Shown here: in pieces, positions 1 through 64,000 of the stretch | Layout: every line of letters begins with the position of its first letter | How positions within the stretch are numbered: the first letter of the stretch is position 1 | Origin: Takakia lepidozioides | Lineage: Eukaryota > Plantae > Bryophyta | Direction: 5' to 3' | DNA: 64,000 nt | Assembly (NCBI GenBank): GCA_030704615.1 | Contig: CM060731.1 | Location: forward strand, 51,646,001 to 51,710,000 | Position numbers and translations under genes: made by a program | The notes under the pieces: model-generated | The model's database searches: none | Told to the model about the DNA's origin: nothing | The model's input: only the letters and a program-made list of their open reading frames with translations

Positions 1-3000
1 TTTGTGTGTGGCAGTTCTTTTTAGGGCACTGATCGCATTTATACACTGGCAGGCCTACTTTCTGCAAGGAGCTATTTTACCACATCTTCTTTCCTCTTTC
101 AGCTCCCCTTATGGTATATCTGGACGGAGGGTGGCTTGCCCTTGTGAATCGTGATTTACAGTCATTCTCAAGTATTTCTCATGGTTTGGCAACTTTTCCT
201 AGCTGTCTGCTGTAAGTATCTAACAGCACATTAGGGACTCCCTATTCTGTTGTATGTTGAATAGCGACAGTTGGCTGGCCAGTGAAGTCTCATTCAATTC
301 TCTATGCTGTGTTAACTACTGCATTGAACAGATCAGATTTGGCTAAAACTCATGGACATTGACTCCAGGTTGTTTGCAAGTGCACTAATTATTGGGTTGT
401 ATGTACTGGTGGGCATATGTACAGTTTTCTCATTCAATACAGTGAGTACATATTACATGGTGGGAGGGAATTACACTAACTTTGTGTACGACATCCTGCT
501 GGTCGACATCCTCTGGATCATGCGCAACTCGGTACAAGCCATTCCTGTTCTCTCATAGACACCCGTATACTTCTGACATCTTCACAGCTTTTTGTCTCGT
601 TCATTGCTTGTCTATTCTGCTGGTCAAGTGCAACTCTGGCTTTGTGGTGCACATGTGTGGCTTTCATTCATCCACCCTGGTACAAGGCTTTGCCATCAAG
701 TTGCCATACTAGTGGTAAGGTCGAAATTCTCACAGTTTAAATATCTTGTAGCTTATCATGGGAAACAGCCAAAGGCGAACCATTGTCCCAGAAATTCATC
801 TTCTTCACATTGGTGAGTGTGGTTGAGTGGGTGATGGCAGGTGGTTGCAACCAAGTATGCATTTGCATCAAAGGTGCAGATGGAAAAAATGCGGACGGTT
901 TTGGTGGACCAGACTACGCGACCGCACATGACTGTATGCTCACATTGCCATGCCTCCAGTCACTCACTCAGAGCTACATCCCACAGGATTTATGCTGGTT
1001 AGGTAGGTAGGGGATTTGCTGTTTTGTACAGCCAGATCTTGGCAACAGAGCAGAGGTGGTTTTACCGACTGCGTAAGAGCTAAATGTATCACACTGGCCA
1101 TAGCTGCTGCAATAGGCAGCTTGTGATTGAATGAAAAAAATCTGTCTAGATGTTTGCAGTTTCAGGTGTTTTTCCAGGCATGTAAGATGTACTGTATGGC
1201 TATGGAGGTTGAATAAAACCTGGCAAAAGTTGCCCTAGACAAAGCAACTTTAGTCTGAGATAGTGAGTGTGTATAAATTTAGGAGGTGGTATGGCCACAT
1301 ATCTGAAGTTTGCCACAATGTTGTTTGGTGAAGCTCCTAGGTGGGTGGAATAATCCCCTTCCGCGGAAGGTTTTGAAAGAAGAGCTATTCCTAGCTGCAG
1401 TACGCTGCAGAATGATGCTGCATGCTTCCTCTTTCCAGCTTGATACCAGTACTGACTCATTTGAGGCCATTTCTGACATGGTGACTGACCTCCGTCTCGA
1501 GAAAGATGATCCGCACACGGTTCATACCCTTTCCTGTACACTTTTCTCATATGTCCATGTTGGGATGACATGTCTATGTTGGGATCTGATAATATCAATT
1601 GGAAGGGACTTCCCCTATGGCAGTACGTGAAGCTCTTTTCTTTTCGCGGATCATGGAAAATTGATCTTTCATAGTCTAGCGTCTGCAGCTCTTAACTTTG
1701 ACATGCTTGATTTCCTATCCAGCATTCATCGCTGACAATAATGGAAGAAGCCAACAAATGGTTGCAAGCTGGAAGTGAAGAGTGCCTGGATGTGATGGCA
1801 TTGACAACCCAGGGGGGTATCCTGCGTCCAGGACGCCTGCCTGTACACTTGTATGCAGCACATGTGATCCACCAATCATCAAGCCTCAGCAGGTTCCTAT
1901 TGACAGTATGCTTTGTGTCAACAGTGATTTGTAGCATGTTGGGAGTCTCAGGTGCCAATTTAAGGGCTGCCTAAATCTTACATCTTCAATCTCTTGTGTG
2001 TCTGTGTCCTAGATTCACCTTGGTTTGTTGGTGTCTTGGTGACAGATTTTGTACTTTCTTTATTGGGCCTTATGTTTGAGCAAAATGTGCTGTCCTAAGA
2101 GCAGAATGTGGTCGGGGGATGACAGGCTGAGAAGGGTGGGCCATACACTGCTAAATCAACATCTTCGAAAATGTGCATTCGGCTTGTCCTTGGCCATTGC
2201 AGTGCTTCCTATTGTTGGTCGGTTTTTCCTTGGTGTGTCTCTCATCTCATGAGTCCTTTCCCCAGTCACTTCCATGAGTCAGAGAGTCACGACTACTGCT
2301 TAAGTGGGTGTGCTGTCCTCAGCGGTTTTGTTGTCCTGATTGTCTTCATCGGACTATAGTTGTCCATTTTGAGGAATAGTTAACTAAGTCTGTGCAGAAA
2401 AATGTGTACCTTAATGAGAGAAGATTCATGAGAATATTACTGCCTACCCAACACAAACTTTTTGTGGGATGCAGGGGGCCACCGAATACCAGGGCCACTT
2501 TGGGCAAAGTATACTATCACTGTCTCAAGCTTTTTTCTCATGTTTTTCTCCATGTGGTCGAATGTGCCTTCATGATGGTTGGGGTTTTGGATTTTCGCCG
2601 CGCCACTATGTGGCCTCAAAGCTGGATGAGCTTTTGCGCACAGGCGTTTATACAGGCAGTCTGCATATCCGGACGCCTCGCTCTCTTCGGTCGTTGCGCA
2701 AAAGGTCTTATGAGTGGTTGATCAGGCTCAACGGGAGCAGGGGTGGGAGTAGCAGTGGTGGTAGCAATCGTAGTGGAGGCCTCAGGGGCAGGGCATTTGG
2801 CTTGACTTCAATGACCCAGACTCATTGCAAGCCTGGTGGACCTGCCGGATGCTGGTGCATGATTTTGGCTTAGGTTTCCATAAGCGCATCAAAGTGAGTC
2901 TCTTGCCTTCACCTATCAGCTCAATTACATGTTTTATTTTCCATAATGGGTTCATGAGGTTGTACTTATCCAACCATCCTTGTTCTTCAATAGGCATTAC

Positions 3001-4533
3001 TACTGTCATTAAGCTGTAAATAGGAAACATAAAACCTGGTTAATCTATTTTATTATCCATCTGTCTCCTTTGCAAAGTTTACTCCGCTGTGGTGCCCCAT
3101 CACACTTCCACCCATATGCATACATTTTCATAGAACTCAACAGCTTCAATGTATTGCCCTCAAGTTCTTCTATGTCTGTAGATTAATGATGGAAAGTCGG
3201 TGGAAACGATGTGGGTTGTTGCTTGGGCATTGTGCAGTACTACACCACATACTTTGCATGCTATGGCTTGATTCTCATTGTATTTTGTCGCTCTGCGGCT
3301 GATTACGGGCATCAAGAGGGACGATATCTACTTCATGTAAGTCCTACCTCTGATATATTCTGGCTTGTCAACTGATATGTTATTCGAGTAGCTTTTTGGT
3401 TGTATTGTCTCTTTCTTTCTTCTATATTGCTTTTTGACCCATTGGTGCCTGGGCAGTCATTGACCTTTCATAACCTCTCTGCGTGGAAATGTTGGTCTTA
3501 TGGTGGTCTTTGCAACTTGCCAGGATGTTGATGTCCTTAGACAGATGCCCAAAATTTCTGCTGATCAAGTCTAATCTCAGACTGAAACATTACAGCTCTC
3601 GTCACTGTGAGGTTCCTTGCTACCTTGGCTGGTCCACTAGCTCAATAATGAGTGGCACAGTAGAGTTATTCAGATCATAGCACTGGTGTGTATTCACACT
3701 TCTGGCACTCATGGTATGGCCTGGAGGTGATATCAACATGGTGCGGCAGATGCAGGGGGCCACTCTTACATACCGGAAAAGTAATCCTTCATGCTATACA
3801 CCCAATTTAGTTTTCAGTTTTTCCATACTGCTATTACCTTTGTGATGCTTATAAGTATCGTGTGAACACAAGAACCAGCAAAGGGGTGCACCCAGGAACA
3901 CACACATTGGTGAGCCCGATTAGTTGTATTTGACTCTTCCCAAAGCTCTTACCCAATGGACATCTACCTATTTAGGTTTATAACCATGCATCTATGCAAA
4001 TTTTCAGAAGCCAAAGTGTGTTACTCTTCCCTATCTTGTGTAGATATGTGCTCAGACATGTTGATCATTAACTCAGAGGGACTATCAAGGGAGCGAGAGG
4101 GATTTTGATGAGGTAATTGTGGGCAAGCGAATGAAACAGCTGAGACTACAGATGCAAATTCAGGAGGACAAAACACAGAGAAGCAGTGAGGAGTTGAAGA
4201 AAGAAATGACTGCAATACAGACCATGGCATCCATCACTGAGGCAGTCAAGTGGGATAATGGCAAACATAAGGTGGTTACTATGACTGTACTTGTGTTGGC
4301 CGTCCAACGGGCTCATTAGCAGGGACATTAGTTCGGTCTGTTGCTCCACTGTCATGTCTATCCAGGTGTAACATCACTGATCTGAGTATAATTTGGTAGT
4401 GTGTTTTGCTCTACAGGTATCAGTTTGCGGATTTCAGGCTGGGGAGCAACTGATAAGTGTGATTGTTGCGATATTGACAGCGACCATAAGCATTGGTGTA
4501 GGACAAATTGTCACAAGGACAGTGGGTGCCTGA
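1..4533 (+). CDS. Uncharacterised multi-exon, multi-pass membrane protein gene, 5' end outside window; exon structure only partly resolved, possibly degenerate
   Basis: Short GT-AG-bounded hydrophobic exons join in frame, e.g. 162-211 + 332-441 (HSQVFLMVWQLFLAVCYQIWLKLMDIDSRLFASALIIGLYVLVGICTVFSFNT) and ~589-715 (LFVSFIACLFCWSSATLALW...). A coiled-coil exon ends at 4271 (KRMKQLRLQMQIQEDKTQRSSEELKKEM) and a last exon 4417-4533 carries a C-terminal TM segment (LISVIVAILTATISIGVGQIV) and TGA. No family recognised. Confidence 0.4.
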
Positions 4534-6491
4534 AGTGACTTGCTCCAATCAAACCAACAGTTGATGGCTTATAGTGTTTGTTATATAGTGTATGTGCACT
4601 TCTCTCCCAGTGTTAAATTGGATTTGAGTTACTTGACATGGCCTGCGGCTGGTGCGGGCCAGCGCTACCACAACAGTGCCTAAAGTACGACCCTCCATGG
4701 AAAACTCCTGGCAGTGTCCGTCTCTTGCTCATACAAGTCTCTTGCCCTTACAAGTCAGTCGCCTGTGCATTTTCTCTTTTTAGCAAGGAACAGGGAAAAT
4801 GACCCAGTATAGACTTTGTAAATAGGACAGAGAACCCCCAATAGGGCACTCTGCCCTTGTAACTTAGGAGGTTTTAGTTGCATGTTGGTTTATGTGGTGT
4901 TCTACCTGTGTTCTCTGGCCAATTGAGGGGCAGATGTCTTTCTTTTTATTTACTTTTCTGTATGGTAAGTTACACTAGTCGACAGAGCCTTATGGGATGC
5001 TAGGCAGTGCATTTGCTCGCACCCCAACTCCCCTCCTCTACTTTTCTGCTCTGTTGAATTATTTTGGGCCTTTGGCCACAAGGCTGCATGTAGCAAAATT
5101 TATTAAGGATGACTCTGCAGTCTCAGCACTGTAAGCAATCTCTTCATTACGATGGTTGGAAGCTTTCTAGTGAAATGTCTAGGGCTGCATTATAAAACTG
5201 AACAGGATATGCTGCCGTCCATGAATGACAAAAATGACAAGGAAGGGCAGGACTTCACTGCCAGTTCATTGATTCATTTGCACTCCGTTGTATCAGCAGT
5301 AATGACAAATATTTTATGCAGAGCTCAGCATCTTTGAATTCACTAGGGTGACAGCCACGTTACTTCCCAATCTGCCAACGAACTTTTGTGTCCGCTTTAG
5401 AACTGCAACAATTAATCATGGAATATGAGCTGTGTTGTTACTGAATGTGTAGCACCAACCATGCTCAAGACATACAGGAAACCTGTCACTCGAAAAGCGA
5501 ATTCATGTGAACTCAGTTTCCTTCCTTTCCTCCCATATATCTCCATCTCTGTGTACAGCAACTCAAGCACCACAGATTGCCTGCAGTGAATTCGTCAGGG
5601 TTCTCTCTCCTGTGCACAACCAACCAATTCTTTTGCAAAAATCTCCCTTGGATCTTTTTCACCACACATTTAGTTGTATGGAGACCTCGATATGTTCAGT
5701 TCCCAAATGCAGGTTACACGGAGTGAGCAGAGAACAAAAGGGCCCACTGTGAGAGACAGAAGCATGACTGAAAGTGAGAGAGAGCTCAACCTCTAGTGCC
5801 CATGAGCTCAAGGAGCCTGGACAACAGGTCCACATGAAGTGAAGAGGTGATCATTTGTCTAGGTTCCCCCACCCATTCAGGACCATATAGATTTCCCTGG
5901 AATCATCAGGGAACGACTCCAGAGCAAGGGTTTCAATCAAGAGTTCCCTACCTCAGGACCCATCAGGGCGCTTGTGACAAATTTGGGGAAAAGGTTGGGG
6001 GTGCAGAAGTGCATGAATTTTTGGATCAAACCACAAGCCGCATTATTCACCACTATAGGAATGCATAGTGAAGAGACAATCCGGACTAGGATCTTGAGAC
6101 AAATCACTCCTTGCACATTCCTCAGTCTTGATTAGATTCCCTCTTATACAAGGAAAGAGAAACCAACGCTGAAACGTTGGCCTCGGGCAAAGTTTCAAAA
6201 ACGCTGTGCTGAAGCTGTAACTGATCTAGGACCTCACCTTGAAGCTTTATTGATAATTGCCACAACGATGACATCCAGGCAGAAGTGGTGACACTAATTT
6301 CTGGCCCCTATGCCCCTTAATAAAGATCCCAAAAAAGACTTGATGGCCTGCACCGGTGTCAAACTGCCCCCTTGTTATTTCAATGTACAGTGTAAGGAGA
6401 CTCTGACAGTAGCTTTGAAGTCCTGAACTGTTAGTTACATTTGACAGTAAGAAGAGAAACCTAGTAAAATTGGAAAAGCACCAAAAAAATG

Positions 6492-7536
6492 TCAACGCAT
6501 CGCTCCTTGCAAATTGGCACCACCGAGGAGCGCCCCCTCCAACACAGTGTCTCTAAGGTCGACATGAGCCAGATAAGCTCGTTGAAGATTAGCCCCACGC
6601 AGGTTGGCCATTTAGTTTGGCACCCTTGAGGTTTGCTTGTTCTAGATTTGCTTCAGAAAGATTTGCATTTGAAAGATCTGCATTCTGTAAGTGGGCAGAC
6701 CGAAGGTCTGCATTGCAGAAACTGGAATTGACCAAGCAGGCATCTGCCAGGTTGGCACTTTGCAGATTGGCACCAGCCAACACCGATCCACGCATGCTAG
6801 CCCCATTAAACAAGCAAGAAAAGAGATTGGCGTAGTGAAAATTGGCACCGTCTGCCTCAGCTCCAGTGAATAGCGCACATTGCAGCTTGGCACGAGAAAA
6901 GAAGGTGTTGATAAGCCGAGCGTGACTGAGGTCCACATTACTCAAATCCAGTTTGGAGAGGTTTTGCCCTGACAGATTGACCCCGCGGAGGCGCACTTTC
7001 TCAAACTGGAGACACTTGATCACATCACGGCGCGTCATCTCGGGCTTGGTGTTGTCATCCTCATCCTTTTTGCAGAGGAGTGGCATCAAATTCTCCATCA
7101 ACCCCGTCAGTTGGTAATACTCAGCCTCCCGTAACAGCTCCTGATACGATTGGATTTCCATCATCGGCACAATGCCATCACGCAGCCAATTCAGGATATG
7201 TCGGAAATGTGTGCCATCTCTGTCTATAAACACTGCCCCCTTCTTCGGATCCATATGCAGGCGATGCCGACCACTGAACATGACAGCCAGCATGGAATCT
7301 GTGTCCCGCTGTGTCAAAGTCTCCACTGTTGTTGCAAAGATGGTTCCCCCAACATTGAGCCGCACAATGGATGGGATCTCGATAATATTCTCGGTGCCTG
7401 TAGGGGCAGAGGTGACAGTAGATTGCGAAGGGCTCTCACTGGACAGAGACTCGTCCCCCAAGCATGGCAGAGAGGGGAGAGGGCCACCCATCTCGGGAAA
7501 ATCTCTGAAAATGCTCTGGCTGAACAAGACATCCAC
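6492..7536 (-). CDS. FIP2: BTB/POZ (T1-type) + pentapeptide-repeat protein, FIP2/KCTD9-like; intronless; frameshift at ~6609
   Basis: VRLNVGGTIFATTVETLTQRDTDSMLAVMFSGRH...FIDRDGTHFRHILNWLRDG BTB domain, then A(N/D)Lxx pentapeptide repeats. The conserved tail ANLRGANLQRAYLAHVDLRDTVLEGALLGGANLQGAMR* continues in another frame to TGA at 6492-6494. Confidence 0.9.
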
Positions 7537-7797
7537 ACAGTCACATCTAGTTAGTGATCCTCACAGCCTCACATCACCCCTCCCTCTCCAAACAGAATCA
7601 CACAAACCCGCATCCAATGTGCAACACACTCAATTCCACAAACCCACATCGATAGATCCTTGCGTGAAGCCAGTGGCTCTCTACAATCGCTGCCTTCTTA
7701 CTTACATCTTAGGACCATTCTCCACACACATCCCGATTCAGGTCCTTTGTACAACTGTCCCTGAGGTGCTGTGTGAACACTCGTGACTCAGATCTTT

Positions 7798-7833
7798 ATT
7801 CCCTTAAAATTCCCTTAAAATTCCCTTAAAATT
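7798..7833. repeat. (ATTCCCTTAAA)x3 microsatellite-like repeat
   Basis: Three direct 11-bp copies read from the sequence. Confidence 0.8.
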
Positions 7834-9523
7834 CATACACAGTCCTTTGGAAACCTCTTTTCACACCAGAAAACCCACTTCAGCTTTTCTTGGAACTGCT
7901 TAGTACCAAGTATCTGGCCACTTGAACTGAAAACTGAGTAGAGTATGGTTGGGCGTGGTTCAGACCGAGGCCCAAGAATGACAATGCACAGTTTCTAGTT
8001 CTTTTGCAAGATGGGCATCTAGTGTTCATTTTGGGATAATACTTTTCAGTAGGTTTCTGAAGATCAAGTATGAATGCTTCAATGTAGAGATACCATCCCT
8101 GCGCATAGATGTACAGGAAATGGAACTTTAAACACCCGTACTTGCTGCATATGTGAATTGATGAGACTGCTTTTTGCAGACCATGAACAGAAAGAAGTCT
8201 ATTGCCACTTGGTTTTTAGCAGTAAACCTTGGCTCGCATTCAGATCTCCATAGTAATACTTCAATCTACACGAGCATGTAGAGCTGGAGCTCTCTTATGT
8301 ACAAATGGTGCCGAACACCTCAGAACTATTACACCCAGGATGTGATCAACCTCAATACAACATACAAAAAATTGTTAGATCTTCTCAGTGTTGACAGCCA
8401 CCAGCAGGTAGGTGTCTGATTCCAAGAAAAATTTCTAGAACTGGCTAGAAGTTCCCTCAGATCCCTCCTTCATGGGGGTGAATGAACTATATTGCCAGAC
8501 AGCTCTCACAATATTTCTTCATAGGATTTGATCAGCTGCCATAAGATCCAGTTAAGCCAAAGTAGGACCACTCTTTCACAAGTTCCTGAAAACTTGACTG
8601 AAGTTCACCCCGAACTGACTGTTCGAGCTGGGTCAATCTCACCCAATCACTAGAAGTAAGAAAACAGTTCCGCATGTGGATGATTACCAAGTTGAAAATT
8701 AGCAGACATTTCCATGAATTGGCATAAACCCCCTACAATTTTGTCTCTAAAACTTACAAAACTTGAGAATCTTAATGTGAATCTTGGGAACCACCCCACA
8801 GCCTTCGCTCTACTTCACTCCCATCGTGCAAGCATCCACTCCAATCTCAACCAACAGTTGTCATTGAGCATCAAACTTGGTAATTGAACCTCTCCAAACT
8901 TCACATAATACACAGAAGGAACCATGGCTGTCATTGCTCCGTCAGCCATAAATGATCAACTCATTCCCCTGTACACATAACAGTGCAATGCTGTTGAGTT
9001 TTGACAGTCTTCTCACACTACATCTAACATTCAACACCCCAGCCAATACTGTTGACGCCTTGTTTTTAGAATGTGAAGGGAGGTGCTATGAGATTGCCCT
9101 GTTCCGCCCAGCTCTCTCTCTTACCCTCACAAACTACTCCATCCACACTGCACAGGATCTATTACAATAAGGACCCCAGACAACAAATACTTGATTCGTC
9201 CCCTTGTCAAAAAATTAATGGGATAGAGAAAGCACCCACATTCAAAGTAACCAGGCTGATGTGTGCTTATTGCTTATCAGTTTAAAAACTATGTGATGGA
9301 ACAAAATATTCCTCATCAAAAATGTTACATCATCTGATCAATTCAAACACCTAAAAAAAGAGAATCCCCCATACTCCCGCAGTTTGCTTTGCAATCCAAC
9401 AAATAGAAGGTCCATGCGGTTCACCAATAATATCTAAGAACCAAGTGAAAAATTAGGGCCTCCAGGACCTCCACCGCATACTCTCTGGATCGCCGCTGAC
9501 ATGAGAAGAAGCTCACCCAGGTG

Positions 9524-10063
9524 CTATCCAGATCCGACAATGATGTTGTTGATGGGTATGAATATCAATTTGACGAAAAAGCCAATGAAGCCCATAACAA
9601 CAAAGCCGAGGGCGGTTCTTATCGCCACTTTAGAAAACTCTGACACATTAAACGACCCGATATACAGATTGTCAGTACACGATAAAGCTCTTACTACTCA
9701 GATAGAGTACCAGGTCTGTTGGAAGGGACCCGACACCAGAGCACGCCTAGATTCCAAACACTTAACAAACACAGAGACCAAAACTACAGCGTGTGCTATC
9801 CATGAACCCGAATACAGTGACCCCTGGCAAGAGCTCGGAACACAGAAATCTTCATGAACGCTACAAATTGGAGGACATTTAACTCCAGCAAACTTCAAAC
9901 ACCAAGACGGGAAAATAAGGGCCTAAAAGAGGAAGACGCGAAGATGGGATACGTTAGTGAAATCATTACCTCGGCGATCTGGCTTGTGGCACCGCTTCAC
10001 GAGGCGGATGCTGTCCTTGGTAAACTCCTTAATCGGCCTCACCACCGTGTCAACGGCCTCCAT
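9524..10063 (-). CDS. SEC61G: Protein transport protein Sec61 subunit gamma; exons 10063-9970 and 9639-9524
   Basis: Spliced product [69 protein letters not shown], with canonical GT-AG intron 9969-9640. Confidence 0.97.
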
Positions 10064-10399
10064 TGCAGCACCCTCTCCCTTCCTCTCCCTTTCTCTCTCG
10101 CAAACAAACAGACCCCGGCAGAAGCAAACCCTAGTCTTGCTCAGTCTCACGCCTGGGAAAAGAAAATAATTGTGAGCAGTCGCTCCCAGGTTTCCCTTAA
10201 TATATATATATAACAGGTAGAACCACTAATTGACACTTTGGGGGGTTGCGGCGTGTCAGAGTGGTGGCCTGCCTTGTTGGGCTACTCGACATCGCATTAA
10301 TTACTCAATGTTAGACCTACCTCCAAAGCTCCGAGAGAACAAGTTCGAGTTGGAAAACCCCAATAGCTCCAATTTACCCCGAGATGTCACGCGAGGAAA

Positions 10400-10632
10400 C
10401 AGGGGCTGTGTGAATCATATCTTCACTCTAAGCCAGGTTATCCAGGGAAGGAAAAAAGAAGGGAAACCCACTTTTGTTTTTTTCTTGGATGTCAAAAAGG
10501 CTTATGACAGAGGCTCCGTGTGGAGAGACGGTCTATTGCTCCGACTCTGGTCATGTGGGATCAAGAGAAAGATGTGGAGAGTTGTCCATAACTTGTATGC
10601 TCACACCAAAAAGCTGTGTCACTGTTAATGGA
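10400..10632 (+). mobile_element. Non-LTR (LINE) reverse transcriptase fragment
   Basis: RGCVNHIFTLSQVIQGRKKEGKPTFVFFLDVKKAYD..VWRDGLLLRLWSCGI..MWRVVHNLY..TKSCVTVNG matches LINE RT subdomains; truncated and frameshifted. Confidence 0.85.
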
Positions 10633-12557
10633 CATTCTCTTAACTTTGTGCTCACGCGATACCAACCCCCTCCAGAATCATCTCTCCAACTTTAGACTAG
10701 CAAAAACGTCAGTTTCTCAAGTTGGGACCATATCACAAATCAATGATTATCCCAACATTATAAATTTCCCATTTTTTTTCCTTCCATAATCTAGAAGTGT
10801 ATGCTAGGCTTGGAGTTTTGAACATGGGCATGATCCCTATGTTGAATCTCCTTCTTTTTTGCACAAAGGAGATTCCAAATAGTAGTCGCGGGTATCTTTC
10901 TCGACCTGAATCACGAGCGAAGCCACGGTTGTGTCTCTTCACATACCTTTTAATTATATATTTTTGAAGATATTGAAAGTTGCCAATAAACAAAGTGACA
11001 TGATATTAAAAGTCACATATGAACCAAATGAGATTTGTGATTTGAACTATAAATATAACTTGATATGTCTTTTTGCAATCTTGTATACGTTCTTCTTGCT
11101 TTTTTAATCTAATCAATAGAGTGCTTCCAAATTGATTCAATCTCTCGTGCACAGGCTTTGGATTGTTGCTCAACTGTATTTATTTTCTAACAATTTGTCA
11201 GATCATCAGTGTATTTTGACATTTGATCTTTTTTTGCCCCAACTTAGTTCTTAAGCAACGCAAAAGAATTTTTTTACTTAGTCATTTGTGTAGGACTCAT
11301 GTGCAATGTTGTACATAATCTGATCCCAACAACACGTGGATATCAAACCAAGAGTCATACTTTGGTTTATAAGACAAGAAATTTGGACAGACGATGTTGA
11401 CAAAATGCTTGGAGAATGTGTGTAATGAACAAGCGTTGTTTTGCAACAATTATTTGAGCCATTGCATTAAAAGAATTTCATAAGATGGCTGCCATGTGGT
11501 TTTGTAAGCTCGACGATCATGACAATGATCAATTCCCCCACATTGCAAATCTTCATTGACGTCACTTGAAAAGTTGTTGCAAGACTACACTTGTTCCTCT
11601 AACATGAGAATCTTGCACAGACATAGGGAGAGACAATGATTGAACATTTTCAGGACGGTCTACAACTTGATTTCTTTGATATTAGGATTTTTGTATGTTG
11701 ATACTGGGATAGCCAATCCATAATAACTTTAAGCGCATATGATCATTTTGTTATATTAGTATGGTCCGAAAGAAATCCTCTTTATTCTGGACTTTGACTC
11801 GGAAAAATGAACTCTGACTCCTTGTCCCTTTCTTTTCTTATTTGGTGATTCAGCTTGGACACATTAAATTATTATCTACTAGTTCTCGATTATGTATGTA
11901 ATGGAAATGGAATTTGAAGTGGGTACCTCTCAAAACATTATCATATAGACAGGACCCATGAAGAAAAGACATGTGGACATAGATTAGTGCATTTTTGAAA
12001 AAAAAATGGTTAGCATGAGGCTCCCAGTAAGAGACTTAAAAACTATTTTGCTCTCATTGTCCATTTTTTTTGTTGGTTTGGCTGAATTTGTGTCCACAAC
12101 ATTCTTTTCTTTGAACCTATATGATGGGTTACTTGGGTATTCTATCGCAGCTGAAATCATGTGGCCCTTTTGCTGTGAAGTGTGTAGACAAAGCTCATCC
12201 CTCTTATCATCCACATAATCGATGTTGGTTTGTTGTATTATAACATTTTTGTAACATTATTCCAAGTTTCATCGTTCATTTTATTTAAAAATAAGTATTG
12301 AATGGCCCAGGTTGATATTCAGTCCCATGTGGCTTCATCCGTCCCTTGTCATGGCTCCTCCTTAATTTTGTATTAAGAACTTAAAACTATATTTATAAAT
12401 ATATAAATAAAACGATATAATTCCTGATATCAAAAGTTCCATATGATATTAATCAATTGATTCTTAGCCTAGCACAACGAACACTATTATCCAGACTAGA
12501 AACTCCCATATTCTACATCCCATGTTCATGTGTAGCTACCATCATTTTTCGAGTTTT

Positions 12558-12965
12558 CTAACTGTTCCTCCAGATGCACCACGGCTCCTTCTTCACACCT
12601 CTGTCCTCTATTACTTTTCTCACCTTTGCTACATCATTCCACCTGCCAGTTGCAGCATAAATAGTAGCAAGCAGCCCATATACTGCAGCAGATTGTGGTT
12701 CCAACCTAAGAGCACATTTGGCAGCCAGTTCTGCCATCTCCACATTGCCATGGATTCTGCAGGCCCCAAGCACGGTTCTCCGTACTGAAGCATCTGCTTC
12801 ATATGGCATTTTGTTGTTAATCCAAGCGCCCTGCACAGCCAAGAAGGTCAACTACGCATCCATCATGCTTACATGTTGGTCTAATACCATGGTCCTGACT
12901 CATAGAAAGGAACTGGTGATGGCCTTGACCCACATGACTACATGCAGAGAGAACACAAATGAATC
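12558..12965 (-). pseudogene. PLS-class PPR 3' fragment (last PPR motifs + E1/E2), no DYW domain
   Basis: FICVLSACSHVG...HDGCVVDLLGCAGRLD* / INNKMPYEADASVRRTVLGACRIHGNVEMAELAAK...VKKEPW. Has a stop and frameshifts, and ends at the PG box. Confidence 0.9.
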
Positions 12966-13546
12966 TCATGCCTATGCCGTTTATAAGCACCTTCTTTTTA
13001 CATGAAAAGATCAGGGTAGCCAATTGAGTAACAGGAAAACCCATGAAGCTGTTTGGAACACATGCATTTCATACCTCTGAATGGCACATTTATGCACCAT
13101 ACTGGCGGATGCAGGGCAGCTCCAAAGCATAACAATTGTTCTTGGCAGCTTCTGATTGCTGTAGACTATATACAGCCTGTAGAAAAGTCTACTCGCCCCA
13201 CTATGCCATGACATAACCAGCAGCTGGAAAGAGTGGGAAGTGGGGCAAAGTTCAAATTTTTCAGAATCAACAAGCAAATCCATTATGGCTTGGATAATTG
13301 TCATGCAACCTATTTGCCTATTTATCTTTTTTGGTTTGGAGATCTTATCTAGTACTTCTTTGCCACACAATCCCTTTTCGTTTGGATGCAATATTAGTTT
13401 ACACTTTTCTCTCTCAATGCCAACATAACATCCAACTATCCATCCCTGTCCCTCAACAGCCTGTCATAGCCAATATTGGATGGACCAAGCAGCTGGGCAG
13501 TTTAATGAAGGAAGCAAGACACTTACACTGTTCCAAAACAATTTTT

Positions 13547-16180
13547 TCACCAGAACTCCCCACAAGAACAAACCCCATCTTCGAAGTGGTGAAAGCGATT
13601 TGCGTCCCGTACAACAATTGCACGGCCAACAATCTTTGAGATGAACTTTGTGGCATTGTGGCAGTCACCACACACCCGAAGATTCTTGATGACACAGAGA
13701 GGCGTCCCTGGGGCCGTGCTGATCAGTCCAAAAGCAATGGCCAACTTCTCACTGTGGTGGCAAAGGGATAATTCCTTGTGCTCCTCCTCCACATCATGCA
13801 GTACAAAGCGCTTGTCAGGCACATATCCTGCCTCCTTCATCTCTGCAGACAATCTTCTCAGCTCAATATGGATGTCCTCAATCTTTGGATGCATTTTGTC
13901 ATCTACAACAAAGGTGTGCACCCTGTTACCAACCTCAATGCAGCAGCGACCAGGCTCCTTTTTTACCCCTCTCACTTTCATCATTTTTCTCACCTTTGCA
14001 GTATCATCCCACCTGCTAGCTGCAGCATAGATGTTTGACAGCAACACGTAAGTTACCGTATCCTGTTGATCCAACTTCAGGATAAGTTTTGCCGCACGTT
14101 CTGCCATCTCCACGTTGCCATGAACCCTGCAGGCACCAAGCAAGGCCTTCCACACCACAGCATCTGGCTTGATTGGCATTTTGATAATGAAGTCCTCTGC
14201 CTCATCCAATCGCCCTGCACGCCCAAGAAGGTCCACCATGCAGCTGAAGTGCTCTACTGTTGGAGTCACACCATGATCTTGAGTCAGGGAATGAAAGTAA
14301 TGTCTGCCTTCATCCACTAGGCCAACATGGCTACATGCAGAGAGAACACAAATGAAGGTGATCTTGTCCAACTTCAAGCCTTCCTTTTGCATTCCTTCAA
14401 ATAGTTGCAGGGCCTCCCTATGGCAACCGTGCTGCGCATATCCTGCCATCATCACATTCCACGACACCATATCTCGTTCAGCCATATTGTTGAACACTTC
14501 CTTTCCATCCTTGATGCTCCCGCACTTAGCATACATGTCCACAAGGGCATTGTTCAGAATCATATTTGGTACAATTCCAGCTTTCACGATGTCAGCATGG
14601 ACCTCTTTGCCCTTTTGCAGCGCTGCCAGGCTGGAACACGCATTGCAAACGCAAACAAATGTGATCTGGTCTGGTCTCACCCCTTCCCACATCATTTGCT
14701 CATAAATCTCCAAAGCCTCCACCCCGTACCCATGCTGGGAATATCCTGCCATCATTGCATTCCACGACACCAAATCCCGTGCAGCCATATTGTCGAACAC
14801 TCCCTTTGCGTCCTGGATGCTCCTGCATTTAGCGTACATGTCTAGGAGGGCAGTGTACAGAATGACATCTGGGACAATTCCAGCTCTCATGATGTCACCA
14901 TGAACCTCTTTGCCCTTTTCCAGGTCTGCCAGGCTCGCACACACATTGCACATGCACACGAACGTGACGTGGTTGGGCTTCACCCCTTCGCAGATCATTT
15001 GCTCATAGGTCTCCAAAGCCTCCATCCAACAACCAAGCTGGGCATATCCTGCAATCATTGCACTCCAGGACACCACATCCCGTTCAGCCATATTGTCAAA
15101 TATTCCCACTGCATCCTTGATGCTCCCACATTTGGCATACATGTCTATGAGGGTAGTTTCCAAGATGATATTTGGTACAATTCCAGCTTTCCTGATATCA
15201 CAATGGATCTCTTTACCCTTCTCAAGGGCTGCCAGACTCGCACACACACTGCAAAGGCAAACAAACGTGACCTGGTTGGGTGTAACCCCTTCCAGGATCA
15301 TTTGCTCATAGGTCTCCAAAGCCTCCCTCGCACACCCATGCTGGGCATATCCTGCTATCATTGCATTCCATGTCACTACATTTCGTGCCACTATATCATC
15401 AAACACTACCTTTGCATCCTTGATGCTCCCGCATTTGGCATACATATCCACCAGGGCGGTGCCTAGAATGATATCTGGTATAATTCCAGCTTTCATGATG
15501 TCAGCATGGACTTCTTTTCCCTTTCCCAGGGCCGCCAGGCTTGCACACGCATTGCAAATGCAAATGAATGTGACCTGGTTGGGCTTCACCCCTTCGCGCA
15601 TCATTTGCTCATATGTCTCCAAGGCATTCTTACCACACCCATGCTTGGTAAATCCTGCAATCATTATGTTCCACGTGATCAAACCTCGTTGAGGCATTTT
15701 GTCGAACACTAGGTGTGCATCCACAATGCTCCTGCATTTGACATACATGTTGACAAGGGTGTTGTGTAGAAACACATTTGGCTTGAATCCACTTTGGATA
15801 ATGTGAGCGTGCACCTCCTTTCCAGCTGCTAGGTCTTTCATCTTGATGCACTTATGCAGGAGACAGACATAAGTATCTGAATCTGCTGAAATACCTCCTT
15901 GGTTCAAAGTTTGCAGAGCTTCTTTCAGTTGTCCTGCCTCACTTGGTGTCCTATGCCCAGAAGCACAAGAAGACATCTTCTGGACTCCCTCTCTTGGTCC
16001 TCTTTTGGAAGTGGTTTTCATGGTGGAAGTGCCTGATTTTATCAACTGAGGTGCCACTCCTGCTTCCAGTTGACCATCTACCCATGCAGGTTTCTTGCAG
16101 CTATCAATCCACGGCGGCTCATTGGTACTCTTGTGCTTGAGATCTGGCCCTCTCGGATGGACCTGGACCCACAACTCCAT
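13547..16180 (-). CDS. PLS-E-DYW pentatricopeptide repeat protein (putative organellar C-to-U RNA editing factor)
   Basis: Uninterrupted ORF of repeated P-L-S triplets, then E1/E2, PG box (KKEPGRC), HSEKLA...LRVCGDCH deaminase signature, C-terminus CGEFW. First ATG at 16180; a splice acceptor just upstream (16187-16188) suggests 5' exon(s). Confidence 0.96.
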   Translation of the reverse strand: MELWVQVHPRGPDLKHKSTNEPPWIDSCKKPAWVDGQLEAGVAPQLIKSGTSTMKTTSKRGPREGVQKMSSCASGHRTPSEAGQLKEALQTLNQGGISADSDTYVCLLHKCIKMKDLAAGKEVHAHIIQSGFKPNVFLHNTLVNMYVKCRSIVDAHLVFDKMPQRGLITWNIMIAGFTKHGCGKNALETYEQMMREGVKPNQVTFICICNACASLAALGKGKEVHADIMKAGIIPDIILGTALVDMYAKCGSIKDAKVVFDDIVARNVVTWNAMIAGYAQHGCAREALETYEQMILEGVTPNQVTFVCLCSVCASLAALEKGKEIHCDIRKAGIVPNIILETTLIDMYAKCGSIKDAVGIFDNMAERDVVSWSAMIAGYAQLGCWMEALETYEQMICEGVKPNHVTFVCMCNVCASLADLEKGKEVHGDIMRAGIVPDVILYTALLDMYAKCRSIQDAKGVFDNMAARDLVSWNAMMAGYSQHGYGVEALEIYEQMMWEGVRPDQITFVCVCNACSSLAALQKGKEVHADIVKAGIVPNMILNNALVDMYAKCGSIKDGKEVFNNMAERDMVSWNVMMAGYAQHGCHREALQLFEGMQKEGLKLDKITFICVLSACSHVGLVDEGRHYFHSLTQDHGVTPTVEHFSCMVDLLGRAGRLDEAEDFIIKMPIKPDAVVWKALLGACRVHGNVEMAERAAKLILKLDQQDTVTYVLLSNIYAAASRWDDTAKVRKMMKVRGVKKEPGRCCIEVGNRVHTFVVDDKMHPKIEDIHIELRRLSAEMKEAGYVPDKRFVLHDVEEEHKELSLCHHSEKLAIAFGLISTAPGTPLCVIKNLRVCGDCHNATKFISKIVGRAIVVRDANRFHHFEDGVCSCGEFW

Positions 16181-16639
16181 CACGACCTACAGTTATCCCT
16201 GCCTTGGCAGAAACAAAATCTCCTCCTTGCTGCTGACAGCTACAATGACAAACCATAATTTACCTAGCAAACACCCCAACTGCTTACCACCCACTAGTCC
16301 CTGTGTGGAACTGCTGACAAGACGTTAGAAACGTGTCCGGGAGAGAGGATGAAAATTTTGCAGGAAAGCTCTTCGAGCATCTTGTTGTCTGTTATTTCGG
16401 TAAGAGAAGGGATTCACCTTTCTGCCTCTAGTGTCCCACCATTGACTTTGGTTCAAAACATATTCCTTCTAATAAAGCTGTTCCTTGTCTCTGTTTTTGG
16501 TTTTATTTGCCTGCTACCCCATTGGCAGTTACACGTGAAAAACACTCATAACCACCATAGATCCACCCAGAGAGCTAACTTACAAAAGTCTACATGACAA
16601 ATTAGGTTTTGTCTCTGTGCACATTACCTGGGGATCATT

Positions 16640-17274
16640 TGCTCTGATCTCTTCTAGCGCATTGACGTTCCAATGCGAGATGCTAGACATGAAATAAATG
16701 GCAACCATCAGAATCAGGGGAAAAAGACCTTGGAACCAGCGTGAGCCCACTTCATCGGGTCTTTGGCTGCATGCAAATACGAGTTTGGAGCAACAAAGAC
16801 AGAAAGGGTGGATATTGCATCCAAACAGGACCGCAATAGATGCATCAGAAGAGAACTTATGGAACTGCACGTCAGGCGGACATGGAAACCAGCCACTCTA
16901 ATAACTCTATCGGGAGACATTCTATAATTAGTTCTCCGTGACGATAGGATCTTGCGGCCTAGTTTCCTCTCTTCTAATGGGCATTGGGGAGGTTCAGGGT
17001 GGGCTACCACAGTCTGCGGATAGAGACTGGTAGGTGGGAAAATCTGCAACGTGAAGACCAACTATGCGCAGCTTGCTTTGGGAACTACAGAGAAATTGAA
17101 AGTGAAGAACATTTCTTCTTTCACTGCCCTTTATACTATGAGATCCTTGGGAGATTCAACTGTGTATTCCGGGATAATCCATCTCTCCCAGAGGTGTTCC
17201 ATTACGAGGATCAGAAATGCTTGGCAGCCTACGTGCATAAAGCGTTGACTCTTAGACAATCCCTTGAGCTTTAG
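16640..17274 (+). mobile_element. LINE ORF2 3' remnant (C-terminal Cys/His zinc-binding region)
   Basis: GRFRVGYHSLRIETGRW..REDQLCAACF..EIESEEHFFFHCPLY matches the typical non-LTR retrotransposon C-terminal CCHC region. Confidence 0.85.
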
Positions 17275-17855
17275 TTGTGGGCTGTTTGTGGCCCCTTTCT
17301 CTTGTTTCTTTTTCCTCTTGCCCCATGAGCTCTTTGAGCTTCTCGCGGACGTTATAAAGTACCATTTCATTTCATACTGCGTACTGAGTTTCTCCTGAAA
17401 TTTGTCGAGGAATCTAAAAGCGGGTTTGAATAGGTAAATCCCAAGAACCACACCAAGGTGCGGCGAGGACCATCATTTCTGCCACTCTCTAATAAAAACC
17501 GTCTACACAACCATGGCTCAAGAGCCAGAGTATATCAGATTTGAGGTCGAAGTGATGCATGCCTACTACATCAGCTCCTCTATATTTGGTCACAGTTGTG
17601 AACAGTGAAGAGGATTTACTACGCCCATTATTATATGAGATAAACAGGAGAGAGAAGAAGAGAAGGGAAACGTTCAACAGTCTTAAGGGAAACAAAATGT
17701 GCGGATCCGAAAGATTTCCAAAATCAACCAAGGCCCTGTCGTCTAGTTTCGGTCATGCGAGAGGCCTTGCGTCGCGGCGGATCAAGGGGCTGGGATGTAG
17801 TGAGAAAGCGGCAGAGGATACATTTTTTGGTCCGTGTACTTCCAACCCCGATGCC

Positions 17856-18720
17856 AGAATCGTTCGCAACAGGCTCCTATATAGATGGGAAACGATCATC
17901 CAGCTTCAAGGATCACGCACAAGAGGTTCTTTGGATTGAGGATTGGTTGAATCCTCTTTGGGTGAAAGAGAAGCTAATTGCAAAGAGTCAAGATCGAAAA
18001 CAGTCCGGCGATGGTGGGAGGATGTCCGAGTGCGATTCTGATTTTGGAGTGGATGGCGGAGCTCCTTTAAAGCCTGGACATGAAAGTGAGTATGACTTGC
18101 AGCCTGATGACAGGGCAGTATTTGATGCACAAGTTCGTTTAGTATCTTTAATTGTGGACATGGTTGCATGTTCCTCATTGTGTTGCTTCAGATACAACCT
18201 AGACTGACTTGATGAATGTTCTCAAAGCTAAATTAGCACTACTCCGTAAAGGAACTTGTCAACGTTTCGGTGCTCTTGGATTTCCGGCATGAAGGTCAAC
18301 CGTGGAGCATGGGACAGCGTTGGCAAGAGGTTTATAAAATTCCTACAAAATGGTGGGACAACAGCGGTGGCAAAGTGCGTCTTTTTTCATGCATAATGTG
18401 AAGGAGTATGTGCCTTTTCCTCTCGGTACCATAGGTTGTTCTTCTTAAGCAGGCCATGAATATATGTTGCCCAAGGGATTTTTCCTCATGTTCGCAAGCT
18501 TTTGGGAGGTTCAGCTTGGTCTGAGGAGGCTGTGTTTAAAACCATGGCTGATCAGCTCCACCCTGTTTTCACAGACCAATCGAAGATCACCAGTAGACAT
18601 ATTCAGCGCGCAGAAGGGCGCAGAAGGGCGCCTTTTGATTGAGGGTTGGCTAACATCTCCATGGGTGGAAAAGCTAGTTGCTGCAATGACACAAGGTCAA
18701 GCACATTGTGGTGAGGGCAC
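17856..18720 (+). other. Two extra copies of the PPR-gene N-terminal module (W/L-I-E-x-W-x-x-P-x-W)
   Basis: VLWIEDWLNPLWVKEKLIAKSQDR (~17925) and LLIEGWLTSPWVEKLVAAMTQGQA (~18630) are homologous to ALWIEGWSNPPWLKAALASLIQGRA in the 37.7-kb PPR gene. AAATGGTGGGACAACAG occurs at ~18348 and 37441. Confidence 0.7.
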
Positions 18721-19055
18721 TCTCTTCTTCCAACACACTGAGGCTGGTTTTGTCCTCTTTATCAGATTTGTCCCTGTTTTGTAATCATGGGTTTTGACAG
18801 TTAGCCATTTGGGTGAATCTTTGACATTTTATTACTACCTGTGGGAATTGCAGGGAAATATCCAAAACTAGGGAATAGAGATGAGGAGAAGCTTTGGAAG
18901 GAATATGTTCCATGGGACAATCAAGGCAGAAAGGTGAATGCCTCTTATTTTACACAACGCAGAAGCAGATGACAACTTTCTTGCAAATTGCATCCTCCCT
19001 CTCTTCCAAACACACATTTTTGAAGTCTTGTCAGTAATAGCAAATGTACTAGTAT

Positions 19056-21097
19056 GTGGTAAGTAGGGGTCAAGTAGCAAGAGGGAGGATCAATGTATTA
19101 TTGTTGTCTGAGCCAGGGATAGATGGAGGCAGGAATGGAGTGAGGGTGCAGATCGATCCAAGAGGACTGGATTTCAAGTATAGGAGTACACATGAGGCAG
19201 TGTGGATAGACAGCAACAAGATATCTGCATGGGTAGATGGTCATCTGGAAGCACCTGCAAGACAGTTTACAGAATCAGGCACCTCTGCCATGACCACTCC
19301 TAAAAATGGACCAAGAGACTGAGTCTGCAAGATCTCTTCTGCCACTTGTAGGCATGTGAGGATTCTATGTAAGGCAGGACACCTGAAAGAGGCTATGCAT
19401 ATTTTGAACCGAGGAGGCATTTCAGCAGACTCTAATACGTATGTCTGTCTTTTGCAAAACTGCATGAAGGTGAAAGGCCTAGCCACGGGAAAGCAGGTGC
19501 ACGCCCACATCGTCCAAAGTGGATTTAAGCCAAATGTATTTCTATACAACACCCTTCTCAACATGTATGTCAAGTGCAGGAGCATCATGCATGCACACAG
19601 ATTGTTTGATAATATGCCTGAACGAAATATGTTTTCTTGGACTATAATGGTGGCAGGATACACTGAGCATGGGTGTAGTAGGAATGCCTTGGAGATTTAT
19701 GAGCAAATGCTACAGGGAGGAGTGACGCCCGACCAGGTGACATATATATGCGTTCTCAAGGCGTGTGCCAGCCTGGCAGCCCTGGAAAAGGGCAAAGAGG
19801 TCCATTCTGACATCATGAAAGCTGGAATTGTACCAAACATCATTCTGGAGACTGCCCTTGTTGACATGTATGCCAAATGCGGGAGCATCAAGAATGCGAA
19901 GGGAGTTTTTGATAACATGGCTGAACAAAATGTGGTCTCATGGAGTGCGATGATCACAGGATATTCCCAGCAGGGATGTGGGATGGAGGCTTTAGAGACA
20001 TACAGGCAAATGATCCGGGAAGGGGTGAAGCCCAACCAGGTCTCGTTTGTTAGCATTTGCAATGCGTGTGCAAGCTTGGCATCCCTGGAAAAGAGCAAAG
20101 AGCTCCATACTGACATTAGGAAAGCTGGAATTGTACCAAATGTCATTCTGAACACTACCCTAGTAGATATGTATGCCAAATGTGGAAGCATTCAGGATGC
20201 AAAGATGGTGTTCGACAACATGTGTGAACGAAATGTAGTCACATGGAATGCAATGATCGCAGGATATGTCCAGAATGGGTGTGGGATGGAGGCTTTAGAG
20301 ACCTATGAGCAAATGATACAGGAAGGGGGGAAGCCCAGCCAGGTTACGTTTGTGGGTGTTTGCAATGCGTGTGCCAGCCTAGCAGCTCTGGAAATTGGCA
20401 AAGTGGTCCATGGTGACATCGTGAAAGCTGGAATTGTGCCTAATATCATCTTGAATACTGCCCTCGTGGACATGTATTCCAAATGTGGGAGCATCAAGGA
20501 TGCAGAGGGTGTGTTCAACAAAATGTCCACACGAAATGTGGTGTCATGGAATTCGATGATTGCGGGATATGTCAAGCATGGGTGTCATAGGGAGGCCCTG
20601 CAACTATTTGAAGAAATGGGAAAGGAAGGCTTGAAGCCAAACAGTATCACTTTAGTATGTGTCCTCTCTGCTTGTAGTCATGTCGGCCTATTAGATGAAG
20701 GTAGACACTACTTCGATTCCCTGAGTCAAGATGATGGCCTCACCATGGAGCACTTCGGTTGCATGGTGGACCTTCTTGGCCGTGCAGGGCGATTGGATGA
20801 GGCAGAGGATTTCATCAACAAAATGCCAATTGAACCAGATGTTGTTGTGTGGTGGCCTTGCTTGGTGCCTGCAGAATCCATGGCAATGTAGATGTAGCCG
20901 AACGCACGGCAAAATCCATTCTCAAGTTGGATCCGCAGGATGTTGGAACTTATGTGTTGCTATCTAACATCTATGCAGCAGCCAGCAGATACTGCAAAGG
21001 GGAGAAAAATGATGTCACAAGGTGCATCATGTCCAGAGGTGTCACAAAAGAGCCAGGTCGCTGCTCCATTGAGGTCAGTGACAAGGTGCACACGTCC
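19056..21097 (+). pseudogene. PLS-E PPR pseudogene; divergently oriented paralogue of the 13.5-16.2 kb gene; DYW domain lost
   Basis: In-frame TGA at 19320-19322 (GPRD*V vs GPREGV in the paralogue), a 1-nt frameshift at ~20853, and homology stopping at KEPGRCSIEVSDKVHT (21097). Confidence 0.9.
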
Positions 21098-22380
21098 TGA
21101 CCGACCGCAGGACGGACGCAGAAAACCGCCCGGGCGACCCAGGGACGGACGCCGACCCCATGACGGAGAAGTCGGACGCCGACGGAGACGGGGGCCGGGT
21201 GACGGGGCGGTCCAAGAATTCCTCGGCGCTCTTTGGATGTCTCCAAACCCGTTGCAGTTTCCGTTGCTGGCGAGTTTCCGTTCCCTCAACGCCGACGGAG
21301 TGTGATTGTGGGCATCTATGATGTGGACGGAAGCAGCGGACGGAGGGTCCACGGCCTCGGTCTGCCAACGCAGAAACTCCCATACTTTCCGTCATCTTTT
21401 GGATGGACGTTGCAGAGTCGGTCGATATGCGGACGGCCCCATCCGTCGGCTCCCGAGTCGTTCCCAGTACCTTCAGTTGCTTTCCCAGCGCTAGAATTGT
21501 TCGCTGGCACTCGCTGCTGCGATGTCTCTCTCCTAATAAGAGGGAATAGTCACTCTCTTTGTCAGAGGAGGGATGCCTATGGAATGGAAATCTGTTGTGG
21601 CGGTTTGGAGAGAGGAAAGGCGAGAGGAATGCTAAGAGGGGATGCCTAGAGAACAAATCAGGCTGCATTGAGAATCAAAACTCTCAAGAATGGCCTGTCT
21701 TTCTTTTGGGACTATCACCACAAAGCTGCAGCAGACATGGTAATAGAATGTACGCATATTGTTTGAGGCGTTCTAAGAGATGAAGAGAGGGCCTATAGGT
21801 TCATTGGAGCGCGAGGTTCAAAGACATACCTTTCGAGACTTTCCCTCTTCTTCATCCGCAGTTGAAGGTCGAGATACAGCCCAGTCACCGTCCCTCCCAT
21901 GTGACCCCCCTGAGTTTTCACTGTTGGCAGCCCCTGCAAAGTGGGAGAGGAAATTATCAGCACCTTGACACGCAGATGGGATATTCCGCGAAGTTACCAC
22001 GGGCCTTTCCAGATCCAGAATCAAGCTTCCATAAGACGAAGAACACATTACCACATTTGGAACTCACCTGTGGTACACCCATTATTGTTTACTATAATTT
22101 ACACTGGGTGTTGGAGGCTGCTACAGTAATGCGACTGCATGTGCATACTCGCTCCTGCAGGTCTTCAAGCTTGGCAACCACCTCCTGGTGCCGCCGGCGT
22201 TCCTCATGCAATTCAACTTCTAGTGCTCCCACCTTGTCATGCAGCTCATTCATCTCTGCGTCTGCAGCTCGGATGCTTGAAGCCAGCCCAGGGTTTGGAG
22301 AAGAAAGCTCCATCAACTCTTCGTCAATCAGTTTATCTTCCTTTCTTTTTGGGTCTTGCCCAGTACCCTGCCAGTACTAG
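21098..22380 (-). pseudogene. Filament-like plant protein (FPP/DUF869) C-terminal fragment
   Basis: Coiled-coil exon AADAEMNELHDKVGALEVELHEERRRHQEVVAKLEDLQER, then the family C-terminal motif ECQRTILALGKQLKVL; frameshifts; no 5' part in the window. Confidence 0.75.
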
Positions 22381-23809
22381 CATGGCTTTAGTCCACAGAG
22401 ACTACTACTTGGCAAGGAGTCTATAACTGAACTCTGAATACCTCAGGTACCATCCTTGTTCACCCAAATCATAATCAATTTTTGTTCCAATTCAAATTTT
22501 GATTTGATTCCTTCTTATTCAAACATTTGTAGTGCGCAAATTTGATCTTCTCTCTCAGTTTCCAAGTGCTCATCGAAAGGTCATAGTACTCAACGTCTTC
22601 TCACTCGCTCCTTGCCCCAAAATATTCAAGCAGTCATAGAGATACTATAGATTCAAATATGTATAGTGAGGCAAACATGGATGCTCAAGCTGAGAATGCA
22701 CAGGAGACCGCACAGGAAACAGAGTTTGTTGTTTAGGAAAGAGGATCCATGCGGATTCCTCTTCCATAAAGATCTACATTTTCTCTTATTGAGCAAAATT
22801 TTGCTATAGATCTATTTGATTTGTTAATTATCTATAATCCAATTCTATCCTAAAAGCAGTGGGTTATGAGATTGTCTGCTCCACAAACATCAGATCATAG
22901 TGGAGATTTGCGATCAATAGATTTAAGACTTGTTTGGTGCATTCTTTGTAAGCAGGAACGGTCTTCATACATGGGTATATATTAACATGTCTTTAGGAGT
23001 TTTTTTTATTGGTTTACCGATCACCCAAGTTTTTTTGATGAAAACTTGTCATCGAGGAGATTTAGCATTTCAGGCATTATGAGTTCACAATCTGATGGGT
23101 CACAGTCATCACAAACCCAAGGAGACAAAGCAGCCTTGTATCATTGGGACCATTGTTGAACCCCTATTTTCCACGTTTAGTATGAAAAGTCTTTCGGAAT
23201 CCCATGTCCTTTCTCTCAACAAGACCAATCTATATCCGCTGTGGGTTATGTAAGTCTTGTAGCTGCACTGGTAGCCGATCCAGAGTAAGCCCCATTCACA
23301 ATCATCCCGATGCTCCCCCAAAGTCTAACTTATTGCTCCATGTATCAAGAGATACACACAATGTAATAGTTTGAAGATTTTAGGCAATATGAGCGGCACT
23401 TGGCTCATGTTAATGAATGACTTTCAAAGGGGAGGGTACACACTTAGCACTGCTAGGAAAGCACAAGAAGAATTTCATGAGAGTGTTGAGCAGTTCACAG
23501 CAAGATATACCGTTGACGACGATTGCAGTGAGATGTCATGGGATAGGACCACCACCTTTCAAGGATATGGGGTGACTCTCACCAACGACATGGACAATCC
23601 AAGTATAGACTGGGGGTGGGATGGGTAGGTGGAGGTGGTATGTTTTAATCTTGACACTAAAGCATTGTCCGTAGAATCCTCAGTGTAATGGGCTGACCAA
23701 AAGGTTTAACAAAACTATGTGTCAAATGTTTGAGAAGAATGGCACATTGATTGACGAAATGGGATAATATAGCCTTGCCTATCCTGATTTTTGACTATCG
23801 AACCTTAGT

Positions 23810-24447
23810 GCAAATCAAACTAAGCTAACCACTAAGGTCAGCACTGGTCAAGTTAACTCCTTTTGAACTCTTGTATGGCAGGAAAAGCCATACTCCCCTG
23901 CATATATATTAGTATTTTGCATGTTTCAGATTTTGAACCTGTGGACTGGGATGTTTTTGTGCATGAGTTAGATTGCAAGCGTCGTAGATTAAGGGAGGTG
24001 GCTAAAAGCAACATAGTGCTGGGTCAGGCTGCTCAAGCTAAACATTACAATTGACGACGTGTTGTCTATTCTGATTCTTTCAAGGAAGGCTAGTCAGTGT
24101 GTGTGAGATTGCAGCCCGGCAAGCAAGTTTCCAAGGGACTGATGGTCCCCATTTGACTGCTGAAATCCCGCCAGGCCGCCCATATCATTTGCTCCCTCAA
24201 CATGACACTACTACCCTTATCCCTAGGACTGTTGATGTCTCTTTGTTGGTACCTTATGTACACGATCACTTTTGATCTCACGTATTTGAAATTGAGAACA
24301 GACAAGTTAATATCCCCACACCAACACGACTTGGACGATATGTTATGGAGGCTCCTGCTGATGACTGGTGTTCAATACTGGCCATTTGGACCACTTGATT
24401 TACTGCTTTCACATAGTCAAGTTAGTGGTTAGCTTAGTTTGATTTGC
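23810..24447. mobile_element. MITE-like element with perfect 26-bp terminal inverted repeats
   Basis: GCAAATCAAACTAAGCTAACCACTAA (23810-23835) and its exact reverse complement (24422-24447); no coding capacity; TSD not evident. Confidence 0.6.
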
Positions 24448-27037
24448 GTGATAGTACTCCTAAAGCACCACCATGTACACATTTGCCAGGGTTTGTTCCG
24501 CGTGGAGTTTTGTCCTCCGCCCAACTTGCAGGGCAAGGTTTTCTCCACACAGGTTTTTTGAATTTTCATCCCTCTTGTATCAGGTGTCATGTGCCATAGA
24601 ATTTAGTGCTTACCTCTAGTTTAGGTTCAGTTTTTGGTTCCATGCTCGCAGGGGCTCGCATTATTTGGAAGGCCCAGCATACTTCACATATGTGGGGCTG
24701 GGATTGCCCCTTTGGATATTATTCTCCCTTAATGGAGGGACAGGGGATGGGTAGTTGGAAAGCAATGTAGATGAGCTGAAGGAAGTTAATGTTAAGCTTA
24801 TTTCGTTGATGGAGGTTGTCCACTATGACAATCCTACATGGCCTATTATTTAGATTAGGTTTTCAATTCTTTAACCTGGAAGCGTCAAGGGCCTTCATAG
24901 GTGGTTATGCTCTTGTGTCCGAGAGTCTTGTGCACCGTAGTGGGGTAAATGGCATTATGGGCCACAACTTTTTGTCTTACGTGTGTTGGATGAATGTGTG
25001 AGAGTGAGTGCGAGTAGATGTTTGGATTGAAGCGGTTAGGTGAATCCTCCCCTATTTGCAAGCATAGTTATGTGACTATATCCCCGTAAACTAGTCCTGC
25101 CAGTCACTTCAAGAGAAAGAAAAATATAATCCCTAGGACGAGAAAATTCTAAAAAATATATTTATAAATAAATAAACTGGTCATTTGTCTGATTGGTTGT
25201 GCAGGGAGGGACCAACCATTAAGCTAAAGAGAGGGATGCCGTGCATGCATACGATCCAACACCTTGTAAAACACCTTATGCATTTACAACTAGCATATAG
25301 GCGAGCATGTCTCTCAAGAGTAAAAACAATCTCTCTCTCTCTCTCTCTCTCTCATATTAGCTTCTAATCACATTAGTATTACATTTTGGTCTTATTATTG
25401 GTTATGTTTATACAATTTATTCTTATCTTACCGCTAGAACTATATGGAGCTTATGGCTAGCCTCAAGCTAGCTCGAGTAGCCTTTATGGTGCACTCAACA
25501 GTTTTTAAGAGAAAATCAATGAAGAGGGGAGTAAACATTTGCTAACAAATGACACTTGACATTTGCCAGTGTGCACAAGTAGGGGAGTAAAATTTTCTTA
25601 ACATATATAATAGTTCAGGGGGCCTGATTTGTGAGCTGTCGCTCCCAGGTGTTTCTCTTTAAAAATATAAATAAAAAATAGTTTAACGTTTTTAGAGGTG
25701 ATATTTATCCAGGGCAGACTGGACACAAGTCACAAATCTCAAAAAATCTTTAAAAACTATTATAAAATGACCTTGAGATGCATGGCACTTTTAGAAAACA
25801 AATTCCCTTGGGGCTGGGGCTCTGCTCTTGTAATGCCTCTATGGCTCAGAAAGGGGGTTTATTGTTTATTTCCCTCTCAAGGCCCAGTTGCTGGGGCTGG
25901 TGTTTCCTTGGAGTTTTTTTAAAATTAATTTACAATAAAAAATAAAAGACTTGAGAAGTTGAGACATGTTCATTTGCACGGATATAGCTGCTAACTCGTG
26001 TTAGTCCGCGGCAATAGGATATTTGGTTTGGTGGGATGTGATGGATTGTAATGATTGTGACACGGCTCACAAGCACACGGCTCTGCATTTCCGATATTGC
26101 ATTCGGAAGTTGCTAGGTGGTCAACATCAGCCCCAAAGATCTCATGCTCTTCTCACTGATGGATGAGTCACTGACAGTTACATTGGAGAACCTGTGAATT
26201 GACTACCATGTTATTTAGTTTAGGTCATCTGTGCTGATAGCTAGTTTAGGATTCCTACAATGGGGTACTCCACTCTTTACACACAATCGATGATACACAA
26301 TGCAGTTTCAACTGTGACTCTTCTATTCAATTAATTTCATCAAAAGGGCCTTGTCCCCTTTCTTTAAAAAAAAGAAAAAAAGTTTCAGTTTCAATATGTG
26401 CGACCATCCGTTCCCAACCAATCAACCAAATGTACTCTAGTTCAATGGAGCTTACCCCAGAAAAAAGGCAAATAGTAGCCGCAAGGCGAAGTGGCTATTA
26501 CTTATGCGGCTTCCTCCGGGGTGTTCTTCTAGTTGGATTGGTTAAGTACGTGTGGATGGTCCGTAAAGGATTTTGAGCTGTAAAATGGGTTCATGTCACT
26601 TTGCTTCGTGTAACCTTCATGCATACTTAGTGTTAGGATTTCTTAGTTTCTAGCCTGCGGGTGCTGGTTAATGTCTTCGTTCAAACCTGTGTACTTACAA
26701 TGGCAGATGAAATAGTGTTCTTGTAACTTTCTGTGGATCTGCTAGAATACCTATGTAGCATTCCTCTCGCGTGTGATTCTGGTCCTCTTTGCAATTCAGA
26801 AATAAATAAATAAATAAAAATTCAAAAGCTCTAAAATAAAGTGCATCCAAGGGCCAAAATAAAACATAAAAAAACTCTAGATCTATTTAACCCAAAACCC
26901 CATCAGTGGAATATACCCTGGAACAGAAATATGGACTATGTAACCGGCTCGAGGCCATGGGTTATATCGCATGTAGCCGAGGCGCGGTAGCGCCGAAGCT
27001 GCAGGCGGTAACCCATTGGCCTCGAGCCGGTTACCGG

Positions 27038-27270
27038 ACATAACCGGTTTTTCGAAACATCGAGAGTGACAGTTCATCCATATACAGCCCGGTTATCGAT
27101 TCTCGATGTGACAGTCATCCATGCGCAGCCCGGTTATCGATTTTTTACATCCATGCACAGCCAAGGTTATCAAATCTTGTGAGGATTGCAGGTTACCGCC
27201 TGTAACCAGCGTCCAGTGAGCCAGTCGTTTGAAGACACGTACTCGAGATGCTTCGAAAAACCGGTTATGT
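27038..27270. repeat. Foldback element: 24-bp inverted repeats enclosing three ~26-bp direct repeats
   Basis: ACATAACCGGTTTTTCGAAACATC (27038-27061) vs 27247-27270 (23/24 match as reverse complement). Internal CATCCAT....AGCC..GTTATC copies at ~27075, 27116 and 27148. Confidence 0.75.
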
Positions 27271-28397
27271 ATTTACATCCATTTCTCCCCAGACAAAAAA
27301 AGAAATACGGAAAAAGAAAATAGTAGCGGCAGAGAACGGGCCTCAAAGTGTCCGCCGCCTCAGCGCGCGGATGAGTCACTGTCTTAAATTAAAAAAGAAA
27401 GAAAACTAAAAAGAGAAGAAGACAGAAAAGGGAGGTATCTGTGTGAGGAGGCGAGCAGCGTTTCACACAGCGAAGCCTCCACTCCCACCTGCTGCCTCAA
27501 TTCCTTCTTGTTGCAAACAGGAACCGGAGATTTACATCATTAAGGCCTGCGCATCCATGTTATAGCGGCCAGAAGGATCTCCAATTCCAGGCTCAGTCTA
27601 CGAAACAGTAGGAGAAGAACAAAGTTCTGAGCTTGCCTAGATTTGCAGCAGAGAAAATAGTAGAAGAAAAGTACGGGGCGACGATTGCGTGCAGTCGGTG
27701 CGGTCGAATTGTAAGTGCAGCTCTTTCCAGACTCAGTTCTTGCAGTATAGACTCTAGCCCGGACCTTGAAATGAGTGTTACTCTGACCTTATCTTTATCG
27801 TTCGGGTTGACTGACCTGTTGGCGGCTGCCTGCTGCACGGTGTTTTTAAACGGGATCTCTCATATGTTTGTCACTTTCTGACCTCTCTCTCCTCTCCCTC
27901 AAAGAAGTTGAAGACAATTTGACTAGTTTTTATGTTGTTTTGTAAGATTTTGATTATGATGGGATGGATGCTATACCCTAGATTGTACCCACGGGCAGCA
28001 AGCTGCATTTCCTTTCTGAGCTTACTGGTTTCAGATTGTTTTTCTCCTTAGGAACAAACGACAGCGCTCTTTCTTGCCGTCCAGACCATCCTCGGCTGTG
28101 AATACCGGAAGGACGGGAGTTTCCAAAGGGCAGCGTCACCCTTACCAAGGGAGATTGTCACTTTGAAGGTAATTGCGATAGGACATTAAGCTGGTCCCAG
28201 GGAAAATATCTACGACTATAATCATCATATTTATCTTCCTACCATCAAGCCTCATAGTTTTGGCTTCTCTGTTCCCTTTCCGAAGTGGCCGTAGAGTATT
28301 AAAGTGGTTCTCGCAATAGCCTTGATCTTGGTTATGTGCAATTTAGATGTCGAGTAAAGACTGTTTACTCATTTTTGGGCGCTTATTTCGATTTAAG

Positions 28398-28952
28398 ATA
28401 TTCGTTTCTTCCACTAATCGTTTGGGATTGTTCTGTCGTCTCCGTCAGATTTGTCTTCATGTCATTTGGTTTTCTTTTTCAGCTGTAGTGGTGTTTATTA
28501 TTCGTTCTTCTTAATTCGTTTCTTTCGCCGAAGTAATCGATTGGGATTGTTCAGTGGTCTCCATCAGATTTGTCTCTATTCCTGTTCATGGTGTCATTTG
28601 GTTTTCTTTTTCTCTGCAGTAGTGTAATTGCAAGAGAATGTAGGCCCACCTGCCTTGTTGTATCCTTCTCAAAAGTCTTTATGTCATGTGATTCCTCTAC
28701 TCTCCCCCCCCTCTCTCTCTCTCTCTCTCTCTCATCTGAGAGAGAGAAAACCCGGATTAATTCTTTATATGGAGGTAAGTCTTACTACCACCTCAGCCCC
28801 TGACAGAGGTAGGTTCTGTCCCTTTTGTTCCCGCTCAAACTGGGCGCGGCTACGGCAAACAACGTCTTATGAGTACAATCTCTCTCATCTGAACTTGCCA
28901 CAAGGCTACGGCAAGGAACGTCTTATGAGTACATTCTCTCCTCTGAACTTGG
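28398..28952. repeat. Two local tandem duplications upstream of the SAD coding region
   Basis: A ~110-bp unit (TAATCG.TTGGGATTGTTC...GTCATTTGGTTTTCTTTTTC) occurs twice at 28398-28625, and a ~56-bp unit (GGCTACGGCAA..AACGTCTTATGAGTACA..CTGAACTTG) twice at 28848-28952. Confidence 0.75.
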
Positions 28953-29126
28953 TTCTTGGTTATTTTCTGATGCACCTTGAATTTCAGTGATAGGTTTGTT
29001 GAGTCTGTTTCCATGCACCTTTTGAAAAGGCTGGTTTCCTAAGAAATAGAAGTTCTCCAACTGGTTTTCAGGTTTCTGTATATTCACATCGGGTCTCTTG
29101 GCCAGCACCTTCAAATTGAATTGAAG

Positions 29127-30785
29127 ATGGCAGTGATGGCCATGTCTGTACCTACCGGAATAGTGACGAGGACTGCAACATCATCTGACAGTTCAAACAA
29201 TGTTCCATCATGTGCACCAAGTGTAAGGCTGGTACCCTCAACAATGAAAGGAACCACCTTGGGAGTAAAGAATTTTAGCAGGCCTGGTGCTAGACCTGCG
29301 AAACCTCTCATGGTCACCATGACGGCGACTCTCCCATCAAAATCCATGTAAGGTCCCTTTTGATGAAGTCTACTGTGGTTGGGGTTTTTTGTTGTGATGG
29401 GACTACTCATATTTATCATTTCCTGTTTCAATATTGTCTTTTCTCAGTGCAGAAGTTATTACTGTTAAGGATCATGGATGTTTTCTTTTGCCTAAAGGCA
29501 GTTGTTACGATTGGCTGTGCACGTGGCAGTAATATGTAGCAGTTCTGATCATCCATTCCATTTTACCCACACCTGCAGGGAAGCTGATCTAAATGATGGC
29601 AGGAGTGCACCTAGAGAGACGCATTCCAAGATCATGCACTCTTTGGCCCCTGAGAAGATGGAATTGTTTAAATCACTTGAAGGGTGGGCTGAAACTACTC
29701 TTTTGCCTTACCTTAAGCCTGTTGAAAAATGCTGGCAGCCCCAAGATTACCTTCCTGAGCCCTCTTCAGAAAATTTCTTGGATGAGGTAAAGGAGCTGCG
29801 GGAGAGAGCTGCATGTCTACCTGATGACTACCTGGTGTGTTTGGTGGGAGACATGATCACCGAGGAAGCTCTACCAACCTACCAAACAATGCTCAATACT
29901 CTAGATGGGACCCGCGATGAGACAGGTGCCAGCCCTACTCCCTGGGGCATCTGGACACGAGCTTGGACGGCTGAGGAGAACAGGCATGGTGATGTGCTGA
30001 ACAAGTATCTGTACCTAACAGGTCGAGTGGATATGAGACAGATTGAGAAGACCATTCAATATTTGATTGGATCTGGCATGGTGTGTTCTGCTGACCCCTG
30101 TAGAGTTCAGGAACCACACTGCGGAATGCTGTCTTTTCACCTTTCTGATGTTTTTGGAAGATGCTTGAATTTGCATGTTCTCTAATTTCCATTTTGCAAT
30201 GTATGTATCTGATTGCAGGACCCGCAAACCGAAAACAATCCCTACTTAGGTTTTGTTTACACGGCCTTCCAGGAGCGAGCAACCTTTATCTCCCATGGTA
30301 ATACTGCGCGACATGCTAAGTTCCATGGTGACTCCAAACTGGCCACTATCTGTGGACTCATTGCCGCAGATGAGAGACGTCATGAGAATGCATACACCAA
30401 GATTGTGGAGAAGCTTTTTGAGCTGGACCCTGATGGGGCCATGCTGGCATTTGCTGATATGATGAGGAAGAAGATTGCTATGCCAGCACACCTGATGTAT
30501 GATGGACAGAATGAGCACCTTTTTGATGATTTTTCTCTGGTGGCCCAGAGGACTGGGGTATATACTGCTCGGGACTATGCGGACATCATGGAGCACCTGG
30601 TAAACAGGTGGAATGTCGCAAGTATCCAAGGGCTCTCCAGCGGGGGTCAGAGGGCACAAGATTATGTTTGTTCGTTGCCACCTCGCATCCGGAAGCTTGA
30701 GGAGCGGGCACAGTCTAAGGTGAAGAAGGGTCCAAAGACTGGAAGTTTTAGCTGGATTTTCAACAGGGAAGTGGCTCTTCTGTGA
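29127..30785 (+). CDS. SAD: Stearoyl-[acyl-carrier-protein] delta-9 desaturase, plastid; exons 29127-29347, 29579-30080, 30219-30785
   Basis: Transit-peptide-like exon 1; [31 protein letters not shown] and AADERRHE di-iron motifs; GT-AG introns join in frame. Confidence 0.97.
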
Positions 30786-32760
30786 GTCAAAGGCAATGCT
30801 CAATCCCCATGCAACTGTGTTCTGCTGGTGCTAACTGAAGTGTGTCCTAGTGTACATTGTGCTCATCTAGTTGGACAGGAGCTGTAAAACACATTAGGTT
30901 AGTTTACTTTTCCTGGTCCTGGTATTAAGCTTTACCTGACCACAGACAAGACCACTCAGTTGGTTGGTGGTTTGATCTTCATGGGTCTGTCCACCCTTTC
31001 TTATAGATCTACCTAGCGTGAATGTGTGCTTTGTGTATGAGGGACTTCGTGGCAGGCATAGAAGGGAGATTTTCCGGTCTATAGCTTTCCAGGCAAACAA
31101 CGAGAGTTTTTGAAGGTGGAATCTACCTCGCTCCAATATTTCTAGGATATTTGCGTTTCAGGAATCGGGAATTGTACAGAAAAGTTCCAGTAGCAGGTAG
31201 TGCTGCTTATGTAAGGGGGACTGAGCTTGGCAGGCAGCAGGTAAGAAAACTGTAAGCTAGGGTCAAAATGGATCAATGTACTGCCATTTTTACCCTCCAG
31301 ATACTGAGTTGCTTCCATATTGTCCACCGTCCTGACTGTTGTTGAGTCACAAGGTCAATGTACACTCACAAAACAATTTCTGTTTTGTGTTTGTTTGTGC
31401 TTTGTTCATCTGTTTTGGATTCTTGTCCTTAAGAAGTCATACATTTTCTTTCTTTTCTTTATATCCGTCCTATGGCTGCTAGACCTAGCAAATCGACAGG
31501 TATGGGCTTTTGAGGAAATCCTGGAGCAGGCCAGGAAGATGTGACTGGTTGGTGGCACGGACCGAATCCCGGGATCAATTTCCAGGAACAAGCAGATTTC
31601 TATTTTGCTTTTGCACCTCATCAATTCAAACCACCAAGTTTTCATTATACACATGAGAAGAAAAACAATGTCATACTTTTAGGCTACTATCATTTGTTGT
31701 CAAGAGCAGGATTGTGTATTAGTGTAAATCCTTTATAAATGCATTATGCTTTACTGATAGAGAAAACTATCCTAATATGGATGCCGGTGTCTCTAGTCTC
31801 TACCTTCATTCCCTAGGTACCTTCTCTTTCTATTTCTGCATGGGCACAGCCTGCTGTACAGAGGCTGTCAGTATATCACTATTTTTAAGATCATCATGAG
31901 TTTAAACGTTCAAACCTCCCTCACCCCACTTTGCAGGACGATGCAGAGATTTTGGCATTCATACTGTGCACTGTCTGGACCAGTGTAGAATTTGTGTGGT
32001 CTGCTAAACATGCGGTAAACACTGTTAACTTATTGAGGTCAGGCTCATCTCAGACTATTGAAAGCCTTAGTAGTACCATGTTTGAGGGCTGAAGCCCTTA
32101 CACCATGCAACCTCCAGCATAGGGGTGATGGACTGCACCAAAGAACTCTTGCACTGAAACTACATTGAATGTTGAGTAGATTCTCGTTCACTTCAGTGTA
32201 GCTTGCTGAAGGAGGTACGGGTCTCGGACAAGACACCAAGAATGTAACGTTCCTCGGTGAGATCTTGAACACACATGCAAGTGATATCCTTTTCCAAAGA
32301 ATAAGCTTCCTCATTAGCATGGTCAGATCTTCCGGGTGTTGTTCTAGGTGAAGTTGCACTCTGGATACAGTTTCCTGAACTCAAGAATAATGAACACAAG
32401 GAAGCGATATGGTGGTTATTACGTATTCGGAAGAACCCTAAAAATAACAATTATAAAGGGCACCTCGCAAAGAAGGGGCACCTCACAAAGAAGGGAGTAA
32501 CACAAAATACATACCTTTGTAAAATCTTGGGGAGTACAAAAATTCTAACAAAGAGAAACAATGGTTATCGCGGCAAACGCTCAGGACAACCGCGTTCACA
32601 GGCTTTTGCAAATCTGGAAGCATAAGTCCAACGATCCTCCCTTGGAAAATGCACTGTGGACAAGTCTACAACTTCGCAATGGGTAACCTACAAGAGTAGC
32701 ATACCAGTCTACTGAAGACATGAGATTTTTCAAGTCTCATGCAATGAGCTCAAAAGGACA

Positions 32761-34698
32761 CTACCTGAAAGATTCAACCAGTATCCATTCCAAGGCTCGA
32801 GCAACTGTGAGTAGTTTCATGTAGTGCATGCCTGCAAACCGCGATGATATACCTTGCACTGATGTTAATATGATTGGGGATTGCACATCCACAAGGTCTG
32901 TTCCATCCGTAGCAGGTGTGAAGGTGACATCACCCTCAATCCAGGTTGTTGCCTTCTGTGCAAGCAGATCTTCCACAAATCTAAGCTTCTTGCCATGATG
33001 CAGAAACTTAGTTCTTGACACTTCAGACACCAATGCAAGAGCCCTATCCAAGGTTTTGGCATTGAGATCTGCTGCCAATACTATGCCTTCTCCAGATGTG
33101 CTGTTCTCATTGGCGATGACACCAAATGCTAGAGACAATGCCTCGCAGCTTTTCATCTTGACCCACAAGTTGCTGATATTACCATACTTCTCACATGATG
33201 CAAGGTAGGTTGTGATATAGACTTGTTCCTGCTTTGAATCAATCCATGGTTTTGAATACACAAAATTGTCTACGAAGTCATGTTGGATCGCTATCACGTT
33301 ATCTTCAGTAATCTGTGGCAAACCAGCAACTTGCAATTGGGTTGCAATGGCATCGTTCCTTTGCTTAGCCATGGCTGTCCAGAAAGGTCGATAAGAATCA
33401 TGAGTTTGCTTCACAGCTTTTGTCAGCGTGGCCAACCCTTGGGCACCTACAGCCCGCTCAGGGCCTTCCACCTGCACTGCCAAGAATGCAGCCACAATTT
33501 TTGCTGATTCGGACCTGGCAACCTCAATAGGAATGTCTGCATCGAGGTCCCCCCTTGTATAGTTGACTATTCCATGACTAAACTGGGAATGGTTCATACC
33601 GGGTATAATCACAACTGGCTTTACCCCGTAAGTGTTGTAATCACCCATGGCAGGTTCAGTCTCCACGATTTCACCTGCATGTTTGGCTATGGCTGCCAAG
33701 GTGATCTGGCCATCAAGGGACCCACTCATTGTGAGAACGGGCTTGGGATACTGTGCCAGGTTATCCCGGTCAGGGTCGATACGGCTACCCAATTGAATGA
33801 AGCCCTGAGCTTTTTTTAGCGCCACTTCTCTGGCCTCCCAGGCCCCCAAGCTGCCACCAATTCCAAATCAGTTTGCAATCAGTTTTCACAACCAAACACC
33901 GAGTAGCAAATGTTTGGAAAGAGCTGCAAAATCCAAATCTATAATGGTACCGCTGTCACTAAAACAAGGTCCAGATGCAGTATGTCCAGGAAAGAATGTC
34001 CATGTACCATCTACCTATGGCGTATAACTCTTGTCCCAGAAGAGTGACACGTTGCCTTTAAGCCCATGGTGGTTCCTCATGGAAGACCATCTGGGTACAG
34101 GCTCAGGGGATAAGATGCGGTGTCTTAATCTACATTCGGGCAGGACAATAGTCTAGCTTCATTCAAAATTTTCATTGATTGTTGTTTGCTGAGGATCCTT
34201 GACCTTCTTCTCGGACTGTTTGACTGTAGACCTTGAGATCCTACTTTCCTTCATTGATGTAACGGAGCAAAATGATTTAGTGCACCTGGATTGGCATGAT
34301 GCTACAAGATTGTGAGGCTAAAGCTTTCATAAAATGATTGATTCTCTGACTCCATTGCTACAGAGGGTAGTTTTTATCATTCCTTCTGTATGTCTTTGTA
34401 TCTTTCTCCCAAGTGGAGGCACGCACCTGTGTCCTCCGATGAAAACGTTGGTCATTTCAAGCTCCCCCGGCCGAAATCCCTTCTCTTTCACTCTCTGGAG
34501 CACACCATTGAAACTGCTTTCAACTATGGAGGTGGTTAGAAACTCCTTCTCCGTGTTTCTCAATACCACCACCCACAGCCTGAGGCGTAGCTGAGACTGA
34601 ATGGATTGAAGTAGAGGCACATAGTCCTCGGTGGCCGTCAGAGCCCCGGGGCAGAAAATTAGCAGCGCATCTGTATCTCCCTCGTAAACTGGCTCCAT
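32761..34698 (-). CDS. Alpha/beta hydrolase fold protein (Abhydrolase_5-like); exons 34698-34427 and 33850-32761, further 5' exon(s) likely at ~34.9-35.5 kb
   Basis: LIFCPGA oxyanion region; GHSLG nucleophile elbow rebuilt across the intron (GGH-AG|C-TTG); LSGSLD-type Asp region (TMSGSLDG); GMNHSQF catalytic His. Confidence 0.85.
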
Positions 34699-35710
34699 TA
34701 CCTGTGAGCATTTTCACAGGTACCGTTACAAACTCGCGCTTAAGAAAGTCTCTCGGAGGCAGAAATAGCCCGGGGAAGAGGGCGAGCTCACGAACCAGAA
34801 GCAAGTAGCCTCTAAGGCGTTAGAGAGAAAGACCCACATTTTCAATTGTCGCCTCAACCGCAAGCCCAGTCTCGACACAGCACAACAGCCTTAGATAGAG
34901 CTTCTCACGACATACTTTCGCAGGCTGTTAACTTTTCCAATTGCGGTTACCTGAACTCCTCCACGATATAGCATTCACATTTACTCCCAGCAGCATGTCA
35001 CCATGCGAACTCTCGCAGAATGCACAAAATTACTATTCTCCCACCTGGGGGATTCAGTCCTTCGACAATTTCCGATTTCTGAGCACTCAAAACTTTGACG
35101 CAAAGACCAGTGCCGAAGCTGCTTTTCTTCTGGACATGAGAGGGGAGCAAGAGGGATCTGAAGGAGAGAGAACATACGAGAGATTCAGCTGAAACATCAT
35201 CGGGAGAAGAAGCTTGAGACCGGGCCTTGGGAGTGGCGACAGTCACCCCAGGAGCTTCCACCGATCCCGCTCTCGCGCCAGAATCCATCAAAACCCGGTC
35301 AGAAGGAACAAAGTAACTCCACACTCGTTTCTCTGAAAAGCTCGGACGTGGGTAGAGCCCAATACCACTCCTTGCAATTGCTTCCCGATTCTTCTTACAG
35401 GGACAGGCCTGAAGGTTGTGTGAAGCCAGTACGAAGGATGTGGCGGACGTGACTTGGGTGGTAGCTAAGGAGTTAGCCAACCAGTCGTTCAGACAGGATA
35501 GACCCATCGAACACACTCTGCAACTACAAAGTAGGTGGGAAGCATTACACGAAAATTTTACGCACGGCCGTTTGTAAAGCCATCGCTAAGTAGTGTGTTT
35601 TATCGAGGGATGTCTCCTGCCGAGTAAGTTTTGGTGGTCGAGGATAGACTAGGATTTACCAAAGCATAACTTCGTACAGGACACCGAAAGGGCTTCTCGA
35701 AAGGCAGCAA

Positions 35711-36608
35711 TGGCGGGTCAGGCTGAGAGGAAGATGTACCTTCCTTCACTCATGCCAATTGTTCCAGTTTCTGAATGCCACTTGATTCACATCCTTTCGA
35801 TTAAATCTTTCCGATCCTTTTTTTCCTCTTAAGACAGCTTACATTTGATTTTTGTATGATGTTTGCTGGAAATCTGTGCTCTTGGGGTGCTTAATTATTA
35901 GGTCATGATCTTCGGTCTGGCGATGGTGGTGGAGTGGGTGATGGATCCGACTTGATGCTTGTGCTGCCTGTGTTCGGCCCATCCCTGCAGTTGTCTTGCG
36001 ACAAGTACTCTGGAATGCGGATAATTCAAATCCTGTTCACATATCTGGAACACCTGCCTGTCTTGATTCTTGAGACTTTTCTTCATGTTGCCTGAATTTT
36101 CTTTCCTTTCTGTACTGAGAAGAAATCTGAGGACTTGGGTTGAAGAGTTGGAGAAGGAGCGGAAGCGCGTAGCTTCCCAATGGCCATAGTCGCCTCCCGC
36201 CATGAACGTCATCAAGGCATCTCGGCGTGGCCTCACTGGCGTCGCCGAAGGTACGCTGCTTGCAAGTCTGGCCCTATGCTGAGACCTTTATGAAGGTGTA
36301 GGCTGTTCAGTCTGTACCCAAACCGCATGGCATTGAGGTATATTTCAAACAGTTTCAAGCGGATTGCGGGACAGTGGAGACTAATGGAGGAGCCTGAGGT
36401 TTATGGAGGCTACCTCGAGGTGAAGAACAAGGAGAGGACACGCCCGCTCTCCGTGACATTGAGGAACGAAATTGCCAACAGAGAGCACCTCATTGGCCGT
36501 GTGGGTCGTTACCTGGCGATCGAGTACCTGGATACTGCAAGCATTTTGGCAAAATGCAACCTCAAATTCTGCCTTGATGTGCCAAACTCAGATGACACAA
36601 ACTGGTAA
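35711..36608 (+). pseudogene. Degenerate or unresolved gene of unknown function
   Basis: Protein-like segments (RNLRTWVEELEKERKRVASQWP*; MALRYISNSFKRIAGQWRLMEEPEVYGGYLEV...) broken by stops; family not recognised. Confidence 0.3.
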
Positions 36609-37633
36609 GCAAGGTGTATCATACTAAAAAGGGGGCAAGCTTTCTTTTCCTACAAAAGAGGACAAACAGACACTGAGAGATGGGCTAGGAGTCTTGCAGA
36701 AAGGAGCATTTTCAAATGTTAGCTTGATGTCTGCAGTGACGAGAAATCTTGGCCGCTTCTTCTGAGTTAGTGGTGTGCAATACGTCATGACTATCTAATG
36801 GTGTCTTGGGTTACCTAAGGTTAGTCAACGAGTGCCTAACATTGTGCATCTATAGCTGGTTGTGTCTGGCAAAAAAGACTATTATCTTAGTGAGAAAAGC
36901 CACAGGTGGATAAATTATCTTTGTACTACTTGAACTACCACTGTCACCCTTAATTGCAGACAGACAGCTGATATAGACCAGATTGGGATGGCAGGGTGCG
37001 GTTGGAGATTCGGGAAACTGTTTCTCAGAGTGCAGGGCACTGTGTGAAGCAAGGGTACATCACATATGTTAGAGGGTGGCTGGCTGTAGATGCATATGTC
37101 AACAAAGCCAGCATTCCTCGAAGAAATTCCCAGGTCAGTATTATTTCCTCTGTCTGCTAACTGCTGAAAAGCTGCGCTGGAGTGGACCACATCTGTGGCG
37201 AGTCTCCCTTGCTGACATATACATGTATCCTTCTGTCTTTACCAGATACTTAATTGAAAGCCTACAATACCTTCTCCAATGAGCCCCAGTCAGGTAAGAG
37301 TCACCTAACTATTTTGAAGAGCTAGGTCCCCTTAATAGAGACTCAAGAATAGCAAATTTCTCAGCTTCTTGTAGTTCCTGCAATCAGGTCGCGCAAAGAG
37401 CACAGAACAACTTTGGCAGGAGGTCTTCTCAGATGCTTCAAAATGGTGGGACAACAGGTTTGATCAGGTGAGGGAATCTTTCAGTTAGTATTAAAGGAGG
37501 ACTTTCAATTGAAGCTGGAATGGTGTTGGTAGATTGGATTGTGTTGCCCGTCCTCACGTTACTGATAATTGTGCTTTTCCTTGTGAGAAAGCACCGAAAA
37601 AGTCTTGACTGTTGTCAGCAGGATGTTCAATAG

Positions 37634-40258
37634 GTCGTTCAAAACTGCTCCTATTCAAGGCTATTATCTGGTCTGTGCGAGACTGTGGCTGGATCTTTAG
37701 CTGCTCAGCTGAGGTTTTTACAGAGAAGTCCAAGATCACCAGACTCCAGGCACAAGCGCTCAAATAATGCTCTTTGGATTGAGGGTTGGTCGAATCCTCC
37801 TTGGCTAAAAGCAGCTCTAGCTTCCTTGATACAAGGTCGAGCACAATCTGGCGCTTTGACAACGCACTGTAAGGCAGGACAAGTAGAACAGGCATTGAAC
37901 ATTTTGAACAAACAAGTCATTGTGGCAGACTCCAATACTTATGTCTGTCTCTTGCGGGAGTGCATCCAAACTGAGAACCTTGAAATGGGAAAGCAGGTGC
38001 ATGCCTGCATTATCAAAAGTGGAAATGACACTAACATCTTTCTACTCAACACCCTTGTCAACATGTATGCCAAGTGCGGGAGCATAGTGGATGCACGCTT
38101 TGTGTTTGAAAACATGCCTCAACGAAACGTGTTTACGTGGACTATAATGATGGCAGGCTATACTGAGCATGGCTGTGCTAGGGAGGCTTTTGAGACCTAT
38201 CAACAAATGAGACAGGAAGGGGTGGTGCCCAGCAATGTCACATTCATCTGTGTGCTGAATGCATGTGCCAGCCTAGGAATCCTGGAAAAGGGCAAAGAGA
38301 TTCATGCTGACATCATCAAAGCTGGAATTGCACCAGACATCATTCTTGAGACTGCCCTTGTCGATATGTATGTCAAATGTGGGAACATGAATGATGCGCA
38401 GCAACTGTTTGACAATATGGATCAACGAAATGTGGTGTCATGGAATGTGATGATCACAGGATATGCTCAGCATGGGTATGCTAGGAAGGCTTTCAACACC
38501 TATGAGCAGATGATGTGGGAAGGAGTTTTGCCCAACAAAGTCACGTTCATTTGTGTGCTCAATGCATGTTCCAGCCTGGTGGAAGAGGGCAAAATGGTCC
38601 ATGCCGACATCATCAGAGCTGGGATTGTGTCATGTATTAAATTGGAGAATGCCCTTGTCGACATGTATGCCAAATGCGGCAACATGAAGGATGCACGTCA
38701 AGTGCTTGACAATATGGCTCAACGAAACACGGTTTCATGGAATACCATGATTGCAGGATATGCTCAGCATGGTTGTGGCATGGCGGCCATTAAGATCTAT
38801 GAGCAAATGATACAGGAAGGGGTACTGCCAGACAAGGTTACATTCATTTGTGTACTCAATGCATGTGCCAACATAGCAGCCTTGAAAAAGGGCAAAGAGG
38901 TCCATGCCGACATCATCAAAGCTGAAATTGCAACACATATTAATTTGGAGAATGCCCTTGTTAACATGTATGCAAAATGCGGGAACATAAGAGAAGCGCA
39001 GCAAGTGTTTGCCAACATGGCTGAGCGAGATGTGGTCTCATGGAACGCAATGATTGCAGGGTATGCCCTGCATGGGTGTGGTATGGAGGCTTTCGAGATC
39101 TATGAGCAAATGATACGGGAAGGGTTGACCCCCAACAGGGTAACCTTCATTTGCACTCTCAATGCCTGTGCCAGCCTGGCAGCGCTGGAAAGGGGCAGAG
39201 AGATCCATGCTGACATCATCAAAGCTGGAGTTGCGTCATACGTTAATTTGGAGAATGCCCTTGTTAACATGTATGCCAAATGTGGGAGTGTGGAGGATGC
39301 ACGGCTAGTGTTTGACAACATGGCTCAGAGAGATATGGTCTCATGGAGTGCGATGATCGCAGGATATGTGCAGCATGGATGTGGTAGGGAAGCTCTGCGA
39401 CTATTTGGACAAATGGATAAGGAAGGTTTGAAACCAAACCGTATTACGTTTATATGTGTTCTCTCTGCATGCAGCCATGTTGGCTTAGTGGATGAAGGCC
39501 ATCACTACTTTGGTTCCATGAGTCGAGATCATGGCCTCACCCCTACAGTGGAACATTTTGGCTGCATGGTGGACCTTCTCGGCCGAGCAGGGCAATTGAA
39601 TGAGGCAGAGGACTTCATCAACACAATGCCAATTGAACCAGATGCTTCAGTGTTGGGAGCCTTGCTTGGCGCCTGCAGAATTCATGGCCAGGTGGAGGTG
39701 GCAGAACGTGCTGCAAAATGCCTTCTCCGGCGGGATCCACATTATGCTGCTACTTACGTGCTTCTATCAAACATCTATGCTGCTGCTGGCAGGTGGGACG
39801 ATGCAGCGAAAGTGAGAAAAATGATGCAGGACAGATCTATTAGAAAGGACCCAGGGCGAAGTTGCATTGAGGTGGACAACTGGTTTCATTCATTTGTTAT
39901 AGAGGACAAATTGCATCCACAAATTGAGGAAATCCATGCAGAGCTGAGGAGATTGTCTTGTCAGTTGAAGGAGGCTGGGTATGTGCCTGACACACGCTTT
40001 GTATTGTATGATGTGGAGGAGGAGCAGAAGGAATCTTCTCTTTGTTACCACAGTGAGAAGCTGGCCATTGCTTTTGGGCTGATCAACACACCCCCAGGGA
40101 CAACTATCCGAGTCATAAAAAACCTTCGGGTATGTGGTGACTGCCACACCGCCACCAAGTTCATCTCAAAGATTGTTGGACGGACAGTTATTGTAAGAGA
40201 TGGGAACCGCTTTCACCACTTTCAAGAAGGGGTCTGTTCTTGTGGAGACTACTGGTGA
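37634..40258 (+). CDS. PLS-E-DYW pentatricopeptide repeat protein (putative C-to-U RNA editing factor)
   Basis: Open frame from the acceptor AG at 37632-37633; a likely micro-exon ATGGTGGGACAACAG (MVGQQ, 37443-37457) would supply the start. P-L-S triplets, E1/E2, PG box, HSEKLA, CGDCH, terminal CGDYW. Confidence 0.96.
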   Translation, partial: VVQNCSYSRLLSGLCETVAGSLAAQLRFLQRSPRSPDSRHKRSNNALWIEGWSNPPWLKAALASLIQGRAQSGALTTHCKAGQVEQALNILNKQVIVADSNTYVCLLRECIQTENLEMGKQVHACIIKSGNDTNIFLLNTLVNMYAKCGSIVDARFVFENMPQRNVFTWTIMMAGYTEHGCAREAFETYQQMRQEGVVPSNVTFICVLNACASLGILEKGKEIHADIIKAGIAPDIILETALVDMYVKCGNMNDAQQLFDNMDQRNVVSWNVMITGYAQHGYARKAFNTYEQMMWEGVLPNKVTFICVLNACSSLVEEGKMVHADIIRAGIVSCIKLENALVDMYAKCGNMKDARQVLDNMAQRNTVSWNTMIAGYAQHGCGMAAIKIYEQMIQEGVLPDKVTFICVLNACANIAALKKGKEVHADIIKAEIATHINLENALVNMYAKCGNIREAQQVFANMAERDVVSWNAMIAGYALHGCGMEAFEIYEQMIREGLTPNRVTFICTLNACASLAALERGREIHADIIKAGVASYVNLENALVNMYAKCGSVEDARLVFDNMAQRDMVSWSAMIAGYVQHGCGREALRLFGQMDKEGLKPNRITFICVLSACSHVGLVDEGHHYFGSMSRDHGLTPTVEHFGCMVDLLGRAGQLNEAEDFINTMPIEPDASVLGALLGACRIHGQVEVAERAAKCLLRRDPHYAATYVLLSNIYAAAGRWDDAAKVRKMMQDRSIRKDPGRSCIEVDNWFHSFVIEDKLHPQIEEIHAELRRLSCQLKEAGYVPDTRFVLYDVEEEQKESSLCYHSEKLAIAFGLINTPPGTTIRVIKNLRVCGDCHTATKFISKIVGRTVIVRDGNRFHHFQEGVCSCGDYW

Positions 40259-41649
40259 GACATGCAACATATATCGAGGACAGTGCGACACCGCAAAGAC
40301 GAGGGTTTAAAAGTGATCAATACTCACTATTTTTCTCAACAAAGTTTGGAACACAGGCATGAAGAAGCATAGCCCCGAAGTCCTGTCATTGTAGCATTTT
40401 GGAGGTCCAATCCACCGTTTCAGGACTCTGCACTTCAATAAACATACATAGCGCTGCTCATAATCAATTGCTTGTAATCTGTGTGCATCAAGTCAAGATC
40501 GTGTCCAACATACCCAATGCTAAGTTGCCCATCCATTTGGGTCCCAACCCAACAATCTCCATACAATTAAAATTGTAACTCAATTAATGATGTTTCTGTA
40601 TGTTCAATCTCAGTTAAGAAACTGACACCAGACCACCAGCTCTGCGACACCAGAGAGAACTATTGGTGATTCAACAAGGACCTACATTAAGAACATCAAA
40701 CACAAATCCAAGGAGATGAAGGCAAAAGAGCCCCACCTCCAAGGTGTGTGAAAGATAAATTGACCATTGAGTGCTTGTATGATGCAGGTGCGACAGCTGA
40801 ATTAGGATGGATTGTTATGGCCTCCACAATGAGAAGATTATTGGGCCAGCTTTACCTTCTCCTGCCTGACGGTTGACCATCCAGTGTTTGTACTGTTGCA
40901 ACTGCACCAACGGAAGTAGGATTGATTTGTATGACCTCCACAATCAGAGGATTATTGGGCTGGCCCAGCAGTAAACATCCTTGTATACTTCTCCTTTAGT
41001 CCATCATATTAACATGCAGGGTGCAGAGTTTAGTGTTGTAAGAACAAGAGAAGCAGATGTTTCTCTCTGTTCCTCTCTCTCTCTTTCTCTTTCTTTCTTC
41101 TGCAATTAATTAATTTTCTATGCGGGCATTATGATGTTCCTGCAAAACAGTCAGGATATGGCAGCTATGGAATGTCAAACGCCCATGTAATCAACTATCA
41201 TCTACAACCCTAGACAGCTGCCGCGCTTGGCTTCATCAGGCCCTCAAATCCAGGAAGGCCCTCTCAGGGCCTTCCCTTACACTTTGTATTCATACACGCA
41301 ATTTGTTGGTATGTGAGAATTAGAGTTTGAGAGCCTCAAGCTCATCAACCTGGGTGGTATTTGCTGGTTTGAAATACCTCTAAGATGCCCTTGTACTCTA
41401 GCGGGACAGATTTCAGAGGTTCTGGGAGGCTTTGGTGCCTTGCTAGCTGTTTAGATCATGATCTCATTTAGGATTGAGAACTGCTGAAAGGAGCATATTT
41501 CCAAATCAAAAATTCGGTTGCTGGCTTGTTGAATGGATTGTAAGATATGGCATCATACAGCACAGGTTCTGCAAGGGCTTGCATTCACTGATGCACAATG
41601 CAGATGGGAGCATGTATGAGTTTTTATTTTGCTCAGACAATTCCTCCAC

Positions 41650-42473
41650 TTGCCCAAAATAACAAGTAACATTTTAGGAGCTGGAATCCTAGGTGGATAA
41701 GTCTGCACAGATTCCAGGCCAAGCATTAAAATACATCCAGGAACTACTTGCAGCTCCTTGGGAGCAACAGTTAACTTCCAAGGGCACATGTAGTTCAATG
41801 AGCTTCAACATCACTTCAATGGAGGGGGAGTAGATAACACAACAAATGTCTCTCTTGTCATCATTGTGACCCACATTACAGAGAGGACAACACAGCCATC
41901 TTCAGTCACCCGGAAAAATTGAGGAATTGCCCCTGGGGAGGTAGCATAGATCAAAGTCCATATGCAAGGAGTAATTGTGGCAGCAGAATACACATCTCTC
42001 TACCCATCTCAACCGAAATTACCAAACCTGAGTATTTTCCAATGCTACTACTGCCAGCCACCTTAGACTCAGAATTTTCACCGAGGTTGCTCATGAGGAA
42101 AATCGGCCCAGCTCCCAACAACCTCAAATGGGCAGTTCGCTTCTCCTTTATCTTCAATCTCAACCTTAGGGCGGGGGATCTTACGTACCCTGGAATGGTC
42201 GAGCACCAGCGATAACGCTGTGTGTTAACTGCTGTGGGAACTTTCCATACTTTGTACATTTACCTCATGTCAGTTTGTAAATAAAAGCTTTGCAGGGTTT
42301 CATCATGCCCTTCTCAATTGATGCGTTAGGGGACAAAGCTCCTTTATCTTCCTCATGGTTTCCCTAGTGAGGTTATTTTTTCCTCACTTTCTTTGTAATT
42401 GGCTTTTTTGGAATAAATTCTCCGGGGCCTCAGTTCCCTGTTCTCTTAAAAAAATAAAAATAAAATAAAAAAA
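41650..42473 (+). mobile_element. Probable degraded non-LTR retroelement 3' end with A-rich tail
   Basis: Broken protein-like sequence ending in an A-rich tail at 42447-42473; no clear domain. Confidence 0.3.
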
Positions 42474-42789
42474 TGATGCAAATTCACACATCAAAGGGAA
42501 CTGTGCAACAAAGGAAAAAAATTTCACCTTCCCTATGATCTCCTAGGGAAAGCAAAAAACAAATCCCCTTGACTTTTCCTCCGACCGTGTGAGATGTTCC
42601 CTGTAGCTTAACTTTTTTTCTTTTTTAAATTAAGGCGGGAGCGACCGCTCACAAATCAGGCCTTAATTGTGGTGAGAGGAGACAATAACCTCTTTCATAG
42701 TAACCTCGCCGTGAGACGCCGAACGCAAGGCTCTAGGGACGCTTAATTTATCCCTATGTACTTTTCCATGTGGGGCAATGCTTATTTCC

Positions 42790-43030
42790 ATGTGGTTTTT
42801 GTGATGCATTTCCTGGTGTACATTCCCCCCTTAGGATACATTGAATTTTTCCCTGCAAGAGTATGCTTTTTTTCGATGTACATTTCCCCTTTCCTTGTGG
42901 AGTTTTCCCCACAAAAGTATGTAATTTTTCGTGTGATTTTTTTAATGCTTTTCGCGTTCCCTGCAAGAGTATGTTTTTTACACATTTCCCCTTTCTTTGT
43001 GTAATTTTCTTGGCAAGAGTATGGTTTTTT
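42790..43030. repeat. Degenerate ~55-bp minisatellite
   Basis: Recurrent TTCCCTGCAAGAGTATG and TACATTTCCCCTTTC motifs. Confidence 0.7.
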
Positions 43031-43119
43031 CCTTGTTGTGCGCATACGTATCGCTACACAACTACATCGTTGTCCAAACTACACCACACATATATGGACA
43101 ATAAAGTAGTCTGCCACAA

Positions 43120-43373
43120 TGATTGAAAACTAGATTCACACTGTTGACACAGAAACACTCAATACAACACAATCACTCATTAAACCCCAAGCTATGGGGA
43201 CTCCACCCCACAACATCATATTCTCCCTTCATAAGCACACCTAGATTCTAAGCAGTGAAGGAGCTCGGTCGTACAGGCTCAACTCGAGAGAGATGAGCCG
43301 CACGACTGACGCTCTCGTGAAGATAACATGGTTCAGGTGTCAAGCTAAACTTGACACCTGACTTAACACTTGA
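43120..43373. repeat. ~250-bp direct repeat of 53471-53745 (LTR-derived fragment)
   Basis: Near-identical from TGATTGAAAACTAGATTCACACTGTTGACAC to CCTGACTTAACACTTGA, with one short internal indel. Confidence 0.9.
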
Positions 43374-43712
43374 ACTAAATCCAAGTGTTAAATACAAATA
43401 ACTAGCTTTATTCTAGTTAGTTTTCACACTGTGTTTATTTAACTTGGCCATAATCGCCCCCCTAGCTGGTGGATAGGTCCCTCTAACTCCAGATAACTAC
43501 AAGATGTAATAGCCACAGCCGTACTAAGTCCTCTATCACTGTCCCTATTGTACTCAAACTCTATAGACCAAGAGGCCAGATACAAGAGTAGCCCCATCGT
43601 TAGTCGTCGTCTTGCAATCTGTGAACTTGAGCTAGGATCTCGTGTGTTCAAGGTCTCCTAGTAGCTTGGCCTTGCATTTCTTGTTAGTCTTCCATGGTTG
43701 TATCCACTCCCA

Positions 43713-43860
43713 CTATCCAATGCAATGCGGACATAACCAATCCCCATCATGAACCATCTCAAGAGGTGGAGTCAAGCATCCCATATGCCAACCTCTAGAG
43801 CATCGATCACACACCAGCATGGTGGCCGCCCCTCTAGCAGACCCACACAACATGCACCTC
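43713..43860 (-). other. PHD zinc finger at the integrase C-terminus
   Basis: CMLC...MLVCDRCSRGWHMGCLTPPLEMVHDGDWLCPHC is a complete C4HC3 pattern. Confidence 0.92.
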
Positions 43861-46800
43861 AAACTTGTAGGTACCACTGCCAGGTTTGGGTCAATCCTAC
43901 CATCGACATTCGGAAAGTGACATGGCGCACAATTACGCACATGGTCCTTCCAAGTTATGCCATCCCGACCCTCCAAGATCAAGACGCCTGAGGGCAAGAC
44001 CTCTTGAACCCTCAAAATAACACGTCCTGCAGTCACATCCAAGGTCGTAGGAGCAGTCTGCTGCAGAGAGACATAGTCACCAGGGTTGAATTTCCAAACC
44101 CCAGGACGATAGCCCCCACCACGTATGGTACCATACCTCAACGTATCACGATGTTGTGCCATTGGCAGGTTCTCGAAAGTCATGGTCATGACTTTCTTGA
44201 ACAACTCTGCATGCTGATCACATGCACGTGCCCACACGTCCGGATCATCAAGGTTAAGACTGTAACAGCTTCTCTACAATCCGGCTCTCGGCCAAAGAGA
44301 AGAAAGTATGGTGAGAAGGAGGCTTGTTTGCTGAACCTGTAGCCCATGGCTAACCAGGGTAACTGAAGTCCCAATCTCCTAGTGTCCCTTCTACAAGCCA
44401 TACTTGCGCAAACCCCTTTTACTACTGTCTGAACAACTCTCTCTGTCCAAGCCATCGTGCTCAGGATAATCCCGAAGAAGTGTGGCGTTTTCTACAACGG
44501 CTCTCTTTCACACCAACTCACTGGAAACCCCCTAAAGAACGCTCTCGCTCTCAATCCTTGGTCATAGAGTACCCAACTGGAGCACCGAATCGGCTAAGTA
44601 CACAATCCAAGAATGCATACGCAGCTCCCTCACTAGCCTTATCAGGCAATGGAACCAACTCAATCCACTTGGAAAAGTGCTCCACCATCACCAATACGTA
44701 CTTGTTGTGGCGCATGGTCAATGGCAACGGCCCTGCGAAGTCAAGACTCTACCTGTAGCCCAATCCCATGATCGGAAGAGGGTGCAATTGTGGTGTAGGG
44801 GCGTTGAATGAAGCACACACCCTGTCACACACCATGCACCTAGCCACAAATTGTTGCACCTCTGTGTGCATACCACGCCACCAATATTGCCCCTGCAATA
44901 GACTATGAGTGCGTCGCACCCCAAAATGCCTCAACTCCTCATGGGCATGCCGCACTAACCGTGCCCGCTGTGTTGGGTGAGGCACAATCCTCACTCGACC
45001 ATCCTCCCACACTCGAAGCAGGTGTGTCCCCTCCCACTTGAATCTCTTGGCTCGTTGTAGGATCCGATCCTTCTCCTTGGCAGTCACAGTGGCTGTCGTG
45101 TCTCCAGTGCGGAGGTAGTCCAACACAGCTGAATCCTCATGTATATCTTTAGCGTCACCTTGCTCATTGCTGACCTCAGGGTCCTCCGACACTTGATCTA
45201 CAGTCATCCCTGTTGCAGGTCCAAGCTGGCCTTCTGTTGCCAAGATACACAGAAATGCAGATGCATGCCATCCGGGCACCATCTCCTCGTCCGTCTCACC
45301 ATGCCACCGAGCTCCAGTATCATTCTGCTGGCTCGTGCATGGATTGTGACTCAACCCATCTGCATCCCGATTGACCAAACCCGATCGATGCACAACCTGA
45401 AAGTTATACTCTTGAAGGATAAGTGCCCACCGTGCAAGCTTCCCCGTAAGCTTGTCTGACTCCATCAACCACTTAAGTGGTTGGTGATCCGTGACAAGGG
45501 TGAAGAGATTGTCGTATAGATAGCACCTGAAGTGTGCCACGGCCCACACTGCAGCTAAGCATTTTCCCTCATATGAGCTATACTTAGTCTCTGCAGCATT
45601 GTTCGAGCGGCTAGCATAAGCCACTACGAACTTTCTTCCCTCGTCATCCACATGTGTGAGCACCGCTCCAAGCCCCAGCATGCTCCAATCTGTATGCAGC
45701 TGAAAAGGACGCCCCTTGATAGGTCGTCTCAAGATGGGCGCCGAGGTCAACCTCGCCTTGAGCTCTTGAAAAGCTTGTTCTTGCTCATCTTCCCACTGCC
45801 ACTCCCGGTCCATCTTGGTCAGTTTGGTTAGAGCCTTTGCAATGACACTAAATCCCTTAACAAACCGTCTATAATAGTTTGCTAACCCCATGAAAGCTCG
45901 AACTCGGCTCACATCCGTGGGGCGTGGAATCTGTGCAATGGACTCTACCTTAGTCTGTTGTACCCCCAATCCTCCAAGATATATCATGTGACCCAGATAC
46001 TCAATTTGGTTGTGGAAAAACTTGCACTTCCCCGGATGTAACTTCAATCCGTGCGCCCTCAAGCGCTCAAATATCACCTGAAGGTGTTTCTCATGCTCCT
46101 CCACCGTCCACTAAAATGATGATGTCATCTATGTAGCACCGACAAACTCCACCCCTGCTAGAATCCTGTCCAAACTCTCTGAAACTCTGCCGAAGCGTTC
46201 TTAAGCCCAAATGGTAAGAACCGCCACTGGTATAGGCAATCCTTCCCGTGCTCATTGATCCCCCAGAATGTCGTCTTCTGCTTATCCGCCTCCTTGATCG
46301 GCAACTGGTGATATCCGGATCGTAAATCCAAAGTGCTGAAGACCTTGGCATGCCCAATGGCATCAAAGATCTCCTTTGGTGTCGGCATGGCATACCTATC
46401 GGACTTGGTCTGACAATTTACAGGCCGGTAATCACCGCACATACGTCTCTCCGTCCAATTGCCATAGACATCCTTCTTGGCTGGCATCACTGTGGCTGAA
46501 GCATACTCTCCTCCAGATAGCTCTACCAAACCAGCCTAGCTCCCAAAGGTCCTGAGTTTCATCTTAATCAAGGACCTCTTCATGTCACTATATCTATAGG
46601 GTCTCCGAAAGATTGGCGTATCAGTAGCCAATTCAATGCGAATCTCTTGACCCTTCAGTGCTCCTAAGTCCTTCAAACTGAAGGCAAAGCAGTTCCTGTA
46701 AGCCCTCAAGAACCGCCGTATACGTCGTCTTTATCCTCCGGTGACTATAGGTCCAACAACAGGCTCCCAGTTGTCCTCCGTGACTGCAACCTTGAGTCCT

Positions 46801-47139
46801 GCAGACTTAGAGGTAGAAGACGCGTCCCATGGTTGTTATGCTGCAACCTCTTGAGCAGTGACCACTGCCTCCTCTGTCAGTGACAATGTCTCATCCTGCC
46901 CCATCATCCCAAACCTTGAGGACCTCTTCAACCCGAGAAAAATCCCCAACCTCCCATCACCGCCGCCTTGGCTGCCAACTCCTTCTGAACCTCGAGCACC
47001 TCCCACGTGTGCCATGGATGCGGCCTGCACCTCGTGGTCCTCACCTGTTCGCCCCCCCACTCGCTGCCTGTACCGTCTCGGTAGGCAGGGAGACCATCAA
47101 GGGAAGTGTACTCCGTACTCTGCGCTGCTCAGCCATAGC

Positions 47140-48100
47140 CAAGCTGATAATCCAGGTCAAGCAATTGAGATCCATTGCTTGCCCAACACCTGACGACGTG
47201 ATGCCTCAGAAAGAGATGGCACCGCCGTGGTACCAGTGGTAAAACCCATTGCCCGCTCTCGGCTCGTCAGCATTGGGCTCCACTAATTGCTGCAACTGGC
47301 TATCCCACAAGAGGCCAGGTCCACCATCCCGGAAAGCATGAGATCCTGGAAAGCTGAGAAGTGTAGGCAATGCGGCTCGTGGGTGACCCACCTTATTGAC
47401 CACTTCCAAAGGTGATCGGTCATTGTGTCTCACACGCTGAGACTGTCTCCATATGTCCAAAATGCTATCCACGTCAGGTGTGGTGGCCGCTGCACCCCAT
47501 CAAATGCACGCTTGAGCAGTGCAGGTGGCATCAAGTTGGTCCACCATAGTCATGGGCCATGAGCCCGTGACCCCACTGCAGCTGCGTCCAGCAACACTGC
47601 TAACCCAAGCCCAGACCGCACTTGATGCACACTGGCCATCACCTTGGCCCGAGAATCACCCATCAATGGCACATTCTCCAAAATATATGTCGGAGAGTCT
47701 GTCTGCTGAAGCTGTAAATAGCGTAGGACCCTCAACATCTCCCAAAACAGGCGTAACCTTGAGTCTTGTAACCCATTGCCATGCCCGGCTCATGAATGCC
47801 CTTGGCAGGGCCAACCTGCCACTACCAAATGAATAGGGTCAACCCGCTCCAAATCATGCGCCCCCAACAAAGAGATGTCTGCTGGCAATGCTTGTTGGTA
47901 TCCACGAACTGCAGACACTGGCAACAAATCAGGGTACTGCTGCACCAACTGAGCAACATGGCGCAGTGAGATGCGTCGTGCAGTCTCATCCATCTTCACA
48001 TACAGGTAACGTCGAACTCGTACACTTGCCTGCAGCACTGCAGCCAATCAAGTGCTGATCCCGTCAAACAAGTCCAGAAGGCATATGCCTTCATCCGGGC
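47140..48100 (-). pseudogene. DNMT3-like C5-cytosine DNA methyltransferase domain embedded in the Gypsy pol
   Basis: Motif I LLDLFDGIST (48060-48080), IV LVVAGWPCQGHS, VI YILENV, VIII DAAAVGSRAHGP*LWWTNL, IX ERAMGF, X RRQVLGQAMD, in linear (non-permuted) order; three stops and several frameshifts. Confidence 0.92.
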
Positions 48101-51100
48101 ACTGCCACACAAGAGGGTGTGGTGTCCAATGACGATAACTGAGGTGGTCTTGGTGCAATCACCGCACTCTCCTCCTCTCCTGACGGTACAAAGGCCTCTA
48201 CCTAGGCTTGTTGCATTCGTCTATCAGCAGCCTGCTGCAAATGCTTGCTCGTACCCCACAATGGAGTGAGAGCAACCATGGCAGACAACTCCGTTGTACC
48301 ATGCATGTCATCCTACTCTGATGGAGGTGGCACATCCTCTGCATGGGCATTGCCCTCCAGCAACTCTCCATGCCAACTAACTGCAGCTGTGAAGGCTGCT
48401 AGTGTTGGCATCTTGCCCCGCTGGGCAGCAGCAACACCCCCAATGAATGTCACAGGGAGCTGTACACAACGACCATCCCCTGACTGCCATCCAGGCTTGT
48501 AGGATGCTAACTCCTCCCAAAAATCCAGGGTGAAGCCTATGGGATATAACACTGCCCCACCAACGAGGACATTGTAAGAGACCGCATCTTCACAATGGCC
48601 TTGGCTCACATCACTGAGCCATCTATAGGATGATCCGGCTGTAGTCTAATGGCCAACTCACGCCGTGTCATGCCCCGAGCCTGCTCTGATCCTCCCAGAG
48701 ATGTCTGTATCTGGAAAGGACAAGGCTTCATGTCCGCCTCCATGAGGCCCAAACCTGCAATAGCAGCTCTGCCCAACATCAGTGACTGAGCTCCCGAGTC
48801 CAACAAGACCCGCAGTGGCCGGTACCTTTTGCCTGCCGGTCCACTCAAAGAGAAAATGTCATCCTGGTTGTCTAACAAGACAACTCCAGGTTTCACCATG
48901 ATGCGCTGAAAGGCTGGCTTAGCTGGCAGCTCTGTCAACCTGACAGCTGCAGCTTGTCATGGCGCAGCCGTGGCAGTCTTGACCCTCAAATCCGAGGATC
49001 CCTCTGCCACTACACCTATCACTAACTCCGCAGAAGATGAAATGACATCCCCACTCTCGCAGAGTGTTGCTGCTAGTCTAAACACTGCAACTGGTCTTAC
49101 CCCATACGTCGCGATCATGGTTGCCGAGAATAGTGGGGCCTGACACACAGAGGTGGTTGCCCCCAACAACACACAGGCTGCACTAGCCTTGGTAGCAGGT
49201 GTCAGTGCTGCACGTGTAGCTCTCCCCAACGGCACAATAACGGCCTCTGTATCTGTCGGGCGATGTCATCGACACTGTCTCTCTCCCAAGATGAATGATT
49301 GAGGCAACCTAGCCTGACGGCTTGCCTCCCCACGCTGTGGATCTAACTCCACCTCTGCACCTCGTGGCTCAGGAACTCGTGCTGCTCCTCGAGTGACGGC
49401 TGCAGCAGAATCCACCTGTATAAGTGGCCATTCAAGTGCTGCCCCGCACATAAATCCCATGCCTCCCATGTCTCCTCCGTCAGGATGACGCTGCTGAGGA
49501 GGAACAGGAGGTGGACCCTCAGGTCTTGGAGCTGGTACCACCCGAGCCGTGGCCATGGCAGCAAGCCGTTGCTCTAGCTGCTGAAGCCGGTTAGCCAAGC
49601 CTTGGTCAATGCCCTGACCTCCACGTCCTTGGCCATACTGTGCTTGCCCTCGTCCTGCACCTTGTGCCTGACCACCTCGTCCTCTCTGAGGTGCTCCACT
49701 TTGCCCTCGGCCACCATTGTTCCATTGGAACTAGCCTCGCCGCAACTCAGGGTGCAAGTCATAACATTGGGCATCGTCATGCCCATACTTGCCACAATGC
49801 CCACACTGCAACTATGCAGGCTGTGCTTGTGCCGGCCTTTTGCCACTCTCTGGGCAATCTTTCTTGACATGAGGTCCTCCACATGTCCAACATATCACCC
49901 CTGGTTGCTGTTGGGTTGCAAAAGAAGCTACTGGCCTCTGCACTTGAGGTCCCCTGTAAGCTCCATGGAATTTGGGTTGGGCAACCTTGCCCCCCTGACC
50001 ACGCTGTTGGGCAGTCCCTTGTACCTGTTGGCTGGCAGCTGCGCCTCGTACAGGCATGTCCTTGCCAAATCCAATGGTAACAACTCGCTCCTCCACCATG
50101 TTGAGCTCAATCCGCTCAGCCAGCAAAAACACATCTGCTAATGTGGGTTGGGCCGCTTGTAACAGGGTTGCATCCCGCACCCTTCTCCTGAGCTCCTTGT
50201 CCAAAATTCCATACCAGAACTGGACAACATGAGCTTCAGTAACCCCTTGGGTCACACTTATCAAGCGCCTCATACGAGTGTAGGCCTCTCGCAAGCTCTC
50301 ACTGGATTTGCGCTAGAAGTCTTGCAAACTTCGCAGCTTCTCTGTCCGTACGCCTTGGTAGTTCGTCCGCAACTCCTGGAAGAACTCCACCACCGGGTTG
50401 AATCTAGGCACATGTGTTGTAGTCGTGGCAGGAGGAGTAGTAGCACCTTTTGAACTGGTACCACCTGCAGAAGTACCGACACTACTTGTTCCACTACTAG
50501 TGCTGGCAGTGGGAGATATTGGTGCTGATGCAACTACTGGTCGCGTCATGCCTCGAGTAATGGAGACGTAGTCAGGTGACCAATACATCCTCCACTCCTC
50601 AATCTCTGCTTCATGTCCTCGCCTGAACTCGTGGTAATCGTCCATAGGCGGGCCTTCCAAATGCTGGAACAGTCCCTTCCACGCCATGAATGGGGTGAAC
50701 AGCTGTGGATTGCGCATCTGCTGCAAATCACACCAGCTGTCAAACTCCTGGATAACGTCATCCAGCTCGATTGTGCCCACAGCTCCAGAGTACCTACGAG
50801 GCCCCTGGTAGCTCCATACATCTCCTCCATGGCGTCCCACAACTATGGCGAAGGAAACTGCACACCTGTTGATGAAGCCTCCGAGTCTGTGTCAGACTCT
50901 GCACTAGTTGAGGGTGGAGGTGAAGATGGTCTGAACCGAATACCTCGTCTTGTGAACCCACTTTCACTGCTACTGCCTGTAACCGTACTCCCCTCAAAAC
51001 CCTTGGGTAACTCCGTGATGACACTCACAACCCGCACCTCTCTCACGTGATCCTATAAGGCTCTAGTACTAATTCTAATAGTGACACAGGTGAGCACTTG

Positions 51101-53271
51101 TTGCGGATTAAGGGTCATATCCCAGTGGCTAAGGGCACCTGCACCTGCATCCACCGCAAGAACTCCTATGGTTGGCTGGTCATCAACCCAGTCTCACCAT
51201 AGAAGAAACACTGGTGGTCTTGTTGGTCATCACTCTAGCCTCACCACCAACAGCATACTCTAGGATTGACCGGTGATCAAATCCGGCCTAATCCCTATGA
51301 AAGCAAGCGCCCACACAAAACCAACATGGCGCACAGTCAAGCATGCAGGTGTTGGGGGGGATCCAAACACAAGAAATCAAAACATCAACACCCCCACACC
51401 AAAATCCATCTGCAGTGCTGATCCTGCAGAATATCCCAGCCCAAAAACCCCGGACTGACTAGCCTCTACCAAGAGAGGCTTTGGCAACTACAAGTACAAA
51501 GTAATGAAAATAGTAAAGAGAAGGAGGGGAAGAATAGAGGCCCGACCAAGCAAGATCTAATCCTGATCTATGCTATCAACTGCTAGACTTCTCTCAAAGT
51601 GCCTCGCTCTGCATGATAGTAAGGTGTAGGAGGTATATCTATGTCCAGAAACCTGCCACTAACCTTATCCCAAGCTACAGTAGCTCGCTCTAACCAACCC
51701 TCCTCCTCTCTCTGCCAGGTAGAGACAAAGCAATACTCCCCTATCTCCCGCTCACTGAATACTAAAAAAAATAAACGTAGGGTCTGACAGTCTCTCAACT
51801 CGAAAGCTTTGAGACGGTTGCGGGTGTCCTCGTTGCGAATGACTGCATTTCCTTCAAGCAGAACAAACTTTTCATTGCTAATGAACCCCCGCTCGTGGTT
51901 GCCTTGTGCAGAGCGTGTCCGGCTGCAACCATGTCTGATTGCACAAACTTGTGTAGCTCCTGCTCCTCTGCTCCAGTACACTACGGCCTTGTGGCTGAAC
52001 ACCTTGGTGACTGACTTACTGACCAAGGCAGTGGATTGGAAGTGTGCATGTGAACGGTTTCCGAAGTCTGATGGAGGTGGTGATGATAAAGAGAATCACA
52101 TAATTCAGGGGGAACATGAGAGCAAGCCTGTGGTGGTGCGTCTGTAACCACAAATGAATCCTGGGAATTATAGGCCGTTGCCAGGGAGTATGTGAGAACT
52201 ACATGAACATGTTCGGAACCCGTAGATAACCTGGGAACAGCTTTTAATGGCGAGAACGTTTTGGTGTCAAAAAAAAAAAAAAAAAAACCCTTTTGATCTA
52301 ATTTAAATGATTTAGAGCCTAATTGGTCATATCTTTGTCAAATGGACGCCGTTTGACTTAGTTTTTGGGGGGATAGTTATAGAAAGAGGAAATCTACCTA
52401 TCTAGTTTTTAGGACTCTGCTAAAAATCTATGGAAATTTTTGAGTGTGAGTGAGAGTGTGAGGGTGCTATGAAAGATCCACAATTCTGTTTCTAGAACCT
52501 GTTGTGGTCTACATGAGAGACAAATCTGTGGATGTCCTCCTTGTATGGCTGGGGGAAATGAGGACATAATTGAAGGGCATGTCTCTTCTCTTAGCCTGTG
52601 CACACAAGGGGACAAGATTTATGTTTCTCAAGGAACTCAGATTGATTGGAGTGGAGAGCAGTTGGACAAGTTGATTGCATACTGGGAGTCAGGCATTAGC
52701 AATAGACAACAAACTGTTGTAGTTGGTGTTGAGGGCCTCAATATTGCTTTGGACAGTCAGAACTCTGTTGGAGCAAGCAGTTCTGCAGCTGTAGGTGAAA
52801 TACCAAAGTGGGTAGAAGCTAGGCTTGGAACACAGCCAATACAATTCAGCACTGGTTTGCACAACTCGCAGTTGTCTCCGCCACTCTGCCCCCTTAGAAT
52901 CCCACTAGGAAGTAGTGATATTGGGTCTAAGTTGGGAAGCAAGTTCACATGTGTATTGCACCAGCGCCGGGAGACTGCCCACCTTCACAGCAGACTGTAT
53001 GCCCTTACGCCATGCCTGCCACCACCCTTGCCTACTGGAGCACACCCCTTTGGAAGACAGCTTTGTTTGCACTCAAGAGCGTCATCTATGTCCGGGTAAA
53101 CGGTTCTTAGACCCCATCAGTCTCAAGAGCTATGTCGTGAAGAATAGCAGAAATAGCTGCATGGACACGTCTCCATCTAGCTGCAGCTGCCAGGTTGACA
53201 GATCACATGAACAAAAATGCCAGAGCCTACACAATGAAGAAAGTTGAACAAAGTCCGCACTGGAACTCTAC

Positions 53272-53766
53272 TGTTGATGATGCACTTGACATCTTTCTAA
53301 CTAAAAATTACCTGAACACATATAATCACTTCTCTGTCTCCAACCAGCTTGTCATAAACATAATCTACAAACCACCATAATTTTCTTCTCTCACTTTCAA
53401 AACAAAAACCACAAGTGCTAAAACTAAACTCACCTCTGGCACTCACAGATGCAAGCTCATTTCTCTCGAGTGATTGAAAACTAGATTCACACTGTTGACA
53501 CAGAAACACTCAATACAACACAATCACTCATTAAAACTACGAGTCGAGCCAGGGGCACCCCAAGCTATGGGGAATTCACCCCACAACATCCTATTCTCCC
53601 TTCATAAGCACACTTAGATTCTAAGCAGTGAAGGAGCTCGGTCGTGCAGGCTCAACTCGAGAGAGATGAGCCGCACGACTGACGCTCTCGTGAAGATAAG
53701 ATGGTTCAGGTGTCAAACTAAACTTGACACCTGACTTAACACTTGAGCTCCTTGAAAATCTGTCAC
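53272..53766 (-). mobile_element. Putative 3' LTR (~495 bp) of an element lying to its right
   Basis: On the minus strand a PPT-like GGGGGGTGGT (53767-53778) is directly followed by TGTGACA...; candidate end ...TCATCAACA at 53272; contains the segment repeated at 43120-43373. Confidence 0.55.
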
Positions 53767-53965
53767 AACCACCCCCCCAATCACTGAGTTCAGGCATTCT
53801 AGGATCCAACACTGAAACAAAATACTAAAACACTGAAACAGAAATAAAAAGTACAACAACACCAGTTTACCTACTGACTATGACTGAGTATCGCTTCTTT
53901 CACAATCCTTTCATGAAAACCATCAAACCGTTTTTCTTGGGAACCCTCGAATTTTTTCGTGTATT

Positions 53966-54865
53966 TGGACTTCGGAATGCTGGAATTCTGCACCTCTAGT
54001 ATCATATCATCTTCAGTACCTCATATACTAAAAATTATTAAAAACTTATACTAGTGTAAAAAATAGAAGCATCTACAAACTTAGAATGTTTGGCATGGTT
54101 TGGTTCAATGCTGAAACCTTCACTTCTAGCAGCAGGAGCAACACCCTTTTCAAATACACTGGACTTCACAAATGCTAGAAATCTGCACTAGTACAAATTC
54201 ATTTTTAGTATACAAAAGATTACTAGGAAGATTATTAAAAACTTGTACTAGTCTACAAAATAGAAGCCTCTACAAACTTACAATATCTGGCATGGTTGGA
54301 TCAATGTTGAAACCTTCACTTCTAGCGGTAGGAGCTACAACCTTCTCAAATACACTGGACTTCACAATGTTGGAAATCTACACAAGTACAAACTCATCTT
54401 TAGCACCTCATAATACGAAAGATTACTAGGAAGATATTAAAAACTTATACTAGTCTACAAAATAGAAGCCTCTGCAAACTTACAATGTCTAGCATGGTTG
54501 GATCAATGCTGAAACCTTCACTTCCAGCGGCATGAGCAACATCCTTCTCAAGTACACTGGACTTCACAATGTTGGAAATCTACACAAGTACAAATTCACC
54601 TTTAGCGCCTCATAATACGAAATTTCCCTTCAACAAAAAAAAAAATACGAAAGATTACAAAGAAGATTATTAAAAACTTATACTAGTCTACAAAACAGAA
54701 TCCTCTACAAACTTACAAGGTCTGGCATGGTTGGTACAATGTTGAAATCTTTACTTCCAGCGGCAGGAGCAACACCCTTCTCAAATACACTGGACTTCAC
54801 GATGCTGGAAATCTGCACACATACAAAATCATCTTTAGCGCCTCATAATACTAAAGATGATTAAG
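53966..54865 (-). repeat. Tandem repeat, ~4.4 copies of ~195-230 bp; each unit is a 96-nt exon-like segment plus a GT-AG intron
   Basis: TGGACTTC anchors at 53966, 54160, 54356, 54558 and 54791. Minus-strand AG|96 nt|GTAAGT at 54812-54717, 54579-54484 and 54377-54282. Confidence 0.9.
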
Positions 54866-55929
54866 AACTTATTGCTTGTGGCACAAATTGGTAAAACTGG
54901 ATAAAACTTCTGTCCAATTTCAAGCCAATTAAGTTTCTAATTCGTACACATGTGGAATGGCGGAGGAGCTAAACCTAAGATTTGTGAAAAATAGCACTTC
55001 AGGTATGGTCTATTTGTTCCCCAACCTGTTCTTGCTTACCTTCTGGCTCAGGATGTGGTAGAAACTTATACAAACTTGGTTAAAGATTCATCTTAAATAT
55101 TCTGCATCCATGCAGTAGAACTGGTTGAAGTGGTCTTATGGTTTCAATACCTGTGCATTAGTGGTGGTTTTGAGCATCTGTACCAACCATGCACATTTGT
55201 GTCTTGTTGCTTTGCTATATGAATGTCTAGATCTTCAAGTTCTGTTGTTGGACCTGATTCGATCATATATGTTTCTCCATCTCCTACTATCAATGTTCCA
55301 GATAGTTCCTCTTTAAAAGTGAAGGAGATTGACTCAGATGTAGAGGATGACACCGAGCTTGTAGAGCATTGCGATGACCGTTGGCCTATGTGTGCAGAAT
55401 TGAAATCTAAAACCAAGTGCATTCCTATGTATCCAAGCGTCTCCTATGTCGAGGCCTATCTAAGCCCAACTGCAATCTTATATATATCCAAGTATATCTC
55501 CCATGTAGAGGCCAAATGTCCACTGTCATCTAACCCCAAGTGCAATCTCTTATGTATCCAAGAACGTCTCCCACGTCAAGGCCCAGTTTTTTTTTTTAAT
55601 GAATTTATTGAGTAGTAATATATCCAATAATTATTGATATATCTCTTGTTGAGGCTCCAATCATTGTGTAGGCCATTTTGTTATTTTTCACGAATTTCCA
55701 GTGACCAAAATTCCAAATCTCCCACATGAAGGGCCAGTCATTGCTCCAGGAAAGCCCACTTTGCTATATTCACGAATTTCCAGCGACCGAAAATACTTAA
55801 ATTCCATATCTCCCACACCGCAGGTCCCAAAACCATGATTCCAAGTGGGTGCACCCCTCCTCATGGAGGGCTTTCCAAGGGCACCAAGCGCGGGGAGTGG
55901 GCCCGCAGTTTGGGAGATCTCAACTATGC

Positions 55930-56070
55930 TACAAAACAAAACAAACCTAAAATTGGCTCTCTTGCTTTGGCAAACGATAAGAGGAAGGTGAGAGTAAGGG
56001 GCATGACTCAGCACAGTCGGACCACTCGGAGCCTTGACACGGTGTAAGGTCCTCTTACCACATTTTTTCC
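55930..56070. repeat. ~140-bp repeat, copy 1 of 3 (upstream of purH)
   Basis: GGCTCTCTTGCTTTGGC...GGGGCAT.ACT.AGCAC...GAGCCTTGACACGGTGTAAGGTCCT, shared with 58350-58500 and 58600-58735. Confidence 0.85.
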
Positions 56071-56339
56071 ATTAACTAAACATGTTGCAAAGTCTCTCTG
56101 CAAGAGAGCCAACAAACAAACAACCTGGCTCCATATAAGATTGATTGTCATACTCTCCCTCATGGCACACCGTAAGATGTGAGTGGATTTGCGTCATGTG
56201 GTTGCAAAGGGCAAATTACTGATTCCTCCACTACGAAGCTTACATACCTGCCGTCCGTATGATTATTGAGTTTTTTCTTGAGGGAAACAATATAACCCTT
56301 CGAAGGTATTGAGAAGTTAGGGTTGTGCGGTGCTGGGCG

Positions 56340-58190
56340 ATGGCCATGGCTTCATCGGCGCTCCCTTCTGCTGGATCGCTCTCCCTGCAATCCGCATTCC
56401 AATCCCTACGTGTTGAGGAATTTTTCCCCCGCCATCTCCAGCTTTTTGTCAGCGGTGGGGGATTGTTTGGTAAGCAGCAGTTGGCGTTGAAAGCTGTGAG
56501 TTTTCGAGCTATGTCAGCTGCAGCTGGTGTATCCCCCGGAGCTGCAACTGCTACCTCAGTATCAGCGGATGTCTCACTGACAGGACCCAAGCAAGCCCTA
56601 CTGTCCCTGTCAGACAAGCAGGATGTGGATGTTCTTGCACAAGGCCTTACTGATCTGGGCTTCAAGCTGGTGTCAACGGGTGGCACTGCATCAGCATTGG
56701 AGGACGCAGGGTTTGCTGTCACGCGAGTTGAAGAACTGACATCCTTCCCAGAGATGTTGGATGGGCGAGTCAAGACCTTGCACCCAGCAGTGCATGGAGG
56801 CATACTTGCAAGACGAGATCTGCAACCCCACATGGATGCACTCCAGCAACATGGAATTGGGGCAATTGACGTGGTGGTAGTGAATCTCTACCCTTTCTAC
56901 AGCACAGTTACGACTCGAGAAGGAGCATCTTTCGACCATGCGTTGGAAAACATTGACATTGGAGGTCCTGCAATGATTAGGGCTGCTGCAAAGAATCACA
57001 GGGATGTGTTCGTGGTAGTGGACCCAGCCGATTATGCAGCATTGTTAACAAACCTGCAGGGTAAGGGTGACACTGAAAGTTTTCGAAGGAAGCTCGCATG
57101 GAAGGCCTTTCAGCATGTGGCTTCCTATGACTCAGCTGTTGCTGAGTGGTTTTGGGAGCAAACTAGTAGCAAAGATTCAACAGGCAAACAGGAGTTTCCT
57201 CCGAGCTTGACGGTGCCTCTCATTTTAAAGTCATGCTTAAGGTATGGTGAGAACCCACACCAACGAGCAGCCTTCTATGAGGATAGGTCACTGGCTGGAG
57301 TTGGCGGAGGAGGCATTGCCACAGCTGTGCAGCACCATGGCAAGGAAATGTCATATAACAATTATCTGGACGCTGATGCTGCTTGGAACTGCGTATGTGA
57401 GTTCCGTAATCCCACGTGTGTGGTGGTGAAGCACACCAACCCTTGTGGGGTCGCCTCCATTGGGCCAAACACTGATATCCTGGAAGCCTACCGCCTTGCA
57501 GTCAGGGCTGATCCTGTCAGTGCGTTTGGGGGCATTGTCGCCTTCAATGTGGAGGTGGACGAGACCCTTGCCCGTGAGATACGGGAATTTCGTAGCCCAA
57601 CAGACGGTGAGACCCGCATGTTCTATGAGATTGTTATTGCCCCCAAGTACACAGAAAAGGGGCTTGAGTTGCTCAAGGGAAAATCCAAGACATTGCGCAT
57701 TTTGGAAGCCCAAGAAAGCACAAGAGGGAGGTGCTCACTGCGGCAGGTTGGTGGCGGATGGTTGCTACAGGAGGCTGATGATCTCACTCCAGATGATCTC
57801 GGTTTTGAGGTAGTTAGCATGGGGGTCCCTTCTCTGGAGCAAGTGGATGATGCACGGTTTGCATGGCTGTGTGTCAAGCACGTGAAAAGCAATGCAATTG
57901 TTGTGGCCAAGGATAACAGAATGCTGGGGATGGGGAGCGGTCAACCTAACCGAGTGAAGAGTTTGCAAATAGCACTTGAAAAGGCGGGTGAGGCAGCCAA
58001 GGGTGCTGCTCTTGCTAGTGATGCTTTCTTTCCATTTGCCTGGAATGATGCTGTTGAGGAGGCCTGCAAGGCCGGGGTGAAGGTGATAGCACAACCAGGA
58101 GGCAGCATGCGGGATCAGGATGCTATTGATTGCTGCAATAAGTATGGCGTTGCTATGCTCCTCACTGGCGTTCGTCATTTCCGACATTGA
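56340..58190 (+). CDS. purH: Bifunctional AICAR transformylase/IMP cyclohydrolase, organelle-targeted, intronless
   Basis: ALLSLSDK, STGGTA, FPEMLDGRVKTLHPAVHGGIL, ENIDIGGP, LRYGENPHQ, KHTNPCG, KHVKSNAIV, ASDAFFPF, TGVRHFRH; Ser/Ala-rich N-terminal presequence. Confidence 0.97.
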   Translation: MAMASSALPSAGSLSLQSAFQSLRVEEFFPRHLQLFVSGGGLFGKQQLALKAVSFRAMSAAAGVSPGAATATSVSADVSLTGPKQALLSLSDKQDVDVLAQGLTDLGFKLVSTGGTASALEDAGFAVTRVEELTSFPEMLDGRVKTLHPAVHGGILARRDLQPHMDALQQHGIGAIDVVVVNLYPFYSTVTTREGASFDHALENIDIGGPAMIRAAAKNHRDVFVVVDPADYAALLTNLQGKGDTESFRRKLAWKAFQHVASYDSAVAEWFWEQTSSKDSTGKQEFPPSLTVPLILKSCLRYGENPHQRAAFYEDRSLAGVGGGGIATAVQHHGKEMSYNNYLDADAAWNCVCEFRNPTCVVVKHTNPCGVASIGPNTDILEAYRLAVRADPVSAFGGIVAFNVEVDETLAREIREFRSPTDGETRMFYEIVIAPKYTEKGLELLKGKSKTLRILEAQESTRGRCSLRQVGGGWLLQEADDLTPDDLGFEVVSMGVPSLEQVDDARFAWLCVKHVKSNAIVVAKDNRMLGMGSGQPNRVKSLQIALEKAGEAAKGAALASDAFFPFAWNDAVEEACKAGVKVIAQPGGSMRDQDAIDCCNKYGVAMLLTGVRHFRH

Positions 58191-58349
58191 CCCATTCCTA
58201 ACTCATGCACCTAGTCTTCTCTTTATTCTAAAGAGGAGTCCATAAACTAGTGAATACCTGTTATGTTTGGGTGTTTTTTCCGGTGAAGGTATATTAGGAT
58301 CTTCTCCCATTTTGGCACTGATGCGTGGTCTCCTCTTGAGGGAGGAGCC

Positions 58350-58735
58350 AATAAACAAGCCTCAAACGGCAATAGGCTCTCTTGCTTTGGCAATGTGACA
58401 CTAAAAGTAAAGGGGCATAACTCAGCACAACACACCACTCCGAGCCTTGACACCACTGGGAGCCTTGAAACAATGTAAGGTTTTGACCACATTTTCTCCC
58501 TCGACTTCAACATGATTTTTTCTTCTTGAAAGAAAAAGGGAAACACATGGGAGCGACCACATGATGCATACTACTATGTTTCCCTTCCTTTACAACTACG
58601 AAAACAAGCCTAAAACGGCGATGGGCTCTCTTGCTTTGGCTAAACATAAGAGGAAGGTGAGAGTCAGGGGCATTACTGAGCACAACGCGCCAATAGGAGC
58701 CTTGACACGGTGTAAGGTCCTTTGACCACTCCCAC
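58350..58735. repeat. ~140-bp repeat, copies 2 and 3 (downstream of purH)
   Basis: Same orientation and core motifs as 55930-56070. Confidence 0.85.
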
Positions 58736-59581
58736 ATATACATATATATTCCCGCAGTTGGGATGCAAGAGCAATGAGCATTGGTGAGGCGGCATGAGTG
58801 TGGCATGCGGGGCCTGTGCGTTCTACCGTCCAAGCGCCTCAGCACCGCTCATCGCTCTGCCGCAAGCCACAGAGTGATCGAGGGTCTGAGTGAGATTCTG
58901 GTGTGGCCCACCGGCCCAGTTGCACAGCTTTCTCACACGCACCGAACGTTATCACCAACAATCGGTCGGTAGGTATTCTACGCAGCGTGCAGGCATCGCA
59001 GCTCCGCATCGCCCTCGCTTCCTCCCGAGCAGGTAACGGGTAGGATGCATGTAGTAAGCATGCATGTGCATTGAATCTACAGTGTACATGAATGTTTGTG
59101 AGAGGTGCTAGGAGCCAGGGATTGGGCATCCGCTGGGAGGCTACCAACGTGTGAGGCTAGAAAGTGTTGGCACCTTTACTGCAAGATGGGACTCAATACA
59201 GAATACGTATGGACCCAACTGAAATGCGGATGAGAGTCCCTGGCCTGAGACTCAGACAGTCAAGCACTTAGTGCGAGATTGAATTAAAATCCCGTGCATA
59301 ATTGGTCGTCTAGGGTGTGATTGATCAAAGTAAGTGCTGTGTGGCAGTGGATGAATCCCGGTGCTGGTGGACTCGGCACTACCCACTTATTACTATCTGG
59401 GGAGTGGAGAGGAAGGAAGGAAGGGAAGGGAAGGGAAGTGATAAGAAGAGACATTGTTTTTGTGGACTTGGATTTTACAAGCCAGCCTGCCTGGAGGCTG
59501 GCGGCAGTGGAGCCCGACAATCTGTTTGTGGTTCTTCTGGTTATAGTGCGGTGAGAGTGAGAGATTGCAGGTGGGTGGGTG

Positions 59582-62500
59582 ATGGAGAGAGCAAGGCAGA
59601 TGGCGGTGAGGCGTCTGCTGCAGCATGCGCTGCGGAGGCCAGCCTCGGCAGCCCTGTTCCATTCCAGGACGTATCCGAGTACCTCACAGGCTGCCCCACT
59701 AGCTGCTCTCCAGGATTTCGGTGCTTCTGTTTTCGGGACAAGGAGGACATGGAGTGCAGTTTCCGAATTGCCTGCAGCAGTTCGTGGCATTTCGGTGGAG
59801 TCACTCAAGCCCAGTGACACTTTCCAAAGGCGCCATAACAGCCCAACACCAGCTGAGCAGAGCGTGATGGCAGAGACTTGTGGGTTCTCGAGCCTTGATG
59901 AGCTGATTGATGCTACTGTGCCAAAGGCGATTCGCAGGTCGGGTATGGAGCTTGGAAAATACAGCGAGGGGTTGACTGAGAGTCAGTTGCTGGTACATTT
60001 CAAGGCTCTGGCATCCAAGAACAAGGTACTGAAGTCGTACATCGGTATGGGCTATTACGACACGCATGTTCCTCCCGTCATTCTTAGAAACATTATGGAA
60101 AATCCCGGGTGGTACACTCAGTACACTCCTTACCAGGCAGAAATTGCTCAAGGACGGCTTGAGTCTCTTCTCAACTTCCAAACGATGATTACAGACCTCA
60201 CATCGATGCCAATGTCGAATGCCTCCCTTCTTGATGAAGCCACTGCTGCTGCGGAGGCGATGACCATGTGTAGTAATATTGCCCGTGGCAGGAAGAGGAC
60301 ATTCTTGGTGGCTGACAATTGTCATCCTCAAACAATCGATGTGTGTAAGACTCGTGCAGACGGGCTTGGAATGAATGTCGTTGTTTCTAACTACAAGAAG
60401 TTCGATTATAGTCGCAAGGATGTCTGTGGAGTTCTGGTGCAGTACCCTGCCACAGATGGTCAAGTGATTGATTATTCTGATTTCATTAAGATGGCGCATT
60501 CTCAAGGTGTGAAAGTGGTAATGGCCACTGATTTACTGGCTCTCACTGTTTTAAAACCACCCGGAGAGCTTGGAGCAGACATGGTAGTCGGATCTGCCCA
60601 GCGATTTGGAGTGCCAATGGGTTTTGGAGGGCCGCATGCCGCATTCCTCGCAACATCCCAGGAATACAAGCGGCTAATGCCGGGCCGCATCATAGGTGTG
60701 AGTGTGGATGCAACTGGAAAGCCTGCTTTGCGGATGGCCATGCAGACCCGTGAGCAACACATTCGTCGCGATAAGGCAACCAGTAATATTTGCACTGCAC
60801 AGGTTGACAATTCTTCCTGGTGTCATGACTGTCTTTTGGTCGAAGTAATCGTTCTGTGGAGACTATCCATTTGGGCGAAATCACTTTCCATATCTTGCTA
60901 ATTTTCAGGATGTGATGTTAGCCAGGATTTAGTACTGGCCAAGTGTATGTACCGTAAACTTTGCTTGTGCTGAGAAATGGTCTTAGGCCTTTGTTGATGG
61001 TAAGAGGGCTCACCTGTTGGGTTTCAGGCTTTGCTGGCAAACATGGCAGCAATGTATGCAGTCTATCATGGCCCAGCAGGACTGAAGATCATAGCGGATC
61101 GTGTACATGGGCTGGCAGCAGTATTTTCAGCTGGCGTGGCAAAGCTGGGCATCACTGTTGGTTCATCACCATTCTTTGACACTGTGAAGATAACAGTGGG
61201 CGAAGGAGAAGCAGAGAAGTACTCGAAGGCAGCAAGTGAGAAGGGATCTAATGTGCGAGTGCTAGATCAGAATACAGTGAGTGCCCCTTACTTCTTGTAT
61301 AAACCATATGTAAGCTCGAGGGACATAAAGATCTGTGCGCATGGATCTTGAAAACACTTTGGGTTTAGATGTTTTGCTTTGTGAATGGTGATGTCGAGTG
61401 CTTGTGTGCCTTTCACTTCGCAGAAAGTCTCTATGTTTTCACCTAGCCCCTCTTCATGTGTATTATTTTCTTTCAAAATGGATGAGATCCTCTGTGTTTG
61501 AACTACAGCAGAATGGATGCCACATACACTGTGGGACAACAATTAGAGATAGACTCAATGGAGTTCTTGTTAATTGTATGACTCTCATAGGTGCAAAGAC
61601 TGTAGGACCTGTACAGGCACACTCTGTCAGGACTCCTTAGGTGGCATGTGACACCTTAGGTGTCATGATGAAGTATAAGAGTTTCCTCAGCTCTCATTTT
61701 TATCATGATGGTATATATATGTGAGCCACTGACATTAATTTTTCATGTCATGCAGATCACTGTTTCTTTTGATGAGACGACAACTCTGGCAGATGTAGAT
61801 AAGCTGTTTCAGATATTTGCAGGAAGCAAGACAGTAAGTGAAACTTAAATCGCATGTTTGGAAGTTTGGTTCTATTTCTTGGTGTTTGCTGCATCTGGCT
61901 GTACATAATGTGGCAGTACGTGGACTTGTTTGTTTGACAAAGGCATATAATATGGTGAAATGACTTCCGGTAAAATTTCAGGTTGACTTCACTGCCGAGC
62001 ACCTTGCCTCAGAGGTTCAGCCTTCCATTCCAAGCACTCTGGAGCGTGACACTCCCTACCTCACTCATCCAGTCTTTAATATGTGAGTAGTGCTGCTGCC
62101 TTTTGATTGCTGGGTGCACCTATCTATGGTAGGAGGAGGGTGGGCCTGACATGGAATGTATAGTCAAGATGGTTGGGAGTGGGTGCATGTTGTGAGAGGT
62201 TCAGCCCAAGCATGTACATTTCTAAGAATACCTTCTTAAATATCAGGTATCACTCAGAGCATGAGCTGCTGCGCTATCTCCACAGACTGCAAGCAAGGGA
62301 TCTTTCTTTGTGCCACAGCATGATTCCGTTGGGCTCTTGCACCATGAAACTCAATGCTACCACAGAAATGATACCAGTCACATGGCCAGAACTTGCAAAT
62401 CTTCATCCATTTGCACCAGTGGACCAGACTCTTGGTTACCAGGTTCACATCTGCAGATACTTATGGTGCTGTAGACATCATGTCTTCCTCAAATTTCTTG

Positions 62501-63453
62501 TTGTGACAGAATAATGATAGGCATGATTTACATTTAGTGATGTCTGTTTATGGTAAATGTTCTGTCAGTGCCCATTTACCCCTTTTTCTCCTTACGTGGC
62601 AGGAAATGTTTCAAGAATTAGGCGAGCTGCTATGTGAGATCACTGGCTTTGACTCAATGTCGCTACAGCCCAATGCTGGTGCTGCTGGGGAATACGCAGG
62701 GCTTATGGTTATTCGGGCTTACCACCAGGTAGGCACACACCTTTCTTGCATGTTGGAAGTTGACAGTGATCTTTGACGTTTCTTTTTGAAGGAAGCCAAA
62801 TGGCGTCCGTAATGTATGCTTTGACACTGGACGTGATTGACATACATACCTTGCGACAGGCACGAGGCGACAATCATCGCAATGTCTGTATCATCCCAGT
62901 GTCTGCCCATGGTACCAATCCTGCCAGTGCCGCAATGTGTGGTATGAAGATTGTGACAATTGGTACTGATGAGCAAGGAAATGTCAACATTAGCGAGCTG
63001 AAACAAGCAGCCGAAACGCACAAAGACAATCTAGCTGCTCTTATGGTAAGTTGCTCCTGCTATGAGGTACATATATTGTTGGATAATTCATAATCTAGGT
63101 GCAAGAAACTGCATGTACACACACACGGTTGCATAGTTGCATGTACACATCCTGTAAGACAAAATTACACTAGTAGCTAGTGTTTTTTTAGGATACTGTG
63201 GACCCCTTGTCGCTATGTTAGTTGGCCAGACACAGTCCATACTTGGAAGAGGGCACAACGACCTATTGGTGTATGTACATGAAGTGCTTGATGGGGAATC
63301 TAGGTTTAATTTTCCTTGCCTTGTTCACTACGTTTACAGGTGACATATCCTTCGACACATGGTGTGTATGAGGATGGTATCGATGAAATTTGCAACATCA
63401 TACATGAGAATGGGGGCCAAGTCTATATGGATGGTGCGAATATGAATGCACAG
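59582..63453 (+). CDS. GLDP: Glycine decarboxylase P-protein, mitochondrial; 3' part beyond window. Exons 59582-60802, 61028-61276, 61756-61833, 61982-62082, 62247-62442, 62603-62728, 62860-63045, 63340-63453
   Basis: MERAR presequence; [80 protein letters not shown]; canonical GT-AG introns. Confidence 0.98.
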
Positions 63454-64000
63454 GTGAGGAAAGTTGTGCAGCGTGCTTTCAGAAGGCTGGGTTCCCTTGT
63501 CTGTGAACCTAACTGAGTTTGTCAAGCTGTGATTGACTAAATGTAGGGGCATATATTCTTGGAAACCTGGAAATATTGTTGCCAATTGAAAGAAATCTAT
63601 CCACCAAACGTAAGGGAGGCAAAAGAGTTGTCTAACATGTGAACCAGAAACAAGCTGGAGCACACCCGCATGGGGCGGGTTTATCATTTACCCAGATTTA
63701 CCCAACTGGATATCAATCTGGGTATCTGGATTTTGACCTGGCGGGTATAAACGAGTTCAGAGTTTGAAAGTAATATTAATTAAAAATTTAACTATAATAT
63801 ATATATATAACTACTTACATACGTTTTAACCCTTTAAAGAAAAACTACATTATAACAAATATATAAATAGTTTAATTTCTTAAAGCCCATATCTGGAATT
63901 GTTCGACTGGTATTATTAATATTCTTCTTTATTTTTATTATATTCTCTATTATTGATACCTAGTGTATCTATACCGTGCAGTTAAAAACCATGGTAGAAC

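Follow-up and report, generated by a model that had tools for sequence, protein, structure and literature searches.

A decayed Ty3/Gypsy element with a DNMT3-like methyltransferase domain ahead of a conserved stop in Takakia, and its green-lineage relatives

The element and its surroundings

The window, by which we mean the whole 64 kb stretch of DNA analysed here, carries on its minus strand a Ty3/Gypsy element with a DNMT3-like domain between the protease (PR) and the reverse transcriptase (RT) and with a PHD finger as the last domain. Using Marchantia and Sphagnum gene models in tblastn we found that gag, PR, DNMT, RT, RNase H (RH) and integrase (INT) are colinear on the window, and Pfam and the related loci likewise gave the gag-PR-RT-RH-INT order of Ty3/Gypsy elements. 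Downstream of DNMT the Pfam matches to RVT_1, RT_RNaseH, Integrase_H2C2 and PHD were each over the cut-off; upstream of it the matches to Retrotrans_gag (E 0.016) and aspartyl protease (E 0.004) were both weak and under it. The features are listed below.

53471..53749, minus strand: 5' terminal repeat A1, 5'-truncated (96% over 193 nt to 43184-43376; local alignment 279 vs 257 nt)
51586..52095, minus strand: leader 170-aa open frame without known family (multi-copy depth in host runs)
49500..50830, minus strand: gag (ORF1 start) with two CCHC-like knuckles, broken by stops (PF03732 E 0.016, below cut-off)
48480..48900, minus strand: aspartic protease with LLDSG motif, frameshifted (PF13975/PF13650 E 0.004, below cut-off; colinear with relatives)
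47047..48101, minus strand: DNMT3-like C5 cytosine methyltransferase, C-terminal domain of ORF1, pseudogenised here (PF00145 3.1e-10)
46830..46838, minus strand: in-frame stop plus CAR-YYA (TAA CAA CCA) at the ORF1/ORF2 border, predicted read-through site (position common to relatives)
45980..46772, minus strand: reverse transcriptase (ORF2), frameshifted (RVT_1 1.1e-10 and 3.2e-7; tblastn)
45406..45795, minus strand: RNase H (PF17917 3.7e-34)
43900..45150, minus strand: integrase (H2C2, core, C-terminal), broken (PF17921 6.7e-14; tblastn)
43716..43860, minus strand: PHD finger, end of ORF2 (PF00628 1.2e-10)
43454..43467, minus strand: polypurine-tract-like AGCTAGGGGGGCGA (same motif ahead of repeat B1 in L050, L053 and L069)
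43120..43451, minus strand: 3' repeat A2; B1 and the A2 start are apparently deleted in the window copy (joint 43117>43452)
43034..43119, minus strand: terminal repeat B2, with TTGTGG start and GCACAACA end (relatives: GCACGACA); placed from the relatives' ends and a depth of about 1e4 below 42900

The gag region matched the Marchantia Mp4g09160 model (aa 7-708) at 48% in tblastn, and its knuckles were recognised in a six-frame reading. The 170-aa leader frame had no Pfam or Atlas match and was present in none of the 80 related loci L018-L097. For the PHD finger the best matches among solved structures were CHD4, KDM5A/B, ATXR5 and PHF21A, whose PHD fingers prefer H3K4me0. By analogy, the PHD of the element is predicted to be a reader of unmethylated H3K4. 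Where the window differs from other copies, as seen in host-run contigs, it mostly reads T where they have C and A where they have G, a pattern consistent with decay by deamination. The window copy of the element is dead.

The element is bracketed by the repeat pair 53749-53471 and 43376-43120. Repeats in the order A-internal-PPT-B-A-B (PPT, polypurine tract) were found in seven related loci (L050, L053, L069, L078, L081, L086 and L089), the plan in detail being A...PPT-B-(2 nt)-A-B. The split-repeat spans are 4000-13203 in L050, 1676-10805 in L053, 3633-12957 in L081, 3376-13030 in L086 and 43034-53749 in the window. The window retains a truncated A1, the PPT, A2 and B2; B1 is gone and the left end is lost. 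A joint from 43117 to 43452, which takes the PPT straight to B, was seen in 4/4 host runs. We did not find two complete LTRs with a tRNA primer site, A1 being followed by CTC and not TGG (tRNA complementarity was judged by eye). The B-A joint resembles an end-to-end junction, thus priming and strand transfer must differ from those of ordinary LTR elements.

All six loci examined for their ends have TGTCATG and CAYGACA-like termini (TG..CA). Target-site duplications of 4 bp were found at 5/6 loci, corresponding to 4/5 distinct insertions, with that of L086 lying after a short duplicated end. These duplications in the relatives imply insertion by integrase. The REXdb Phygy clade has an NCGN target-site preference (PMC6317226); such a preference is ruled out here by the duplications CATA, AAGG, GGTC and CCAA.

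Elsewhere in the window we observed a tandem repeat of about 200 bp in four units (53966-54873), just past the truncated 5' end of the element, and three long frames, related to one another and containing repeat units of 303 nt, at 13547-16186 (minus), 19323-20891 (plus) and 37634-40258 (plus). Pfam identifies the first of these as a PPR-E-E+-DYW editing factor, consistent with a land plant; the other two frames are look-alikes. An unbroken 625-aa frame with a transit-peptide-like start at 56313-58190 (plus) encodes the AICARFT/IMPCHase bienzyme, and adjoining it, from 59561 onward (plus), is a glycine decarboxylase P gene whose first exon is long and which has introns further on.

Identity and conservation of the methyltransferase domain

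Six-frame reading resolved the DNMT into four minus-strand pieces (48101-47478, 47472-47263, 47261-47181 and 47181-47047) with three frameshifts and with three in-frame stops, all in the first piece. The peptides from which a first-pass annotation had recognised a methyltransferase are present in the minus-strand frames of this region. The Pfam alignment it had proposed as a check was positive: the first piece alone, with stops given as X, matched PF00145 at E 3.1e-10 (40.4 bits against a cut-off of 22). Motifs I-X are linear and align colinearly with DNMT3A. The window domain retains the Cys and ENV; motifs I, II and VIII deviate and the frame is broken.

A profile built from 16 relatives of the window DNMT ranked DNMT3A first among solved structures (1e-22), followed by DNMT3B/C, DRM (2e-14) and HhaI (3e-7). 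The AlphaFold model of an unbroken relative (P0004; pLDDT 76, pTM 0.80) had DNMT3A as its top Foldseek match (8e-18). Thus among solved structures both profile and Foldseek place the element DNMT nearer to DNMT3 than to DRM, DNMT1, DNMT2 or bacterial enzymes. Colinear alignment, profile ranking and structural model agree with the DNMT3-like identity and linear motif order claimed at first reading, and support assignment of the domain as a putative DNMT3-like C5 cytosine methyltransferase. A DRM-type enzyme was ruled out, since the motif order is linear, that of DRM is permuted, and DNMT3A outranks DRM.

We counted catalytic residues in two alignments of 68 and 150 rows (218 in total). The catalytic Cys is present in 65/68 and 150/150 rows (215/218), the motif VI Glu in 218/218, and the motif VIII Arg is near-invariant over the same 218 rows. 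The Pro of the PC motif is replaced by Glu in 14/68 and 78/150 rows. Between the open copies L063 and L064 dN/dS was 0.14 for DNMT and 0.06 for RT, and between the window and three loci it was 0.11-0.12 for DNMT with dS near saturation. Decayed Sphagnum-like copies gave 0.5-0.9 among themselves and a third-family pair gave 0.29. Purifying selection acts on the DNMT between families (dN/dS 0.11-0.14).

A DNMT piece of the window matched 52 longer proteins at up to 75% identity. The named matches are from Marchantia polymorpha, Calypogeia fissa, Sphagnum troendelagicum and S. fallax, with S. jensenii among the cluster members, and Marchantia has open Gag-PR-DNMT gene models of about 1280 aa. A metagenome scan confirmed 309/600 stretches, and the best 80 of these 309 were used as loci. 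PR upstream and/or RT downstream of the DNMT was found in 76 of these best 80 loci (PR 64, RT 61, neither 4), which were picked by DNMT and so could not reveal copies that lack it. A search from the RT side returned 97 matches. In 51 of them DNMT and a full RT share one ORF (DNMT after RNase H in 43, ahead of RT in 8). Nothing can be learned from the 39 that begin just upstream of RT, and 4 more are partial; the last 3, of which two are distant elements, have a long N-terminus but no DNMT. DNMT is thus absent from at least one chlorophyte-type RT relative, P0415, whose N-terminus is long. Among the metagenome loci we also observed two element fragments in opposite orientation, each with a DNMT match (L066, 276-3677), and an inverted RT-RH-INT block upstream of DNMT (L084).

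In public runs of the host species, of which X1 placed 69,054 contigs on the window, summed contig depth, which is not copy number, was 4.8-6.3e5 over DNMT, 5.7-6.8e5 over gag and about 2e2 over the flank at 54.1-54.5 kb. DNMT depth is thus similar to gag depth and three orders over the flank, again as summed depth and not copy number. The element family is high-copy in the host.

These results bear on whether the domain could be a one-off retrocopy or nested insertion of a host DNMT3 gene. The sequence is DNMT3-like, and host DNMT3 genes exist in bryophytes according to the accessible part of PMC6453930. However, the domain has the same position in several genera and in 76 of the best 80 loci, depth in the host runs is even across the family, and DUF3444, which plant host DNMT3s carry, was absent in the 15 relatives scanned. 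We therefore rule out a nested host gene, an explanation to which we give practically no credence. The view taken at first reading that the domain is a trait of the family holds: the domain matches PF00145, and relatives carry it in the same place.

The stop between ORF1 and ORF2

The DNMT closes ORF1 (Gag-PR-DNMT) ahead of a shared stop and does not lie mid-Pol. Open Gag-PR-DNMT relatives are 1278-1437 aa long, with 41-84 aa beyond the domain in the 1278-1332-aa set, and open RT-RH-INT-PHD proteins of about 1030-1080 aa have their N-terminus just before RT. The RT-frame stop of the window (46838-46836) is at a position common to relatives. The first-pass annotation had placed the domain between PR and RT, which the colinear tblastn matches uphold, and in a continuous pol frame with RT, which this positional stop contradicts.

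In the Sphagnum-like family a stop at a fixed codon was found in 31/36 examinable loci (22 TAG, 9 TAA; 30 then CAA), a count that overstates independence since some loci are one insertion sampled twice (e.g. L050/L069). A second family has TAG-CAGTTA in 2/2 loci (L063 and L064), and the window has TAA-CAACCA. Stops due to decay are followed by CAR in 25/865 cases, and the most recurrent decay stop occurs in 12/33. CAR-YYA is the read-through signal of TMV (UAG CAR YYA), and UAA is also read through there, in plants, as described in the accessible part of PMC2754532. The conserved stop with its CAR points to read-through and to Gag-level amounts of the enzyme. From the sequence context, we consider that the ORF1/ORF2 stop is probably read through.

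The arrangement differs among relatives. DNMT and RT are split by the stop in the window's family and lie in an open frame in a third family (18 loci examined, L072-L097) and in Closterium P0368, which are without the shared stop; one Klebsormidium copy is represented by two gene models. Gag-level dosage is therefore not universal. Folds 3' of the stop, compared by eye without a shuffle control, had no shared structure.

Alternatively, the same element may express ORF2 by splicing, by reinitiation or from a separate transcript, in which case the DNMT would still travel with Gag. An ATG lies two codons past the stop in the Sphagnum-like family (CAA-CCC-ATG) and four codons past it in L064, which would allow ORF2 to be made other than by read-through, and since the former family has this early Met and CAA-CCC in place of the full CAR-YYA, reinitiation fits it. 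Automated Marchantia models (P0008, P0017 and P0026) splice DNMT to RT, and the transcriptome-derived ORF2 P0370 is labelled 'complete' alone. Nevertheless ORF1 and ORF2 are in one frame at 43/55 junctions (6 loci with insertions left out), CAR is retained in three divergent families, and L063 and the window have no early Met, their first in-frame Met being 116 and 84 codons past the stop, respectively, inside RT. We regard these routes as unlikely and read-through as the preferred reading.

History, proposed function and known systems

The PR-DNMT-RT layout is also present in Marchantia, Calypogeia, three Sphagnum species, Closterium and Klebsormidium. A profile search returned 529 clusters (50% identity) at E < 1e-30. 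Among the best 150 of the 529, which were inspected, long members are mostly RT-RH-DNMT-INT-PHD, the named ones coming from Scenedesmus, Chromochloris and Haematococcus. DNMT precedes RT in other members, among them Closterium and Klebsormidium nitens KFL_013780020, the latter being Gag-PR-DNMT and followed on the same 7,497-bp contig by a gene model for RT-RH-INT. Judged from these sequences, the family extends beyond embryophytes: it is a green-lineage clade to which Klebsormidium, Closterium and chlorophytes also belong.

As separate observations, P0039, P0163, P0205, P0411 and about 80 more chlorophyte-type Gypsy polyproteins have DNMT between RNase H and integrase and then PHD, and many chlorophyte-type element DNMTs escape the Pfam DNA_methylase model. 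A search of viral contigs yielded 17 loci, all of them distant phage-type methyltransferases apart from one giant-virus enzyme. The methyltransferase of one 505-kb viral contig (L003, 10001-10855) matched over the whole domain at 22%, on a long branch of unsure placement.

Dereplication left 221 of 288 rows for the DNMT tree, whose outgroups were prokaryotic and giant-virus sequences only, and 133 of 195 rows for the RT tree. In the DNMT tree the streptophyte and chlorophyte layouts are split (0.99 in FastTree, 100 SH-aLRT in a quick IQ-TREE run) with the root unresolved; the PR-DNMT-RT layout was not recovered as a rooted clade in the quick IQ-TREE tree. The window groups with Marchantia, Calypogeia and Sphagnum (0.88-0.91). 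The RT tree has a streptophyte clade (0.90) that includes Klebsormidium, with the window likewise nested among the bryophytes. Separate trees with Klebsormidium elements had been proposed in the first-pass annotation, and the window falls with the bryophytes in both, host DNMT3 and DRM not being among the rows. This agreement of DNMT and RT trees favours one old lineage in which the domain appears to have moved once.

Horizontal transfer from algae would be a different origin for the bryophyte elements, in place of descent from the green-plant ancestor. The DNMTs of Marchantia, Calypogeia and Sphagnum are 73-79% identical, and we found no named matches from Physcomitrium, hornworts, ferns or seed plants in protein searches that were weak and crowded. 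Against transfer, RT and DNMT trees follow host lineage with bryophytes nested in streptophytes, and the window and Sphagnum-like loci have diverged almost to saturation at synonymous sites. We think transfer improbable and favour the single old lineage.

Taken together, we interpret the window element, with reasonable though limited confidence, as a dead copy of a high-copy element of the KnitGypsy-Dnmt3 kind, which encodes Gag-PR-DNMT3, a probably leaky stop and RT-RH-INT-PHD, and whose particles are predicted to carry DNMT at Gag-like levels and to C5-methylate cDNA. Genomic RNA would be translated into much Gag-PR-DNMT and little read-through polyprotein, and the protease would free the DNMT inside the particle. 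The DNMT would then methylate the new cDNA, either ahead of integration or while it proceeds. Insertion with a 4-bp duplication would fall to the integrase and its CHD4/KDM5/ATXR5-type PHD, the PHD possibly steering integration to nucleosomes without H3K4 methylation. The benefit to the element may be that new copies come pre-marked like host heterochromatin.

Catalysis is the weakest link of this mechanism, because the Klebsormidium domain showed no activity in yeast and the element has no extra CpG loss. The accessible part of PMC5890265 describes no methylation in yeast by the Klebsormidium DNMT domain, a result its authors judged inconclusive, and de novo CG methylation in yeast by DIRS-borne DNMT3 domains. 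We found no CpG depletion as a sign of self-methylation, the value being 0.48 in the window element and 0.46 in its flanks, and higher in the element than in the flanks in 4/5 loci. We lean slightly towards a DNMT that is catalytically active on cDNA.

The domain may instead be kept for another job, such as acting on host chromatin in trans or on RNA, or a structural role in nucleic-acid or SAM binding in the particle. Gag-level amounts would exceed the need of a few cDNA ends, the PC motif is variable, and the yeast and CpG results above would fit such a job as well. On the other hand, hardly any of the 218 rows departs from the Cys, motif VI Glu and motif VIII Arg, the related DIRS-borne domains methylate CG de novo (PMC5890265, accessible part), and the chlorophyte domain adjoins integrase. 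A non-cDNA job is thus the less likely reading, and methylation of cDNA remains the one we prefer.

More tentatively, and with less than even confidence, an ancient PHD-guided Ty3 lineage with a working DNMT3 may predate the chlorophyte/streptophyte split. In bryophytes the domain would have moved to lie before the leaky stop, with capsid-level enzyme marking insertions and perhaps adding to the host methylome. Since 2018 the role of transposon-borne DNMTs has been a standing question, in hosts that do not lend themselves to manipulation. The open Gag-PR-DNMT frames of Marchantia polymorpha, annotated as hypothetical proteins, make genetic and methylome tests possible. Such elements can inflate the number of DNMT3 genes counted in a bryophyte or algal genome. 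DNMT-RT fusions were reportedly noted already by Iyer et al. 2011, said to be reference 3 of the 2018 paper.

The closest known system is KnitGypsy-Dnmt3 of Klebsormidium nitens (de Mendoza et al. 2018, PMC5890265), which in the accessible part of that paper is a Ty3/Gypsy RT-RH-INT element with an intronless linear DNMT3-like domain under purifying selection and with DIRS-like A-coding-B-A-B split repeats. The present family likewise has an intronless DNMT3 in a Gypsy polyprotein, A-coding-B-A-B repeats, and DNMT and RT ancestry shared with Klebsormidium: GAQ93235.1 is on the same side of the DNMT tree as the window, and the Klebsormidium RTs are in the same RT clade. The link to the 2018 elements suggested at first reading is thus corroborated by repeats, RT clade and DNMT split. 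In contrast, PMC5890265 as accessible has the DNMT share the Pol ORF with RT and RNase H and describes its acquisition by the K. nitens lineage as independent, whereas here the domain ends the Gag-PR ORF before the conserved stop and relatives occur in bryophytes, Closterium and chlorophytes. The window element also differs in being in a land plant and at high copy number. Later papers, in their accessible parts, cite KnitGypsy-Dnmt3 as streptophyte.

Other systems share single features. The chlorophyte element Gypsy-7a_cRei (PMC9940879, accessible part) has a Ty3 RT and a PHD finger, and DNMT is not among the domains listed in its description. Gypsy proteins of Scenedesmus, Chromochloris and Haematococcus carry a homologous DNMT (35-42% identity) but have it between RNase H and integrase in a single Pol ORF. 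SymbioDIRS-Dnmt3 and SymbioLINE-Dnmt (PMC5890265) and the EpiLTRs (bioRxiv 10.64898/2026.05.21.726589) are, in the accessible parts of these sources, also retroelements that carry a C5 methyltransferase, but they belong to other retroelement classes or have a DNMT4-sister enzyme, and have other hosts. The plant host enzymes PpDNMT3, MpDNMT3b and DRM share the DNMT3-type catalytic fold; as described in the accessible parts of PMC6453930 and 10.1101/2021.02.12.428880, host DNMT3 carries a C-terminal DUF3444 and DRM is permuted, whereas the element domain has neither feature. The TMV-type signal (PMC2754532, accessible part) resembles the stop followed by CAA-CCA in the window and by CAG-TTA in L063 and L064; however the largest sampled family has CAA-CCC, and read-through here is predicted from sequence.

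We did not find this family described in embryophytes or chlorophytes, nor the conserved ORF1/ORF2 stop, in a literature search that largely left out subscription papers, figures and some supplements. The kind of element is known from Klebsormidium (2018), and its extension to land plants and chlorophytes and the stop appear to be new. With the distribution found here the history changes from a one-off capture in Klebsormidium to a broad green-lineage clade with two domain positions and two expression layouts.

What the first reader, a model, noticed from the sequence alone, without database searches (positions are those of the whole stretch)
53870..54865. A tandem 'satellite' whose unit is a symmetric 96-nt exon plus intron
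Seen on the minus strand: three units have AG acceptor, exactly 96 nt open in phase 0, then GTAAGT. They encode ISSIVKSSVFEKGVAPAAGSKDFNIVPTMPDL, ISNIVKSSVLEKDVAHAAGSEGFSIDPTMLDI and ISNIVKSSVFEKVVAPTARSEGFNIDPTMPDI. A ~30-bp A-rich insertion falls in an intron. The fourth unit (from 54182) has a frameshift and a dead donor (CTAAGT); a fifth diverges into NSSIPKSKYTKK... Further exon-like pieces lie upstream (55144-55422) and downstream (53812-53621, running into the putative LTR). Inference: a spliced gene growing by exon-intron tandem duplication, possibly an accessory gene in a retroelement 3' region. It is invisible to the ORF track.
Basis: partly seen in the sequence, partly recalled or inferred. 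Interest (0 to 1): 0.7.

Follow-up and report, generated by a model that had tools for sequence, protein, structure and literature searches.

The report
Decaying exon-intron repeat in a moss
A 200-base piece of moss DNA that looks like one exon plus one intron was copied about four times in a row next to, but outside, a jumping gene; the copies have since changed as if unselected, so it is likely the decaying remnant of a gene and an ordinary, known kind of duplication.

Summary
At 53966-54872 lie 4.4 copies of a ~202-bp unit. Units 1-3 read AG / 96 open nt / GTAAGT on the minus strand; unit 4 has two 1-nt insertions and a dead donor. The copies share one ancestor, so this anatomy is one event; chance gives it in 1-5% of such units. 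The 96-nt part also has coding-like periodicity in frame 0. The ancestral unit was therefore probably a real exon plus intron. Since duplication it has evolved neutrally: exons 17 changes/96 nt, introns 14/98, omega about 1.2 (95% interval 0.5-2.9). No protein relative was found, and no strongly spliced, start-bearing frame leads into exon 1. Splicing is untested: RNA contigs splice a neighbouring gene, but no joint in the array was among those listed. The retroelement reading fails: the array lies upstream of the Ty3/gypsy 5' LTR (self-priming site directly behind it), not between pol and the 3' LTR. The A-rich insert has a 7-bp target duplication, like a tiny retroposed tail. Verdict: TOUCH3-type intron multiplication, likely in a dead orphan gene. 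The scan noted such arrays before in fungi and protists.

The parts
53966..54872 (-). Tandem array, 4.4 copies of a ~202-bp unit, each one exon-like plus one intron-like segment
   Evidence: self-BLAST; TRF; alignment
54717..54812 (-). e1, 96-nt phase-0 exon-like segment (CAG / GTAAGT)
   Evidence: coding score 2.85
54580..54716 (-). i1, 137-nt GT-AG intron-like segment with the 30-nt insert
54616..54652 (+). Insert of 12 nt + A11 between two copies of a 7-bp direct repeat (54616-54622, 54646-54652); looks like a 5'-truncated retroposed tail with target-site duplication (inferred)
54484..54579 (-). e2, 96-nt phase-0 exon-like segment (TAG / GTAAGT)
   Evidence: coding score 5.62
54378..54483 (-). 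i2, 106-nt GT-AG intron-like segment
54282..54377 (-). e3, 96-nt phase-0 exon-like segment (TAG / GTAAGT)
   Evidence: coding score 0.52
54183..54281 (-). i3, 99-nt GT-AG intron-like segment
54085..54182 (-). e4, broken copy: 98 nt (two 1-nt insertions), followed by CTAAGT
53988..54084 (-). i4, 97 nt, no GT donor, CAG acceptor kept
53871..53987 (-). e5: first 22 nt homologous to the unit, rest unrelated; 38 codons then TAG, then a T-rich GT..AG stretch (53870-53812)
   Evidence: non-coding score -4.4
55147..55443 (-). Upstream open frame (99 codons); non-coding-like, no relatives found, its start overlaps a dispersed repeat; link to the array not shown
53471..53749 (-). 5' LTR of the neighbouring Ty3/gypsy element (lacks the first ~80 nt of the 3' LTR); context, not part of the array
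53455..53471 (-). Self-priming-type primer site behind the 5' LTR, complementary (16 of 17) to 53655-53671
   Evidence: (I11)
43120..43376 (-). Matching part of the 3' LTR (8 differences in 257 aligned nt); purine tract about 80 nt upstream of it

Best explanation
The array is four and a half head-to-tail copies of a 202-base block that likely was one 96-base phase-0 exon plus one intron of an orphan moss gene, and it has since decayed at an apparently neutral rate, so the gene is likely dead or unconstrained. Shown: the unit's register with the splice motifs, the open frame in units 1-3, equal divergence of exon and intron parts, and the position upstream of a gypsy 5' LTR. Inferred: the block was amplified by unequal crossing-over or slippage in a short burst (all exon pairs differ by 9-12 of 96 nt). 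Because the exon is 3n and phase 0-0, each copy left the frame intact. Unit 4 then lost donor and frame, a short retroposed tail entered intron 1, and a gypsy element inserted about 200 bases downstream later (LTR divergence 0.032 against 0.111 between units).
For: Exon+intron ancestry: the strict anatomy arises in 1-5% of controls. Exon GC is 0.41-0.46 against intron GC 0.28-0.32. Leave-one-gene-out coding scores of e1-e3 are 2.85, 5.62, 0.52 in frame 0 (true coding mean 3.37, n=115; open non-coding mean -3.07, n=1124). Neutral decay: 17 changes in 96 exon columns against 14 in 98 intron columns; by codon position 5, 8, 4; omega 1.24 (0.52-2.85); no stop in three copies has P=0.73 under neutrality. 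The best upstream donor (55039) has no ATG in its 16 open phase-0 codons, and the long upstream frame joins e1 only through a weak GTGCAT donor. Both flanks are repeat-laden. No real relative among 1.84 billion representatives: 4 of 4 hits are sums of short repeat matches, best single stretch 16.5 bits.
Against: All three disabling changes sit in unit 4 (P=0.06) and units 1-3 carry 0 exon against 3 intron indels, a weak hint that frame and splice sites were kept by selection. RNA-like run X7 has a little cover in the array (mean depth 0.68 and 0.21 in two bins) whose pieces were not listed. The reverse strand of the 96-nt parts scores nearly as coding-like (3.3, 2.0, 1.0), so that test is not strand-specific and partly reflects GC. 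The array's introns are shorter (3 of 4 below 131 nt) and poorer in GC than the 7 RNA-confirmed introns next door (131-479 nt, GC 0.38-0.47). Counts are small, and no spliced read was seen, so exon ancestry is inferred.
Confidence: 0.5

Rival explanations
1. A live, weakly expressed orphan gene (or spliced non-coding RNA) transcribed head-to-head with purH. Units 1-3 are spliced in, unit 4 is skipped or ends the frame, and the 32-residue repeat is a spacer free to change in sequence.
For: Units 1-3 are intact while all 3 disabling changes are in unit 4 (P=0.06). 6 of 8 indels are in introns. Strong donor-like sites lie upstream (56247, 55039). Slight X7 cover. e3 to e5 would end in a stop.
Against: omega about 1.2 and exon divergence equal to intron divergence. 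The upstream frame and e5 score as non-coding. No strong-site path from an ATG. No relatives found.
Confidence: 0.22
2. A plain intergenic minisatellite whose ancestral unit happened to contain AG and GTAAGT 96 nt apart; copying made one coincidence look like four.
For: The copies are one event. A looser donor gives the anatomy in 623 of 2501 windows, and the strict one in 24 of 505 AT-rich windows. Evolution since duplication is neutral. No homolog was found.
Against: Strict anatomy plus the GC step occurs in 1 of 2501 windows. The single open minus-strand frame is phase 0 from the acceptor and scores like coding DNA.
Confidence: 0.21
3. The array belongs to a transposon: the 3' region of an older retroelement whose LTR was overwritten (a G-rich tract lies just before the 5' LTR), or a gene fragment captured by a DNA transposon.
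For: A run of G followed by TGTGACA just upstream of the LTR resembles a purine tract plus LTR start (resemblance recalled). Dispersed repeats flank the region at 55380-56116. Tandem arrays are common between pol and 3' LTR in Retand elements (PMC11963269, abstract).
Against: For the element that is present the array is 5' of the 5' LTR. No second LTR-like repeat or transposon domain was found between array and purH. The same TTGTG also flanks the 3' LTR and fits a target duplication (about 5% by chance). Other LTR copies in X8 and X5 continue with the 3'-LTR sequence, not towards the array (table 7).
Confidence: 0.07

Closest known systems
Multiplication of a pre-existing intron by internal tandem duplication (Arabidopsis TOUCH3, Knowles & McLysaght 2006; Gao & Lynch 2009; both known here only through passages of PMC4974935)
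   Same: The duplicated block holds a whole intron with the exon sequence around it, so exon and intron are propagated together and the frame survives.
   Different: TOUCH3 is described as a gene with two such duplications; here there are 4.4 copies, no known protein, no sign of amino-acid constraint and no demonstrated splicing.
Intron gain by tandem duplication in the potato RdRp gene (PMC4974935, passages)
   Same: A plant tandem duplication inherits branch site, 3' site and the exon/intron GC contrast from a parental intron-exon structure.
   Different: There a new donor was recruited in a conserved gene with a clear phylogeny; here both sites are copied, and no parent gene or outgroup is available.
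[quoted passage not shown]
   Same: Short tandem array next to a Ty3/gypsy element.
   Different: This array lies outside, upstream of the 5' LTR, and appears about 3.5 times older than the LTR pair; Retand was not found outside eudicots and monocots in that survey.

Membership tests
Internal tandem duplication of exon+intron (TOUCH3 type) | Repeat unit contains a whole intron and flanking exon sequence in register | tested here: met
   AG and GT motifs at homologous positions in 3 of 4 full units
Internal tandem duplication of exon+intron (TOUCH3 type) | Frame preserved (3n exon, same phase both sides) | tested here: met
   units 1-3 are 96 nt and open in phase 0; unit 4 is not
Internal tandem duplication of exon+intron (TOUCH3 type) | The introns are removed from a transcript | tested here: inconclusive
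   contigs only; none of the 15 listed joints (of 38) lies in the array, 23 not shown; 7 GT-AG joints of the neighbouring GDC-P gene seen in X6 and X7
Internal tandem duplication of exon+intron (TOUCH3 type) | Lies in a recognisable gene whose relatives carry one copy of the unit | tested here: inconclusive
   no relative found; no genome of this or a related moss held
Constrained protein-coding exon repeat | Purifying selection (omega well below 1; exon slower than intron) | tested here: not met
   omega 1.24 (0.52-2.85); 17/96 against 14/98
Accessory gene or array in a retroelement pol-3'LTR region (Retand/Ogre type) | Position between pol and the 3' LTR | tested here: not met
   array is upstream of the LTR that carries the primer site
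Accessory gene or array in a retroelement pol-3'LTR region (Retand/Ogre type) | Present in other copies of the element | tested here: inconclusive
   2 contigs each in X8 and X5 leave the window at 53746 and continue as the 3' LTR does; no genome-wide search possible
Satellite DNA | Long contiguous arrays of many monomers (PMC7004042, start of abstract) | tested here: not met
   4.4 copies, 0.9 kb, about 11% divergence
NCS1 nucleobase permease pseudogene (considered for the frame starting at 53811) | Profile match over the transporter's length | tested here: inconclusive
   one 28-residue stretch across the putative insertion site, 6.8 bits, E 0.3 (0.9 with a 6-sequence profile) among 2896 pieces; post hoc; no other piece nearby

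The most novel reading that the evidence does not exclude
A living, lineage-specific moss gene, head-to-head with purH, lengthens its protein by adding whole exon+intron cassettes: splice sites and frame are kept in units 1-3, the 32-residue repeat diversifies freely or under positive selection, and a dead cassette is skipped, a snapshot of birth and death of symmetric exons in a new gene.
Probability: 0.12. Interest if true: 0.5.

Novelty: new member of a known kind. Interest (0 to 1): 0.2.

Why it matters
As a decayed duplicate it is a tidy but ordinary example of how symmetric exon+intron blocks multiply. It also warns that repeated splice motifs in a tandem array count as one observation. 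If it were alive it would be a young, measurable case of exon birth and death in an orphan bryophyte gene.

Tried and rejected
RNA: no RNA holder was listed for 53800-56300 (4 of 10 runs hold 0.71-0.76 of the words, one sample, possibly the source). Laid contigs: X6, X8 and X5 had zero depth in both bins of 53935-54708, while X5 and X8 covered the LTR bin (371 and 6.7). A part without cover is no evidence of silence or of single copy. A narrower lay on the array with a DNA run was not obtained, so X7's pieces and the copy number stay open. Homologs: Pfam none for e1-e3, e5, the upstream frame, the opposite-strand ORF 55223-55612 or ORF 53624-53824. Word-indexed search found 0 of 76 candidates for the upstream frame (longer proteins only) and 0 of 7 for the opposite-strand ORF. 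ESM Atlas gave no usable hit twice. The HMMER search of the e1-e3 profile gave 4 hits, all rejected as summed short repeats in unrelated proteins. Metagenome contigs: 0 of 333 pattern matches confirmed and 0 exact matches. Rfam 0 matches at E<=1 for 53300-56400. Older paralogy of the e5 tail, the 59-nt GT-AG stretch, 53811-53750 or the upstream DNA with the unit: not above shuffles (30-298 of 300 shuffles reach the score). NCS1 fragment idea: 6 of 2000 shuffles reach 6.8 bits, but it was spotted by eye and E is 0.3-0.9 for the window, so it is not accepted. Assembly artefact is unlikely because units differ by about 11%, though no reads were laid from the DNA holders. Gao & Lynch 2009 is not held. 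No supplements were consulted.

Full report
Setting. The window is nuclear DNA of a bryophyte, most likely a moss: its purH protein (56313-58187) has best hits in Sphagnum (78-84% identity), Calypogeia (77%) and Physcomitrium (81%). It carries PPR genes, a desaturase, purH and a glycine-cleavage P gene. No whole genome is held.

The observation. Self-comparison places a tandem array at 53966-54872, 4.4 copies of about 202 bp. On the minus strand units 1-3 have CAG or TAG, then exactly 96 nt, then GTAAGT, and only frame 0 is free of stops. Unit 4 is 98 nt with two single-base insertions and CTAAGT. The fifth copy shares only the acceptor region and 22 nt. The intron-like parts are 137, 106, 99 and 97 nt with GC 0.28-0.32, against 0.41-0.46 in the exon-like parts. 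The 30-nt insert in intron 1 reads, on the plus strand, 7-bp repeat, 12 nt, A11, same 7-bp repeat; its 18-nt core has no other match in the window at up to 3 mismatches. That is the layout of a 5'-truncated retroposed tail (inference from established LINE/SINE biology), though slippage is possible.

Is the splice anatomy more than chance? The copies descend from one unit, so it is one event. In 5000 dinucleotide shuffles of a unit, a GTAAGT donor with a YAG acceptor and an open 3n exon arose in 1.1% (phase 0) or 3.2% (any phase). In 2501 overlapping 202-nt windows of this DNA it arose 38 and 77 times, and once with a GC step of 0.10 or more. A looser donor gave 623, or 36 with the step. A three-periodic model trained on Pfam-confirmed genes of the window scores e1-e3 at 2.85, 5.62 and 0.52 (coding mean 3.37, n=115; open non-coding mean -3.07, n=1124). 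The opposite strand scores almost as high, so part of this is GC. Together these make a real exon+intron ancestor likely but not certain. Against it, three of the four introns are shorter, and all are more AT-rich, than the 7 RNA-confirmed introns of the neighbouring gene.

Has it been under selection since? Among units 1-3 the exon parts carry 17 changes in 96 columns and the intron parts 14 in 98. Changes fall 5, 8, 4 on codon positions 1-3, and pairwise pN/pS is 2.04, 0.71, 1.0. With synonymous and intron sites as the neutral class omega is 1.24 (95% interval 0.52-2.85); 0.5 is rejected at P=0.019 and 0.3 at P=0.0004. Absence of stops is expected anyway (P=0.73). Six of 8 indels lie in introns, P=0.18, or 0.10 for three clean exons. 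The only hint of selection on frame is that the three disabling changes all sit in unit 4 (P=0.06).

Is there a gene around it? The strongest nearby donor (55039) offers 16 open phase-0 codons without ATG. The 99-codon upstream frame ends out of phase at its best donor (55150) and joins e1 only by a weak GTGCAT site; a different frame gives a 9-codon leader from an ATG at 55177. That upstream frame and e5 score as non-coding, and its acceptor lies in the last sub-repeat of a dispersed repeat. No protein relative was found by Pfam, word search, ESM Atlas or metagenome scans. The four hits of a full HMMER scan are sums of short matches in unrelated repeat proteins.

RNA. No RNA run was listed as a holder. 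Contigs of two RNA-like runs of the same species label (X6, X7) show all 7 GT-AG joints of the P-protein gene that were listed, and they cover purH, so the control works. None of the 15 listed joints lies in the array, but 23 were not shown. X7 has slight cover there (0.68 and 0.21) that could be spliced RNA, unspliced RNA or DNA. A closer lay was not obtained. Splicing is therefore open.

The retroelement. A Ty3/gypsy element lies on the minus strand: gag-like ORFs 50891-49815 (no Pfam match), protease 48956-48609 (E 0.004), RT, RNase H, integrase zinc finger and a C-terminal PHD finger. Its repeats are 53749-53471 and 43376-43120, with 8 differences in 257 nt and one 22-nt gap. Directly behind 53471 lies a 17-nt stretch complementary at 16 positions to the LTR interior. 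This is a self-priming site as predicted for most moss and club-moss Tcn1 elements (PMC6317226, passages). A G-rich tract precedes the other repeat. So 53749-53471 is the 5' LTR and the array lies about 200 bp upstream, outside the element. The 5' LTR lacks about 80 nt present in the 3' LTR; other copies in X8 and X5 continue at 53746 as the 3' LTR does. TTGTG occurs 14 nt before the 5' LTR match and directly after the 3' LTR and may be the target duplication (about 5% by chance). Unit divergence (0.111) is 3.5 times LTR divergence (0.032), so the array is probably older, assuming equal rates and a non-recombinant LTR pair. Read across that site, the frame from the acceptor at 53811 resembles one helix of NCS1 permeases, but only at E 0.3-0.9 and post hoc; I do not accept it.

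Mechanism and comparison. The best reading is multiplication of a pre-existing exon+intron block by tandem duplication, as described for Arabidopsis TOUCH3 and by Gao & Lynch (both seen only as cited in PMC4974935, passages), followed by neutral decay. It works like that class in structure. Membership as a spliced gene is untested, the constrained-exon test fails, and the retroelement-3'-region test fails. Earlier notes of this scan describe similar exon+intron arrays in fungi and a protist, some with RNA support; they gave me the TOUCH3 lead and are not evidence here. Papers seen: PMC6317226 and PMC4974935 as passages, PMC11963269 as abstract and outline, PMC7004042 as listing and start of abstract; others only as listings.

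Verdict. Real feature, known kind, probably dead: interest 0.2. A live orphan gene growing by cassettes is not excluded (about 0.2 for any live spliced transcript, 0.12 for the strong form).

Noticed in passing
window 43716-44273 (-): The gypsy pol ends in a PHD finger (Pfam PF00628, E 1.2e-10) with no chromodomain hit, although the element has a Tcn1-like self-priming site. 'PHD' occurs 0 times in the REXdb survey. Three paper searches gave 0, 1 (a duckweed paper, listing only) and 0 papers. Possibly more interesting than the finding; RT phylogeny not done.
   Followed up: partly
window 53706-53734 and the matching part of the 3' LTR: Near-perfect 29-nt palindrome close to the start of the shared LTR part; the 5' LTR is cut just upstream of it. 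An earlier scan note proposes that a moss element of this type opens at an internal palindrome. No split repeat was found here.
   Followed up: partly
window 50900-53470: Unusually long (2.6 kb) region between the 5' LTR and gag with ORFs of 208 codons (+, 52473-53096) and 170 codons (-, 51586-52095) without Pfam match, a T19 run near 52270, and an opposite-strand joint 52007/52839 in an X6 contig; may hold a nested repeat.
   Followed up: no
window 55380-55890 and 55930-56116 / 58350-58730: Two dispersed repeat families with internal sub-repeats flank purH on both sides and are matched by many diverged contigs in RNA-like runs X6 and X7.
   Followed up: no
window 56313-58187 and 59561-63400: Intronless purH followed by a glycine-cleavage P-protein gene with 7 listed RNA-confirmed introns; two of their donors (GTTGAC, GTTCAC) are far from consensus.
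   Followed up: partly
window 13550-16186, 19323-20888, 37634-40255, 12578-12963: Cluster of related PPR genes, two with E and DYW domains, 74-79% identical at DNA level, plus a fragment.
   Followed up: no
window 42849-43036: Two diverged 86-nt direct repeats just beyond the 3' LTR.
   Followed up: no
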